Position numbers and translations under genes: made by a program. A DNA stretch of 64,000 nt from a virus (Duplodnaviria; Heunggongvirae; Uroviricota; Caudoviricetes), in the IMG/VR virus record IMGVR_UViG_3300028591_000077; one strand, written 5' to 3'. Below the pieces are notes generated by a model that saw nothing but the letters and a program-made list of their open reading frames with translations, searched no databases and was not told the origin of the DNA. Position 1 is the stretch's first letter; every line of letters starts with the position of its first letter. Positions 1 to 64,000 of this stretch are shown here, piece after piece.

Positions 1-635
1 AGGATTTTTGCATTAGACGCTATAAAGTAGAAAAACTTTATGATTATGCCAGAATCCCAGACTCTAAGAGACCACATCTTACTTTAAGGGTAGATGCCAA
101 TGGAGTTGATTTGGCAGAGTTCCAAAGATTAGCTGAAATAGAAAAAAACATTGAAAGCTTCGTAAAGGAAGGCAGAAATATATATTTGCATTCTCCATAT
201 TGTGGGAATGGCAAGACTTCCTGGGCGTTAAGATTAATTAAATCTTATATTAATGCTATTTGGCCTAAAGCTACCTTGGAATGCAAAGCATTGTTTATCA
301 ATGTCCCTAAGTTCTTATTGGATTTGAAGGATGAGATTGGCAGAAATGCAAAAGACCCAGAGTTAGACAAACTTCGTCAAGATATCGATGAAGCTGACAT
401 TGTGGTTTGGGATGATATTGGCACAAAGCCCGGTTCTGAGTATGAATTAAATCAACTTCTAAGCAGAATCGACAAACGTGCATATAATCGTAAATCAAAT
501 ATTTTTACGACTAACTTAAACCCTGAACAGTTAGAAGTTTTAGTCGGTTCAAGGCTAAAAAGCAGAATATGCAATGCGTCAGAAGATATTGAGCTTCATG
601 GCGCCGATAAAAGATCATGGGATGTAGGAGATTAA
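1..635 (+). CDS. DnaC/IstB-like AAA ATPase (helicase loader), 5' truncated by window
   Basis: Frame open from base 3; Walker A CGNGKT, Walker B VVWDDIG, TTN and GSRLKSRI motifs; directly upstream of helicase. Confidence 0.85.
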   Translation, partial: DFCIRRYKVEKLYDYARIPDSKRPHLTLRVDANGVDLAEFQRLAEIEKNIESFVKEGRNIYLHSPYCGNGKTSWALRLIKSYINAIWPKATLECKALFINVPKFLLDLKDEIGRNAKDPELDKLRQDIDEADIVVWDDIGTKPGSEYELNQLLSRIDKRAYNRKSNIFTTNLNPEQLEVLVGSRLKSRICNASEDIELHGADKRSWDVGD

Positions 636-639
636 TAAA

Positions 640-1950
640 ATGGTAGCACAAGCGCAAATTTTAAATAAAATTTTAAATACGAAAGATTTCTCCATCATAA
701 CTGAGAACGGCATTACGGCTGATTACTTCCCAGATTATAAAGCAGAATTCAACTATATCAAAAACCATTATGATACTTATAACGTTGTCCCAGACTTATT
801 GACTTTCTTAAATATCTATCCTAACTTCGCTACAACCGAAGTCAGAGAACCAGATTCATATTTAGTCAATGAGCTAGTTAGAGACTATAACGTCGGCAAA
901 GGTGCTGCAGCATTTAATTTATATAAAGACTTAGTTGAAAGCGGTAGACCAGAAGAAGCACTTAGGGTTTTGAAAGAAAGTGTAGAGAACATTCAAGTAT
1001 CAAATACATTTACTTGCACCAACTTATTAACGGATAAAAGTCGTTATGATCACTATCTTGAAAAAACAGAAGACCCAAAGAAATACTACTTCAGCACTGG
1101 TTTCAAAGAACTAGATGACCTAATTGGCGGTATCGACAAAGAAAACGAAAATATGGTTATCGTTGCCAGAACTGGTATCGGTAAATCGTGGACTTTGATT
1201 AAGATGGCCGTTGCAGCATCAGCGCAAGGCAAACGAGTTGGCATTTTCTCAGGTGAAATGACCACTGATAAAGTTGGTTATCGTGTTGATACCTTGTTAG
1301 GGCATATTAATAACAAAGATATTATGCGTGGCAATTTGTATTCGCAACGTGCCTATAAGCAATATATCGATGGCCTCAATGAACGTGGTTTAGGCGAAAT
1401 CTTCGTCTTAACTCCAGCAGATTTAGCCGGTCCAGCAACTGCGGCCACTATGCAGGCGTTTATTGAAAAATACAACTTAGAGATCTTATTCATCGACCAG
1501 TATTCATTGCTTGAAGACACAAGCCATGCAAAAGCAAGCTGGGAAAGAGTAGGCAACATCTCTAAAGCAATCAAAACGCTTCAAGTAAAGAAGAAGATTC
1601 CTATTATTTCAGTAGCTCAGATGAATCGTTCTAAAAATGAAGACGGCACCAAAGACACGACTCAAATCGGCTTAGCCGATAGAATCGGTCAAGACGCAAC
1701 CGTTGTATTAATGCTTGATAAGACCGATGAAAAAGCACCTGACGGTGAACAAACCGGATACTATTTATTCGAAATCGATCCAGTCAAAGTCCGTGATGGT
1801 GGCGAAGGTAAAAAGCTTAAATACAGAGCAGACTTCAACTTAGGAACATTTGAATACATTAACGAAGACGAAAGAATGTCTAAAGAAGCAGTTCAATCGG
1901 CTATTGCTGCTTATGAAGACCCAATTGATAAACCAGGTAATCCATTTTAA
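640..1950 (+). CDS. dnaB: DnaB-like replicative helicase
   Basis: STGFKELDDLIGG, ARTGIGKS Walker A, FSGEM, FIDQY, AQMNR, IGQDA. Confidence 0.93.
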   Translation: MVAQAQILNKILNTKDFSIITENGITADYFPDYKAEFNYIKNHYDTYNVVPDLLTFLNIYPNFATTEVREPDSYLVNELVRDYNVGKGAAAFNLYKDLVESGRPEEALRVLKESVENIQVSNTFTCTNLLTDKSRYDHYLEKTEDPKKYYFSTGFKELDDLIGGIDKENENMVIVARTGIGKSWTLIKMAVAASAQGKRVGIFSGEMTTDKVGYRVDTLLGHINNKDIMRGNLYSQRAYKQYIDGLNERGLGEIFVLTPADLAGPATAATMQAFIEKYNLEILFIDQYSLLEDTSHAKASWERVGNISKAIKTLQVKKKIPIISVAQMNRSKNEDGTKDTTQIGLADRIGQDATVVLMLDKTDEKAPDGEQTGYYLFEIDPVKVRDGGEGKKLKYRADFNLGTFEYINEDERMSKEAVQSAIAAYEDPIDKPGNPF

Positions 1951-2924
1951 TGAGAACAGTTAGAATAAATAATTACATCTTAGACGCACCAATCAAACAG
2001 ATACTAGAAGAATTAAGACTTACGTTAACAAACGGTAAGCTCAAGGATATTGAGCCAAAAGGCGATAATATTCTAGTAACCTGTCCGCATCATGGCGATG
2101 GCCGCGAAGCAAAGCCTGCATGTAATATCTATGTAGGCGATGATAAGAATATTGAATTCGGCTATTTTAGATGTTTCGTTTGTGAAGAACAAGGTTCCTT
2201 CGTTAAATTCGTAAGTGAATGCTTTAATTCATCTGAAGAGTTCGCAAGAGATTGGCTAATTGAACATTATGGTAAATTAGTCGAGAAAACAATCCAATTA
2301 GGAGATAAAATAGACCCTAAGAGAGCGATTCAAAATAGAAAGCTTTATCCAAAGACCTATGATAAAAGCTCCTTAGATGGATACCAAAGCTATTGTCCTT
2401 ATTTAGCTCAAAGAAAAATTTCACAAGAAATCTGTGAGCTGTTTAAGGTAAAATATGACCCAAAATTCAGACAGATTATATTTCCTTGTTTTGACAGATT
2501 CGGCAATATAATCATGTTACCTAAAAGGTCCATTGACACTAAAACGTTCTATTTAGACAAAGACGTTGAAAAACCTGTGTATTGCCTCCATGTTATTCAA
2601 AAGAATAACGTTGAAGTGGCGATGATTACAGAAGGACCATTCGATACTTTGACAGGTTGGGAATACGGTATGCCGACAATTGGAACGTTCGGCAATCCAT
2701 CTGATTTCCAAATCGACCAAATAAACAAATCTGGGCTTAAAGTCTTATACTTTGCATTTGACAATGACGATGCCGGTAGAAGATTCTCTCAGATTGTAAA
2801 AAGAAAGCTGGACAGACGAATAATGATTCGCGAACTAAAATTCCCAGCGAATAAAAAAGATGTTAACGACTTATCATATGAAGAATTTCAAGCAGCGTTG
2901 CGAACTGCTAAAAATAACGCATAA
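1950..2924 (+). CDS. dnaG: DNA primase (Zn finger + TOPRIM)
   Basis: CPHH...CFVC zinc finger; ITEGPFD and FDNDDAG TOPRIM motifs; KDVND. Confidence 0.92.
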   Translation: MRTVRINNYILDAPIKQILEELRLTLTNGKLKDIEPKGDNILVTCPHHGDGREAKPACNIYVGDDKNIEFGYFRCFVCEEQGSFVKFVSECFNSSEEFARDWLIEHYGKLVEKTIQLGDKIDPKRAIQNRKLYPKTYDKSSLDGYQSYCPYLAQRKISQEICELFKVKYDPKFRQIIFPCFDRFGNIIMLPKRSIDTKTFYLDKDVEKPVYCLHVIQKNNVEVAMITEGPFDTLTGWEYGMPTIGTFGNPSDFQIDQINKSGLKVLYFAFDNDDAGRRFSQIVKRKLDRRIMIRELKFPANKKDVNDLSYEEFQAALRTAKNNA

Positions 2925-2930
2925 TAAGTC

Positions 2931-2940
2931 GTATAATATA
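2931..2940 (+). promoter_or_regulatory. GTATAATAWA early/middle promoter-like motif (copies at 3911, 7559, 11472 variant, 11920, 16181, 17433, 18512, 24261, 38635, 51189)
   Basis: Same TATAAT-containing 10-mer recurs just upstream of gene starts, often right after a terminator hairpin. Confidence 0.75.
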
Positions 2941-2995
2941 GCAATGGTGCCTTAAACCATAAAAGATACTCAAACGATATAAAGGAGATACAAAA

Positions 2996-3865
2996 GTGAG
3001 TAAATTTAATTTCAATGATTATCAAAAGGTAATCGAAAGAGCACAAAACGGCGGCTCTAACGCTGTTAAAGTCGGATTCTTCAAACTTAAAGATGATGGT
3101 GATGAAGCACTCGTCAGAATTAACTGTGGTAAGCTTGAAGACCTTGATTTCGCGACAGTTCACACTGTTCAAGCTGATGGCAAGTGGATGAGAGTCAGCT
3201 GCTTAAATCCTCTCGGATCTTATGGCGATAACTGCCCACTCTGCACTGCTCAAGCAAATGGCAACGCTACCATTTCCAAAGCAAGCAAGAAAGTCTATGT
3301 TCAAATGCTTTGTTCCTACAAAGATAAGGCCTCTGGACAATTCTCAGCCGCTGTTCCAGTAATTTGGGAACGTCCTGCATCCTTCTCTAAGGATATCGCC
3401 AACAAACTTCGTGACTTTGGAGACCTTCGCAACGTCGTCCTTAAGATCACCCGTAACGGCAAAGCCGGTGATATGAAGACCACATATGACTTAGGCTATG
3501 TCCCAGTCTATGACAAACCAGAATTTGTCGCCGCTGATTTCGGTGCCTTCACTAATTTCAATATTGCAAAGCACAGCTATTGGGAAAAGACTGCCGATGA
3601 ATTAGCCGTCTTCTTACAAACCGGCTCATTCCCAGAAGTTACTAAGACTTCTGCTACTACTGCAACTCCAGCTCCTGCAACTGTTGCACCAGCTCCAGCT
3701 GTTACCCCAGCCGCTGCTCCAGTCGCAACTCCTGCACCAGCACCTGTTGCCACAGAAACCCCAGTTGCACCTGTCACTCCTGCAGCTGCCCCAGCTTCAC
3801 AAGAAGCTGCTCCAGCACCTGCCAATGAGCGTCCAGCCCGTAACTTCACCGGATTCTCATTTTAG
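2996..3865 (+). CDS. Single-stranded DNA-binding protein (gp32-like)
   Basis: GTG start after AGGAG; GFFKLKDDG, C-x-CPLC Zn site, ITRNGKAGDMKTTY; Ala/Pro/Thr linker and aromatic tail FSF; lies between primase and polymerase. Confidence 0.8.
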   Translation: MSKFNFNDYQKVIERAQNGGSNAVKVGFFKLKDDGDEALVRINCGKLEDLDFATVHTVQADGKWMRVSCLNPLGSYGDNCPLCTAQANGNATISKASKKVYVQMLCSYKDKASGQFSAAVPVIWERPASFSKDIANKLRDFGDLRNVVLKITRNGKAGDMKTTYDLGYVPVYDKPEFVAADFGAFTNFNIAKHSYWEKTADELAVFLQTGSFPEVTKTSATTATPAPATVAPAPAVTPAAAPVATPAPAPVATETPVAPVTPAAAPASQEAAPAPANERPARNFTGFSF

Positions 3866-3881
3866 TAGAGAATAAAACAAA

Positions 3882-3906
3882 AAAGGGGTCATTTTATGGC
3901 CCCTTT
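3882..3906 (+). terminator. Intrinsic terminator hairpin
   Basis: aaaggggtcat-ttt-atggccccttt after the SSB stop. Confidence 0.7.
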
Positions 3907-3945
3907 CATTGTATAATATTATATAGCTAGCAAGAGGAGGCATTT

Positions 3946-6900
3946 ATGTCAGGATTATTTGGTGATGAATTTGAAATAACACTAAAAAAACAAGATATAA
4001 ACGGTCTAATTAAAAAAGCTAATAATGTTAAAGAGGAAGAAGACAACGTTAAGAAGATTCTTAAATCTAGCGTTGTTTCTCTTGATGAACGCCTAGCGAT
4101 TATCAAACAAAGAGTCTTAGAAACATTAGGCAAGCAAACCAAGAACGTATTGGTTATTAAAGACCGTGAAACATTACATAATTATATTTCGGACTGCATT
4201 AAAGCTGGCCGTATCGCAATCGATACCGAAACTAATAACAGCTTGGACCCAGTTACATGTAAGCTTATGGGCCCATGTTTTTACGCGCCTGGTTTAAAGC
4301 AAGCCTATGTTCCTCTTAACCACGTCGACCCTAAGACGCATAAAAGACTCGAATGGCAATTAACAGAAAAAGATATTAGGGAAGAATTAACCCGTATTCT
4401 TTGTTTTAGAAAAGCCCTTCGTGGCGGTTGGATTCCAGATTATGAAGGCCAAAGCTATAACGAATGGTATCAACTTCATGTAGGCAGCCAACAATATCCG
4501 CTTGCTGATTATAAGATCATCATGCATAACGGCAAGTTCGACTATGAAGTTCTAAAATGCACTTGCGGTATCGAGGTCTCACCTGACTGGGATACGATTA
4601 TCGGTGCAAGAATCTTAGACGAAAATGAATTTGCTGACGCTAAGACTAGCTTAAAATATATTTATACAAAATATATTGATCCTTCTCAAGCAAAATATGA
4701 TATTGAAGAATTGTTTGAGAATATTCAATATTCTTTAGTCGATCCTGAAATCTTCGCATTATACGCCGCTACTGACTCTATGATGACAGATAAGGTCTAC
4801 TTACTTGAAATCGAAAGATTCGATAATCCAATGTATGCTGCACATACCAGAAAAGCTGGCGATATCACTTTGACTATCCCAGGTTTAAAGTGGGTTTTCG
4901 AGAATATCGAAATGCCTATCGTCACCGTTACCGCAGAAATGGAATTAGCCGGTGTCTGTGTCGATACTGTTTTCGGTGAAAGACTTAAATACAAATATAA
5001 CGAACAATTAACTGCGCTCGATAATAAAATCAGCGCTCAAATGAATATCTTAAAGCCTCTTATCAAATATTGGAAGCTTTTACCTTTGGCTAATAGAAAG
5101 ACTAAGGTCTTCCAACCTAAGAAATCAAAGCTTTCTATTTCTAAAATCGAAGAGAAATATCCATATCTCGATTTAGAAACTGGTAAGAGATATAAGTGGG
5201 GCAAAGCAAAAGCCCTTCAAATCGGCGATGAAATTAGCCTTTCTTCTCCAACTCAATTAGCCATCTTATTCTATGATATCTTTAAGTGCCCAGCTCCTTC
5301 AACCAAAAAGCCAAGAGGCACGGGTGAAGACGAATTAATCAAGTTGTCTGAGAACTTAAAAGAATACGCTGATATTGTAAACAAGTCTTTAAGGGTTATC
5401 GAAAAAGATTTACGTGCATCTCGTGATGAAAAGAATGACGACGCTTTAGCAGAAGGTGAAGAAGACGAAACAGTAGCAGTTCAAGATGAAAAGAAGTCTT
5501 ATGAAGAAGAAGCAATGAGCTTATTCTATGACGAGACAGAACAAATCGGCGATGAAGAAGAAACTAAAGAAGTCGCTGATACTGGAATTTCGGTTCAAAT
5601 AACCAATAATATGTCTAATCAAGAGATTAAGACACTTATCGAAGAATTGACTCCATTCTATATCGCTGGCGCTCAAGCTCTACAAGCAATGTGTCAAGCT
5701 ATTATAGATCGTCGTGGAATTATGAAGTTAATCACTACTTATATCGACGTCATTCCTGACCTTTCTAAGCACTGGCCAGACGGACGTATTAGATTCCACC
5801 TCAATTCCATGGGAACGGACACTGGCCGTTATTCTTCAGGCGGTAAGTTAAAGTTCTTTGAAAACGACAAACCAGTCGTCGTTTCTGGTATTAACATTCA
5901 GAACATTCCTTCTCACAATAAAGAGATTCGTATGCTCTTCAAAGCGCAAGTATTCAAGAATGTAATTAATGTCGAAGAAGGCGTAGGTTTCGATGTTCCA
6001 GAAATCGCCGAAGTCGAAACAAATAATGGATTCAAGTTCTGCAAAGACTTGACACCTAATGATAAATTAATCTTTAGCGAAGGCGAAATCGCTGATATTC
6101 AAGTTATCAAATACAATGAAGCTTTAAAGACTTATACCTTATATTCTAATAATGCAGGTAAATTAAAGACCCAAACGAGATATAGAATTATCGGCTCTGA
6201 CTATTCTGCCCAAGAACCAAGACTTACGGCTTACATGTCTCAGGACCCAGAGATGATTAAAGCATACAATGAAGGTAAAGACCTTTATGCCGTTATCGCC
6301 CAAGCTATGTTTAAGAATAAGTATGAAGACAATCTTGAGTTCTATCCAGAAGGCACAGAAATTGAGCTTGACGGCAAAAAGATTGTCTGCGGTAAAAAGA
6401 CGCACTTACACAAAGCAGGTAAAGAAAGACGTGCCAAAGCAAAGACTATGTTGTTAGCTATTTTATACGGTATGTCTCCAAAAACAGCTGGAATCCGTAT
6501 GGGATATAGCGCAAAAGAAGCTCAAAAAGCTGGACAGGAATTAATGGACGGCTTCTTCATGAAGTTCAAAAGCGTTAGAGCCTTAATGGATGACTCAAAG
6601 AACGATTTAATTGAAAAAGGCTATGTTGAAGACTGGGCAGGAAGAGAACGTCGTTTACCTGACATCGAATACCAAAAAACCGGTCACTTATATGAAGCCA
6701 GACTTAAAGATGGCGATAGATTCAATCCATTCTTAGAGTGTGAAGACAATATTGAGGCTTTCCCAGAAGAAAGATTCTGGAATGGCGTTATTGCCGCTTA
6801 TGCTGATTTGTCTGCTAAAGACCATGAAAAGCGTGGCGAAGCATACCGTAAAGGTGAAATGTCTAACAAGACTTATGAATGGCTTGCCAGAGTTGCGTTA

Positions 6901-7545
6901 AACCCAGATAAGATGAGAAATCTTCCAAGATATTTAGGTGATGATGCAACCGGTAAGAAAGCAAATCCTAAGTCATTTGACAAGCTCTATGAAGACTGCG
7001 GCGCATATTTGGGTTGCAGAACCAGAGAGGCTTTTGATAAGATCTTCCCTAAGAAAGCGGTTATCTTATCTGCCTTCACTGGAAGAGTCGCACAAGCTGA
7101 ACGTCAATGCTTAAACGCTAGAATTCAAGGCGGTGCCGCTTCACTTACCAAATTGGCGATGGTTAATATCTTTAACGATGAAGAGCTTAGAAGACTTCAA
7201 GCAAAATTAATCATTACCGTTCACGATGAAGTCTTAGTCGAATGTCCAGCATTATATGCGGATAAGGTCGAGAAGAGACTTCCACAAATCATGATTGATA
7301 CAGCAAAGCCATTCATCAACGTTCCAATGTCTTGTGACCCTTATAACGTTTCAAGATGGTATTGCGATGAAGCCGCTGTTTCCGTCAGAGAAGAATTCAA
7401 AAAATTCGAAGCAGGAAACAAAGATAAAGGCATTGCTCCAATGACACGTGAAGAAGCATTAGAGGCAACATTTAAAAAGCACCCAGAATTACCTGAATCT
7501 TGCATTATAAGCACAATTGAGCAAGGCTCAGACCTAGAGTTTTAA
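3946..7545 (+). CDS. polA: Family A DNA polymerase with 3'-5' exonuclease and large insertions
   Basis: ExoI IDTET, ExoII HNGKFD, ExoIII YAATD; TGRYSS, NIQNIP, motif A DYSAQEPR, motif B RAKAKTMLLAILYG, NARIQG, motif C VHDE. Confidence 0.95.
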   Translation: MSGLFGDEFEITLKKQDINGLIKKANNVKEEEDNVKKILKSSVVSLDERLAIIKQRVLETLGKQTKNVLVIKDRETLHNYISDCIKAGRIAIDTETNNSLDPVTCKLMGPCFYAPGLKQAYVPLNHVDPKTHKRLEWQLTEKDIREELTRILCFRKALRGGWIPDYEGQSYNEWYQLHVGSQQYPLADYKIIMHNGKFDYEVLKCTCGIEVSPDWDTIIGARILDENEFADAKTSLKYIYTKYIDPSQAKYDIEELFENIQYSLVDPEIFALYAATDSMMTDKVYLLEIERFDNPMYAAHTRKAGDITLTIPGLKWVFENIEMPIVTVTAEMELAGVCVDTVFGERLKYKYNEQLTALDNKISAQMNILKPLIKYWKLLPLANRKTKVFQPKKSKLSISKIEEKYPYLDLETGKRYKWGKAKALQIGDEISLSSPTQLAILFYDIFKCPAPSTKKPRGTGEDELIKLSENLKEYADIVNKSLRVIEKDLRASRDEKNDDALAEGEEDETVAVQDEKKSYEEEAMSLFYDETEQIGDEEETKEVADTGISVQITNNMSNQEIKTLIEELTPFYIAGAQALQAMCQAIIDRRGIMKLITTYIDVIPDLSKHWPDGRIRFHLNSMGTDTGRYSSGGKLKFFENDKPVVVSGINIQNIPSHNKEIRMLFKAQVFKNVINVEEGVGFDVPEIAEVETNNGFKFCKDLTPNDKLIFSEGEIADIQVIKYNEALKTYTLYSNNAGKLKTQTRYRIIGSDYSAQEPRLTAYMSQDPEMIKAYNEGKDLYAVIAQAMFKNKYEDNLEFYPEGTEIELDGKKIVCGKKTHLHKAGKERRAKAKTMLLAILYGMSPKTAGIRMGYSAKEAQKAGQELMDGFFMKFKSVRALMDDSKNDLIEKGYVEDWAGRERRLPDIEYQKTGHLYEARLKDGDRFNPFLECEDNIEAFPEERFWNGVIAAYADLSAKDHEKRGEAYRKGEMSNKTYEWLARVALNPDKMRNLPRYLGDDATGKKANPKSFDKLYEDCGAYLGCRTREAFDKIFPKKAVILSAFTGRVAQAERQCLNARIQGGAASLTKLAMVNIFNDEELRRLQAKLIITVHDEVLVECPALYADKVEKRLPQIMIDTAKPFINVPMSCDPYNVSRWYCDEAAVSVREEFKKFEAGNKDKGIAPMTREEALEATFKKHPELPESCIISTIEQGSDLEF

Positions 7546-7586
7546 TAACGATAATATCGTATAATATAAAGGAGAAAAAACGATAC

Positions 7587-8726
7587 ATGATAATCAAAAC
7601 AAAGCAATTCCAAGAAGTAGCGAACAAAATTCTTTTAGCCGCGGGTTTAGATGAAAAAGCGGCTAACTTAGAAATCGTTGTAAAAAACAGCTTCTTATAT
7701 CTAAACGTCACCAATAAAGAATATTATGTTTCAATTAAGTTCGAATTAGAGCAACCTGAAGAATTCAGAGCTGTTGTAGATGCATCTTTATTCTTAAACC
7801 TTATCTCTGGCTTAACTGTCGAAGAGTTCGAATTAACAATTAAAGACGGTTCCGTAAACGTGTCAGCCGGCAAGAGCAACTATAAGCTTGCTATGATTTA
7901 TGACAACGACAAATTAATGGAATTACCTATTATTTTCGTCAAAGAACCTACTGTTGAGATGAATATTAGCAATGATATTCTTACAAGTATTCTCAACGTC
8001 AACAGCAAAGAGCTCTTAAAAGTCAAGAAGGTTGATGTAAACGAACTTCAACGTTTATATTATATTGATGAAACTGGTTGTTTTACATTTACAACCGGTG
8101 CATGCTTAAACTCTTTTAAATTAGAAAAGCCTATCAAACTCTTATTAAATGATAGAATCGTCAAATTATTCAAGTTATTCGATAGCGATGTCCATTTCTT
8201 ATTCGGACATGAAGAATTGCCAGACGGCAATACACGTTCTAAAGCTTCCTTCCAAGCCGATAACGTCTATATGGCCGCTATCTTGACTTGCGATGATTTG
8301 TTATTAAGCAAGGTCCAAGGTCCATGCAACGCAACTAAGAGATTTATTTCAGACGCATATCAAAACCATATCGTCGTGTCATCAAATGCTCTTTCTGCTG
8401 CAATCGCCAGACTTCTCTTATTCACTAAAAACAGCGTTGAGAAAGCCAATATGTCGTATATTCCAGCTTTCTTCACGATTACGGTAGATGATATCATCAT
8501 TACTGATAGACAAGGAAATATGGAATCCGTTGCTGTTGAAAACGATACAGTCGTTCCTGAAGAAACATATTCTATGAAGCTTAACTTATTCGACTTAAAG
8601 CTTGCGTTAGACTCTTGCAAGAACGACCATATCACAATCAACTGTGGCAATCACAGATCAATTGTTATTAACCATGGCACAATCAGCAACCTTATTCCTG
8701 AAATCGGGGATAAGAAAAATGGCTAA
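7587..8726 (+). CDS. dnaN: Sliding clamp (DNA Pol III beta-like)
   Basis: 379 aa, beta-clamp-like size and repeating pattern; follows polymerase; clamp loader subunits nearby. Confidence 0.7.
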   Translation: MIIKTKQFQEVANKILLAAGLDEKAANLEIVVKNSFLYLNVTNKEYYVSIKFELEQPEEFRAVVDASLFLNLISGLTVEEFELTIKDGSVNVSAGKSNYKLAMIYDNDKLMELPIIFVKEPTVEMNISNDILTSILNVNSKELLKVKKVDVNELQRLYYIDETGCFTFTTGACLNSFKLEKPIKLLLNDRIVKLFKLFDSDVHFLFGHEELPDGNTRSKASFQADNVYMAAILTCDDLLLSKVQGPCNATKRFISDAYQNHIVVSSNALSAAIARLLLFTKNSVEKANMSYIPAFFTITVDDIIITDRQGNMESVAVENDTVVPEETYSMKLNLFDLKLALDSCKNDHITINCGNHRSIVINHGTISNLIPEIGDKKNG

Positions 8727-9192
8727 TAATAAAGGTAAGCAATTTGAACAAAAGTTCAAACAAGACTGATTAAGGACAATGCCTAATCCTTCGATAGACC
8801 GTCTATATGACACTACGAATGGATTTAAGGCAATCGTTAACATTTCAGACTTTATCGGATATAGTTACCCAAATATATTCTATTTAGAATGTAAATCACA
8901 TTTGGGAAACACATTCCCATTAGCGAATTTAACACAGTATGATAAGCTTGTAACAAAAGTTGGAATCAAAGGTGTTAGAGCTGGAATGATTCTATGATTC
9001 ATAGACCATGATAGAGTATGCTATGTTCCAATAAGTACAATTACAAAGATGAAAGCCGACGATAAAAAGTCAGTAAACGTTAAGATGTTAGATGATAAAT
9101 CGTATAATATCATAGAGATTCCTTCTGTAAAGAAAAGAGTATTCCTTGATTCAGATTATTCTTGTTTATTAAATCTAAAAGAAGGAGAATAG
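8719..9192 (+). CDS. recU: RecU-like Holliday junction resolvase (code 4)
   Basis: MANNKGKQFEQKFKQDW(TGA 8767)...SDFIGY...LECKS...GMILW(TGA 8995)F; ends TAG. Confidence 0.75.
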
Positions 9193-9203
9193 GAGAGATA
9201 CCA

Positions 9204-9740
9204 ATGGATAAAAAATTAGAAGATGCTTTAAATAAGGTAGAAATGACCTATAGAGACTTAGTTGAAGTGGCAAATGGCATGTTAGCTCCAATGTTTGACC
9301 CAATCAATGCTTTGGTTGGTGAAATCAATACCAAGGTTAATGCTATGCCTGTTGACCAAATCAGGGATTATATTTTACAGCTTCAACTCAAAGCATTTGA
9401 AATTGCTGAAACTAAAGAAAAAGCAGCACTTAAAGCTGAACTTGCAGAGGCAATTCAAAAAGAGCAATTCGCTATTAATTTTAATGGCATGGATGGTTCT
9501 GCTGCAGTTAAAGATAAGTTAGCATTAGTCGCTACTTCATCAGAAATCGTTGCAGAAACTCTATATAATCTTACTTCAAACTTACTTAAAACTAAGCTTG
9601 ATCAACTACATCGCCTTGTTGATGCTCTTAAATCAATTTTAATGAGCAGAATGCAAGAAACTAAGTTTATGAATATTGGTTCAACTCCTGACATCCCAGG
9701 AACTACTAATGGTAGAACTATTTTAAATGAGGCAAGATAA
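9204..9740 (+). CDS. Hypothetical coiled-coil protein (possible UvsY-like mediator)
   Basis: ATG 9204 after AGGAG; helical; upstream of recA. Confidence 0.5.
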   Translation: MDKKLEDALNKVEMTYRDLVEVANGMLAPMFDPINALVGEINTKVNAMPVDQIRDYILQLQLKAFEIAETKEKAALKAELAEAIQKEQFAINFNGMDGSAAVKDKLALVATSSEIVAETLYNLTSNLLKTKLDQLHRLVDALKSILMSRMQETKFMNIGSTPDIPGTTNGRTILNEAR

Positions 9741-9871
9741 TGGCGATTAAGACATTAAGAGAAGTAAAGCGAGACAGTGTTGTAAAACAAGCTCGCGCAA
9801 AGTCCAGAAACAGCATGGCTAAACAAAAAAGAGCTCGTGCATCATTAAGAAAGAAAACTTGGGGGTTTTAA
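9740..9871 (+). CDS. Small basic protein, 43 aa (not in ORF track)
   Basis: MAIKTLREVKRDSVVKQARAKSRNSMAKQKRARASLRKKTWGF; TAATG coupling, fills the gap to recA. Confidence 0.65.
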   Translation: MAIKTLREVKRDSVVKQARAKSRNSMAKQKRARASLRKKTWGF

Positions 9872-9874
9872 TAC

Positions 9875-11059
9875 ATGGCTACATTAGCTGAATTAGCAAA
9901 GAAAATTAACAAAGAATACAAAGATGATAATCTAATGATTATCTCTGATATTAAACCTGATTATGAACGTCTTCCTACTAATGCTTTAGGATTGGACTAT
10001 ATTCTAGGTGGCGGCTTAGTTTTAGGCCGTTTATATGAATTCTCCGGTTTATTCCACTCTGGCAAGACCGGTGCTGCTTGTGTTGTTTTAGCAGCTTATC
10101 AAAGAGCATTCCCAGACAAAACTTGTGTTTTCGTCGATGCAGAGCATACATTAGACCTTAAATTCTGGGCAAAAATGACAGGCTTAGATTTATCTAAGTT
10201 ATACTATGTTAATCCAAATGGACAATCGGGTCAACAAATCTTAGACTTAATCGAAGAGATTCAAATGACCGATGACGTTGGCGCTATTGTTCTTGACTCA
10301 CTTCCAGCATTGATTCCATCAGCTGTTTTAGAAAGCGATTTAACTAAAGATACAGGCATGAGAGCTACAATGGCAAAGCCATTATATCCATTCTGTGCTA
10401 AAATGGCAGAAATGGTTGCTCAAAAGAATAACATCTTTATTATGATTAACCAAGTTCGTGATGCTGGCAAGACATTTACAGGTATTCAACTTTATAAAGA
10501 ACCTTGTGGTATGGCTCCTAACTTCTACTCTTCAATTATCATTCGTTTCGGAACTAGAAAATTCACACTTGAAGAGAATATGGACTATTACAAACAAGGC
10601 AAAGACCCAGGTGAAGGTGCGGATGGTTTCCGCCTAATCTTCAAGATTATGAAGAATAAATGCGGTTCATGTGCACGTGGTGGTGGATTCTTAACATTCC
10701 GTTATGCATCTGGTCTTGACTGGATTAATGACTTATTAGAAATTGCCTTAGGCTTTGGATTCATTCAAAAGAATGGCAGCTACTGCACTTTAATTAACTT
10801 AGAGACAGGCGAAGCTTACACTGATGAAGACGGTAAAATCTTAAAAGGATATCAAAAGGATATGGTTGCCTACATTAAGGGCAATATCGCATTCCAAACT
10901 GAATATCTTGCAATGCTTAATAGATACATCTCTAAAGACGATACTGAATCCTATGGTGATCTTCTTGACGAGAGAGCAAACGCAGAAATCAGTGCACAAC
11001 AAGCTTCTGTTGACGCACAATACAATAGCGATGTCAAGGTTGCTCCTGCTGGAGAATAG
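9875..11059 (+). CDS. recA: RecA/UvsX recombinase
   Basis: LDYILGGG, GLFHSGKT, FVDAEH, VLDSL, INQVR. Confidence 0.95.
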   Translation: MATLAELAKKINKEYKDDNLMIISDIKPDYERLPTNALGLDYILGGGLVLGRLYEFSGLFHSGKTGAACVVLAAYQRAFPDKTCVFVDAEHTLDLKFWAKMTGLDLSKLYYVNPNGQSGQQILDLIEEIQMTDDVGAIVLDSLPALIPSAVLESDLTKDTGMRATMAKPLYPFCAKMAEMVAQKNNIFIMINQVRDAGKTFTGIQLYKEPCGMAPNFYSSIIIRFGTRKFTLEENMDYYKQGKDPGEGADGFRLIFKIMKNKCGSCARGGGFLTFRYASGLDWINDLLEIALGFGFIQKNGSYCTLINLETGEAYTDEDGKILKGYQKDMVAYIKGNIAFQTEYLAMLNRYISKDDTESYGDLLDERANAEISAQQASVDAQYNSDVKVAPAGE

Positions 11060-11062
11060 CCT

Positions 11063-11440
11063 ATGGCAGTCGGCGTTAGAGAAAGAATAAAGGAAGATGG
11101 CTCTGGCAAAAAACCAACCAGAGCCTTCTCTAAAAAGCAAGAAACAAGCATTGCTGCAGCGACCGGCGGAACAAGAACCCCTAATAGTGGCGCGACATTC
11201 GCAGCAAAAGGTGACGTTCTAACAGACAAATTCTTGTTAGAGGCCAAAACTAAAACGACACATTCAGATACCATTACGATACGAAAAGACTGGTTCCAAA
11301 AGAATAAAGAAGAAGCCGTATTTATGGGTAAGCCATATTCAGCATTAGTCTTCAACTTTGGACCAGGAGAAGAGAATCATTATATAATTGATGAAGACTT
11401 ATTTATCATATTACAAGAGTATCTAAGTGCTCAAAAGTAG
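11063..11440 (+). CDS. PD-(D/E)XK nuclease, Holliday junction resolvase-like
   Basis: QE...NSGAT..KGDV...LLEAKT motif. Confidence 0.75.
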   Translation: MAVGVRERIKEDGSGKKPTRAFSKKQETSIAAATGGTRTPNSGATFAAKGDVLTDKFLLEAKTKTTHSDTITIRKDWFQKNKEEAVFMGKPYSALVFNFGPGEENHYIIDEDLFIILQEYLSAQK

Positions 11441-11441
11441 A

Positions 11442-11468
11442 AAAAAGGCCTCAATTACGGGCCTTTTT
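11442..11468 (+). terminator. Intrinsic terminator
   Basis: aaaaaggcc...ggccttttt. Confidence 0.7.
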
Positions 11469-11497
11469 ATTGTATTATATAATAGGAGATTTTAGTT

Positions 11498-11890
11498 ATG
11501 AAATATGTAATGTTATCAATTAATGGTAAACAATTGGATACCGATATTTATGTAAGACGTGTCTTGTTAGAATATAAAGATAAAGAATTTACCGTATCAA
11601 GAGCAGGCACTCCTATTTGTTATTATAAAGGCACACGTTTTATAGAAAAAGATAATTATTTCAGAGATGTGTCAAAAAATAACCAATATGAATTCTATGA
11701 TGATCATTACATTTTAACTAAAACAAATTATGCTCATAATAGATTTTTAGAAGGTGAAGAAAGACAATATCATAGTTTTGCTTTTGAGACAAATGACCTA
11801 TATTATAAAGCATTGGGGCCAATTGAATTTGAGGCCGATTCTGATGAAGAAGCTATTAAAAAATTCGTAGAAAGAAGCGAATTAAGGTAA
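11498..11890 (+). CDS. Hypothetical protein
   Basis: ORF with AGGAG RBS and own promoter-like motif. Confidence 0.7.
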   Translation: MKYVMLSINGKQLDTDIYVRRVLLEYKDKEFTVSRAGTPICYYKGTRFIEKDNYFRDVSKNNQYEFYDDHYILTKTNYAHNRFLEGEERQYHSFAFETNDLYYKALGPIEFEADSDEEAIKKFVERSELR

Positions 11891-11931
11891 AATATATTAA
11901 TATTCCTTAACACAATACAGTATAATAAAGT

Positions 11932-12303
11932 ATGATACGAGAATATATCAAAGAACAATTAAGTAAATGTAATTTCGCAAATGTTTCAAATATAACCGAA
12001 GAAAATGGTTATTCTTTCATTATACCTAAATATTCTAAACCCGTATATGCTCTTAACAAATGTTATTTGATTAAGGTTTCAGATATGGTTGTAAATAAGC
12101 CTAATTCGGTAATTGCGACCAATTGGAATAATGGCGATTATCCGAAAGTAAATTACTTAAAGGCCTATGTTTCTAAGACCTTTGGTAAGATGATATTCGT
12201 TGATTGCCTTGAATATGATTTTGAGGCTAAAAAAGATTTAGAAACAACTTGGTCTGGCTGGCTATCGGTCGATGACCTTACACAAATTGCAGAATTAGCA
12301 TAG
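11932..12303 (+). CDS. Hypothetical protein (possibly leaderless transcript)
   Basis: ATG lies 5 nt after TATAAT (11921-11926); no RBS. Confidence 0.7.
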   Translation: MIREYIKEQLSKCNFANVSNITEENGYSFIIPKYSKPVYALNKCYLIKVSDMVVNKPNSVIATNWNNGDYPKVNYLKAYVSKTFGKMIFVDCLEYDFEAKKDLETTWSGWLSVDDLTQIAELA

Positions 12304-12313
12304 GAGGAAATAT

Positions 12314-13342
12314 ATGTATACTTCATTAGCAGTAAAATATCGTCCAACCAAGTTTGAGGACGTTGTAGAGCAATCAATCACGACTAAGATTTTAGAAAAG
12401 GTCATTGAAAAAGGCAAACCTAAAAACGCTTATCTTTTTGCAGGTGATTCTGGAACAGGCAAAACAACTCTTGCCCGTATTTTTGCCAATTCTATTAATC
12501 AAGGCGTTGGCGAGCCAATTGAAATCGATGCCGCTTCTAACAATGGCGTAAATCAAGTTAGAGCTATCGTTGAATCCGCGAATGAACGTGCATTAGTCGG
12601 CACTTATAAAATCTTTATTATTGATGAATGCCATGCAATTACCGGTGATGGCTGGAGAGCATTCTTAAAAGGCATTGAAGAACCTTCTCCATATACAATT
12701 TATATTTTCTGCACGACTGAACCTAATAAGATTCCTTCAACAATTCTCAATAGGGTTCAACGTTATAACTTTTCTAAAATTTCTAATACTGGCATTAAAA
12801 ACCGTTTAGTTCAAATTTGTCAAGCAGAAGGCTTTACAAACTATGAAGATACTTGTGAATTAATCAGTAAAATTAGCCAAGGCTGCATGCGTGATGCTAT
12901 TACATATCTTGATCAATGTGCTGATTATTCAACAGACCTATCATTAGAAAATACTAAGCAAATCTTAGGTGATGTCGACGTTGAAACGATGCTTAGATTA
13001 ACTAATGCAATCTACAATGGCGATGAATCTAAGGTATTAAATATTTTAGATAAATTATATAATGGTGGTCATGATTTAAAACAATTTGTAAGTGCATACT
13101 TAGACTTTATTATTGATTTAACCAAATATTCAATTTTTAAAGATATTAGACTTACTGCTATTCCAGCTTATCTTGAGAAAGTTCAAGATCAAGATATCAA
13201 TGTTGTCTATACGGCCGGAATTAACTTAGATTGGTTGAATGGCTTTATGGACCACATTCTAAAACTTAAGACCGAAATTAAATATGACACTTCTTATAAG
13301 GCTACTGTAGAAGTATATTTATTGAAAGCTTGTAGAGGTTAA
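12314..13342 (+). CDS. dnaX: Clamp loader gamma/tau-like ATPase
   Basis: LAVKYRP, GDSGTGKTT, EIDAASNNGV, IIDECH, TILNR, GCMRDA. Confidence 0.93.
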   Translation: MYTSLAVKYRPTKFEDVVEQSITTKILEKVIEKGKPKNAYLFAGDSGTGKTTLARIFANSINQGVGEPIEIDAASNNGVNQVRAIVESANERALVGTYKIFIIDECHAITGDGWRAFLKGIEEPSPYTIYIFCTTEPNKIPSTILNRVQRYNFSKISNTGIKNRLVQICQAEGFTNYEDTCELISKISQGCMRDAITYLDQCADYSTDLSLENTKQILGDVDVETMLRLTNAIYNGDESKVLNILDKLYNGGHDLKQFVSAYLDFIIDLTKYSIFKDIRLTAIPAYLEKVQDQDINVVYTAGINLDWLNGFMDHILKLKTEIKYDTSYKATVEVYLLKACRG

Positions 13343-13344
13343 TA

Positions 13345-14157
13345 ATGAAGTTTGTAGGACAAGAAAAATTATTATCTACGGTTAATAAGTATACTGCTAA
13401 AACTTTACCAAAGACTTTGATGCTTATTGGCGAAAAAGGTTGTGGTAAACATACTGTAGCCAAAATGATAGCAGATAATATTGGGCTAGAAGTTATTGAT
13501 GTAAAAGGCGATATTTCTCCTGAAGAAATTAACGACTTAACTCAAAGAGCTATCTCAACTTTATATATTATTGACCTTGCTGATTTTAACGAGAAGCAGC
13601 AAAACAGATTCTTGAAGTTTATTGAAGAACCTTCGATGTATTCTTATGTTGTCTTATTGACTGAATCTGAAATTGGCGTTTTACCAACTATTTTAAATCG
13701 TTGTGTCAAGCTCAGATTTGAACAGTATACGGTTGAACAATTAAAAGAAATCAACTGGATGCATGAAGAAAGCGAAATGTTATTTGTTGTTTGCAATACT
13801 CCCGGTAAATTGATGGAAATTAATAGCAAAACCTTACCGGATTTATATAATCTATGTGATACAATTGTGCATAAGATTAATATTGCACCTTGGGCAAATA
13901 CACTTAAAATCTCATTAAAAATAAATTACAAAGAAGATTACGATAAGTTTGATTTCGATACATTCTTTGATATGTTGGAATATGTTGCAGAAAAAACTTA
14001 TAAAGAAGAGAAGACTGACTTAAGCTATAAAGTCTATTATACAACTAATAGAGCAAAGGCCAGTATGATAAATAAATCATTAGTCAAAGAAAACTTTATG
14101 ATAAGTTTCTTGACTCAGTTATGGAAGGTGACTAGAGATGACATTGCAAGAGCTTAA
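13345..14157 (+). CDS. holB: Clamp loader delta'-like subunit
   Basis: GEKGCGK, QNRFLKFIEEP, LPTILNRC. Confidence 0.8.
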   Translation: MKFVGQEKLLSTVNKYTAKTLPKTLMLIGEKGCGKHTVAKMIADNIGLEVIDVKGDISPEEINDLTQRAISTLYIIDLADFNEKQQNRFLKFIEEPSMYSYVVLLTESEIGVLPTILNRCVKLRFEQYTVEQLKEINWMHEESEMLFVVCNTPGKLMEINSKTLPDLYNLCDTIVHKINIAPWANTLKISLKINYKEDYDKFDFDTFFDMLEYVAEKTYKEEKTDLSYKVYYTTNRAKASMINKSLVKENFMISFLTQLWKVTRDDIARA

Positions 14158-15040
14158 AATACAATTACTTGAAGGCACTGCTCCTACTGACTTCATGATA
14201 TTGCTTTGCAAAGACAATGACTTTATCGCAAATCAATATATTGAAAGAATGTGCCAATTAAAACATGTCAAAGAAAATAGAATCAGCAGTATTTATGAAC
14301 CATTGGCTTCTGCTTTATCCTTAGTTATTAATTTTGAAGAGAACGTTAATGTACTAAGAGTTGATAAATTCGATGAAAAATCTGATGATTATTCTCAATT
14401 CGAAAATACAGTAGTCATTTGCTATGAATTAGACAAAGCCATCGCAAGCGCAGTAAAAGGCTATGTCATAACAATTCCTGCTTTACAGGATTGGCAAATC
14501 AAATCATATATGAAGACTATTTGTAAAGATTTAAGCAAAGATACAATTGACTGGTTATACGCAGCGTCAAGCGGCGATATTTATAGAATCATCAATGAAC
14601 TTGATAAACTAACTTTATTTGGACCAGAAGAACAAATTCAGATTATTGAAGATTTGAAGAATGACCCTAAATCAGGATTATATCCACATGATGACTTCGT
14701 AATCAGCAATGCTTTGGAAACAAATAAGAAAGATAAGTTGGCAGATGTATTATTACATATCAACTGCATCAAATATGACCCAATTGCTGTAGCTAATGCT
14801 ATGCTTAAAAAACTTAAGAATCTAGCGCTAATAAAGTTAGATAATAGTATTAAGCCAGCAGAACTTGGCATATCTGATAAAGCTTATTATTATATTAAAA
14901 AGAATGCAAACTATCCATTGGATAAGTTATTTAACGACGTAGAGTTCTTGTCTAGTTTAGACCTCAGATTAAAGTCTTCTGAGTTAGAACTTACACCAGA
15001 TAAATTGTTAGACTACATAGTCTGCAAGCTCGTTTCATAG
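14138..15040 (+). CDS. holA: Clamp loader delta-like subunit
   Basis: GDIYRIINELDKL and DLRLKSS resemble HolA motifs; third gene of the clamp loader cluster. Confidence 0.7.
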   Translation: MTLQELKIQLLEGTAPTDFMILLCKDNDFIANQYIERMCQLKHVKENRISSIYEPLASALSLVINFEENVNVLRVDKFDEKSDDYSQFENTVVICYELDKAIASAVKGYVITIPALQDWQIKSYMKTICKDLSKDTIDWLYAASSGDIYRIINELDKLTLFGPEEQIQIIEDLKNDPKSGLYPHDDFVISNALETNKKDKLADVLLHINCIKYDPIAVANAMLKKLKNLALIKLDNSIKPAELGISDKAYYYIKKNANYPLDKLFNDVEFLSSLDLRLKSSELELTPDKLLDYIVCKLVS

Positions 15041-15050
15041 GAGATCAAAT

Positions 15051-15992
15051 ATGGCACACAATTCTAAAATGTCCTATTCAAAAATGGACACATACAAACA
15101 ATGCAGCTATAAATATAAGTTAATGTATGTCGATAATGTAAAGGCTTGGGCCGATACAGTCGCTACAAAGTTTGGAACCATTATTCATAATAATGAAGAG
15201 ACCATAGCCAATTTATTAAAAGCTGGCTATCAAATCAATTATACACAATTAAAGAATTCTCTTATAGTTGAAGCAGCAGGCTTAGAACGCATGTTCCCAA
15301 AAGAATATAGAGAACAAGATAAGTCTGGTAAAACATATAGCGAAAAGCTTTATGAATACCTTGAAAAAGGAATTTACCGTTTAGAAAACTTTATGAAGAA
15401 TAATCCAAGCTTAGAAATAGTTGCCGCTGAGCAACCATTTGGCTTCCATTACAATGGTTATTACTTCAATGGTAAAATCGATAGAATCCTTAAAAACAAA
15501 GAAACTGGTGAATATATTTTACAAGATATCAAGACTTGGCCAGAACCTGCAAAAGAAGAAGATTTAAAGACTCCTCTTCAATTTGTGTTCTACACAATGG
15601 CACTAAAGCAATTATATGGATGCGACGAATCGGCAATTACTTGTCAATATGACTTGCCACTTTGCGATTTAGTTCAAGATGCTGGAACCAAAGGCTATAT
15701 GTCAAGAGGGACTAAGAAGATTGATGAACTATTAGCAGATATTGAGCATAGCTTAGAATCTGGTATATTCGTTCCAAATCCAACACCACTTTGTCACTGG
15801 TGCAATTTCTGCCCAACGAACCCGCATCAACCAGAATCAGGCAAAGGATATTGTCCTTACTACCTAAAATGGACCAGGGAAAATCCAACTTTCCAAAAAC
15901 AATTTGAATGGGATGGGCTGGAAAATCATAATAGAATCCTTGAAGAATTCAGAAATGAAATGCGTCTAGCAGCAAAAGGAGGTGAAAAGTAA
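15051..15992 (+). CDS. Cas4/RecB-like PD-(D/E)XK exonuclease
   Basis: SYSKMDTYKQC, GTIIH, GKIDRI, DIKT, QFVFY, CHWCNFC. Confidence 0.85.
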   Translation: MAHNSKMSYSKMDTYKQCSYKYKLMYVDNVKAWADTVATKFGTIIHNNEETIANLLKAGYQINYTQLKNSLIVEAAGLERMFPKEYREQDKSGKTYSEKLYEYLEKGIYRLENFMKNNPSLEIVAAEQPFGFHYNGYYFNGKIDRILKNKETGEYILQDIKTWPEPAKEEDLKTPLQFVFYTMALKQLYGCDESAITCQYDLPLCDLVQDAGTKGYMSRGTKKIDELLADIEHSLESGIFVPNPTPLCHWCNFCPTNPHQPESGKGYCPYYLKWTRENPTFQKQFEWDGLENHNRILEEFRNEMRLAAKGGEK

Positions 15993-16186
15993 TGCTAAAA
16001 GTAATTTTAAGAGAGGGTGAAACTCCTGATTCATTAATCAGACGTTTCAAAACCGCAGTTAAGAAAGCCGATATTTTAGCAGAATATCGTAAACATGACT
16101 TTTTCTTGAAAAAATCATTAAAGAGAAAGCTTAAGTCAGAAAACGCTCGTAAGAAAATGAAGAGTAAAAAAAGAAAAACTGTATAA
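15992..16186 (+). CDS. rpsU: Ribosomal protein bS21
   Basis: KVILREGETPDSLIRRFK...ILAEYRKHDFFLKKSLKRK. Confidence 0.9.
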   Translation: MLKVILREGETPDSLIRRFKTAVKKADILAEYRKHDFFLKKSLKRKLKSENARKKMKSKKRKTV

Positions 16187-16206
16187 TATAAAAAGGAGAT
16201 TAGGGT

Positions 16207-16554
16207 ATGGCACAGATTAATACTGGCATATTCTATGAAAGCTCTAAGTTACCACGCTTAAACAAATATGATCAATTGATTATATTTTACGAAGATGGAA
16301 GCGTAATAAATTACGTTGTAGACTATATCGTAAAGCTGAGTAAAGATGCTGGTTACATATACCTATGTGACACATCCGGAACGCTCAGTCAAGAAGAAGT
16401 AAATAAGCTAAATAGAATAAAGAACATTGCATATTTGCCGGGACTTAGATTGGCAGCTCCAACCTTCAATAAGAGTGGTCGATTAACCGGCGTATCATTT
16501 GATGACGGAACAAAGTTACATTGCACAAAAGTGCTTGTTGTGAAAGGAGAATAA
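16207..16554 (+). CDS. Hypothetical protein
   Basis: ORF with AGGAG RBS and promoter motif. Confidence 0.7.
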   Translation: MAQINTGIFYESSKLPRLNKYDQLIIFYEDGSVINYVVDYIVKLSKDAGYIYLCDTSGTLSQEEVNKLNRIKNIAYLPGLRLAAPTFNKSGRLTGVSFDDGTKLHCTKVLVVKGE

Positions 16555-16555
16555 C

Positions 16556-17128
16556 ATGTTAACAGATACACAAATTTTAGAAAACAAAGAAAAGTATATT
16601 AGCTTACTAGCTAAGCTTGGAGTTGATTTAACTCAATTCACAAAATACTTAGAAGCTGTTGACTATTTTAACAAACCAGCATCCAATCAGTCATTTAAAG
16701 CATATCCTGGTGGTTTATGCCAATATGCACTTGACCTATATTTTGAATTAGGAACACTTTGTAATGCCTATTTTCCAGGGGAGTACACCGAAGAAGACGT
16801 CATCAAGGTAGCATTATTCAAAGACCTCTATAGAGCTGAAATGTATGAAGGCTATTATAAAAACATTAAAGATGAAGTAACTGGTGAATGGCAACAAATT
16901 CCTGCCTATAGAACTAAAGAGGAAAGACCTACTTTTGGTGATTTAGGTTTCAGTTCATTTATGGTTGCACAACATTTCTTCCAATTCACAGACGAGCAAA
17001 TTGAATCAATTGTTCATGGTCGTGGATTGGACGGTTATTCAATCGATATTCAGGATATCTTAAAAAGCTATCCTTTAGTAGCATTAACTAGAATGGCGGA
17101 TTTTGCAGCAACATATTTCAATAAATAG
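16556..17128 (+). CDS. Degenerate HD-domain protein
   Basis: PAS..FKAYPGGLCQYAL and ALFKDLYR align with PAS..H.AY.GGL..H and ALLHD, but the His residues are replaced. Confidence 0.65.
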   Translation: MLTDTQILENKEKYISLLAKLGVDLTQFTKYLEAVDYFNKPASNQSFKAYPGGLCQYALDLYFELGTLCNAYFPGEYTEEDVIKVALFKDLYRAEMYEGYYKNIKDEVTGEWQQIPAYRTKEERPTFGDLGFSSFMVAQHFFQFTDEQIESIVHGRGLDGYSIDIQDILKSYPLVALTRMADFAATYFNK

Positions 17129-17137
17129 GAGATTAAT

Positions 17138-17398
17138 ATGGGCGCAATGCTAATGTTCTATACAAAGAAACAATATATCACTGAAGGCCTAATACTAAGC
17201 GTCAAGACAACTGATGAAATTGTCCCAATCGCCGAGATTACCTGGGATCCAAGCTTCAATGATGCTTGTATTAAAACTTTTGGCTCAAAACTTCAAGATT
17301 ATATTGTTTCATATGATGACTACGTTAACTTCGTTAGGATCGTCGATGAAGCCTATGATATGATAAGGGCCGCTTATCATAAACCAATAGAAGCATAA
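17138..17398 (+). CDS. Hypothetical protein
   Basis: ORF with AGGAG RBS. Confidence 0.65.
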   Translation: MGAMLMFYTKKQYITEGLILSVKTTDEIVPIAEITWDPSFNDACIKTFGSKLQDYIVSYDDYVNFVRIVDEAYDMIRAAYHKPIEA

Positions 17399-17419
17399 AG
17401 GCGGCAAAACCGTCTTTTT
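17397..17419 (+). terminator. Intrinsic terminator
   Basis: aaaggcgg-caaaa-ccgtcttttt. Confidence 0.65.
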
Positions 17420-17454
17420 CTTTCTATATATTGTATAATATATCAGGAGTAATT

Positions 17455-18483
17455 ATGAAACTTTTAGTATTTACTGATAATCATTTTTGTGAAAATTTTT
17501 CAATAGTTCAAGGACAAGGCGAAAAATATACAACTCGTATTGAGAATCAATTAGCCTCAATTGCCTGAATAGAAGACCTTGCTGTTCAAAAAGGCTGCGA
17601 TGCTGTATTTTGTCTTGGAGACTTTTTTGATAAAGCTGATTTAACTGAACAAGAAATTACAGCAACAAAAGATATTAAATGGAATAATCTTCCACATTAT
17701 TTTTTAGTTGGTAATCATGAAAGTGATACAAATGGCCTAAGATTCAGCTCTACTAAAATACTTGAAGCCACAAATAGATTCATTATTTCTGAACCTGGAA
17801 AACAAATGTTTGGAAGTTGTGAAGTTTGTTTCTTGCCTTATATTATCGAAAGTGATAGAAAACCGTTAGTTGAGTATTTTGGTGAAATGACCGATACTCC
17901 AAGAATCATCTTCTCACACAACGATTTAAAAGGCATTCAAATGGGCCCGGTTGTTTCTAAAATCGGGTTTGACCTTGAAGAAATAAAAACAGCTTGCACA
18001 TTATTCTTAAATGGTCACTTGCATAATGGTCAAAAGGTTTCTGAAAATGCAATTAATCTTGGAAATTTAACCGGCAAAGACTTTGGTGAAGATGCTACAA
18101 GATATAAACATTATGCTGTAATCATTGATACGGAAACATTAAATTGCGAGTTAATTGAGAATCCACATGCATTCAATTTCTACAAACTTGAAATCAATGC
18201 TTTAGAAGATATTGCAAATTTGTCAAATTTAAAACAAAATTCTGTTCTATCTATAAAGTGTAAGGATAGCTTGGTTTCGGAACTCAGAAGCCAAATAAAT
18301 AAGCTTTCTGACAAAATTATAAACTCACGTATCATTATCACCCGCGAAGCAACAGAGGATGAGGCAGAAGGAGACATTTCCGAGCTTACTATGGACCATT
18401 TAGTTAAGTTTGTGGAATGCTGCAGAAAAGAGATAAATAACACAGAAGCATTAGAAGTAGAACTTGCTGAAATATGCAAGTAG
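17455..18483 (+). CDS. sbcD: SbcD/Mre11 (gp47-like) nuclease (code 4)
   Basis: FTDNH, LGDFFD, VGNHE, FSHN, GHLH; TGA 17566 read as Trp joins the N-terminal motifs. Confidence 0.9.
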
Positions 18484-18542
18484 GGCTTTTTGCTTTTTGT
18501 TTTATTTTATTGTATAATAAATTAAAGAAAAGAGCTGAAAAA

Positions 18543-18956
18543 ATGAATAATTTTAAGAAAAATTACAAGCAGCTCTGCAAGAATTATAATCGTAAGCTTA
18601 AAGAATTACATAAAGTAAACTTCAACAGTTTAAACAATAACTTGGAATACTTTGTTACGTATCTTAAATATATGCGTGATTATTATATTCTAACAGAGCC
18701 ATTACCGACAGACAAAGAAAATTTAAAAGTAACTGCATTGGTAACAGCGGTAGGAGCTTACGAAAAATATCGATCATGTAAAGATAAATACTACTGCACA
18801 AAAGAAGATGGAACAGAAGAAGCCCTTATAGAAGGAACTCCTGAGGAAGTCAAAACAAAATATGAGCTCGAAAGAAACTTTCATTGGAATTGCTTCTGGA
18901 GCTTAGTAAGTTTGAATATAGAAAGTTGGACAGGTAAAGCAAATGCTGCAATTTAA
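18543..18956 (+). CDS. Hypothetical protein
   Basis: ORF after promoter motif 18512. Confidence 0.65.
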   Translation: MNNFKKNYKQLCKNYNRKLKELHKVNFNSLNNNLEYFVTYLKYMRDYYILTEPLPTDKENLKVTALVTAVGAYEKYRSCKDKYYCTKEDGTEEALIEGTPEEVKTKYELERNFHWNCFWSLVSLNIESWTGKANAAI

Positions 18957-20811
18957 TAAAGTAATCGTTCACAATTTTGGAAGTTATGGACATGCTGAAG
19001 TAGATTTAGCCAACAAAGGCTTTTGTTTAGTTTCTGGCAAAAATAACTATAAAAAGGATAACGCTTTATCAAATGGCTCAGGTAAGAGCTTTTTGTGGAG
19101 TGCTATCTGTTTTGCTTTAACTGGAGAGACAATCAATGGTCTTCGCAGTAATTTAAAGAATATAAATGCAGACGAAGATGATAATACAAGTTACGTCGTA
19201 TTAGACTTTAAATCAGGCGCAGACAGTTATTCATTAAAAAGAATCATCGCGCCTAAGTCAGATTTAAAGATTACGAGAAACGGCGTTGACGCTTCTGGAA
19301 AAGGGTTAAGAGAATCTGAAGATAAGTTAGCTAGTTACCTTCCAGATTTAACCAAAGATCTCATTGCCTCGACGATAATCATCGGTCAAGGCATGCCTAA
19401 TAAATTCTCTTCATTCAGTCCATCTGGAAGAAAAGAATTATTAGAAAAGCTTACAAAATCTGACTTTATGATTGAAGATTTAAAAAACAGAATCATAAAT
19501 CGTCAAGCAGATCTTAATTTAAATCTCAGAAATTATGAAGATAGTTTATTGGTTCATAGAACGCAGTATGATACAACCAAAAAGCACCATGATAAGCTCG
19601 ATGAAGAGATAAGCAAGTTAGTTCAACCAGACTTCGATAAAGAAATTAAAGAATCATCTGAAAGAGTTGCAAAGCTCCAAAAACAATACGATGAGCAAAC
19701 GGCTGAAATCAAACGACTTGAACAAGAGAATGAAGCAGCCAATACCAAGCTAACAAAACAAAGTGATGAAAAACTAAAAGTAAGCACTGAAGAGCTTACG
19801 GCTTACGGAAACTCTACTTCTGAGCTTACACATGAAAAAGCAAGATTAGGCGGACGAATTACAAGCCTAACCTATGAAATAAAACGCTTAAAAGCTATTA
19901 CTGACATCTGTCCAACCTGTGGACAAAAGATACAAGGCGTTGTAAAACCTGACACATCTCAGCAAGAACAAGAGCTTACTGAAAGCAACCGTCAAATGGT
20001 TGATGTGACAAGAAGATTAAATGAAGCTGCTGATAAGCATAAAGAATATATTAAAAATATCAACGCAGCTTTCGACGATACAATCAATACTTTAAGACAA
20101 ACAATACTAAACAATAAAAAGGCGATAAATAAATTAAGAGAAGAGTCTACTAAGTGCTTTGAGATACTAAGCACTGAAAAAGCAGCTTATTCTAAATTAG
20201 TCTTTGATAAAGAAAATTGGGATAAATATGTTGCAGGAATTAAGAGCTCTATTGAGGCAGATAATGAGGCATTGGCTAAATTAGATAGCACAATCAGTGT
20301 TATGTCTGCTGCAAGACAAGATACCCTAGAGCATATTGCCATCGTTAAAAAGATGGACACACTCGTAAAAAGAAATTTCAGAGGCTATCTATTATCGAAT
20401 ATTATTGGTTATATTGATAGACGTGCCAAAGATTACTGCAATACTGTTTTTGGAACTAGAGAACTTAGTGTCTATCTCAACGGAAACTCATTAGACATTT
20501 CTTACTGCGGTAAAATGTTTGATAACTTATCCGGAGGAGAAAAACAAAGAGTAGACCTCATTCTACAATTTGCTATCAGAGATATGCTTATGTCTTATCT
20601 AAACATGAATTCAAATATTCTTGTCTTAGATGAAATCACAGACTTCTTAGATAAGCAAAGCTGCGCAGCCGTTATGAAGCTCATTGAAAAAGAATTGAAC
20701 ACAATTGAATCTGTGTTTATTATCTCACACCACGCAGAAGAGCTTGAGCTGCCAATTGATTCAGAATTACACGTGGTAAAAGATGAAAATGGTATAAGTG
20801 AGGTTTATTAG
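18943..20811 (+). CDS. sbcC: SbcC/Rad50 (gp46-like) ATPase
   Basis: NFGSY, NGSGKS, zinc hook CPTCG, LSGGEKQR, LVLDE, ISH. Confidence 0.93.
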   Translation: MLQFNKVIVHNFGSYGHAEVDLANKGFCLVSGKNNYKKDNALSNGSGKSFLWSAICFALTGETINGLRSNLKNINADEDDNTSYVVLDFKSGADSYSLKRIIAPKSDLKITRNGVDASGKGLRESEDKLASYLPDLTKDLIASTIIIGQGMPNKFSSFSPSGRKELLEKLTKSDFMIEDLKNRIINRQADLNLNLRNYEDSLLVHRTQYDTTKKHHDKLDEEISKLVQPDFDKEIKESSERVAKLQKQYDEQTAEIKRLEQENEAANTKLTKQSDEKLKVSTEELTAYGNSTSELTHEKARLGGRITSLTYEIKRLKAITDICPTCGQKIQGVVKPDTSQQEQELTESNRQMVDVTRRLNEAADKHKEYIKNINAAFDDTINTLRQTILNNKKAINKLREESTKCFEILSTEKAAYSKLVFDKENWDKYVAGIKSSIEADNEALAKLDSTISVMSAARQDTLEHIAIVKKMDTLVKRNFRGYLLSNIIGYIDRRAKDYCNTVFGTRELSVYLNGNSLDISYCGKMFDNLSGGEKQRVDLILQFAIRDMLMSYLNMNSNILVLDEITDFLDKQSCAAVMKLIEKELNTIESVFIISHHAEELELPIDSELHVVKDENGISEVY

Positions 20812-20815
20812 AATT

Positions 20816-21637
20816 ATGCAATGAAAGAAAGATCCTAATTTAAAGTACACAGACCTTTGTATCTACATCGATGAGAATATGGAGAAACTCAGAAATCCGG
20901 GAGAATATCCAGAAGTAGAAAATAAAATTTGAAATTATCTGTGGTTACTTATTAAAGCATTAGCAATTAAAAAGGGAATGTTCGATGACTTCCAACATTA
21001 TGACCCTTATGCTTTTTATGGAGCAAATAGAATATTCTTTGCTCTTAGAAAAAACTTGCAAAATGAAGGCAAAACGATTAAAGGCAAATTAATTCGACCA
21101 ATTAAATCTTGTCTAAACTATACAAAACTTCTATTAAATCCGATGAAAATCGAATATCAAAATGAAGCGTTTAGAGAAGTAATTAATGAAGAATTTGTTG
21201 CTAAAAAGTTTGATTCTTGGAGTTATCAGGAAAAGCTTAGATCTGAGGCTAGAGCAAGTCAAGGTGTTGATGAACAATTCTTAGCCTATATTCGTGAGCT
21301 ATTTAATGAAAGCAGCTCATTAGTCGATAAGGTTTTAGAAAAATCGCCATTCGGAGCCAATACAATAGAATATAAACATTTAAGGATGTCGATTATATTA
21401 AACATTATCGCAATATTAAAAGCTAAGAAGAAACTAGACTCAGATGTGCAAACAGTTATTTTATGAAAGCTGCCAAAATCAATGTCAAATTATGTTAGGG
21501 TATTATTAAAAGAATTCTTAACAGAGTTAAAAGTAGAAATTATGGATTGCTATCACCATGCCGATATCGATGACACGATGGTAGACGCAATATTATCAAA
21601 TCCAATGGGAGAATCATATAATAATGAGGACGACTAG
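20816..21637 (+). CDS. Hypothetical protein, candidate divergent sigma factor (code 4, 3 TGA)
   Basis: Continuous frame with TGA at 20822, 20930, 21464; function inferred from position and weak region-2-like pattern. Confidence 0.5.
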
Positions 21638-22031
21638 TATTAAAGAGAATCTTAATGCTTTACAATTATCTGACATATATTCATTAATGCTCTTTATCTT
21701 ATATAAAGTGCAGGATATTCCAGAATATGCGGTATTAAGCGAAATGTGCTATTTATTAGACGGTAGTAACTTAACAAGATTGTTGACTTATTTCGCTGGC
21801 AAAACAATAACAATTCCTACAGAAGAAGAGTTTGCTATTGTATCAAGCGCATTGCTCATGTATCAATATATAAATATAGACGGCGAGTCTTATGCAAATG
21901 CACAATCTAAACTAACTGGGCTCACTGCTAAACAAAAAGATAAAGCATCAGAACTCTACCTAAAAATTATACCAATCATGCGTCAGTATAATATTGATAG
22001 GAGCCAAATTCAGAAAAATGCCAGATACTAA
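21624..22031 (+). CDS. Hypothetical protein, Mor-like activator motif
   Basis: LLTYFAGKTITIP resembles Mor-family FGG..IYIP. Confidence 0.5.
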   Translation: MRTTSIKENLNALQLSDIYSLMLFILYKVQDIPEYAVLSEMCYLLDGSNLTRLLTYFAGKTITIPTEEEFAIVSSALLMYQYINIDGESYANAQSKLTGLTAKQKDKASELYLKIIPIMRQYNIDRSQIQKNARY

Positions 22032-22257
22032 TGAATATGGTAAGTTTCCTGAAGAGGAAAGAAGCTTTGAAACAAGAGTTTCCTTCATAAAAGACATATT
22101 TACTTTAAAGCATACTAATACAGAAATAATGGCGCACTGCATTCAGTATAAACTTGGCAAGTCATTTGAAGCTTATTCAAAGCAAATATTAAAGAGTGTA
22201 TGGACGCTTAGAGGCGAAGACCCGATGAAGGTCTTAAAAAGAATAGACCACAGATAA
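22018..22257 (+). CDS. Hypothetical protein
   Basis: ORF overlapping the previous stop. Confidence 0.6.
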   Translation: MPDTNEYGKFPEEERSFETRVSFIKDIFTLKHTNTEIMAHCIQYKLGKSFEAYSKQILKSVWTLRGEDPMKVLKRIDHR

Positions 22258-22268
22258 AGGAGATTTGT

Positions 22269-22598
22269 ATGAATACAAAAACAAATATCGTAAATGACAT
22301 TAGCATCCTTATGAAAGTTCCAAATAAGGCTTTGGATGCTTTCGTTGAAAAAGCTAATTTATGTATTGGCAGTATTATTGCTGATGCTCAAAAATCAGGT
22401 GAACAAAATGTTGTCATTAATATTGGTATTGGAACATTAAGTGTCAGCTTAGCCGACATGCAATGTAAATTTGTTCCAAGTAAAGCATTAAAAACAACTA
22501 TTAAAGATTGCTTAACAAAAAATGTCGATCCACTTGAATTAGAACTAGAGAAAGCACTATCCAATAAATTAATGGCCATAGTTGACGAGGTATTATAA
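22269..22598 (+). CDS. Hypothetical protein
   Basis: ORF with AGGAG RBS. Confidence 0.7.
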   Translation: MNTKTNIVNDISILMKVPNKALDAFVEKANLCIGSIIADAQKSGEQNVVINIGIGTLSVSLADMQCKFVPSKALKTTIKDCLTKNVDPLELELEKALSNKLMAIVDEVL

Positions 22599-22599
22599 T

Positions 22600-23148
22600 A
22601 TGACTGAAGAAGAGAAAAAGAACGAATTAGAATTAATTGAGGTAAATACTGACGAGTTAAATAAAGAATCTCTTGCTATTATTAATCAAATTATTACAGA
22701 GCAAGATGCTGAAAAGACTAAAGACCTTACCTACTTATTTAATATTAATCAAAATAAGAAAACAATGGTAAGAGCTAATAAGCTTAATGAATTATTAGAT
22801 GTCTTGACAGATGCAGCAGTCGATAGATTTACTCAAAGACCTGATGAAATCTCAAACCAAGAACTTATGCAAGGTTTGAAGATCGTCCAAGATTTAATTG
22901 AGCGTAGCCAAAAACAAGTTAATGGCACAAATGAACAACAACCATTGATTCAGATCAATCAGCAAAACAATACACTTGAAGTTGGAGGACAAAAAGGTGG
23001 ATTGAACAGAGATTCACGTGAACGTGTTAAAAATGCTGTACTAGATTTATTAAATGGTATTACTGCTCAAACAGAAGAAGCAGAAGTTGAGGACGTTACC
23101 GTAAACCCAGCCCCAACAGAATTGGAAGATGATGAAGATGATGACTAG
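22600..23148 (+). CDS. Hypothetical protein (possible terminase small subunit)
   Basis: Helical protein with QINQQNNT segment reminiscent of gp16-type TerS; weak. Confidence 0.45.
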   Translation: MTEEEKKNELELIEVNTDELNKESLAIINQIITEQDAEKTKDLTYLFNINQNKKTMVRANKLNELLDVLTDAAVDRFTQRPDEISNQELMQGLKIVQDLIERSQKQVNGTNEQQPLIQINQQNNTLEVGGQKGGLNRDSRERVKNAVLDLLNGITAQTEEAEVEDVTVNPAPTELEDDEDDD

Positions 23149-23434
23149 TGTTAAAAATATATTAAGCAAACTAGAAATCGAGGACACTGGCAGATACGAC
23201 AATCATTTCTATATTATTAAATTAAAAGATAGTGATGATTATGCTAGAATGTATACAAAACTAAATAAAAACGCGATTAATACGGAATTCCCTAATTTCG
23301 GAACAAACACAAATAAATCAACAGTAAAAGTAACAAATTATTTTGAGATTGATGATGAAGATATTACTTATAATATCTTCCTAGTAGCTGACTTTGACAA
23401 AGATAGTTACTATGTGAAAATTGGAGAAAAATAA
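23138..23434 (+). CDS. Hypothetical protein
   Basis: ORF in operon. Confidence 0.65.
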   Translation: MMTSVKNILSKLEIEDTGRYDNHFYIIKLKDSDDYARMYTKLNKNAINTEFPNFGTNTNKSTVKVTNYFEIDDEDITYNIFLVADFDKDSYYVKIGEK

Positions 23435-23814
23435 TGATAATCGACTATAATGGAGTAAAGACATTCACAGACTCGCTCCAAATAGACGATATAGGGAACT
23501 GTGCAATTAAATGTGAGGGGGTATATCGCGAAGGTCGAATCCAATTATACGGTGAATATTATTTAGTAACAAAAACAATTGCCGGTAGAACGTCTATTGC
23601 AAAGTTTGGTCCGATAGTGCCAGACTTGAATGTTATGCAAAATAGCTTTGAATGCACTTATAAGAATATTGCATACAAAGAATCAACGATTATTCGTGAG
23701 ATAAACTTATTTATCAACGATGGAATGAAAGGAATATCGAAAGCAGAGGTAATCACTGATTTGGAGGCTTTTGAAGCCTTCCCATCATTACAAGAAACTT
23801 TCAATAATATGTAA
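23434..23814 (+). CDS. Hypothetical protein
   Basis: TAATG-coupled ORF. Confidence 0.7.
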   Translation: MIIDYNGVKTFTDSLQIDDIGNCAIKCEGVYREGRIQLYGEYYLVTKTIAGRTSIAKFGPIVPDLNVMQNSFECTYKNIAYKESTIIREINLFINDGMKGISKAEVITDLEAFEAFPSLQETFNNM

Positions 23815-23815
23815 T

Positions 23816-24181
23816 ATGGCAGTTGCAGATTTTAAGAAATATTTAGTTAAAATTCAAGGGCAATACCTTGAAATGAAAGCAGATTTAGCAGATTTTAATG
23901 AAGCTTTTCAGAAAGGACATATTACTGAAGAGCAACTACAAACTGCAAAAGATGATGTATATGTGGTAGAACAAAACTATCAAAGATTACTTTATGTTGC
24001 ATATCTTTTAGAGATGCCTCGAAGAGACTCTAAAAAAGAAAAATATAGAAGAGCAAATAACAAAGTAACAAAAGCATTATCTGACATGAAAGCCGATGAA
24101 CAAGCGGTATTTGATGAAAATAAAAGTGCCATTGATCATTTGCGAGCAGAGCTTAAAAAGCTCACAAAAAAAGATAAGTAA
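23816..24181 (+). CDS. Hypothetical protein
   Basis: ORF followed by a hairpin at 24186-24207. Confidence 0.7.
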   Translation: MAVADFKKYLVKIQGQYLEMKADLADFNEAFQKGHITEEQLQTAKDDVYVVEQNYQRLLYVAYLLEMPRRDSKKEKYRRANNKVTKALSDMKADEQAVFDENKSAIDHLRAELKKLTKKDK

Positions 24182-24301
24182 AAACAAGGGCACCAAAAAG
24201 TGCTCTTTCTTTTTTGCTAAATTTATTAAATTAATAAATTATTAAATTAATAAAAAAACTGTATAATATAGTAGGTATACTTATACATATAGGAGATTTT
24301 A

Positions 24302-25117
24302 ATGAGACAAATAATCACTGATTTAGATACACTTACTCCTGCAAAACCTCTTGAATTCATTACCGATAAGGGTATTGAAAAAGAGGAAGGAGAAAACATC
24401 ATTAAAGAAATCAAAGAAGTCATGGCAAGTGATGAAAGCATACTTGCTTTATCAGCTCCTCAAATTGGAATTGACAAAAGAATCTTCTGCTTGAAATTCA
24501 ATGATGTAATCAAAACGTTTATTAATCCAATCGTAACCAAAAAGGTTGGCGGAACAATTGCCCCAGAAACATGTGCAAGCATGCCTGGTAAAGAAATCTT
24601 AATCAGCAGACCAGATGAAGTCACAGTCGTTTATTACACTGATGAATTCAAATATGAAGATAACAAACTTCTCGGTCCTGCTGCCAGACTATTCGACCAG
24701 CAAACACAGTTATTAGATGGTATTCCACCATCAGAACTTGGTCTTGTTTCAGATGTTGCTGAAGATGGCTCATTAGCAGATTTAAATGAAGAAGAGATTG
24801 CTCAAATCACTGAAATCTATAAACAATTTATTAAGACCAAATTAGAGGCTTTGCAAGCTGACATTGAATCTGATGAAGTCGCTAAAAAAGAATATAGCTC
24901 TTTAATGTTTACTGAAAACGTAATCAACGGGCGTATTAAGATTTCTGAAACAGAACAAGAAGCAAAACAAAGAGTTGAAGCAGAAAAATCGGCACAAAAA
25001 TCATTGAGAATTAGCATGCAAATTGAGCTCCAACAAAGAAAAGCACAAAATCGTGTTAATATGATTAAAATGGCAAACAAGAGCCGTAGATATAAAGGAA
25101 ATAAGGGGAAAAGATAA
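24302..25117 (+). CDS. def: Peptide deformylase-like protein, metal site degenerate
   Basis: LSAPQIG, FINP, ETCASMPG (for EGCLSVPG), ARLFDQQTQLLDG (for AR..QHE.DHL.G); C-terminal extension. Confidence 0.8.
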   Translation: MRQIITDLDTLTPAKPLEFITDKGIEKEEGENIIKEIKEVMASDESILALSAPQIGIDKRIFCLKFNDVIKTFINPIVTKKVGGTIAPETCASMPGKEILISRPDEVTVVYYTDEFKYEDNKLLGPAARLFDQQTQLLDGIPPSELGLVSDVAEDGSLADLNEEEIAQITEIYKQFIKTKLEALQADIESDEVAKKEYSSLMFTENVINGRIKISETEQEAKQRVEAEKSAQKSLRISMQIELQQRKAQNRVNMIKMANKSRRYKGNKGKR

Positions 25118-25335
25118 TGCAAGACGAATATATTAGGGGTTTTGACAAAGTTATCTTGGGTGTTGTTAGAACAAAAGATAATGGCGATCAAACATTATTA
25201 GATTTTCCATCAAGAAAGATTCTCGGATTCTATATCGCTAGCGACAATACCACAAGAGAATTTTCTTACAAAATTGTATCACAAGGCAATACATTGATTG
25301 CATTGCTTTATAAATATAAAGGTGTTAAAATGTAG
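25117..25335 (+). CDS. Hypothetical protein
   Basis: TAATG-coupled ORF. Confidence 0.6.
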   Translation: MQDEYIRGFDKVILGVVRTKDNGDQTLLDFPSRKILGFYIASDNTTREFSYKIVSQGNTLIALLYKYKGVKM

Positions 25336-25347
25336 GAGGAGCAGTTT

Positions 25348-25530
25348 ATGAGAGATAATAAAAAAATGATAAGCTTAGAAATCTCAGATGAATTAAGGGA
25401 AGCTCTTCGAGTAGAGGCCTTTCACAAAGCTGTAACTGTTTCTGCACTTATTAGACAAATCCTAGAAGACCAACTAAACGTGACCAAAGAAGTTAAGGAC
25501 TCAACTACTAAATTGACCGAGACAAAATAA
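25348..25530 (+). CDS. Ribbon-helix-helix DNA-binding protein
   Basis: MISLEISDELREALRVEA...TVSALIRQIL; strong RBS. Confidence 0.75.
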   Translation: MRDNKKMISLEISDELREALRVEAFHKAVTVSALIRQILEDQLNVTKEVKDSTTKLTETK

Positions 25531-27389
25531 TGGAAAAAATTGATAAATCAAAAAAGATATTAATTTTAGTTGAATCCCCTACTAAGGTAAAAAGCGTTGG
25601 TCAAATAGTCAAAGGTCTTGGCTATAAAAATGTTAAAGTTCTTGCAACAGTTGGTCACACGACAGAAATTAAAAACGTAAAGGGTAGCTATAAAAATACT
25701 GGTATTTATCCAGACAATAATTTTAAAGTTACCTACATGGTTTCCGAAGACAAGCATAAAGTAGTAGAAGACATCAAGCAAGCTGCAAAATGAGCAGACT
25801 TAGTTTTAATTGCCTCTGACCCTGACCGTGAGGGAGAAAACTTAGGAAATCATATTAAAGACATTCTTAAATTAAAGAATGATCAATACTATAGAATTTC
25901 TTACCATAGCATTTCAAAAAGTGCTATCGAGCAAGCTTTAAATAATCCAAGAAAAATGGATAAAGCTTTGGTAAACGCCGCAGAAGCTAGACAAGTTGTT
26001 GATAAAATGATTGGATTCTCTTTGAGCCCAATCGCAAAAACTTATGTTGGCGCAAAATCTGTAGGTAGATGTCAATCAATTGGTTTAAAGCTTATTGTTG
26101 ACCGCGAAAAAGAAATTGAAAACTTTATTCCTGAAAGATATTTTGATATATATCTAGACTTTTTAAAACACAGCATTGATTTTAGAGCTAAATATGTTGG
26201 CACAGATGCCAATCCAATCGAGCACTTAAAGACAAGAGAAGATGCTAATTTGGTAGTCAGTCAATGCACTGGCGATTTTGTTGTTAAGGATATTGAGAGA
26301 AAAGAAAAATATCAAAGCCCACAACCACCATTCTGCACCGCTACTTTCCAGCAAGAAGCAGCAAATAAGATCGGCTTAAAGGTTAAAGATGCAATGAGCT
26401 GCGCTCAAAAGCTATTTGAAGGTATTCAAATAAATGGAGAGCATGTTGGTTTAATTACTTACATGAGAACTGACTCTACAGATTTAGCTCCTGACTTCTT
26501 GCCAGAACTAAAATCTTATATCGATGGCGTTTATGGAACAGGAACATTTACAACTCCAAGAGTTGGTAAAAAATCTGATTCAGACCAAGAAGGCCATGAG
26601 GCTTTAAGAGCCGTTTCAGTCAACATGACGCCAGCTAAACTTGCAGCGCATCTTCCAAATCCATTATTATTAAAAGTATATGAACTTATCTGGAAAAGAA
26701 CTGTCGCGGCGGCAATGCCAAATGCTATAATTTCAGAGACGACTTATGACATCTACAATGGTAAACATAAGTTTATCATGAAATCAAACGAAGTTATCAG
26801 CCCAGGCTTTAAGCAAGTCTATGGTTATGATGATGCAGATGCAGCAACAATTACTGAAACTTTTGATAAAGAAGAAGTATTACAACATGCTGTCCTAGAC
26901 TTACAAGAAAAGCAAACCCAGCCAAAACCTCGCTATAAAGAAGGAACGTTGATTAAAGAGCTTCAAAAGCGCGAAATTGGGCGTCCTTCGACATATGCTA
27001 CAATTGTTGAAACTGTATTAAGTCCAACAAGAGGCTATTGTGAGCTTGACGGCAAGGATATTGTACCAACCGAAAAAGGTAAACAATTAGCAAGTTTCTT
27101 AGATAGAGCTTTTCCAAACATAATTAATTATGATTATACAAGAAACATGGAAATCGACTTGGATATGATTGCCAATGGCGAAATGGAAGAGTTAGACTTC
27201 TTAAATGGATTCTATCAATCATTAGAAAAAGCTATTGCTTCAAATCAAGAAACCGCAATTGGAACAGAAGAAACAAAAATCTGTCCAAAATGCGGAGCCC
27301 CAATGGTTGTTCGAAGAAGCCGTTTTGGTAAACTATTCTATGGTTGCAGTAATTATCCAAAATGTAATGGAATAGTGAATTTAGAATAA
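25530..27389 (+). CDS. topA: Type IA DNA topoisomerase (code 4)
   Basis: VESPTK, KW(TGA 25791)ADLVLIASDPDREGE, SVGRCQS, ITYMRTDS, IGRPSTYA, C-terminal Zn ribbon. Confidence 0.95.
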
Positions 27390-27392
27390 TTC

Positions 27393-27426
27393 AAAAAACC
27401 ACTAGAACCCCGCTAAGTGGTTTTTT
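27393..27426 (+). terminator. Intrinsic terminator
   Basis: aaaaaaccact...agtggtttttt. Confidence 0.7.
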
Positions 27427-27441
27427 ATTATCAATTTAATT

Positions 27442-27450
27442 GCTAAATTA
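27442..27450 (+). promoter_or_regulatory. GCTAAATTA late promoter-like motif (copies at 33869, 37704, 43240, 43338, 46730, 51168, 52053, 60151, 62715; variant 24216)
   Basis: Exact 9-mer recurs in intergenic gaps upstream of morphogenesis operons. Confidence 0.8.
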
Positions 27451-27487
27451 ATTGACAATCAAGAAAAATTTTAAAGGAGATTATCTA

Positions 27488-28642
27488 ATGGCAGGACAAT
27501 TACTATCATTAACACCTGAAATTCAAGCTTGGATGCACGATGTCTTAGTTTGGGGTGGAAAATTAAAAGCTGCCTCTATCGTTCGTCCACATAATTATGG
27601 ACAAATGTATGAGTTTGGCTCAGCTGAAGGTGAACAAGCTGCTAAGGATATCTGTGAAGAAATTACTACAAGAAACTTTGATATTCATCAAAAAGTAGAT
27701 CATGCTTTAGATATTATTTCAAAGTATTATTTTAATCCAGATATCAACTCTAACAGCAACGATAAAGCCGACTGCAAACGTATTAGTGCTTCTACAGCTG
27801 CAGAATATATCGCTGTTTTCTGTAAAGCAATGAATATCGTTTGGAACGACAAATCAAGAAGTAACGAAGAAATTAAATTATTTAAAGATACTAAACTTGG
27901 TGCTCAATTATGGAGATATCAATGCTTCGTATCACAAATTGGTGGTGGAGTTAGAGTAACCACTACTGCTGGTGGAACAAGACCTAAATCAGCTAGTGGC
28001 TCAACAGGGCCAACAAATGACTATAAAGCCTCTGGCCCACAATCTGGCAATGCAAGAGGTTTAGTTGGTAATCCGCATGAAAAAATTAATCCAAAAGGCG
28101 AATGGGGAAAAATGTTTGACGTTGAGTATGATAAGAAAGGCGTTAATGTTCCTTATTTATTCGTTGACCCACTTGGAAAAAAAGGTGATGCTGGAAACAA
28201 TGTTAACAAAGTCTTAGAAGGCAGTGGTAATGGCTATACTGATTGCGCTTGCTATTTCAATACACGCGAAGAAGCAGATGAGTTTAAAAAGAGATACGCT
28301 GAACTTCATAATTTAAAACCAAGACAATTGCCAAATGACCAAGGAATTGTCTATGATAGCGGTAAGTTCTCAGGCTTACATGTCGGTAAAGGAAACTTAC
28401 AGCCAAATGGATATTTTATGGTAAATACTGAATGTGGCAAATGCTACATCAGAGCAAATAAACTTAATGAAGACATTGACCTTGATGAAGAGCTTGAAGT
28501 TGAAGAAGTGCTTCCTGAAAGCAAATTAATCAGTGAAATGACTACAGAAGAATTTGAAGCTTATAAAGCTAAGAAGAAAAAAGCTTTTGAAGACATGCAA
28601 GGATTCTTCAACGATTATGTAAAATATGATTTACATAAATAG
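27488..28642 (+). CDS. Hypothetical protein (probable late/virion)
   Basis: ATG after AAGGAG; downstream of late motif. Confidence 0.75.
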   Translation: MAGQLLSLTPEIQAWMHDVLVWGGKLKAASIVRPHNYGQMYEFGSAEGEQAAKDICEEITTRNFDIHQKVDHALDIISKYYFNPDINSNSNDKADCKRISASTAAEYIAVFCKAMNIVWNDKSRSNEEIKLFKDTKLGAQLWRYQCFVSQIGGGVRVTTTAGGTRPKSASGSTGPTNDYKASGPQSGNARGLVGNPHEKINPKGEWGKMFDVEYDKKGVNVPYLFVDPLGKKGDAGNNVNKVLEGSGNGYTDCACYFNTREEADEFKKRYAELHNLKPRQLPNDQGIVYDSGKFSGLHVGKGNLQPNGYFMVNTECGKCYIRANKLNEDIDLDEELEVEEVLPESKLISEMTTEEFEAYKAKKKKAFEDMQGFFNDYVKYDLHK

Positions 28643-28665
28643 ACTGAACCAAGGAGAGATTAAAA

Positions 28666-30096
28666 ATGAAAATTAATAAAAATAAAGCTATTAATGAAGA
28701 ATTAATTAAAGAAAATAAAGCTTTAACTGAAGAAGATGAAAAAGTCGAAACTTCACCAAGCGGTGATGTTACTGTTACCACAAGTGAAGAAGGTGGAGTC
28801 AGAACTACTTCTGTTGACCTTCCATTAGACTCAAATGGTAATCCTGCCACAGCTGAAGCTAAAGAATATGCACACAATGCTATCACTGACGCATTAGATT
28901 ATGTTCTTAGAGTTACAAATCACAGAAAGAGACTTGTACAAGGCGGCTTCAATACTTTTGGAACAAGTAAAAATGTATTAATCGTTGGTCTTCCTGGTTC
29001 CTCAAAAACCACATCCGTTAAAGGCTGATGTGAAGCTAAGGGATTAACCTGTTACCAGATCGACGTCAGAGACTCAGAACTTGAAGTTACTTTAAACGGT
29101 GCTCCATTCTTTGAGAAATCTGAAGATGGCAAGAAAACAATGATTTCTAAAGCCGCTTCTCATGCCTTAGACGGATTAGACGACCCAAATGGCAGCGTCT
29201 TATTCTTAGATGAGTTAAACAGACAAAAAGATGCCGGTATTCGTGGTTCTTTATTAAAATTAGTCGCTGAAAAATCAGTCTTAGCTGCTGGTGAAAAAGG
29301 CGGCGTCCGTTATTTCCCAAATCTATTATTTGCAGTTGCTGCTATCAACCCATACGATTCAAGAGACGATGGCGTTGATAAATTAGGCGATGCTGAAAAA
29401 CGTAGATATAACGTTGTTGTTGAATTCAACTCAACTGCTGAAAGTGCACAAGCATTCGTAGATTTCAGCTATGATACAAACCTTAAACAATGCGCAAAAC
29501 TTTATGCAGATCCAAATCATGACCCAGAATTTTATTGGGGTGTATTAAAACAATTTATTTATGGTAAGAGCGTCGCTACCCATGTATTAAATTACCCAGG
29601 CTTCAAATTTGATGGTAATGCAGAAGCAACTCTTACATTAAGAGACGATAAAACATTATTCAACCAAGCTACATTTACAGATGCTATCTTTGATGCTGGT
29701 GAATTATTCGTTTCTTCACCAAATGCAACTGTAAGCCAATTCATCAAGCATCTTATTGCTGACTTCAAGTCCGCAAACTTATTAGATTCTACATTTACAA
29801 TGCTAAAGAGCGCTTTAAATGCTTATCGTCCTGCGGGCGATTTCAAAGCATTAGTCGAAGCTGAAGAACAAATGTTAGATATCGATTTAGGTAGTAAAGA
29901 ATTAAATGGCAACGGCATTCCAGTAAAGAAACCTGGTGAAGCTGGTTCTGATGACCAAGAGGATTCAGGACACTTATTTGGTGGCGCTTCTAATGACCTT
30001 GGAACTGCTGGAAATAACGCTACAGAAACAGCTAGCGAGGTTGAGGATAGAATGACTGATTTCTTCGGAAATCTTGGTGGCGGACCTAAAATATAA
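28666..30096 (+). CDS. MoxR-like AAA+ ATPase (code 4)
   Basis: GLPGSSKT..VKGW(TGA 29026), LFLDELNR, AAINP, AEKRRY. Confidence 0.85.
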
Positions 30097-30116
30097 TTAA
30101 AGGGAGGCAAATTAAT

Positions 30117-31262
30117 ATGTCTAAAATGTTAAATAGACTATTAGAGGCAAGGATTGAAAAACGTGCCATAATGCTCCCAGACGAAGAAAGACTAAAAGAA
30201 CTTTTAATTGATAATTTGCGTGACGATGGCAATGGCCATCGTCATGCCAAGTTTGCAAAACGTTTAGAGGACTTTGATGTAAATATCGTTCCATTAGATG
30301 TCGACCAAGAATTTACTGCTGCTATCTCTTTTGATGAAGCGGTAATATTCATTAGTGAAGGTTTCTTAAAAGTCAGACTTACAGAAGAGCAAGTATTTGA
30401 GCAATTAAATGTCTTAATTAGACACGAATTGTGCCATGCTCTTTTAATGCATCAAATTAGAATGATGCATGTATTAGAACAAAAATATGGTGATGAAGCT
30501 GCACAACATTTAAGTGTTAGTGCATCACTTCATGATTTACTTAACGCTGTTGAAGACTGGGATATTTCAAATCAAGCCTATAGCGCTGCTGATAAAAAAT
30601 TAGTTAAAGCCTTAAAACACAGCTTAAGAGAAATTCCTGGTTTAGTTACCGAACTAGATAACCAAGGTAAAGGCTGGGAAAACATGACAGTAGAAGAAAT
30701 GTATAATGCTGTCGAAAACGAAATTACAAAAATTAATAAATTAATCCTTGCTAATGATGCCTGGGGATTAGAAACAACTGTTGTCGATCATTCTACAATG
30801 ACTGCTTATAAACTTGCAACATTATATAGAGACAAACAAGCAACAACTACGATTCCAGGCACTATAAGAGGATTAACAAAAAGCCCACAATTTAAAGAAT
30901 GGCATAAGTATTACCAAGAAATCGTATTACAATTGCTAGAGAAATATGAAAAAACTACTGTTTCTGAACAAGAAACACAAGACATGATTGACAAGATTGC
31001 TGCCTCAGCTCCATTAGAAAAAGTAGAGCTATTCGGTGGTGATATAGTATTATATTCGCCTGAAGAAAAAGGCCTAGCAATGGATGTAATCAAAAAACTA
31101 AGTAAAATTCCAGAATATCAGTTACCTAAAATTAAAATCAAAAAGAAATCACACTCTCCAGAGTATGTAAAGGCATATAATGACACAGTTAATAAATATG
31201 ACGATGATTCTGTGCCATTAGAAGATGTTATGGAAATCTTAGCTGGCGTTGGAGGAGCATAA
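30117..31262 (+). CDS. Metallopeptidase-like protein (DUF2201 N-terminal type)
   Basis: FTAAI...LIRHELCHALLMH..R, LLNAVED; lies between AAA and VWA genes. Confidence 0.75.
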   Translation: MSKMLNRLLEARIEKRAIMLPDEERLKELLIDNLRDDGNGHRHAKFAKRLEDFDVNIVPLDVDQEFTAAISFDEAVIFISEGFLKVRLTEEQVFEQLNVLIRHELCHALLMHQIRMMHVLEQKYGDEAAQHLSVSASLHDLLNAVEDWDISNQAYSAADKKLVKALKHSLREIPGLVTELDNQGKGWENMTVEEMYNAVENEITKINKLILANDAWGLETTVVDHSTMTAYKLATLYRDKQATTTIPGTIRGLTKSPQFKEWHKYYQEIVLQLLEKYEKTTVSEQETQDMIDKIAASAPLEKVELFGGDIVLYSPEEKGLAMDVIKKLSKIPEYQLPKIKIKKKSHSPEYVKAYNDTVNKYDDDSVPLEDVMEILAGVGGA

Positions 31263-31264
31263 TA

Positions 31265-33187
31265 ATGACAAAAGACGAAATTAAAAAAGCTGTAGAAGAA
31301 ATTAAAGCGATGCCCCCTGATGCTAGACAAGGTGCTATTGATGCCTTAATGGATATCTTCTTATCTCAACAAGGCGGTGCAGGCATTCCTCAAGATACAG
31401 AAATTGAGGTTGACCCTGATTTAGAGACACCTGCCGGTAAAGCCGGTAAAATGCCTAAGACAGATATTGAAGACCCAGATGGCGTATTAAATCAGGCAAA
31501 AGTACATAGACGTAAAAATCAAAAACAAGACCAGCAAGACCAAAGTGAATCTGGAATGAAAGGTTCACAAGGACAGGGTGGTGGACAAAGTAGTCCTGAT
31601 AATCAAGAAGACTCAGAGGATACCCAAGGCGAAGAAGGTCAAGAAGGGCAAGATAGCCAACAAAGTCAAGATGGCCAACAAGGACAACAAGGACAGCAAG
31701 GTCAACAGGGACAGCAAGGTTCAAATGGTCAAAGTGGTCAAGAAGGCTCCGACGGTCAAGAAGGCCAGGAAGGCCAAGACGGTCAGGAAGGCAAAGATGG
31801 TAAAGATGGCCAAGAAGGCCAAAATGGTCAAAGTGGACAACAAGGTCAGCAAGGAAACCAAAATGGCCAGAATGGTTCAAAGGGTTCTGAAAGTGGTTCT
31901 CAATCCGGTGGTGGAGAAGAAACTGGTGACGATGATGGTTCCGGCGATATCGGTGGCGGTAACGACGACGAGAAAGATGGAGACGGTAAAGGCGCCGGCG
32001 ATCAAGAAGGCGATGAATCAGGAAAAGGCGGAGAAGAAGGCGACAAAGAAGGCGAAGGTTCTGGCTCTGGCAATGGCGAAAAAGAAGGCGAAGGCGAAGA
32101 ACAAGGTAAAGGTTCTGGAACTGGTGCTGGCGCAGGTGAAGGCGAAGACGAAGGAGAAGAAGACGATGGTGTTGACTACTCCAAAGTTCACAGAGAATTA
32201 AATGATAAAGAAAAAGCCGAAGCTGCACGCCAAAAGAAAACAGAAGCTTCTCGTGTTGCTCAACTTGGTAGAAAAGCCTTAAGCAAAGCTCCTGCAGACG
32301 CAGACCCAGCCAAAATTCAAAGAATTAAAGAATTGACCGAAGAATTAGAAAAGATTGCCAGTAGCTCAAATGCAGATGTCAATGCAGTTGACTGGGATGA
32401 TATTCACGAAAAAGAAAACGAATTAATAGATTTGAGTAAGGACCTTGTTACAGTTCATGAAACACCAGATAGACCTGAAAGAATCAAAAAAGTAAAAGAT
32501 ATCATCAATAATCCGGTTATAAGCCAACAAATACAACAAGAAATTACAGCTGATAAACGTAATGACCCAACACTTGTTAAAAAATATGGCTTAGGACAAT
32601 TAAATGTCGGTTCTTATTATACAATGGGTGACTTCAAAGCTGATATTAAGCTTTGTATCGATTCTCAAGTTGCTAGAAGAAAAGAAACGGTTAAAACATT
32701 TAGCGTTCCAAATAAGAGACATGCTGCAGCTGGTTCACCAATGGTTGTTAAAGGCACTCGCCGTAAAACCATTGAAAAGAAAGATGCGCCGCTTATTGCC
32801 GTATTCGTTGACCAATCAGGGTCATGGAATGAAGAAGACATTCAAAAGGGTAAAGAATCAATGTCTATCCTTGATGAATTAGTCAGAAAAGGCGATATCA
32901 AAGAAGTTCAATATTATTTCTTCGCTAATGGCGTTTATGAATTACCAGAACAAGCAAGACGTGAAGGTGGCACACATGCTTGGCCAAGAGTAATGAGTAA
33001 AATTAAAGAAATTGGTGCTGATAACGTTGTCATTATGTCAGATGATGACTTAGCAGATCAAAGTAGTCCACAAACACAACTCCATATTGATGGTTGTGTA
33101 TGGTGGATTTGGAAATATTCAACTAGCCCAAGATGCACTAAAGAGCTCATCGGTGATGCTGGAAACTTCCAATATAAATTATATTAA
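31265..33187 (+). CDS. VWA domain protein with Gln/Gly/Glu-rich linker
   Basis: VFVDQSGS MIDAS, GGT, MSD; low-complexity region. Confidence 0.8.
   Translation: MTKDEIKKAVEEIKAMPPDARQGAIDALMDIFLSQQGGAGIPQDTEIEVDPDLETPAGKAGKMPKTDIEDPDGVLNQAKVHRRKNQKQDQQDQSESGMKGSQGQGGGQSSPDNQEDSEDTQGEEGQEGQDSQQSQDGQQGQQGQQGQQGQQGSNGQSGQEGSDGQEGQEGQDGQEGKDGKDGQEGQNGQSGQQGQQGNQNGQNGSKGSESGSQSGGGEETGDDDGSGDIGGGNDDEKDGDGKGAGDQEGDESGKGGEEGDKEGEGSGSGNGEKEGEGEEQGKGSGTGAGAGEGEDEGEEDDGVDYSKVHRELNDKEKAEAARQKKTEASRVAQLGRKALSKAPADADPAKIQRIKELTEELEKIASSSNADVNAVDWDDIHEKENELIDLSKDLVTVHETPDRPERIKKVKDIINNPVISQQIQQEITADKRNDPTLVKKYGLGQLNVGSYYTMGDFKADIKLCIDSQVARRKETVKTFSVPNKRHAAAGSPMVVKGTRRKTIEKKDAPLIAVFVDQSGSWNEEDIQKGKESMSILDELVRKGDIKEVQYYFFANGVYELPEQARREGGTHAWPRVMSKIKEIGADNVVIMSDDDLADQSSPQTQLHIDGCVWWIWKYSTSPRCTKELIGDAGNFQYKLY
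31624..31875 (+). repeat. Coding 9-nt-period repeats (GQQ/GQE/GQD)
   Basis: ggacaacaa/ggtcaagaa-type units in the VWA linker. Confidence 0.75.
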
Positions 33188-33201
33188 GGAGATACTAAAA
33201 G

Positions 33202-33813
33202 ATGAAAGTAACATTAAAAGAATCCAAAGAACAACTCCCATTATCATTCTTAACAGACTTTGTTAGCAGAGGCTGGGAAAATATTGGAATGTTAAAGCAA
33301 GAAATTGCTGCTATCAAGGAAGAATTCTCAGGAACTAAAAAAGTTGAAGAACTACTTCAAAATTTAGTTGATGCTTATCTTATTTGCGTTGGACAATTAG
33401 AACTCCATATGCAAAACAAAGATTATTTGGATTTTCCAGATGAAGCTAAGGAAGAAAGCTTAAAAGAAGACTTATCATTAAAAGAATCCGAAGAAGAAAC
33501 TGAAGATGATGAAAAAATCGAAGCTGAAGAAGTTTTAGATGTCTTAAAAGATAAGATTGACATTCATGGTGAAGATGACATGATCACCATTGCTGAAAAA
33601 GGTCAATTAGAAAATCCAGAAGCTCCAAAAATTGAAACAGAAGTAACAGAAGATGAATTTGATGCTTTAGCTCAAGAATTTCATGATGCAGAAGCTGAAG
33701 AAAAAAATGATCCAAAAGACGAAATTAAAGAAGACTTTGAATACTTCTGTGACTTCGATGAGCCAACTGGTGAAGCATTAACTGATGCCGATATATACCC
33801 AGAAGATAAATAA
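33202..33813 (+). CDS. Acidic hypothetical protein
   Basis: ORF with RBS; terminator at 33831-33862 follows. Confidence 0.75.
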   Translation: MKVTLKESKEQLPLSFLTDFVSRGWENIGMLKQEIAAIKEEFSGTKKVEELLQNLVDAYLICVGQLELHMQNKDYLDFPDEAKEESLKEDLSLKESEEETEDDEKIEAEEVLDVLKDKIDIHGEDDMITIAEKGQLENPEAPKIETEVTEDEFDALAQEFHDAEAEEKNDPKDEIKEDFEYFCDFDEPTGEALTDADIYPEDK

Positions 33814-33976
33814 TTAACTAAAAATAAGCAAAAAGGCAAATTGGAAAACAATTTGTCTTTTTATATTTGCTAAATTATATGATAATCAGCATGGACTTAT
33901 CCTTTCACCATGCTGGTTATCCATTACTAGAAAATTTTATTATTTTATATTTTTATATAAATAAGGAGAGATATAC

Positions 33977-35929
33977 ATGGGCAAAATTAGTTTTGAAGAA
34001 ATCATGGCAAAAGCTGATGAGCTTGATGCTATTCTTGATAGCTTTGATGAAAATTTAGAAGAAGCCAAGAAAAAGAAGAAAAAGCCATATGACTCTGCTA
34101 CTATTACAACCGGTGATATCGGTTATAATATTAGTCAATTTAACAAACACATGGGAACAGATTTTCCTGGAAATGACAATAGTAACCCAAGCACAGAAGA
34201 AGCAAAAGCTGCTGCACATGCTGCAGAAGCAGCTGCCCAAGATTTAGGTGGTGGAGAAGCTTCTGGGGCCAGTGATGGAGCTGCTACTAGCGGAGAAGCT
34301 GGCGCAAGCGCTAGTGAGGCTGGAGCAGGCGATGGAGGAGCCTCAGGAGGTATGGGAGAATCTTTAGAAGAAGACCTCAACTTAATGGAAGGCGCTATTC
34401 TTGACGAAGAAAGAATCTTAATTCCTAAGCTTGTAAAAAATGGCGTTGCCGAGGCAAATGCTTATATTGATTTACCTGATGGCGTCCATGTTTTGTCAAG
34501 AGAACAAGTTAGCGAAGCCCTTACAAAGTTAAGCCCAGCAGAAGAATTTATTATTGGCTATATCACTCCTGTATATTTCTACAAAGAGCTTTGGGATTTA
34601 TTCAATGTTGTAAAATGCACTGAATTTATTGGCTATACAGGCATGGATTATCGTCAAGTCAGAGACGAGACAAGAAATGACTATGACTCAGACAGAGACA
34701 CAAGACTTGATACCGCACGAGCACAAATCAGCAATCCAGAAGATATTGAAAATAAATTTGTTAAGAGAATTGACCACCAAGATCCAAAAGCTTACGGTCA
34801 AATTAATAAAACAGTTGTTCAAAAACAAATTGACAAAGTAGATTACGATAGTATTCTATACTATCCAGCTCCAGGCAAAAAGCCAAAAGTTTGCTATTAT
34901 ATTGATATTCATGATGGAAAGGGTTATACAAAAGTTTCACGTGCTCTATTTGAAAAAACAGTAGTTGCATACGTTGAAAGCGCTCTTCAATCAGGCAAAT
35001 TAGTTGGTTCAAACCGTTGGAATATTGACAAGCTAAAAGCAAAGGTCGCAAATACCTTAGCTGTTGATAATGCAACGACTGGAAAAGATGCTCTTGATGC
35101 TCAAAAACTTTGGGAACCAACTGCAACTAATGTTGCTGATCAAAAAGTTTTTAAGCCACAAGTAAGAGCTTTATATACTAATCAAGTTTATTACCTATCA
35201 ACTCCTTATGAAACCCTTGGCACTCCATTAAACCCAAGTTTATTGGAAGACGTTGAGTTAGATGAAGCTAAGCGTGAGACAAGACGTTATTACATTAGAC
35301 CACAAGGAATCTTCTGCGCTAATAAATCAGAAGTCATTAGGGGCTTGATTTCAGTCGGTGATGAAAACTGTTGCGTCTATTCTTTAAAAAGCTTAGGTGA
35401 TAACAGAGATGTTCATAAGCTAACAAACAAAGATATCATCTATTATTATGATGATGGTATCTTATATGATAAAAACCATGTTAAAGTTATGGATTATGAC
35501 TTATACATTAAGCATGAAGAGGAACGTAAAAAATTCCCAGGCGATGTCGATAATGTATCTGGCGCTGCATTTATTGATGAATATGATGACAGAATTACAG
35601 ACGTTACCGGTCCAGGTATTGAAGAAGGTCTTGGGAAATCTATTCTTGAATTCTGGGATATTTTTGATGAAAAGCCTGCAGATCAAGCTCCTTTAGCTGA
35701 AGAATTAAATGAATCAGCTGAACAAGACGACCCATTTGATGTCTTTACTGAAGAGCTTCATGAAGAAGCTGAGACACATGTCTGCTGCATTTGTGGCGAT
35801 GAATTTGTTGGTTATGGAAATAACCCAGAGCCTGTAAAGAGCCATGATGACGGTGTTTGCTGCGATGCTTGCAATATTAAATTTGTGCTTCCAGCAAGAC
35901 TTGCTAACTTTAATAAAAACATTAAATAA
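33977..35929 (+). CDS. Hypothetical multidomain protein with C-terminal Cys-rich Zn finger
   Basis: CCICG..FVGYGNNP....CCDACN; acidic spacers. Confidence 0.75.
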   Translation: MGKISFEEIMAKADELDAILDSFDENLEEAKKKKKKPYDSATITTGDIGYNISQFNKHMGTDFPGNDNSNPSTEEAKAAAHAAEAAAQDLGGGEASGASDGAATSGEAGASASEAGAGDGGASGGMGESLEEDLNLMEGAILDEERILIPKLVKNGVAEANAYIDLPDGVHVLSREQVSEALTKLSPAEEFIIGYITPVYFYKELWDLFNVVKCTEFIGYTGMDYRQVRDETRNDYDSDRDTRLDTARAQISNPEDIENKFVKRIDHQDPKAYGQINKTVVQKQIDKVDYDSILYYPAPGKKPKVCYYIDIHDGKGYTKVSRALFEKTVVAYVESALQSGKLVGSNRWNIDKLKAKVANTLAVDNATTGKDALDAQKLWEPTATNVADQKVFKPQVRALYTNQVYYLSTPYETLGTPLNPSLLEDVELDEAKRETRRYYIRPQGIFCANKSEVIRGLISVGDENCCVYSLKSLGDNRDVHKLTNKDIIYYYDDGILYDKNHVKVMDYDLYIKHEEERKKFPGDVDNVSGAAFIDEYDDRITDVTGPGIEEGLGKSILEFWDIFDEKPADQAPLAEELNESAEQDDPFDVFTEELHEEAETHVCCICGDEFVGYGNNPEPVKSHDDGVCCDACNIKFVLPARLANFNKNIK

Positions 35930-35947
35930 TCAGGGAGGTGTAAAATA

Positions 35948-37645
35948 ATGGAAATTGTAGAAACGTTACCTTCTTGGAGCTACAGACAGTGGCAAGTAGC
36001 AGAAGAAAATATGCGTGAGTTTAACGCTGGCACAAGAAAAGAAAACGTCAAGGCATGCGGTTATGATAAATTAGAGGCTTATTATAAAATCTGCTGCGAT
36101 AAAAACTTAGATATCGCTAGACAAAAAATAGAAGATGAGCTTGCAAGACGTGACCATAATAATGGGACAACAATCGGCCCTACTATTATTGCTAAATATA
36201 AAAAAGTAGCTAATCCAACTACTCAATCAACTTCACAACCAACGCCACAATCAACGCAATCAACAAATACAACATCTACTAATACTTCTTCGACAGGTGA
36301 CTATGACACTATTATTAGTATGCTTCGAGCAAATCCATCAAAATTTAATAGAGATGAAGCAGTTCAAGTAAATAATAATAGAAATAAACCAGAAGCAGTT
36401 TTAGAGTATGCAAAGTATAAACCAAGCACTCAACAAGCATTAGTTATTTTAATGTTATTAGCAGTTGCTATGCGTGCTAACAATGTTGCCAATGCCATCG
36501 TTGAAGAGCTTAAAACAAGATTTAGCTGGCCTATTTCTGAAATTCAAAGAGTTGCTGGAACCTTGATGAAAGATTCTAGTATTATGGCCGCTATTATGGC
36601 TTCTGTTAAAGGCTTAACAGAAGACCTTAATGAAGAAGTTGATGAGGAAGGCTTAATGGAAACTGTTGAAAAACATGATACATTAAATCCTAAATTATTC
36701 GATGGTGCTCATTTAAAGGATGAAGTTCGCGAAAAAATATTAGAAATTGTAGATAAATTTACAGAAGACCTTGAAGAAGACGGTATTAGAATTATTATCA
36801 AAGATATTGTCTTAATCGGTTCTAACGTAAGTTATAACTATACAAAAGATAGTGACTTAGATATTCATATTATTGCTGATACCTCTTCATTAGATTGTCC
36901 ACACAACTTATATCCATTGTTATATAGTGCTTATAGAAGTCTATTTAATAAGAAATTTGATATTAATTTCTATGGAATTCCAGTTGAATTATTTGTTGAA
37001 GCTGGCGATGTTCCAACTGTAAGCAATGGTATTTATTCAGTAAAAAATAATGACTGGGTTAAAGTTCCAGATATTAACACAATTCCAGAATATAACAAGA
37101 CTGCTCTTGAGACAAGCGTTGATAAATGGAAAGCAGAAGCTGGACAGATCATCTCTGATATTAAAACTGGCGTCTTAGAAGGCGAAGCCGCTCATGATGC
37201 TATTATTGGCTATGTAGAAAGAATTTATGAACTTCGTAAAATCGGCTTATTGACAACCGGTGAATATGGCACTGAAAATCTTACATTTAAAGAAATCCGC
37301 AATGCTGGACTTCTTGATGAATTAAAAGATTTAAAGAATGAGGTCACAGCCAAAAAGCTTTCATTAGAAGCTATGCAAGAAAGACTTGAAGAGCGTCAAA
37401 GATATGACTATGCACAAATTCTTTCAAGAGAAGCACATACACAAGTTATCTTACAATCAAATGGCTACTTCTTTATTCATAACGTTAAAGAACAAGACGT
37501 TGAGCCAATCTTGGCAAAACTAAGATACTTAGATTTCGTAGAATATGTAAGACGTGGTGCTGCTGGAAAATGGGATTTCTCTCATGTATATCCAGGAGCG
37601 CTTCCAACAAGATACTATACTATCGAAGGCAAAATAAAAGAATAA
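35948..37645 (+). CDS. Protein with Pol-beta-superfamily nucleotidyltransferase domain
   Basis: LIGSNVSYNYTKDSDLDIH (GS..DxD) and PVELFV. Confidence 0.8.
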   Translation: MEIVETLPSWSYRQWQVAEENMREFNAGTRKENVKACGYDKLEAYYKICCDKNLDIARQKIEDELARRDHNNGTTIGPTIIAKYKKVANPTTQSTSQPTPQSTQSTNTTSTNTSSTGDYDTIISMLRANPSKFNRDEAVQVNNNRNKPEAVLEYAKYKPSTQQALVILMLLAVAMRANNVANAIVEELKTRFSWPISEIQRVAGTLMKDSSIMAAIMASVKGLTEDLNEEVDEEGLMETVEKHDTLNPKLFDGAHLKDEVREKILEIVDKFTEDLEEDGIRIIIKDIVLIGSNVSYNYTKDSDLDIHIIADTSSLDCPHNLYPLLYSAYRSLFNKKFDINFYGIPVELFVEAGDVPTVSNGIYSVKNNDWVKVPDINTIPEYNKTALETSVDKWKAEAGQIISDIKTGVLEGEAAHDAIIGYVERIYELRKIGLLTTGEYGTENLTFKEIRNAGLLDELKDLKNEVTAKKLSLEAMQERLEERQRYDYAQILSREAHTQVILQSNGYFFIHNVKEQDVEPILAKLRYLDFVEYVRRGAAGKWDFSHVYPGALPTRYYTIEGKIKE

Positions 37646-37659
37646 AATAATACGAAAAT

Positions 37660-37685
37660 AAGCAGGATTAACTTCCTGCTTTTTA
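37660..37685 (+). terminator. Intrinsic terminator
   Basis: aagcagga-ttaact-tcctgcttttt. Confidence 0.7.
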
Positions 37686-37732
37686 TTTTTATTAAAAATA
37701 TTTGCTAAATTATACGATAAGCGAGGTTGAGT

Positions 37733-38620
37733 ATGTCAGATCAAGTAAAAGAAAATATTAGAGTACTACGAGATTTTGATGCTTTTATGTATGAAGATAC
37801 TCGTTCTGCGCTAATCAGTAAATCAAGAAGTGCTGGTGCCTATAAAGACCAGTCACGCGGCAAAAACAGATTCGAAAGAAAGAAATATTCTAAAGTAGCC
37901 AATCAAGTTAAAAGTTATAATACAATTGACATGAATGACTTCTTTAAAAAGGATATCCTTCAAGTTAGTATTCCAGTAACAGGCGAGACAAATAGTTATA
38001 CAGTAACTATAAAAATTGAGGGTGTTGTTGCTGAAATTGCTAAGAATATTAAAAGCAATAATAACAAATTCGAATTCAGAACAGTCATTCAAGCATTAAC
38101 AAAAGTATTCAATACCTCAGATGTTTATGTTAAATGCACCTGCCCAGACCATCTTTATAACTATGCACACTGAAATATCATAAACAACGTTTCTACCGAC
38201 GATACAGCAAGTGATCCAGGTCCTGGAAGGGGCATTAAAAATCCACATGACGACAAAGGCCGTGGCTGCAAGCACATTCTGCTAGTTCTTGCGAATGGCG
38301 ATTGGATGATGAAGGTTGCAAGTGTAATTAACAATTATGTTCATTATGCTGAAGAGCACTTACAAAAACCATTCTTAAAAATCATCTTCCCTAAATTATA
38401 TGGCGTTCCTGCTGATGAGGCAGTAGAAAATGGCTTACTTGGTACTGATGAATTCTTAGATTCAAGCAAAGGCATGATTGATGCTATTAATGAATATGGA
38501 AGAAACCGTGGTAAATATAGACCAGGCACAAATAAGAACCCTGTTACAGGAACAGGTGGAAAAACCAAAAAAGAGGTCAGTTCTGAAGTAAATTCAGATG
38601 AAACTGACGAAAATAAATAA
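37733..38620 (+). CDS. SWIM-type Zn finger protein (code 4)
   Basis: VKCTCPD...W(TGA 38171)...NP...GCKHI; TGA readthrough unites CxC and CxH. Confidence 0.75.
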
Positions 38621-38668
38621 TATTATTATTTATTGTATAATATAAAAGGAGTATTTTATAAATAGCCT

Positions 38669-40726
38669 ATGGATACAAATAAAATTAACATAGAAGCGTT
38701 TAATAAATTATCCCCAGAAGAAAAAGCATACGCTCTTAAGGTATTACAAGAATTGTCCGAAACCGGACAATCAGATACCCTAGATGACTTAAAGTATTCT
38801 GACTTTGAGGAAATACCTGTAGACATCGACACATTCTTAGATGATGATGATTATTTCGGAAAAAGCATCTGAATGGCCGATGAATATTCTGGTGAGCGTA
38901 AATGCACACTCTTCCCATATTGACGCGAAACATTACATAAATTATTCCCAGACAACCTAACGACTGCATACAATACGTTGATATTGACAGGCGCTATCGG
39001 TCTTGGTAAAACAGAAGTCGCTGTACTTGCAATGTCTTACCTCTTATACAGAATGCTCTGTCTAAAAGACCCATATGCTTATTATGGAATGATGCCTAAC
39101 GATAAGATATCATTCTCGATGTTAAACATCACATTAGATGCCGCCCAAGGTGTTGGCTGGGATAAAATGCAGCAACATATACAAGCATCCCCATGGTTCA
39201 TGACACATGGTAATATGAATGCTAGTAGAACAAATCCAACATGACAGCCTCCAAAAGGCATTGAGCTTATCTTCGGTTCTAATAACCGTCACGTCGTTGG
39301 TCGTGCGTTGTTCTCAAACCTTACCGATGAAGTTAACTTCGGAATCGGTTCCGACGTAGAGAAGAAAAAAGAAAAGCAAAAGAAAATGATTGCTCAAATC
39401 GATGCTCGTATGAAATCCCGTTTCATGAAGGGAACATACTTGCCAACATTGAACATCATTATCTCATCAAAAGATACAGAACAATCATTCTTAGACAGTT
39501 ATATAAATACTAAAAAACAAAACGAATCAAAGACTACATTAATTGTCGATGAGCCACAATGGGTAGTCAGAAACGATAAAGGTTCTCCAAATGACCCAGG
39601 AAGTTTCTATGTAGCAGTAGGAAACAAGGTATTGGCACATGAGCTATTACCAGTTGATTTTCCTGAATCAGAAGCTGATAAATATAGAGAAAAAGGCTAT
39701 ACTTTAATTAGAGTACCACCTGGATTCAGAGAGGACTTTGAAACCAACTTAGATCAATCCTTAATGGATATTGCCGGTATCTCATCATCCAGCATGACGA
39801 AGTATATATCTGGCGTAAGATTAAATCAAGCAAAAGTTGATACTTACAAAAACCCATTTACGAAGGATGTCATTGAGGTAGGCAATAATCCAGAAGATAA
39901 ATTACAATATGCCAACTTCTTCGATTTGTCACAAATAAGCCCAAATGATATGTCAAAACCGATGTTCATTCATCTTGACTTATCAACGACGGGTGACAAA
40001 ACTGGTATTGCTGGTGTATGGATTACTGGAAAACGTCCTACACAAGGAGATGAAGATGCTTCAAAAGAACTGCAATTCAAACTTGCATTCTCAGTATCAA
40101 TAAAAGCTCCAAAAGGCTATCAAATTAGCTTTGAAAAAACAAAAACATTCATCTACTGGCTACGAGACCGTGGATTTGCAATTAAAGGCGTTTCATCCGA
40201 TACCTTTGATAAATCTATTGTCCAAGAGCTAGGCGGTCATGGATTCAAAACTCAATTCTTATCTGTTGATAGAGTTGACCTAAAAACAAGAGTCTGTCTT
40301 CCATATGCCTATCTAAAATCAACGATTTACGAAAGACATATAGAGATTTATAGAAAATGTGACCAATTAACAGATGAATTGATTGGCCTTGAAAGAATGT
40401 CAAACGGTAAAATAGACCATACTGCCGATGGCATAAACTCAAAAGACCAGGCTGACGCGGTATGTGGCGCATTATATCTAGCAAGTCAGTATGCAGACCA
40501 ATTTGCATATGATTATGGGGAAAGCTTAGATGCTGCGTTAGAAGTAAATACAACTTATTCCGAAAATTATAAACGAAGACAAATGATTACTGACTTCGAA
40601 CAAGAATTAACAAGAGCTTACGCTAATGCTGGAAAAGACGACGAAGACAATGGATTCGGAGTTGCAGCACATAACGTAACTCAACAAGATTACCAAGATA
40701 TTATCGATGGTATAATTATAGTATAA
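38669..40726 (+). CDS. Terminase large subunit (code 4, 3 TGA)
   Basis: LFPYW, TGAIGLGKT Walker A, TDEVNF, IISS, HLDLS, KIDH..SKDQADA; TGA at 38870, 38921, 39242. Confidence 0.92.
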
Positions 40727-40738
40727 AGGAGAGCACAC

Positions 40739-42685
40739 ATGGCTGAAACAAAAACTAAAACTACAAGAAAGCCAAAAGCTACTAAAACAGAATTAGTTGG
40801 CAATCAAGCAAAGCCAGTCGTTCTTGATTCCACTACAAAGTTAGATATTGATACTCAAAAAACATTAGTAGACAATATTATTGTTGGTGGTTTAACTGGA
40901 AGACTAGATACTGGCGAAATTGAAAAGTTTACTTCTATTTCAAATGCCAGAGACCAAGTTTATCAATTAATCGATACAATGTGTAAAGATTCATCTGTTG
41001 CGTCTATTGTCAGAACTTATGCTGAAGACGTATGTGAAATGGGTGATAACGGACATATTATCTGATGTGAATCAAACAATCCTGACATAAGCAAGTTTAT
41101 TAACTATTTACTTAATGTCATGAACGTTGACAAAAACATCTTTGGCTGGACCTACTGCTTATTAAAATATGGCGATGTTTATCTAAGACTCTACAGAGAA
41201 TCTGACTACGATGACAGATTATTCAAGCAAGATAATATTAATAAAGCTGATACAGGCAGAAGACTAAATGAAACAGTTAAATTAAATATGCATGCAGCCA
41301 ATGACCCATACAGCTATTATGTTGAAATGGTTCCTGACCCAAGCACAATGTTTGAGTTAACTAAATATGGAAAAACCTATGGCTATATTGAAGTTCCAAA
41401 TGCCGAAAATACTGCATTTGATTTCTCAGAGGCGTTCATGGGTGGACAACAAACAAATATCTTCAATTATAAATTAAAATCACAAGACGTTATCGTTTAT
41501 CAAGCTGATGACTTCGTTCATGCTTGCCTTGAAGATAACTTCACAAGATTCCCAGAAACAGTTAAAATCTTTACGTCTGATGCCGATTATAATTCAGACA
41601 GCAATGGGTTAAATTATTCTGTCAGACGCGGTAAATCACTATTATATGATTCATATAAGATTTGGAGAGAAAAATCATTACTTGAAGGCGCAGCGATCCT
41701 AAATAGATTAACCCGTTCAAGTATCCTTAGAAAAGTCGCTGTTGAAGTTGGTGATATGCCTAAAGAGCAAGCTCAATTAACACTTAGACGTGTTAAGGAC
41801 ATGCTTGAACAAAAAACAGCTATCAATGAAAATGGAAGCATGTCTGAGTATAATAACCCAGCTGCTATGGAAAATAACATATACTATGTTACCCATAATG
41901 GACAAGGTGCCATCACAATTGATTCTGTCGGCGGCGATGTAAATGTTAAAGACCTCGCAGACTTAGACTGGTGGAACAATAAATTCTATTCATCTTATGG
42001 AATTCCAAAGCAATACTTTGGTTGGACAGACGACGGCGCTGGCTTCAACGGTGGAACCGCATTAACAGTCTTATCCAGCGTTTATGCTAAAGGCGTTAAG
42101 AGAGTTCAAAACTCAATTATCCAAGCTGTTACTGATATTATTAATTTAATATTAATTAATAAAGGATTAAAGAGCTACTTAAATAACTTCGTTTTAAAGA
42201 TGAAAATCCCAGTAACGCAAGAAGAAGTAAGCTTCAGAGAAAGCTTTACCGCTAAGATCTCTGCATTAAGCAACCTTCAAAGCTTATTAACCGACGTCGA
42301 AGGAAAGACAAGAAGATTAGAAATCTTAAAGACCTTAGTTGGAACATTGAACTTTGGTGATGATATTCTAACTCAAATCGACAAAGAGATTCAAGCTACC
42401 GAAGAAGCTGAAAAAGCAGAAGCTGAGGCTGCCAAAGCCGAAGAAGAAGCTGCTGCTGCGGCATCAACTGAAACAGAGGCAACTCCAGAAGCAGCTGAAG
42501 AAGCTACAGCTGAAGAAGCTCCAGCTGAAGAAGGGGGCGAAGACTTAGAACTTACCCCAATGCCAATGGAAGGATTTAAACCAACAGAGGGAACAACTGC
42601 CTTAACTGAAGATGGCTTCTTAGATGATGACGATGATCTTCCAACGGCAGAAGACCTTAAAAAAGATTTCACAGAAAATAAATAA
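40739..42685 (+). CDS. Portal protein (gp20-like; code 4)
   Basis: TGA 41063 read through; KYGDVY, GKSLL, LEGAAILNRLTRS, VEVGDMP, GIPKQY; follows terminase. Confidence 0.88.
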
Positions 42686-42704
42686 TTTCGAAAGGAACTA
42701 AATA

Positions 42705-43178
42705 ATGATTACGAAAAATGATTGTCTATCAATTCTTGTTAAGATGGAGGACAATGGGCTAAACGTCAATTCTTATATTAAGAAATTAGTTGGCTCAAAG
42801 GAAATTCCGTTAGATGTTCTCCAATTCATTTCAAGAAACAGAGGAATTGAAGTCGGAAACTTCTACGAAATGCTTAGAAAAAAGCATAACCAAAGCAAAT
42901 CACCATTATATACTAATATATTAAAAGAAGTTGATAATATCAATGATGTTATTACCACATTAACCTGTTTGATGACTCAAATTGTGTTATATGGCAAAAA
43001 GCTCGAAGATAATAGTCAATTCTATAAAGAGGTAAGAGCTGAAGAAATTACACGTGTATTGAATGATTATTTCAAAACCGAAATACCAGATAGCTGTGTA
43101 AAGTTAATCAAGCTCATTAAATCTGATATATTAGTCTTAGAATATATTGCTGGAAGACGCGAATTAATCCGAGGTTAA
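42705..43178 (+). CDS. Hypothetical protein
   Basis: ORF with RBS; terminator follows. Confidence 0.7.
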   Translation: MITKNDCLSILVKMEDNGLNVNSYIKKLVGSKEIPLDVLQFISRNRGIEVGNFYEMLRKKHNQSKSPLYTNILKEVDNINDVITTLTCLMTQIVLYGKKLEDNSQFYKEVRAEEITRVLNDYFKTEIPDSCVKLIKLIKSDILVLEYIAGRRELIRG

Positions 43179-43190
43179 TCAAATAAACAC

Positions 43191-43216
43191 AAAAACGGAG
43201 TAAAACTCCGTTTTTT
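43191..43216 (+). terminator. Intrinsic terminator
   Basis: aaaacggag-taaaa-ctccgtttttt. Confidence 0.75.
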
Positions 43217-43408
43217 ATTTTTTTCCTTTTTTATTATTCGCTAAATTAATTGATAGACGGACCAAATCAATTAAATTGTTGATTTAAAGTGAAAATTAAT
43301 AAATTATTAAATTATTAATTTATTAAAAAATTTATTCGCTAAATTAAGTAGACAAATTGATTTGTCTATACCACTTATTATTTGAAAGAAAGTATACAAG
43401 GGGAAAAT

Positions 43409-45277
43409 ATGGACAAAAATAAACAAATACTCGAAACACTTAGAATGCAACCTCTTTCTGAAGAAGAAAAGGCCGCAAGACATATTCTCGGTAGACTTTA
43501 TGGTCCTATCGCCACTTGTAAAGAGAATACAAGAAACGGTAGACGCTATAACAGAGAACTTTGGGAAAGAGCTCTTACCGATGAAATCTTCCAAGAAAAG
43601 ATTGCTAACAAAAGTTTGTTCCTAGAATTAGGACATCCTGCAGACAGAGAAGAGACAGACATGAAATTGGTCTGTGCTTGTATTCCAGAAATGCCTAAAA
43701 TTGTCGACGGCGACTTATATGCCTATGTTGACATCTTAGATACAGATAACGGCAGATTGTTAAAGACACTTTGCGACTATGGATTCGTTCCTGGTATCTC
43801 ATCCAGAGGTTCTGGTGATATCATGGATAATGATGAAGTCGATCCTGAGACATTCTTCTTAGAAACTTGGGATATCGTTCAACTACCAGCCGTTAAAAAA
43901 GCAAGATTGCAAGTTTGCGAATCATTAAATGCTGAAGAACTTCAATTAAGAAAAGCTCTTGTTGAATCATTCAATAAGGCAGATAGTGATGGCAAACAAA
44001 GCATCAAGACAGCATTAGAGAATCTTCAATTAAATATTCTTGATGAAGATGTACTCAAAGAAACCAAGATTCTTCCAGGTGGAACACCAGATGACATGGA
44101 ATTAATTCCAGATTCATTAATCGATGAAGAAGTCACTGCACCACTTAATGAAGAAGAAGGTGATGCTGAACCAGAAGAAACCGAAGCTACAGAAGTCAAA
44201 GCTGACGTCGTTGAAACCGAAGCTGAAACTCCTACTGAGGAGGAATCTACTGAGGAAGTTGCTGAAAAAGACCCAGAAGCAACTGAACAAACCGTTGGAG
44301 CATTCGTTGATACTCTTAAAGGTTATGATGAAAACCTTGCTTTAGAGCTTGGTAACGTTACCATCGAAGATAAGGAATACATTCCTGAAATGATCTTCGA
44401 TGATAGCGAAGAGGGCAAATTAATTATTGATATCAACTGCACCCCTGTAGAAGAGGTCAGTGATAATAAAGAAGCTGATGCTGAAGAAACAGCAGAAGAT
44501 AAGACCGAAGAGACATCTGAGGAAGCCGTTGATAACGGAGATGATGAAGTTATCGAAAGTCTAAAAGAAGCTATTCGTCAGAAAACTGCACTTGAAAAAG
44601 AAGTCAAAGAGCTTAGAAATCAAAAAACAGTTAGCGATGCCGAGGTTAAAGGATTACAAGAAAGCTTAACCAAATATAAGACTGCTTTTGCGAGAACCAG
44701 TGAATTAGCTGCAAAGTCACTCAGATTCGAAAAGGAAGTTGCTTCCTTAAAAGAACAAATTGAGAAAGACGAAGAAACAATACAAACCTTGAAAGAGACC
44801 GCATCTAAAGCCACTAAGTTGACCGAAAGTATGCAAAATGATTCCGCTAAGGTGAAGACATTAACCGAAAACCTCGCCAAGATGCAGGCTGAAGCAGAGG
44901 CTAATGAAAAAGCCCTTAACGAGCAAATCACTCAATACAAGCAAAAGCTTGCAGAGAGAACAGCTCTTGCTAAACAGTATAAAGCTAAGGCTGATGCTGT
45001 ATTAGAGAGATATATCGCATCTAAGGCATCCATGCTCGGTGTCAGACCAACTGACATTACAAGCCGTCTTAATGAAGGCTATAGTATGGACGACATCGAC
45101 AAAGTATGCGATGACTTACTAGAAATCAATGTCAACATGACCAAGTTACCATTCGGCGTTGACAGATCCAGAACCAGAGTTGTTGAGTCCAAGGCTACGC
45201 CAAAAGACCCAGATGATGGCTATGAATTAGATGACTCACTGTTCGAGTTAGCCGGACTTGATCGAAGAGATTACTAA
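43409..45277 (+). CDS. Prohead protease (gp21-like) fused to acidic/coiled-coil scaffold
   Basis: NGRRY, ELGHP, ILDT.NG, GISSRGSG, WDIVQLPA; long coiled coil; precedes MCP. Confidence 0.88.
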   Translation: MDKNKQILETLRMQPLSEEEKAARHILGRLYGPIATCKENTRNGRRYNRELWERALTDEIFQEKIANKSLFLELGHPADREETDMKLVCACIPEMPKIVDGDLYAYVDILDTDNGRLLKTLCDYGFVPGISSRGSGDIMDNDEVDPETFFLETWDIVQLPAVKKARLQVCESLNAEELQLRKALVESFNKADSDGKQSIKTALENLQLNILDEDVLKETKILPGGTPDDMELIPDSLIDEEVTAPLNEEEGDAEPEETEATEVKADVVETEAETPTEEESTEEVAEKDPEATEQTVGAFVDTLKGYDENLALELGNVTIEDKEYIPEMIFDDSEEGKLIIDINCTPVEEVSDNKEADAEETAEDKTEETSEEAVDNGDDEVIESLKEAIRQKTALEKEVKELRNQKTVSDAEVKGLQESLTKYKTAFARTSELAAKSLRFEKEVASLKEQIEKDEETIQTLKETASKATKLTESMQNDSAKVKTLTENLAKMQAEAEANEKALNEQITQYKQKLAERTALAKQYKAKADAVLERYIASKASMLGVRPTDITSRLNEGYSMDDIDKVCDDLLEINVNMTKLPFGVDRSRTRVVESKATPKDPDDGYELDDSLFELAGLDRRDY

Positions 45278-45314
45278 TATCTTAAAAATTAGAATTTAAT
45301 TAAGGAGAAAATCA

Positions 45315-46640
45315 ATGAGACAAAATTTACTTGAAACTTATTCAAGACAATTAAAAGTCGCAGAAGCTTATGTCGCAAAGAACTTTGACGGCAGAACAGT
45401 TTCTAGCAACGCCAAACTTACTACTGCTGTCTTATTAGACAACACAAACAGATGGATGACAGAAGCTCTTAACACTGTCGCAACTGAGAGATCAGACCTC
45501 GGTGCTTGGAAGAAATTCTGCTTAAACCTCACAAACATCGCTGTTCCTAGCTTAATCGCTAACGATTTAGTCATCGTTCACCCAATGACTTCTTACAGCG
45601 GCTCAGTTGCATACTTAAAGTATGTTTCTAAGACTGATAAGGGTGGAATCGAAAAAGGCCACGAATTCAACAGTGTCTTCGGACTTGGTGAATCTTCAGA
45701 AGCCAGAACTAACTTCACTTCACAAGTTATCGTTGAAGAAGTTGGTTCAAGCGGAAAATTAGCTTTAACTCCTATCGCAAACGGCAGATTCGTTAAAGAA
45801 GACGAAGATGTTGCTGCTGGTAAGGGCTATGATGCTAAAGTCATCCACGCTGATGGCAAAGTCGAATTCTTCAAAGTCGCTGACTTAGTTTACGGCGCAG
45901 GTGACAAAGTTGCTTACGTTTCAGAAGAATTCCAAATGGAAAGAGTTCCTGCAAAGGATATCCCAACCATTGGTCCAAAAATGGAACACATCGCCTTAGT
46001 TGCAGAACCAAGACGTATCGCTGTCCGTTACGACCAAATCACAGCCTTCCAAGCAAAGACTGACTACGGCTTCTCACTCGATAAACAAATCGCTGAACAA
46101 GCTTGTGGTGAATTAGCTTACGAAATCGATACTGAAATCGTTCGTATGTTAGCTGATGGCGCTGGTGAAGCTCTTCCAGAATTAACCTGGTCAAAGACCC
46201 TTCCACACGGCGTTAGCAAATTTGAGCACTACAATGGCTTCTTAGAAGTTATTGAAAAAGCTCGTGCAATCATCTACAAGAGAACCAAGAAATTCCATCC
46301 TAACTACATGGTAATCAACGCTGATGTCTTACCAGTCATCAAGTTCGTCAATGGTTACACTGGAGTTAAGAATCCTAAGATGAATGGTCCTTACAAAGTT
46401 GGTGAAATCGACTCATTATCAGTCTATGTTTCCCCAGAATTAGGTGAAGGCGAATTCTTCTTCGGCTTAAACGGTTCCGATATGATGAGCTCTGCTGGTG
46501 TCTACGCACCTTACATGGCTATCGTTCCAACCCAATTACTTGGTACACCAGACGGTGGTTTAGCACAAGGCTTCAGCACTTGGTACGCAAAAGCATTACT
46601 CAACAAGAACCTTCTTGTTGCTGGTAAGATTGTTGACTAA
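45315..46640 (+). CDS. Major capsid protein (gp23-like)
   Basis: LIANDLVIVHPMT, ELAYEID.EI, AGVYAPY, GFSTWYA; strong codon bias; followed by a UUCG terminator. Confidence 0.92.
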   Translation: MRQNLLETYSRQLKVAEAYVAKNFDGRTVSSNAKLTTAVLLDNTNRWMTEALNTVATERSDLGAWKKFCLNLTNIAVPSLIANDLVIVHPMTSYSGSVAYLKYVSKTDKGGIEKGHEFNSVFGLGESSEARTNFTSQVIVEEVGSSGKLALTPIANGRFVKEDEDVAAGKGYDAKVIHADGKVEFFKVADLVYGAGDKVAYVSEEFQMERVPAKDIPTIGPKMEHIALVAEPRRIAVRYDQITAFQAKTDYGFSLDKQIAEQACGELAYEIDTEIVRMLADGAGEALPELTWSKTLPHGVSKFEHYNGFLEVIEKARAIIYKRTKKFHPNYMVINADVLPVIKFVNGYTGVKNPKMNGPYKVGEIDSLSVYVSPELGEGEFFFGLNGSDMMSSAGVYAPYMAIVPTQLLGTPDGGLAQGFSTWYAKALLNKNLLVAGKIVD

Positions 46641-46671
46641 TTGCTAGTCTAGCTAATCAGTAAGAATAAAT

Positions 46672-46697
46672 AAGAACCTCTTCGGAGGTTCTTTTTT
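46672..46697 (+). terminator. Intrinsic terminator with cUUCGg loop
   Basis: aagaacctc-ttcg-gaggttctttttt. Confidence 0.9.
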
Positions 46698-46759
46698 ATA
46701 GCCTTAAATAATAAATTTAATAAATATTTGCTAAATTATACAGATGAAGGGATAAACTT

Positions 46760-47794
46760 ATGAATTTAATAGCAAAGGAATTTTCAAGATACTCTAATTA
46801 CATAGAGCATAATAAGTTTAAAAATAAGGTATTTCTAATAACAGGAGCAAAAGGCTATTTGGCCAGCTCTTTAATTAGATTTTTATTATACCTAAATAAG
46901 ACTTATAATTTAAACTTATTTATTTATGCTACAACTCGAAATCCAGATAATATACCTAATTATGCTGATGAATTTATAAAATATATTAGTTTTGATACTT
47001 TTGAATCTTATAATTATGTAAGCAAAATAGACTTTGTAATACATACAGCAAATCCAACGTCAAGACTTGAATTTATCAATAATCCACTTGGAACTTTTGA
47101 TATTATAAATAATGGAACAAGACGTGTGCTTGAATTCTCAAAAAATCATAATATTAAATCACTATTATATTTGTCCTCAGTGGAAGTCTACGGGAGTCCA
47201 AAAACTACTAAAATGGTAAAAGAATCTGATTATTTTGCTTTGGACCCAAATGATTTGAGAAACTGCTACCCACTTGGTAAAAAAGTCGCAGAATACTTAT
47301 GCAATACTTATTATAAACAATTTAATCTACCAGTTAATATTGTAAGACCATCATCAGTTCAAGGCTTATTCCAACCTTATACTGAGGATAGAATTTTTAA
47401 TCAGATTCTTAGATGTATTATTGAGCATAAAGACTTTATATTCAAAACTAAAGGTGAGACTGCTAAAACATTAATTTATACAATGGATGCCATTACGGGC
47501 ATGCTTACTATATTGACTTCTGGAAAATATGGTGAAACTTATAATCTTACAGATAATAAGACTTTCTTTATGATGAAAGATATTGTTAAAATGATTTTTG
47601 AACATTTTAATACGGGTTTACAAGTAAAATTTGATTTAGAAGATGATACCAAAACAGGATATATTGCACCGCTTTCATATAATCTTTCAACTGAAAAATT
47701 AGAAAGCCTTGGCTGGAAGCCACAGACTGACTTATACCATATCTATGAAATTGATTTAAGGAGGTTTAATTATGAAAAATCTAGCAATAATTAA
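46760..47794 (+). CDS. NAD-dependent epimerase/reductase (extended SDR)
   Basis: ITGAKGYLA, YLSSVEVYG, YPLGK (YxxxK). Confidence 0.9.
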   Translation: MNLIAKEFSRYSNYIEHNKFKNKVFLITGAKGYLASSLIRFLLYLNKTYNLNLFIYATTRNPDNIPNYADEFIKYISFDTFESYNYVSKIDFVIHTANPTSRLEFINNPLGTFDIINNGTRRVLEFSKNHNIKSLLYLSSVEVYGSPKTTKMVKESDYFALDPNDLRNCYPLGKKVAEYLCNTYYKQFNLPVNIVRPSSVQGLFQPYTEDRIFNQILRCIIEHKDFIFKTKGETAKTLIYTMDAITGMLTILTSGKYGETYNLTDNKTFFMMKDIVKMIFEHFNTGLQVKFDLEDDTKTGYIAPLSYNLSTEKLESLGWKPQTDLYHIYEIDLRRFNYEKSSNN

Positions 47795-48494
47795 AATCGC
47801 CGGAAAGGGAACAAGAGTTCACACTGACATTCCAAAACAATTTGTAGAAGTTCATGGTAAACCAATATTTATTTATACTTTAGAAGCTTTTGAGCAATCT
47901 AATTTAACTGATGCTATTTCAGTAGTAACATCAAAAGAGTGACTTGATTTTGTAAAAGAAAATTGTAAAAAATTTAACATTACAAAAGCAAAGTTCTTCT
48001 GCTTGGGTGATGAAAAATATGGAAATGGTAGCACATTCAATGGTTATAAAGAAGCATTAAATAATGGATATTTTCCTGACTATATAATTTCTCATGATGG
48101 TGTCAGAGCTTTAATTACTCCAGAAGATATTGATGGCTGCATTAAAAAGTGTGTCGGCTCAGATAATGGAATTAGCCAAATGGCTAAGGAGCTAACTGGT
48201 TCAGTATTATTCAAAAATGATCATTGGAATGTTATTAATAGAAATGAAGTATTAGAACTTGCAACACCAATTGTGCTAAAGAACAGAATTTTTGATAGAC
48301 TCTATACTTACTATCAAATAGCTACTGATGAACAAAAAGAAAAATGGTTTGGGCTAGATACTATGTTTATGGAAGAATTTGCTCATTGCATTACTCCATA
48401 TGTCAGTGATAAACTAAACTTTAAAATTACTACTGATAATGACTTAAAATTCTTTAAAGACTTAATTGAAGTAAGAGGTAACCATTATGAGTAA
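47772..48494 (+). CDS. IspD/TarI-like cytidylyltransferase (code 4)
   Basis: AGKGTR...PKQF..GKPI, SHDGVR, NFKITT..DL; TGA 47940 read as Trp. Confidence 0.88.
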
Positions 48495-49647
48495 ATATAT
48501 GATTTTTTATGACAGAGGTTATAGAGCCCAAGATAATGCTGAGCATCTTTGTAGATGGGTTATGAAAAATCACCCGGAAATTAAAACAGGTTATATTTTA
48601 AATAGTAATTCATATGACTGAAAAAGACTTGAAAAAGAAGGCTTTCATTTAATAGACGGTTTATGCAAAGTAGTAACACATAGAGAATTACTTAAATGTG
48701 ATTATGCTTGCTCTTCTATATTTAATGAAGGAATCTGGCTAGATTTTTCAGGCTGTCATTGTAAACGCATCTTTTTAAATCATGGGCTATTCTTAGTACC
48801 TATTAACTATATTAAAGCTGAATGTAACAATGTTGATTTATTTATTGCTACTAATAAAATTGAGTACTTTAATCTATTAGACCCATTCCATAAATTAACG
48901 CCTGAACAAGTAGCCCTTTGTGGCCAGCCACGTCAAGATAATTTAGTTAGACAACAATTAGCCCCGCATAAAGAAAATACTATCTTAATTCAATTCTGAC
49001 AAAGACCAGGTGATTGGTGTAAAAATGATAATAAAAAGTTTTTAGAATCAATATTTTATAAAAAAACTTGTGAGTTATTAACTAATAAAAAATTACTTTA
49101 TCTTTGTAAAAAGAATGACTTAAAATTAGTATTTAAAATGCATCCAATTCAATATGACTGACTAAAATACTATAAAAAATATGAATCTGACTTTGTTGAA
49201 ATAAGTGATATTACAAAACCATTTGAGCCTGAATTTATTAAAAGTAAGTTTATAATAACAGATATTAGTTCGAATGCTTATGAAATGGCTAAGATAAATA
49301 AGCCTTGTATTTATTTTGAACCTGATGCAAAAGACCTATTTTCTTGAAGAGCACAAAGAAATGGTAAGATAGAATTTGATCTTGATCACAACAGCATTGG
49401 TCCCGTAATTTATGACTCAGTAGATAAGCTAGTCGATGAAATTGAAACATTAATACACAATAATTATAAGCTTGCACAAATATATCTTGATAGACGTAAT
49501 AGTCAACTGGCTTTTTTGAATAACATGGATAACTGTAGTCGTTGTTTTAATGCAATATTAAATGTTAATAAATCAAGAACAGCTGAAAAAACAGCTGAAG
49601 AAGAAGCTAAAAAAGCTGCCGCTGAAGAGCATTATCTATATTTTTAA
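48487..49647 (+). CDS. TagF/TagB-family CDP-alditol phosphotransferase (code 4, 4 TGA; absent from ORF track)
   Basis: DNAEHL, FLNHG, GQPRQD, KMHP, ITDISS; TGA at 48619, 48997, 49159, 49345; ends EEHYLYF. Confidence 0.85.
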
Positions 49648-49660
49648 AGGAGATAACGCT

Positions 49661-50362
49661 ATGTTACAATTTATGCAAATATATGGAAATTGCACTGCTG
49701 TTCATTGTCTTGGTCTAAATCGCATTAAAGGTCCTGTTGATAATGTTCAAACGAAAAATTATAAAGTAATTGAGCTACTACTAACAAATAAATATTTTGA
49801 TTATATAAAAAATGCTCAATTTGAACAAACAAGTAGACCTGCTGGTTTTAGTGGTGACTCAAATATTGCCTACTCAACACCAATAGTTAGAATAGTCCAT
49901 AATAATCCGCTAACTGATAAATATTTAAGTAATCTAAAAGTAAGATGTAAAAATTTTAATAATTTTATAAAAAACTTAGATGATACTAAATTTTTAATTT
50001 ATGCTATAAATATTTATGATATAAAAGAAGATCATACTCTTCGAGGAAATAACTTAATTACAAATATAGAATATCTTAAAAAAGTAAGATTACTTGACAA
50101 AGTTATTTTTATAGGTTCACGCGGCAATAGCTGAAGCAATTTCTGGTCAAATAGCCTTGAACCAATTATAAAAAAATATAATTTAAAATATATAGAAATG
50201 ACTGGTATTAAAGCAATGAAAGATGCTACACCAGAATATTTTGAAAAATTATATAAGCAATTTTATACTAAAGCTGAAGCTATAATAAAAAACAAAGCTA
50301 ACAAAAAACCAAAAAATAAAGAAACTAAAAAAGAAGAACAAACCTATTATTTATACTTCTAG
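49661..50362 (+). CDS. Hypothetical protein, DUF1796-like N-terminus (code 4)
   Basis: YGNCTAVHCLG..RIKGPVD; TGA 50132; ends QTYYLYF. Confidence 0.6.
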
Positions 50363-50373
50363 GAGGCATAATT

Positions 50374-51162
50374 ATGAAAATATGTTTCGGAATACCAAGC
50401 TGGCTACCAGATAAAGAACCTGATAGAACACAGCGTAGAGAAAGAATCAATAGATTATTTAAACAACTCAATGATTTTTGGCCAGACATTGATATTTTGG
50501 TTATTGCCCAAAATTGGCAAGATTTTAAGCCGATAGAGACACGAAATAAACAAGTAATAAAAGAATATAAGCCATTAGGAATTCTGCTCGCCAGAAAGAC
50601 TTTAAGAGAAGAATTCTTAAAATTGAATTATGATTATATTATTATGTTTGACGATGATGCAATAATTCAATGTGATAACAATCATGCACATATTGATTTT
50701 ATTAATGAAATCGTTAAGCATCCGCAAGGTTTTTGCTTTATTCATGGTAAAAACAGCAAGTATCATCCATATATTGGTGCTCAACTAAATCTTTGTGCAA
50801 TCTCAAAATTTATTTATGAACAAGAACAAATGGTAGACATTGACCCACAGAAAGACGAAGGTTATGAAGACAGCATATTCGCCTGCCTGCTACATCATAA
50901 ATATGGCAAATATGAGTTTATGCCACCAGCAACCATAAGACCTATACAGTGGATGAATAGAAAAGAACAAATAGCATCTACTTGATCTGATGATAAAAAT
51001 AATGGCCATTGGGCTGTAATGAATAAAAACACTAATAGAATTCAAGAATATATAGTTACCTATAAAAAATTTCCTGAAAACTATAAGAAAATGATAGAAG
51101 CCTACGAAGAGCCTAACTATGATACAAGCTGAGTGAAAGAAGATACTTATTTATATTTCTAA
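50374..51162 (+). CDS. GT-A fold glycosyltransferase (code 4)
   Basis: GIPSW..., GILLAR, YIIMFDDD, GYED; TGA 50983, 51130; ends EDTYLYF. Confidence 0.75.
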
Positions 51163-51212
51163 AAAATGCTAAATTAAATGTTATTATCGTATAATATATG
51201 TGAGGTGTTTTA

Positions 51213-51998
51213 ATGCAAGAAATATCAAAACATGATATCTTAGCCAATTGGAACAATGAAAATTGGGAAGGTTGGCATTCAGAAAAGTATGTTAAAGCTC
51301 GTGCTAAAAATAAAAACACCGTTCGGGATGATAAATATTTAAGAGAAAATATTATATCAAAGTTTCCTATCACAACTGAAATATTATCATTAAAAGAAAT
51401 TAATGAAAATTGGCATAATGAAGATTGGTGGAAAACCAATATTGGAAATGTCATTAATTTATTTGATAATATGTATGTTAAGAAAGGAATAAAATCCTGT
51501 AGCGGAATCTATGCGAGCTGGTTAACAAGATTAACGCAGTATGATATAACGAGAATAGCTGAAAAAACTGTAGCAAAAAACAAAGGCTACGACTGAAACG
51601 AAGCTGGGCATTCTTATATTCATACAGGGCATGCGACGCCAGAAGAAGCACAGCCGGACTTTAAAGATAAAGACGGACAAGACATTGAGCTAAAAGTTTG
51701 TGAAAATGAGAATTCAATAGTATATCATTATTTTAAGAAATTAAAAAATAGCTTTGATTATACTAAACAACATGATTTTCACGGAGCGCAAAAAGCTCTA
51801 TTTTTAACAAAAGCTGCTCCACATAAGCTATATGCTATCGATTTAAACTCTATAGACGACCTGGCCTTACAAATAGGCGAAGATATAGAGCTTGATATTA
51901 TTCCAACAAAGAATGGTAAAATCATAAATAAAGATGATTTACCAGCTGTCCCACCTGCTATTTTATTCGGTTTAACGCCAGCATGGGCTAAAAAGTAA
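51213..51998 (+). CDS. Putative PD-(D/E)XK endonuclease (code 4)
   Basis: IAEK...QPDF...DIELK after reading through TGA 51594; own GTATAATATA motif. Confidence 0.55.
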
Positions 51999-52088
51999 TT
52001 AAAAAATTAGAGAGTATTATTGATTTATGCATAATACTTTCTTTTTTTATTCGCTAAATTATATGATAAGTTGTCAGGAGGATCGTTA

Positions 52089-52811
52089 ATGAAGTTACAA
52101 GAAGTAATCGATGAAATCAAACTTGAATTGACCGGTTCCGTTCTTGAAATGGAAATTGAAGATGCTACTATTAAACAAATCGTAAACAAAGTTCTCAGAG
52201 AGCTTGAAAGATTCTGGGACGAGACTACGATGATTACGATTCCATTCGCATCTTGCATCGATTTGTCTGGCAGTGACTTCTATGAACGCGTAAGCTCAAT
52301 TGTGAAAGTATATCGTGTCCAAGGCCTTGGAGAAGGCGGAGACGGCGTAAATGCAATGACTGACCCATTATATATGCAACAATATATGATATTCAGCAAC
52401 GGCGGCACGATGTATAATCTACAAGATTATATCATGAACTATGCATCATGGATTACATTGTCAAAAATCAAAAATACCATTTCAACAGACATGTCATTCA
52501 AAGAAGACCGACACAACAATAAATTATATATTAATAATTATATGTCTTCACCTGGATATGTAACTATCGAATACATCCCTAAATTAAAATCCGTTGAGGA
52601 TATTAAAAGTGATTATTGAATCGATATCCTGGTAAGAATGAGCGTCGCCTTAACAAAGGTTGTGGTTGGTAGAATCAGAACAAGATTCACGCAAGCCGGA
52701 GCCCTTTGGACACAAGATGGCGAAAAAATCCTCGAAGAGGGTAATACAGAACTAAAAGAACTTAGAGAAGTTCTAAGAGCAAATTCCAATCTAGTCTATC
52801 CAATAGATTAG
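52089..52811 (+). CDS. Neck/head-tail adaptor (gp13-like; code 4)
   Basis: IKLELTG..LEMEI, DYW(TGA 52617)I...GRIR..F...DGEKILEEG..E. Confidence 0.75.
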
Positions 52812-52842
52812 TGAAATAAAGAGAAAATAAGGAGAAACCTAA

Positions 52843-55800
52843 ATGGAAAAAGAACCTGTTACAAAATTTGATCTTGAAGCCGCTTTTAAAGCTTTGGATG
52901 AACTAGATATTCCCGTAGCTGAAAAAGGTATTGCAGCTAACAGAGTCAATCTAACTGAGACTTTCGCTAATGCTAGAAACAACAAGCTTAAAACCGAAAT
53001 TCTCATTGAAGATTACTATGACTTAAATAGTGAAGAAGATTTAGAGCAAGCCAAGACAGACAGAGAAGATGAAATTGCAAAAGCAAAACTTGCAAGAATC
53101 GAAAAAATCGTTGATTTAGATGCTGAATCACCAGAAGATTTACAACCATCTTATGTTGGTAAAGTAATTATTCAATGTCCACAATGTATGACTTTATTCT
53201 ATAAAGACCCAGCTGATATTGAACCTTCTGAAGATGATGAATCAGTCGTTAACATCAATGAAGTTTGCCAGCACTGTGGCAATGCGTCCGGTTATAATGT
53301 AATCGGTAAGGTTGATGCTGTTTCTGAAGATGAGACTGCAAATTATGATGAAGCAGAAACCGAAGAAGCTCCAGTTGAAGAAGATGAATTAAGCCTTGAC
53401 TTCGAAGAACCAACAGAAGAAGTCGATGCCGAAGGAACTGGCGAAGCAGAAACTACTCTTGAAGAACCAACAGAAGAGACCGAAGATGCATTAAATCTTG
53501 ACTTCACTGATACTGAAGAAGAGGAAGAAAAAGAAGAGGAAGAAAAGAAAGAAGAATCCTTAAACCATTCTAAAGTTGAAAGAGAAGCTGAAGAAGGTAG
53601 TGAACTTTTCACAGACAATAAATCTGATAATCTAACACTTAATGAAGATACTGCAGATGAAAGCTTAAACAATTCAGAAGCTCAAAAAGAAGCTGAAAAA
53701 ACTTCTGAACTTAAAACAGAAAATGAGTCTGAAAATTTAACTCTTAATGAAGAGGGCAATGCAAAATGGAAAGCCCTTTCCAACAAACCAAGAGATTTAT
53801 TATCAAGAATCAAAGATGACCCAAATTATAAAGCCACTGATAAATATGTTTTCTATGGAACAGATGCAGACGGCAAAGTCCTTGCAGCTGTAAACTATGA
53901 GCATACAAGCGATAAAATCAGTGATTTAAAAGCTGAAAGAAATAAAGTCTTTGATAAGGATGAAAAGATTGAAACAGTCTATGTCTCAAGATTCTTCCAT
54001 AACGAAAAAGAAAATAAAGATGAAGAAGTAGAAGTTGATTCATATATGATTTCTCGTAATAAAGTCGATGAATCCTTAGAATTAACAGAAGCTTCCGTCA
54101 AAGACTTAGATGCAAAATTAAAAGCACACAATGACTATATTAATTATCTTAAAAAGATGATTTCACAAGAAGAAGCTGCTTTAAAATCCACAACAAACGA
54201 AGAAGTTAAAGCCGCAATTCAAAGACGTCTTGATGCATTCAACGATGACTTAAACAAAGCACTTCCAGAAGCCGTTAAAAACGATTTAGCTGCTGATGAG
54301 CTTCCAACTCCAGAAGAAACTTCTGTTGAAGAAATTGAAGCTACAGAAGAAACAACAGAATCTGTAAATAAGTCTGAAAATACTGCCGAAATTGCAAAAG
54401 ACGAATTACCAGATGCAAAGACATTACATGAAGATGTAATTACTGTTAAGGTTGATACTGCTGATGGTGGTACTCCAATTGTTACTGTTGAACAAGAGCC
54501 TTCTGCTCCAATTGAAGAGCCTATTGCAGCACCTGCTTGCGTTGGCCCAGAATGCGAAGCGCCTGTCACAGAGCCTTGCGTAGGTCCAGAATGCGAAGTC
54601 GTTCCACCTGCAGTTGCTAATATCCCAGCAGTTGAAGAACCAGTCGTAACTGATGATGTTGAAGCTGGAATGACTGCAGACGCAAATTCTGCAGTTGATG
54701 AATTAGCCGCTGAATTTGGCATCGATAGCGATGTTGCTGTTGTTGAGCCAGGTGAGGCTGCTGAAGAAACAGCTGAAGTTGAAGAGACTAAAGAAGATGA
54801 TGACGATGACGATGATGATGATGATGACAAAGGCGGTTCTGGTGAAGCTCCTGTAGATGAAGGAATTTTATCCGCTGCTGGCAGCGTTGTTAATGGCGTT
54901 GTCGATGGCGTCAAAAATCTTTTAGCAAGCGATGAAGCTGAAAAAAAGGATTTAGAAGAATGCTCTAAAGTAACTGAAGATACTGCTGAAGATGCTCTTA
55001 TGCATGAATTAAAAACTCCAGTTTCTGAAGACGAAGTTAGAGCTATGATGTCCGATTTAAGAACTGAAGACATTAATATTACAAATAATGACTCTCCAGC
55101 GAGAGTTGATAATAGAACAGTTGACAATACAACAGAAGCTCCTACAACCGAAGAAAAACCTGTTGAAGAAGGAATTCTTGGTGCAGTCGGTGATGTAGTT
55201 GGCGGTGTTGTTGACGGTGTTGAAAATTTATTAGCCAGTGATGAAGCTGAAAAGAAAAGCATGGATGAATGCGCTAAAACTGAAGAAGGCTTAGGCTTAT
55301 TCGGTATTGGTGACGTCAATGTTAACTTAGATGCCTCTGGACAAAATAATGCTGTTGGTGTTGGCGGTGGTGAAGGTAAGACCGAAGAATTAGAAAAAGA
55401 AGGCTTACTTCCAGATGGACTCCCAACTCCTCCAGTAAAAGTTCCTGGATTAACCGAAGATGAAGAAGCTAAAGAAGACTTACAAGAAGGTCAAAAAATT
55501 GATGAAATCTTTGGTTGGTCAAAAAAAGAAAAAGAAGAAAAAGTAAATAAATTAGCTGACTCTTTATTTAAAGAATATACTATTCGTCTTTGGGACAAAA
55601 AGAGTGAGACACAAGATTGTCGTACATTTAAAGTTGCCTCAGATAGAGCCAGCATAGAAAGTACTTATAGCAACGATTATCATAAAGATACACTTGCAGA
55701 AGCAAGAGTACTAGCTGCTAATCTATCAAAAGGTGCTAAAAATCCTATTGCCGATATCTATGGTGGTCATGTTGAAGCTAATAAATTTACAAATTTAATT

Positions 55801-56724
55801 TTAACATATTTCAAAGGTAATGAACTTACTGAAAAAGATTTAAAGACTCCAGGTGATAGTAATGGTTGGTCAGGTGAAAAATCAAATACTGCATTTGCTA
55901 TTACAGCAGATGGTGACTTTGATAAAGAAGGTGGTAAAAATATTGTAGTTAGCGCCGGCAATCGTATTAATCTTGAAGCAGAATTAGCAAACCGTGCTAA
56001 TGATGAAGAAAAAGAAAAAGCTAAAAAAGATGATGAAGAGAGAACCAAACAAAAGAATGAATTAAGTCTTAGTGAAACTCTTAAAAAATGTAATTATACT
56101 GGTAAATGGATTCTAAAGGACAAGAGCAATAATCCATTAGAAGTGAATAGCGAATTTGCAAGAGAAAAAGTAGATGAAATGCTTGCTCAAGCAAAAACAG
56201 CAAGTGCTTATATGACAGTATATATCTGTGCAGAACCAGATTGGAAACTTATTAAAGTATTCAAAGGCACTGCTGAAAAAGAAGCTGGTGCCAAAGGATA
56301 TGACGCATTTGTTACTGCATTCCCAATTACAGAATCTATTGCAAAAAATACTGCAGATCTAAGCCTTTTCGAAGATTTAGACGAAGAAACAGTAGTCAAA
56401 CATATTTCTAGCTCATTAACAAAAGTATATGAAAATGTTAATAAATTTGAAATTAAAGAATGCTACTTAGAAAATAACAAATTTATAATCGAAGGCAATA
56501 TTGTATTTAAATCTGCAAAAGTAAAACCTACAAAATATGTCTTTACAGAAGCAGTTATAAACGATGAACATAAACTCGTTTTAACCGGCATTAATGAAAG
56601 CCTTACCAATGATGGTGTATTTATATTAACATGTGCTATCGATGGCGCAAAACTAACCGCAGAAAATCTTGCTTATAAGTATACTGTGAATAACACATTA
56701 GTTGAAGGCTATACAAACAAGTAA
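52843..56724 (+). CDS. Very large acidic protein with internal repeats (probable internal head protein)
   Basis: 1293 aa, Glu/Asp-rich, CxxC pair, repeats, many L-x-E motifs. Confidence 0.75.
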   Translation: MEKEPVTKFDLEAAFKALDELDIPVAEKGIAANRVNLTETFANARNNKLKTEILIEDYYDLNSEEDLEQAKTDREDEIAKAKLARIEKIVDLDAESPEDLQPSYVGKVIIQCPQCMTLFYKDPADIEPSEDDESVVNINEVCQHCGNASGYNVIGKVDAVSEDETANYDEAETEEAPVEEDELSLDFEEPTEEVDAEGTGEAETTLEEPTEETEDALNLDFTDTEEEEEKEEEEKKEESLNHSKVEREAEEGSELFTDNKSDNLTLNEDTADESLNNSEAQKEAEKTSELKTENESENLTLNEEGNAKWKALSNKPRDLLSRIKDDPNYKATDKYVFYGTDADGKVLAAVNYEHTSDKISDLKAERNKVFDKDEKIETVYVSRFFHNEKENKDEEVEVDSYMISRNKVDESLELTEASVKDLDAKLKAHNDYINYLKKMISQEEAALKSTTNEEVKAAIQRRLDAFNDDLNKALPEAVKNDLAADELPTPEETSVEEIEATEETTESVNKSENTAEIAKDELPDAKTLHEDVITVKVDTADGGTPIVTVEQEPSAPIEEPIAAPACVGPECEAPVTEPCVGPECEVVPPAVANIPAVEEPVVTDDVEAGMTADANSAVDELAAEFGIDSDVAVVEPGEAAEETAEVEETKEDDDDDDDDDDDKGGSGEAPVDEGILSAAGSVVNGVVDGVKNLLASDEAEKKDLEECSKVTEDTAEDALMHELKTPVSEDEVRAMMSDLRTEDINITNNDSPARVDNRTVDNTTEAPTTEEKPVEEGILGAVGDVVGGVVDGVENLLASDEAEKKSMDECAKTEEGLGLFGIGDVNVNLDASGQNNAVGVGGGEGKTEELEKEGLLPDGLPTPPVKVPGLTEDEEAKEDLQEGQKIDEIFGWSKKEKEEKVNKLADSLFKEYTIRLWDKKSETQDCRTFKVASDRASIESTYSNDYHKDTLAEARVLAANLSKGAKNPIADIYGGHVEANKFTNLILTYFKGNELTEKDLKTPGDSNGWSGEKSNTAFAITADGDFDKEGGKNIVVSAGNRINLEAELANRANDEEKEKAKKDDEERTKQKNELSLSETLKKCNYTGKWILKDKSNNPLEVNSEFAREKVDEMLAQAKTASAYMTVYICAEPDWKLIKVFKGTAEKEAGAKGYDAFVTAFPITESIAKNTADLSLFEDLDEETVVKHISSSLTKVYENVNKFEIKECYLENNKFIIEGNIVFKSAKVKPTKYVFTEAVINDEHKLVLTGINESLTNDGVFILTCAIDGAKLTAENLAYKYTVNNTLVEGYTNK

Positions 56725-56798
56725 TAAAAACACTTAATGAGGCTGGTTTTATGAATTATTAGAATCAGCCTCTTATTGAATTATGGAGGTTATAAATA

Positions 56799-57308
56799 AT
56801 GTCTGATAACAGAAATGATTATGGCGTGTTATTGAATAAAGATATAAAACTCCATAGATTATATTTCAAACAAATGGTAAAGCTTATCGGTATAAATTGT
56901 ATCTATAAGGCACCATTACCAAATAAAACATTTGATAAACACGGAGACTTGGATGCAGACTATGCACCGGGTAAAGTTGTTGGGTGTATCTTTCAAGAGC
57001 ATCCAGATCAAAAGACACTAAAGAAAATGGGTTGAGTTGCTGAACTTCAAGAAAGTTCTTCTATAATTCATGTTCCATATGACTTACCAAATTTACAAGT
57101 TGGTGCATTATTTATTGTTCCTAGTGGCATCGACAATGCAATTGGACGAGTATTTCGTGTAATTAGCATGCAAAATATAATGGTTTATCCAGCCTCTATT
57201 GCTTGTGAGATAGCACCTGAGTGGGAAGATGTTGATGAGCAAAATGCACACACAGATTTTTCAGAGGCAACAACTACACTTCTTATAGATGACGAGGAGG
57301 ATGATTAA
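56799..57308 (+). CDS. Probable neck/head-closure protein (code 4)
   Basis: TLKKMGW(TGA 57033)VAE; position in neck cluster. Confidence 0.6.
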
Positions 57309-59092
57309 TGAGTTTTATATTAACAAATAATGGTAAAATTAAATTAATTGAACGTTTTATTCTACAAGAAGATGATACCTCAATTTATAGCACAGCCGAA
57401 ACTTATTGTGATAAAATTCTTGAATTCTTAAAAAATAGAATTACAGAAGCGGAAAATAAAGGCGGACAAAATTCTCAAAATACAAAAGTATTTGCAGATG
57501 CTAGAAATAAAACAAATGAGTTATTAACTAGAATAGAAAAAACTAATGCAAAAATCTGAAAATCAAAAGATAATGCCACAGTTAAAGCCTTAACTGTTCA
57601 ATATGTTGAGGATGTTGAAGCTTTACTATTAAATTTAGATCCAGACTCTGCAAAGACAGAGCAGGCTAAAGTTAAAGCAATATTAGCAGATATAAAAACA
57701 GAAGCTAGAAGCAGTGAGCTAAATCAAAAAAGACTAAAAGAAAAAATTAGAAGCATTATGTCTGCTTTAGATGAAGCTATTTCTAAACTAAGTGGAATTT
57801 CATCTGAAGATGACGAAAATTCAAAAACAGTAAATGCCGGTGATTATATTCTTAATTTGCAAAATACTTACAATGACATTGCAAAAATTAGAACTATGAT
57901 CGATAAGACAGATAAAACTATAACGGATGCTTTGATTTTAGAGTTACGTAAGCTTTATGATAAAGCTTCAATTGATGCTTTACCTGAATTTATGGAGCTA
58001 TGTAAAGCTGCACATGAGGGTCTTATTGGTAAAACAGCTGCCAGCTCTGATATAAAGACTGATGACCATTATAGTTTGAATAAAGGTCAAGATATCGATT
58101 GGGCTAAAAAATATGACTCCATGTCTAATAAAGATGCCTTCTGGGAATATTATTATACAGTTGCATGGGGTGCACAAAAAGGCGCAAGAATAAAAGCACT
58201 TGGTGAAGCCTTTAAGCAAGAGTGTAGAGTTTATGGTTTTACAGAGGACACAAATCCATTCATAGTATATCTTGGCTGGGCATTAGACAGCTTTAATGTA
58301 ACAAAAGACGTATATTTTGCCATTCATGATGCAATAGCTCGTGGAAGTAGTGCAATAACTGAAAATGACTTGATACATAAAGGCGGTGATGCCTTAAATT
58401 TACTAAGAAACAGAGAATTTTATACTCTTTCTAACGATAGTGCTAGAACATATATAAACTATGTGGCAGAGGTTAAAAGACTCTCACCTACAGGACTTAC
58501 TACTCTACGCCGCAACCTTGGTGCTAAAAAACCACTAGCAGACGGAAGTGATGAGGCTAAAAAATATAATATTTTGACCTATCTTTCAAAGGATACTGCT
58601 AGTGACATAGATGCTATGACTATGAACTGAGTATTAATTTATCAAAATATTAAATTAAATACTTTACTTAATATAGAAAATACTGAGAGCATTACTGTTG
58701 CAGACGTTACTTCTGCAAAATTACGTCCATTGGCAGAAATAAGAAGCTTACTTACGCTTCTAGGTGGTAAGATAAACACCACTGTTGCCTGGAATAATAA
58801 ATCAAAAACAGCTCTTGTAGATTATATAAAAACTTCCAGCGCATATAAAACTGCTGCAGCTAAAGCAACAATTGCACGACAAATTATTGTTACAGCATGC
58901 ATTACATACCTTACAGACCCTGATTTAACTGTTGTCTTAAAGATACCAAAGACACCTCTTGATAAAGTTACCATAAGTTCTGCAGACATGGCCGCAGCTA
59001 AAACAATAATTCTAAAATTTGGTGATAGACTAACGAGAGCTAGTATAGAAGCCTTAATAAAAGAATTTGAGAAAGAAAAGATTATTAACTAA
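57308..59092 (+). CDS. Hypothetical 594-aa protein (code 4; three track ORFs fused)
   Basis: Single frame with TGA at 57557 and 58628; TAATG coupling at both ends. Confidence 0.75.
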
Positions 59093-59418
59093 TGCAATTT
59101 ACTATTAGAAATGCTGCTGCAAATAAAGATTGGATGTCTGCAAGGGTTCTATTGGACGCAAAAGCTATAATAATGGCGCATACTATAACACCCGGAGAAA
59201 TCAATTTAAATAGATATCTGTTAAAAAATTATGGCTTAAATCTAAAAGGTGCTTGTTTGTATTTGTTATCACGTAGCAAATTCTACAAAGACCTTGACAA
59301 CTCAATAACAGTTTTATTCCAAAATAAAAACGATGATAAATTAGCCTCGTTAATTACTTATGGTACTGGACTTATAAAAGGAAGCAATTTATTAAAAGAA
59401 GCTTTCTTCAGAATTTAA
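59092..59418 (+). CDS. Hypothetical protein
   Basis: TAATG-coupled ORF. Confidence 0.7.
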   Translation: MQFTIRNAAANKDWMSARVLLDAKAIIMAHTITPGEINLNRYLLKNYGLNLKGACLYLLSRSKFYKDLDNSITVLFQNKNDDKLASLITYGTGLIKGSNLLKEAFFRI

Positions 59419-59433
59419 TGAAAGGAGATTAAA

Positions 59434-60126
59434 ATGGCGTTAGAGTATTATGATGATGCAATTATTGCAAAACTTAAAAAATGAACACCAAATAATATAG
59501 AAATACGAGTGCTTAAGCCAGATGATACTAAACGCTTGTTTGAAACAATGGCAGACGATGCAAAAGATAAAAATGCTAAACTGCCACTTATTGCACTTTC
59601 AAAAAATAATGATATAGAATTACTTCTAAATTATAAGGGACCAAGATCATTTGATGGCTTAAAAATGCAACAGACTGAAGCTGGCACAACTTTGTTAAAT
59701 GCCATTCCAGTAAAATTGCAATACCAATTAGATATTTACACAAAAACATACGCAGAATCAAGCGAATATGTTAGACAATATTTATTTAAGTTAATAAATA
59801 ATCCACTATTAAAAATTGTAGTTCCATATAATGGACAAGAAATAGTACAAGTAGCGTATATCAGAGTATTAAGCACTATATCTGATACAAGTGATATACC
59901 TCAACATCTATTCCAAGGACAGTTCACGCGCTGGACAATTCAAATGGAAATACAAGATGCCTTCTTATTTGATGTTCCATATAAACGAAATTGGAAAATA
60001 TACTGTGAGGATGAACTTGTTGATCCAAAATATTACAGTGTATTAGAAATTGCTGAGACGGTAACTACCCCAGAGGTTGAAGAAAGTGAGGCTTTTAAAC
60101 TTAACTTTCAAAAGCCACAATCATAA
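59434..60126 (+). CDS. Probable tail terminator/completion protein (code 4)
   Basis: AAGGAG + ATG 59434, TGA 59482; LPLIAL, IPVKLQYQLDIYT; precedes sheath. Confidence 0.65.
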
Positions 60127-60226
60127 TTTAGATTTAATCATAAATTATTTGCTAAATTAATTGATGATTAAGATTATTTAATCAAAACTAAGTATACATT
60201 ACAAAGGTTAAAAAGGAGAACAAAAC

Positions 60227-61948
60227 ATGCCAAAAAGTATTATAAGAGAATTTGACAATTCCAACACCGGCATTACTTTATCTTCAAGCTTTGCAGTTGT
60301 CGTTCCTGGTTATATGGGAATAGAAGAAACTAAAAAGTCAGTTGATGAAGCTGTTGAAGCTGGAATCTACATTGGTGGCAATTATGATAAAGATAAGCAA
60401 ACCTATGTCAATGGCGTTTACAGATTAGCTTCTACAAGCCAATTTAAAAAGTACATTGGTGCTTTTAAAGGTAAGAAAGAAGAAGCTACCGCTCCTACCG
60501 TAGAGCTTTTCTATCAAGAAGCTGAAGGCTTAGACAAGTTTAGAAGCGCTCTTACAGTTTCACAATTTACTGAAGCTATTGCCGCTGGTTATAATTTTTA
60601 TAAAGGCATTGATATTATAGAAGGTGAAACTGGCTTCGGTAAGAAAGGTAAACTATTAAAAACATTTACCACTGAAGAATTAGGCATTGAGGATACGAAA
60701 ACTGTAAAATTTATTTATGTGCCAATTGAAACACTTTATGATGATTTAAATGACGGCACAACAACTCATGCCTATTATAAAATCAAAGCCGGTAGTGAAG
60801 GTGCTGATGAAGTTCCTGAACAACACATTGGTAACCAAATAGCTTGGGAACTATTAAAGCTTGGTTATACAGTTTTATTTAAGAAATTAAATAAGGTTGA
60901 AAGCGATGGCACAGTTAAGAGTGCTACTGCTCAATTAAAAGAACCAGAATTCTGGGAAGCTTTCAAAAATAAGTCAACATATCAATTCCGCTACTTAACA
61001 ACTGGTGGTTGCTATGATGCTAGCGTTGCAGACCAGTTAGCTGCTATTGCAAACTTCAATAATAAAGTTACAGTTGAAGAAGCTGATACTCTTCTTGGCA
61101 ATAAATGCGGTCGTGGCGATATTATTGCATTATTAGACCTTGATGAAAATTATAAACAACCAGTTGTTAACCCAGATACCGGCGCTATCATTGGATATAA
61201 GAAATCTATGGTAGAAGCTATTACACAAGAAGAATTAGTTGCTGCTACAGGTCGTGCAGCAAAAGCTTTACCTGATAGTAAATATGTTGCAATCTTTGGT
61301 CCAAATGTTATTTATAATATGGAACCAGAAGAAGACTTTGGTGATAATTTAAAATTCCCTGCTTCATTCCACTATTTAGTTTGTGCAATTAACGCACAGC
61401 AAAGATATTCTGAATGGTATGCTGTTGCTGGTTATGACCGTGGCGTTGGTTCATTATCAATTGCTTACCCAACCATTACATTTGGTGAAATTGCAATTAA
61501 CACACTAGCTCCTAGAGTTATTAATAGCTTTACAGATAGAGCCGTTAACCTCATCTTAAGTGAAAGAGGTAACTACTATATTTGGGGAAATAGAACGTCT
61601 GCCAAATTAGATGATAAAGGCTTAAAGTTCAGTCACTTCTTAAATATCAGACAACTTTGCTGCACATTGAAGCAAGAATTATATCAAGCTACAAGAAGAT
61701 TTACATTTAATCCTAATTCAGATATTCTTTGGGTGGATTTCGTTAATACAATTACGCCAACATTAGATAATATGAAGGCTAACCAAGGTATTAAAGATTA
61801 TAGAATCACCAAAGTTAAAACAGACTTAAAAGCATTAGTGGTTGCTCGCATCAGAATTGTTCCTATTGAAGCCTTAGAAGACTTTGATATTAGTATACAC
61901 TTAGAAGATTCATTAACTGGCACTGTGCTAAGCGTTGATGAAGAATAG
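60227..61948 (+). CDS. Contractile tail sheath protein
   Basis: WYAVAGYDRG, VNLI, IWGNRT, LNIRQL, FNPNS..LW. Confidence 0.9.
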   Translation: MPKSIIREFDNSNTGITLSSSFAVVVPGYMGIEETKKSVDEAVEAGIYIGGNYDKDKQTYVNGVYRLASTSQFKKYIGAFKGKKEEATAPTVELFYQEAEGLDKFRSALTVSQFTEAIAAGYNFYKGIDIIEGETGFGKKGKLLKTFTTEELGIEDTKTVKFIYVPIETLYDDLNDGTTTHAYYKIKAGSEGADEVPEQHIGNQIAWELLKLGYTVLFKKLNKVESDGTVKSATAQLKEPEFWEAFKNKSTYQFRYLTTGGCYDASVADQLAAIANFNNKVTVEEADTLLGNKCGRGDIIALLDLDENYKQPVVNPDTGAIIGYKKSMVEAITQEELVAATGRAAKALPDSKYVAIFGPNVIYNMEPEEDFGDNLKFPASFHYLVCAINAQQRYSEWYAVAGYDRGVGSLSIAYPTITFGEIAINTLAPRVINSFTDRAVNLILSERGNYYIWGNRTSAKLDDKGLKFSHFLNIRQLCCTLKQELYQATRRFTFNPNSDILWVDFVNTITPTLDNMKANQGIKDYRITKVKTDLKALVVARIRIVPIEALEDFDISIHLEDSLTGTVLSVDEE

Positions 61949-61968
61949 TTATAAAGGAGATATAGAAG

Positions 61969-62619
61969 ATGCCTATTACAAATTTTCCTAAAAACGGTCA
62001 AAAGGTAACTCCAGCTGAAAACTGGGATCAAAGCTTAAATACTGAGCACATTAGTAATAACCTTACTGGTTATGAAGCTGCCAGAAGCTCATTCTTCATT
62101 TTTCAGGTAAGTCCAGAAGAATTACAAAATTTATTACCACCGGATATTGCTCCTAGTGAAGATGACAAAGATAATTACTATGACAGCAAGACTGTTTCGG
62201 ATTATCTAAGATTAAATGTTGTTAAAGCAAGCATTCCATCATTCACCGTTGAAGCTGTACCATACAGACGTGGTAATGATGTAGTCAAGTATGCTGGTGT
62301 TCCAACATTCAATGATGGTAGTATTACTGTAGATGATGTTGTTGGACTTCACGTTAAAGATATGCTTTATGCTTGGTTATATCTCGCATACAACCCAAAT
62401 ACCCGTATGGGTGGTCGTATGGCTGAATATAAGAAAAAAGCTACATTAATGGAGTATACACAAGACTACCAATTAATCAGAACTTGGACATTAGAAGGTT
62501 GCTTTATCACAGGAATCGAAGAATCTCAATTCGACAGAGAAAATGACGAAAAGAGACAACTCTCAGTAAGTATCTCATATGATAGAGCTACAATGAAACC
62601 TGAGCATGAATCATTCTAG
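61969..62619 (+). CDS. Tail tube protein (gp19-like)
   Basis: VKYAG.PTF, YKK.ATL, WTLEGCF, ISYDRA; follows sheath. Confidence 0.85.
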   Translation: MPITNFPKNGQKVTPAENWDQSLNTEHISNNLTGYEAARSSFFIFQVSPEELQNLLPPDIAPSEDDKDNYYDSKTVSDYLRLNVVKASIPSFTVEAVPYRRGNDVVKYAGVPTFNDGSITVDDVVGLHVKDMLYAWLYLAYNPNTRMGGRMAEYKKKATLMEYTQDYQLIRTWTLEGCFITGIEESQFDRENDEKRQLSVSISYDRATMKPEHESF

Positions 62620-62642
62620 TTTATACAATAAAATTAATTAAG

Positions 62643-62668
62643 AAAGCACATTATTATAATGTGCTTTT
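62643..62668 (+). terminator. Intrinsic terminator
   Basis: aaagcacatta-tta-taatgtgctttt. Confidence 0.7.
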
Positions 62669-62769
62669 ATTTTAACAAAAAAATAAATTTATTAAATTTA
62701 TTTTTCTTTTATGTGCTAAATTATATGAATACGGCGTATGTAAAATACTCCATATGAAAGGAAAAACTT

Positions 62770-62934
62770 ATGGGAAGAAAAAAGATTGACCGAAGCGATA
62801 AAATTATGCAAACATTTGAGACATCTATTCCTTTAAAGAAAAGACTGCAAGAACGCGCTGAAAAGCAAGGAATTACAGTATCTGCACTTATTAGGAATAT
62901 ATTAGAAACCTTTTTTGAAGAACATAGAAATTAA
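62770..62934 (+). CDS. Second ribbon-helix-helix protein, 54 aa (not in ORF track)
   Basis: MGRKKIDRSDKIMQTFETSIPLKKRLQERAEKQGITVSALIRNILE; AAGGA RBS. Confidence 0.75.
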   Translation: MGRKKIDRSDKIMQTFETSIPLKKRLQERAEKQGITVSALIRNILETFFEEHRN

Positions 62935-62953
62935 TTAGTAAAGGAGCAAAACT

Positions 62954-63724
62954 ATGGCAGAAGAAAGACAAACAAAGTACACAATTGCAGAAGGCTACGA
63001 ATTACCATCAAAAGGAAAAATTTATAATGTTCCTGTTGACCCACACGTAGAATTAAGAAGCATGACTGCAAGAGATGAGATGAAAAGATTATCTCCATCA
63101 TCTACTCAATTTAAAAAATTAGCAGATATCATTGAAGGCTGCATGATTGAAAAGCCTGCTGTTCATGTTTATGATATGGCTTTAGGAGATTATGAATTCT
63201 TACTTCACAAACTAAGAACAGTTACTTATGGGCCGGAATATAAAATGAATATTCAATGCACCCACTGCTATGAGACTTTTGAAGAAACTGCAAGCTTAGA
63301 ACAGTTACAAGTAATAGATTTCGATGAAGCTAAATTTAATTCATTAAGATCATTTAAGTTACCAGTGTCTGGCGACACAGTTAAAATTAGATTTCAAACT
63401 CCAAGAATGCTTGATGATATTGAACTACAAGTAAAAGAAGCTAAAAGAAAATTTAAGACTGCTGAAATTGATTTCGATACTATGTTTTTATTAAAAAACA
63501 CTATTGAAGAAGTTAATGGAACACCTCTTGATCCAACAAGCATGGAGACCTATATAAATAAGCTTCCAGCTAAGGATATGATGAAAATCTTAAATAATAT
63601 TAATGAACTAAACGGCTGTGTGGGATTAGATAGCACATTAGTAGTAGACTGCCCACATTGTGGAGGAGAGGTAAAAACGTTTTTTCGTTTTGGACCAGAG
63701 TTTTTTAGACCCTCAAACATATAA
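62954..63724 (+). CDS. Baseplate hub/tail assembly chaperone (gp26-like)
   Basis: LPSKGKIY, MTARDE, LRTVTYG, CTHC, CPHCG, FFRP. Confidence 0.75.
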   Translation: MAEERQTKYTIAEGYELPSKGKIYNVPVDPHVELRSMTARDEMKRLSPSSTQFKKLADIIEGCMIEKPAVHVYDMALGDYEFLLHKLRTVTYGPEYKMNIQCTHCYETFEETASLEQLQVIDFDEAKFNSLRSFKLPVSGDTVKIRFQTPRMLDDIELQVKEAKRKFKTAEIDFDTMFLLKNTIEEVNGTPLDPTSMETYINKLPAKDMMKILNNINELNGCVGLDSTLVVDCPHCGGEVKTFFRFGPEFFRPSNI

Positions 63725-63938
63725 AGACGGTCAACCTTACGGACCTAAACGATACAAGGAAATTGTTTATGAATGTTGGTATATTAGTGATCAATTGCAC
63801 ACAAGTTATGCAGATGTATTAGATTTAAGTTATCAAGAACGATTATACTTGATTGAATATATAAATGCTAAAGCAAGTGCTCAACAAAAAGCAATAGCAC
63901 AAATGCAACAAAACTTTGCAAACAAAAATCACAAGTAA
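63690..63938 (+). CDS. Tail assembly chaperone second part (gp51-like); start uncertain
   Basis: SYADVLDLSYQERLYLI; overlaps the upstream gene with no good RBS. Confidence 0.6.
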   Translation: MDQSFLDPQTYKDGQPYGPKRYKEIVYECWYISDQLHTSYADVLDLSYQERLYLIEYINAKASAQQKAIAQMQQNFANKNHK

Positions 63939-63960
63939 TTAAAATTCGGAGGAAAGCTGA

Positions 63961-64000
63961 ATGGCAGATGGTATTAGAGAATTTGGCAGTATAGGCGGTA
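63961..64000 (+). CDS. Start of next gene (possibly tape measure), truncated
   Basis: GGAGG RBS and ATG; function inferred from position only. Confidence 0.4.
   Translation, partial: MADGIREFGSIGG

What the first reader, a model, noticed from the sequence alone, without database searches (positions are those of the whole stretch)
48487..51162. Three unrelated consecutive enzymes share a C-terminal YLYF-stop tag
Seen: in code 4 the TagF-like transferase ends ...AEEHYLYF* (49633-49647), the DUF1796-like protein ...EQTYYLYF* (50348-50362) and the GT-A glycosyltransferase ...KEDTYLYF* (51148-51162), each after a charged linker. The codons differ (TAT CTA TAT TTT TAA / TAT TTA TAC TTC TAG / TAT TTA TAT TTC TAA), so conservation is at the protein level. 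The two precursor-synthesis enzymes (SDR, IspD-like) lack it, and I saw no other gene in the window ending this way. Code-11 annotation hides it. Known: C-terminal hydrophobic peptides dock proteins on sliding clamps (T4 gp43/gp55/gp33; E. coli DnaE QVELEF), and this phage's PolA ends DLEF, also L-x-F. Inference: YLYF is a docking/sorting signal recruiting the enzymes to one partner, either the phage beta-clamp (replication-coupled DNA modification) or the capsid/prohead.
Basis: partly seen in the sequence, partly recalled or inferred. Interest (0 to 1): 0.92.

Follow-up and report, generated by a model that had tools for sequence, protein, structure and literature searches.

The report
Swappable address tags for capsid-sugaring enzymes
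A family of large uncultured gut phages ends its many unrelated sugar-transferring enzymes with the same four-residue tail, which is likely a docking tag that brings them to the phage head, where they are predicted to build a capsule-like sugar coat on one serine of the capsid protein that is kept almost only in phages carrying these enzymes.

Summary
Observation confirmed and much wider than reported. YLYF-stop ends 3 of 64 window ORFs. In relatives it ends 54 distinct enzymes in the slot between capsid and neck genes (TagF, GT-A, GT8, Stealth, pyruvyltransferase, an SGNH-like protein) and 0 of 9 donor-synthesis enzymes. Close orthologues carry other tails in other lineages, so it is a portable label. 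Cassette genes are TGA-rich like structural genes and unlike replication genes. New lead: major-capsid Ser145 is present in 14 of 14 cassette phages and 1 of 24 without, the best of 446 capsid columns, with held-out rows 3 of 3 against 0 of 4; only 2 well-supported independent pairs back it. Best reading (0.6): late docking on the head and O-linked capsid glycosylation. DNA modification remains a rival: the GT-A weakly matches TAGT and the clade has an Asp177-type thymidylate synthase homologue. Binding and glycosylation are untested; co-folding was unavailable. The scan noted other shared tags on phage glycosyltransferases in other genomes, not this one.

The parts
45315..46640 (+). Major capsid protein (T4 gp23-like); predicted acceptor and candidate docking partner
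   Evidence: Pfam Gp23 E 1e-24; T4 gp23 match
45747..45749 (+). Codon of MCP Ser145, predicted O-glycosylation site at the start of the variable insertion region
   Evidence: Ser in 14 of 14 cassette phages, 1 of 24 without; codon position
46760..47794 (+). SDR epimerase/dehydratase, likely donor synthesis; no tag
   Evidence: PF01370 E 6e-27; C-terminus
47772..48494 (+). IspD/TarI-like cytidylyltransferase, likely CDP-alditol donor synthesis; no tag
   Evidence: PF01128; NF001183 below cut-off
48487..49647 (+). TagF/TarL-like alditol-phosphate transferase, 4 in-frame TGA, tagged
   Evidence: PF04464 E 2e-14; 21 of 30 listed homologues end [YF]LYF
49633..49647 (+). YLYF-stop tag 1
49661..50362 (+). 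Unknown enzyme with weakly SGNH-like fold and conserved Cys11/His80, possible acyltransferase, tagged
   Evidence: alignment; model (tail 214-233 pLDDT <50); VIA Z 7.2, rmsd 4.1, 147 aligned
50348..50362 (+). YLYF-stop tag 2
50374..51162 (+). GT-A fold glycosyltransferase (R..DDD..ED), tagged
   Evidence: model pLDDT 94; TarS Z 14.6, rmsd 3.5, 207 aligned, tied with other GT2-like enzymes; 67 of 120 listed homologues end [YF]LYF
51148..51162 (+). YLYF-stop tag 3
51213..51998 (+). Untagged unknown gene; homologue also in a cassette-less relative, probably separate cargo
52089..52811 (+). Neck / head-tail adaptor, downstream boundary of the cassette slot
   Evidence: phrog_211 E 2e-10
7587..8726 (+). 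Beta-clamp-like processivity factor (rival partner)
   Evidence: phrog_947; TIGR00663 below cut-off
7531..7545 (+). PolA C-terminal D-L-E-F-stop, clamp-motif-like, does not track tag type

Best explanation
The YLYF end is a portable tail on many unrelated sugar-transfer enzymes, and it is likely a docking tag that tethers them, late in infection, to the assembling phage head, where they are predicted to build a glycan on Ser145 of the major capsid protein. Shown: the tag, its flexible Lys/Glu-rich linker, its restriction to acceptor-acting enzymes of the capsid-to-neck slot, its swapping between lineages, the late-type codon use, and the co-occurrence of Ser145 with the cassette. Inferred: after the TGA-to-Trp code switch, untagged soluble enzymes (SDR, IspD-like, TagD) make nucleotide-activated donors; a tagged GT-A or GT8 would prime the capsid serine; tagged TagF, Stealth, GT2, pyruvyl- and acyl-transferases would extend or decorate it into a teichoic-acid- or capsule-like glycan. 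The tag would bind a pocket on MCP or on a head-associated protein, raising local enzyme concentration on a surface with hundreds of sites. Cassette swapping would vary the coat like a serotype locus.
For: Tag on 54 of 79 distinct transferase-type cassette proteins and 0 of 9 donor-synthesis proteins; 56 of 57 tagged open frames in 5.4 Mb of fetched loci belong to cassette families; none outside the cassette in a complete 232-kb genome. One phage has a single tagged GT8 as its whole cassette (L036), so the partner lies outside the cassette. TagF homologues 66-69% identical to the window's carry other tails; a second tail occurs on TagF, GT8, GT-A and Stealth proteins. Trp codons TGA/TGG: cassette 87/41, structural 186/196, replication 13/226 over 7 genomes or fragments. 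MCP Ser145: 11 of 11 against 1 of 20, top of 5126 structural columns, J 0.95, next 0.84; held-out resolved rows 3 of 3 against 0 of 4; pooled 14 of 14 against 1 of 24; kept across both insertion-domain types; the nearest MCP to the window's (92% identical) lacks both cassette and Ser. Untagged GT-A homologues in distant relatives also sit in head or tail modules, in two near-complete genomes without any thymidylate-synthase family gene. Tagged phages still avoid restriction sites (window GTAC 0.28, GATC 0.36 observed/expected). A relative with a true CMP-hydroxymethylase plus T4 alpha-glucosyltransferase pair has them side by side and untagged. Capsid glycosylation by phage enzymes has a precedent in mycobacteriophages (PMC11256854 and PMC10877033, passages).
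Against: Ser145 was first seen by eye in the alignment and then scanned, so the first test is post hoc; on well-supported branches only 2 independent pairs exist (same direction 1.9, opposite 0; sign test cannot reach significance), 6 on the best tree; MCP and cassette are physically linked; one cassette-less locus keeps the Ser (L259); 18 of 25 held-out rows had unresolved status. The GT-A family matches TAGT, a DNA glucosyltransferase family, in 14 of 94 members (best E 0.0014, below cut-off, N-terminal half only) and has the R..DDD..ED motif described for DNA-acting GT-As (bioRxiv 2023.12.21.572611, passages). All 7 clade genomes with a TS hit have Asp at the Asn177 position, which suggests modified cytosine. 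SP-15, the best cultured MCP hit (30%), has a TagF homologue proposed for DNA modification (PMC5977210, passages). The tag shares L-x-F with the PolA end. Ser co-variation points to the acceptor, not to what the tag binds. Some transferases lack the tag (GT92 0 of 5, GT8 4 of 10, DUF 6 of 8).
Confidence: 0.6

Rival explanations
1. The tag binds the phage beta-clamp and the enzymes hypermodify DNA at the fork, as T4 alpha-glucosyltransferase does on gp45.
For: Shared L-x-F with the conserved PolA end D-L-x-F, with small residues before it in both; weak TAGT match; Asp177-type TS homologue; T4 precedent (PMC13216743, passages).
Against: PolA end is T-G-C-D-L-[ND]-F both in a YLYF genome and in two genomes with other tails, and the second tag type is unlike its genome's PolA end; cassette codon use is unlike replication genes; the TS homologue keeps Leu143, which predicts methylation and no hydroxyl handle (PMC13326640 passages), and is present in cassette-less genomes; Tet_JBP and 2OG-FeII_Oxy_3 found in 0 of 5 genomes each; does not explain MCP Ser145.
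Confidence: 0.1
2. Late DNA modification uncoupled from the fork: the tag docks on portal or terminase and decorates DNA before or during packaging.
For: Compatible with late codon use and the TAGT-like motif; SP-15 precedent for a TagF homologue in DNA modification.
Against: No base handle identified; restriction-site avoidance persists; GT-A homologues occur without TS; no portal or terminase column tracks the cassette as well as MCP Ser145 (best J 0.75).
Confidence: 0.08
3. The virion is the acceptor but the tag binds something other than the head: a tail, fibre or LRR decoration protein, or a host chaperone or scaffold.
For: Second tag type sits on cassettes directly upstream of tail-fibre-like genes in two genomes; LRR gene arrays adjoin some cassettes; other glycosyltransferases lie next to tail-like genes.
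Against: No gene specific to tagged genomes and plausible as partner emerged from presence/absence in three cassette-less genomes; YLYF cassettes stay in the capsid-to-neck slot.
Confidence: 0.12
4. The basic linker plus aromatic end is a membrane anchor, and the enzymes remodel host lipid-linked wall glycans (TarP-like receptor masking).
For: Enzyme families are typical of teichoic acid and capsule pathways; nearest folds include TarS/TarP; linker 18% Lys; donors would not need an anchor.
Against: Exact sequence and free C-terminus are kept and differ by lineage, which fits a protein pocket better; late timing leaves little use for wall remodelling (inference); does not explain Ser145.
Confidence: 0.06
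5. The tail is a C-terminal degron (Lon/FtsH-type; recalled) limiting enzyme lifetime.
For: Hydrophobic free C-terminus on a disordered linker.
Against: Confined to transferases; upstream A-D-G motif and lineage-specific variants suggest specific docking; does not explain Ser145.
Confidence: 0.04

Closest known systems
Mycobacteriophage virion glycosylation (Che8 and relatives; Freeman et al. 2023, seen only through citing passages in PMC11256854 and PMC10877033)
   Same: Phage-encoded glycosyltransferases predicted to modify the major capsid protein
   Different: Here the enzymes share a terminal address tag, lie in the head module, include phospho-alditol, Stealth, pyruvyl and acyl transferases, are stop-codon recoded, and the candidate site is an internal serine; glycosylation is not shown here
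Clamp-docking terminal peptides (T4 gp45 clients and alpha-GT, PMC13216743 passages; bacterial beta-clamp motif Q-L-x-L-x-F recalled)
   Same: Short hydrophobic C-terminal peptide on a flexible linker shared by unrelated proteins; L-x-F
   Different: Aromatic residues at -2 and -4, no Gln; not on replication proteins; changes between lineages while the PolA end does not
Phage DNA hypermodification clusters (SP-15, PMC5977210; TAGT/JGT-like GT-As, bioRxiv 2023.12.21.572611 and PMC13216743; passages)
   Same: TagF homologue, GT-A with R..DDD..ED motif, Asp177-type TS homologue in the clade
   Different: No hydroxymethylase signature or dioxygenase found; cassette far from nucleotide genes; a relative with a real T4-like pair has it untagged
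Jade clade of TGA-recoded gut phages (Borges et al., bioRxiv 2021.08.26.457843, passages)
   Same: About 200-240 kb, TGA=Trp concentrated in structural genes, RF1 plus TrpRS next to lysis-type genes in relative G001
   Different: The word glycosyl does not occur in that preprint's main text; sequence identity to Jade genomes was not tested
Encapsulin cargo-loading peptides and T4 capsid-targeting sequence (recalled)
   Same: Portable terminal peptide that addresses unrelated proteins to an HK97-fold shell
   Different: Those load cargo inside; here an outer-surface modification is predicted and the sequence is unrelated

Membership tests
Portable terminal docking tag | Same terminal peptide on non-homologous proteins beyond chance | tested here: met
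Portable terminal docking tag | Conserved as protein, on a disordered linker, gained/lost or swapped independently of the enzyme | tested here: met
Portable terminal docking tag | Tag-dependent binding to a common partner | not testable with these tools
   needs pull-down or ITC; co-folding was not available
Virion glycosylation system | Phage-encoded glycosyltransferases expressed with structural genes | tested here: met
   families, fold, codon class (timing inferred from codon use)
Virion glycosylation system | Acceptor Ser/Thr on a virion protein that depends on the enzymes | tested here: inconclusive
   MCP Ser145 14 of 14 vs 1 of 24; only 2 well-supported independent pairs
Virion glycosylation system | Glycan covalently attached to virion protein | not testable with these tools
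   needs virion glycoproteomics
Beta-clamp-binding motif | L-x-F or L-F at the end | tested here: met
Beta-clamp-binding motif | Gln five or six residues from the end (consensus recalled) | tested here: not met
   position -6 is N 18, D 15, G 11 of 54; the phage's own PolA end also often lacks Gln, so this test is weak
Beta-clamp-binding motif | Tracks the motif of the phage's own replicative polymerase across lineages | tested here: not met
TAGT (PF20691) DNA glycosyltransferase | Profile match over the curated cut-off | tested here: not met
   best 19.1 bits vs 27.5; 14 of 94 members at E<=0.1
TAGT (PF20691) DNA glycosyltransferase | GT-A fold with R..DDD..ED motif | tested here: met
   R74, D93-95, E165-D166 invariant; shared with general GT2 enzymes
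TAGT (PF20691) DNA glycosyltransferase | Linked source of a hydroxylated base (hydroxymethylase or TET-like dioxygenase) | tested here: inconclusive
   TS homologue Asp177 with Leu143; two dioxygenase families 0 of 5 genomes; window's own genome not held
Jade clade phages | TGA recoding in late genes with RF1/TrpRS module | tested here: met
   relative G001; module lies outside the window
Jade clade phages | Falls in the published terminase clade | not tested
   reference sequences not fetched

The most novel reading that the evidence does not exclude
These phages run a modular capsid 'serotype' system: host capsule and teichoic-acid enzymes are captured, fitted with a lineage-specific C-terminal address peptide that docks them on the head shell, switched on by the late genetic-code change, and used to build a variable phosphoglycan coat on one internal capsid serine. 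The tag plus serine would be a minimal, transferable recipe for directing any glycan enzyme to a capsid.
Probability: 0.45. Interest if true: 0.92.

Novelty: new variant of a known kind. Interest (0 to 1): 0.82.

Why it matters
Phage virion glycosylation is documented in few systems, and how enzymes evolved for host glycans find a capsid is open. This gives a named peptide, a named acceptor residue and natural with/without strain pairs, so the question becomes directly testable. It also shows how captured enzymes can be retargeted by adding a dozen residues, suggests capsule-like surface variation in abundant gut phages, and is hidden by standard-code annotation. No paper on such a tag appeared in the listings of searches (open-access library only; listings, not full texts, were seen).

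Tried and rejected
Co-folding of tail with MCP and clamp: tool not available, nothing was folded. DNA-level repeat: rejected, synonymous codons vary at every position and both TAA and TAG occur. Tag outside this clade: a G-x-x-N-x-YLYF pattern gave 41 viral matches; only 3 of 40 new loci ended long ORFs, all from this clade; among 150 listed distant GT8 representatives 3 carry it. Tag tied to code 4: rejected, L270 has tagged genes without TGA. Partner by gene presence/absence: only a small DNA methyltransferase-like gene tracked tagged genomes, not plausible. Cultured homologues of TagF and GT-A: none useful. PDB sequence search for the GT-A: nothing. Fold of the middle protein: Foldseek gave only Ras-like hits, VIA Z under 8. 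No suppressor tRNA-Trp found by ARAGORN in G001/G004. Freeman et al. 2023 could not be opened; PMC12801897 passages gave nothing. No whole genome held for the window. Neck tree was the quick version only. Supplements of the Borges preprint were not seen and may list these genes.

Full report
Observation. In code 4 the three genes end as described, and they are the only 3 of 64 curated ORFs in the window that do. The chance of three neighbours sharing any four final residues is about 1.5e-8. TGA reads as Trp: the GT-A TGA at 50985 falls on a nearly invariant Trp. The window is part of a T4-like myophage with gp23 capsid, portal, sheath, PolA and beta-clamp. A complete relative, G001, carries RF1 and TrpRS, as described for Jade phages (bioRxiv 2021.08.26.457843, passages); membership of that clade was not tested.

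The tag is clade-wide. In loci anchored on the neck gene, 54 distinct proteins end [YF]LYF: GT-A 22 of 27, TagF 7 of 7, pyruvyltransferase 7 of 7, GT8 6 of 10, GT2-Stealth 5 of 6, Stealth 1 of 2, pyruvyltransferase/GT92-like 2 of 5, another GT 2 of 2, the unknown protein 2 of 8, GT92 0 of 5, and donor-synthesis enzymes 0 of 9 (families and BLAST to those). Codons vary synonymously in 52 tags. In 5.4 Mb of fetched loci 56 of 57 tagged frames belong to these families; in complete G001 only 2 of 247 ORFs have it, both in the cassette. It occurs in 27 of 69 neck lineages and needs 7 changes on a quick tree. A locus with a 100% identical neck gene has a different cassette with tags retained (L220). 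One phage has a single tagged GT8 (L036), so the partner is not a cassette member. Tails are low-confidence in both models.

The tag is swappable. 67 of 120 listed GT-A homologues and 21 of 30 TagF homologues end [YF]LYF; others at similar identity end in F-T-G-L-[PST]-[DE]-E-[WY]-W-K-x-x-[YF], in Y-[IMV]-G-[FL], or in other aromatic tails. The second type is on two enzymes of G010 and on a Stealth enzyme of another genome, both upstream of similar tail-fibre-like genes. This is what a lineage-specific address label would look like (inference).

Timing. Summed over 7 genomes or fragments, TGA/TGG is 87/41 in cassette genes (19 of 20 with TGA), 186/196 in structural genes and 13/226 in replication genes (window alone 8/12 against 2/36, p 0.002). 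In the more distant G010 replication genes also use TGA. By the model in the preprint above, such genes are translated after the code switch. This groups the cassette with morphogenesis but does not exclude late DNA modification.

Acceptor. I noticed a capsid serine in the alignment and then scanned all structural columns. MCP Ser145 is in 11 of 11 cassette phages and 1 of 20 without, the best of 5126 columns (J 0.95, next 0.84). Of 25 further MCP rows, 7 had resolved status: 3 of 3 with a cassette have Ser, 0 of 4 without (cassette of L035). Pooled, 14 of 14 against 1 of 24, best of 446 MCP columns, next 0.76. Columns nearer the cassette do not track better and Ser persists in both insertion-domain types, which argues against simple hitchhiking. 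On a tree built without that region the cassette needs 6 changes and Ser 7, but only 2 independent pairs lie on well-supported branches, so the phylogenetic test is not significant. 'Without' means none between capsid and neck; absence elsewhere was checked only in G005, G006, G007. The site aligns to the start of the variable region of T4 gp23; that this region faces outward is recalled, not computed.

DNA rivals. The GT-A is a general GT-A fold with a weak, partial TAGT match in 14 of 94 members and the motif described for DNA-acting GT-As (bioRxiv 2023.12.21.572611, passages). All 7 clade genomes with a TS hit have Asp at position 177 and keep Leu143, which predicts dCMP methylation (PMC8670742, PMC13326640, passages); it is present with or without the cassette, and two dioxygenase families were absent from 5 genomes each. 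Two near-complete genomes with GT-A homologues have no TS family gene. Tagged phages avoid restriction sites at least as much as untagged ones (G001 least so). A relative with a CMP-hydroxymethylase and a T4 alpha-glucosyltransferase homologue has them adjacent and untagged. The PolA end D-L-x-F resembles the tag but does not change with it. SP-15 is a precedent for a TagF homologue in DNA modification (PMC5977210, passages), and T4 alpha-GT for clamp binding (PMC13216743, passages).

Mechanism and odds. Docking tag: about 0.9. Virion as acceptor: about 0.7. Head as docking site with Ser145 modified: 0.6. Clamp-coupled DNA modification 0.10, packaging-coupled 0.08, other virion or host partner 0.12, membrane anchor 0.06, degron 0.04. 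Neither binding nor glycosylation was tested.

Novelty. Capsid glycosylation is known from mycobacteriophages (citing passages only) and terminal docking peptides from clamps. A swappable tag on capsid-linked glycan enzymes with a co-varying capsid serine did not appear in my search listings. The scan's own notes list other shared tags on phage glycosyltransferases in other genomes and nothing for this family by sequence; those notes are unchecked. Verdict: real, new variant of a known kind, interest 0.82.

Noticed in passing
L069:13031-13870 (G001) and L152, L182, L208, L216-L219: Thymidylate-synthase homologue with Asp at the Asn177 position and Leu143 kept, in 7 of 7 clade genomes with a hit; predicted dCMP methylase, so the DNA may carry 5-methylcytosine.
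   Followed up: partly
L388:1336-3660 (G016): CMP-hydroxymethylase-like gene next to a T4 alpha-glucosyltransferase homologue (E 6e-39) in a distant relative: a T4-like glucosyl-hmC pathway.
   Followed up: partly
L125:8886-10810 (G010); L437: Second shared tail F-T-G-L-P-[DE]-E-[WY]-W-K on Stealth and GT-A enzymes upstream of tail-fibre-like genes; also on TagF and GT8 homologues.
   Followed up: partly
L068:17006-19057 (G001): TrpRS plus RF1 code-change module followed by peptidase and CHAP genes; no suppressor tRNA detected.
   Followed up: partly
window 38669-40726 and relatives: Large terminase ends in a conserved D-G-hydrophobic run after an acidic linker in many relatives, a possible portal-docking tail.
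   Followed up: no
window 2996-3865: SSB ends in a conserved R-x-F-x-G-F-x-F-type tail.
   Followed up: no
L035:13038-20718; L032:14804-16647: Tandem arrays of BspA-type leucine-rich-repeat genes between capsid gene and cassette; possible decoration proteins.
   Followed up: no
capsid-to-neck slot in L031, L032, L034, L046: The same slot also takes DNA methyltransferases, HNH endonucleases and a formate-tetrahydrofolate ligase, so it is a general insertion hot spot.
   Followed up: no
window 28666-37645 and 52843-56724: Several acidic proteins with repeated L-x-E motifs, resembling prohead-protease-processed internal head proteins (motif recalled); includes an AAA ATPase.
   Followed up: no
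L070:9640-10045 (G001): Phage-encoded tmRNA called by ARAGORN.
   Followed up: no
window 51213-51998: Trp-rich unknown gene with no family match, also alone in the slot of a cassette-less relative.
   Followed up: no
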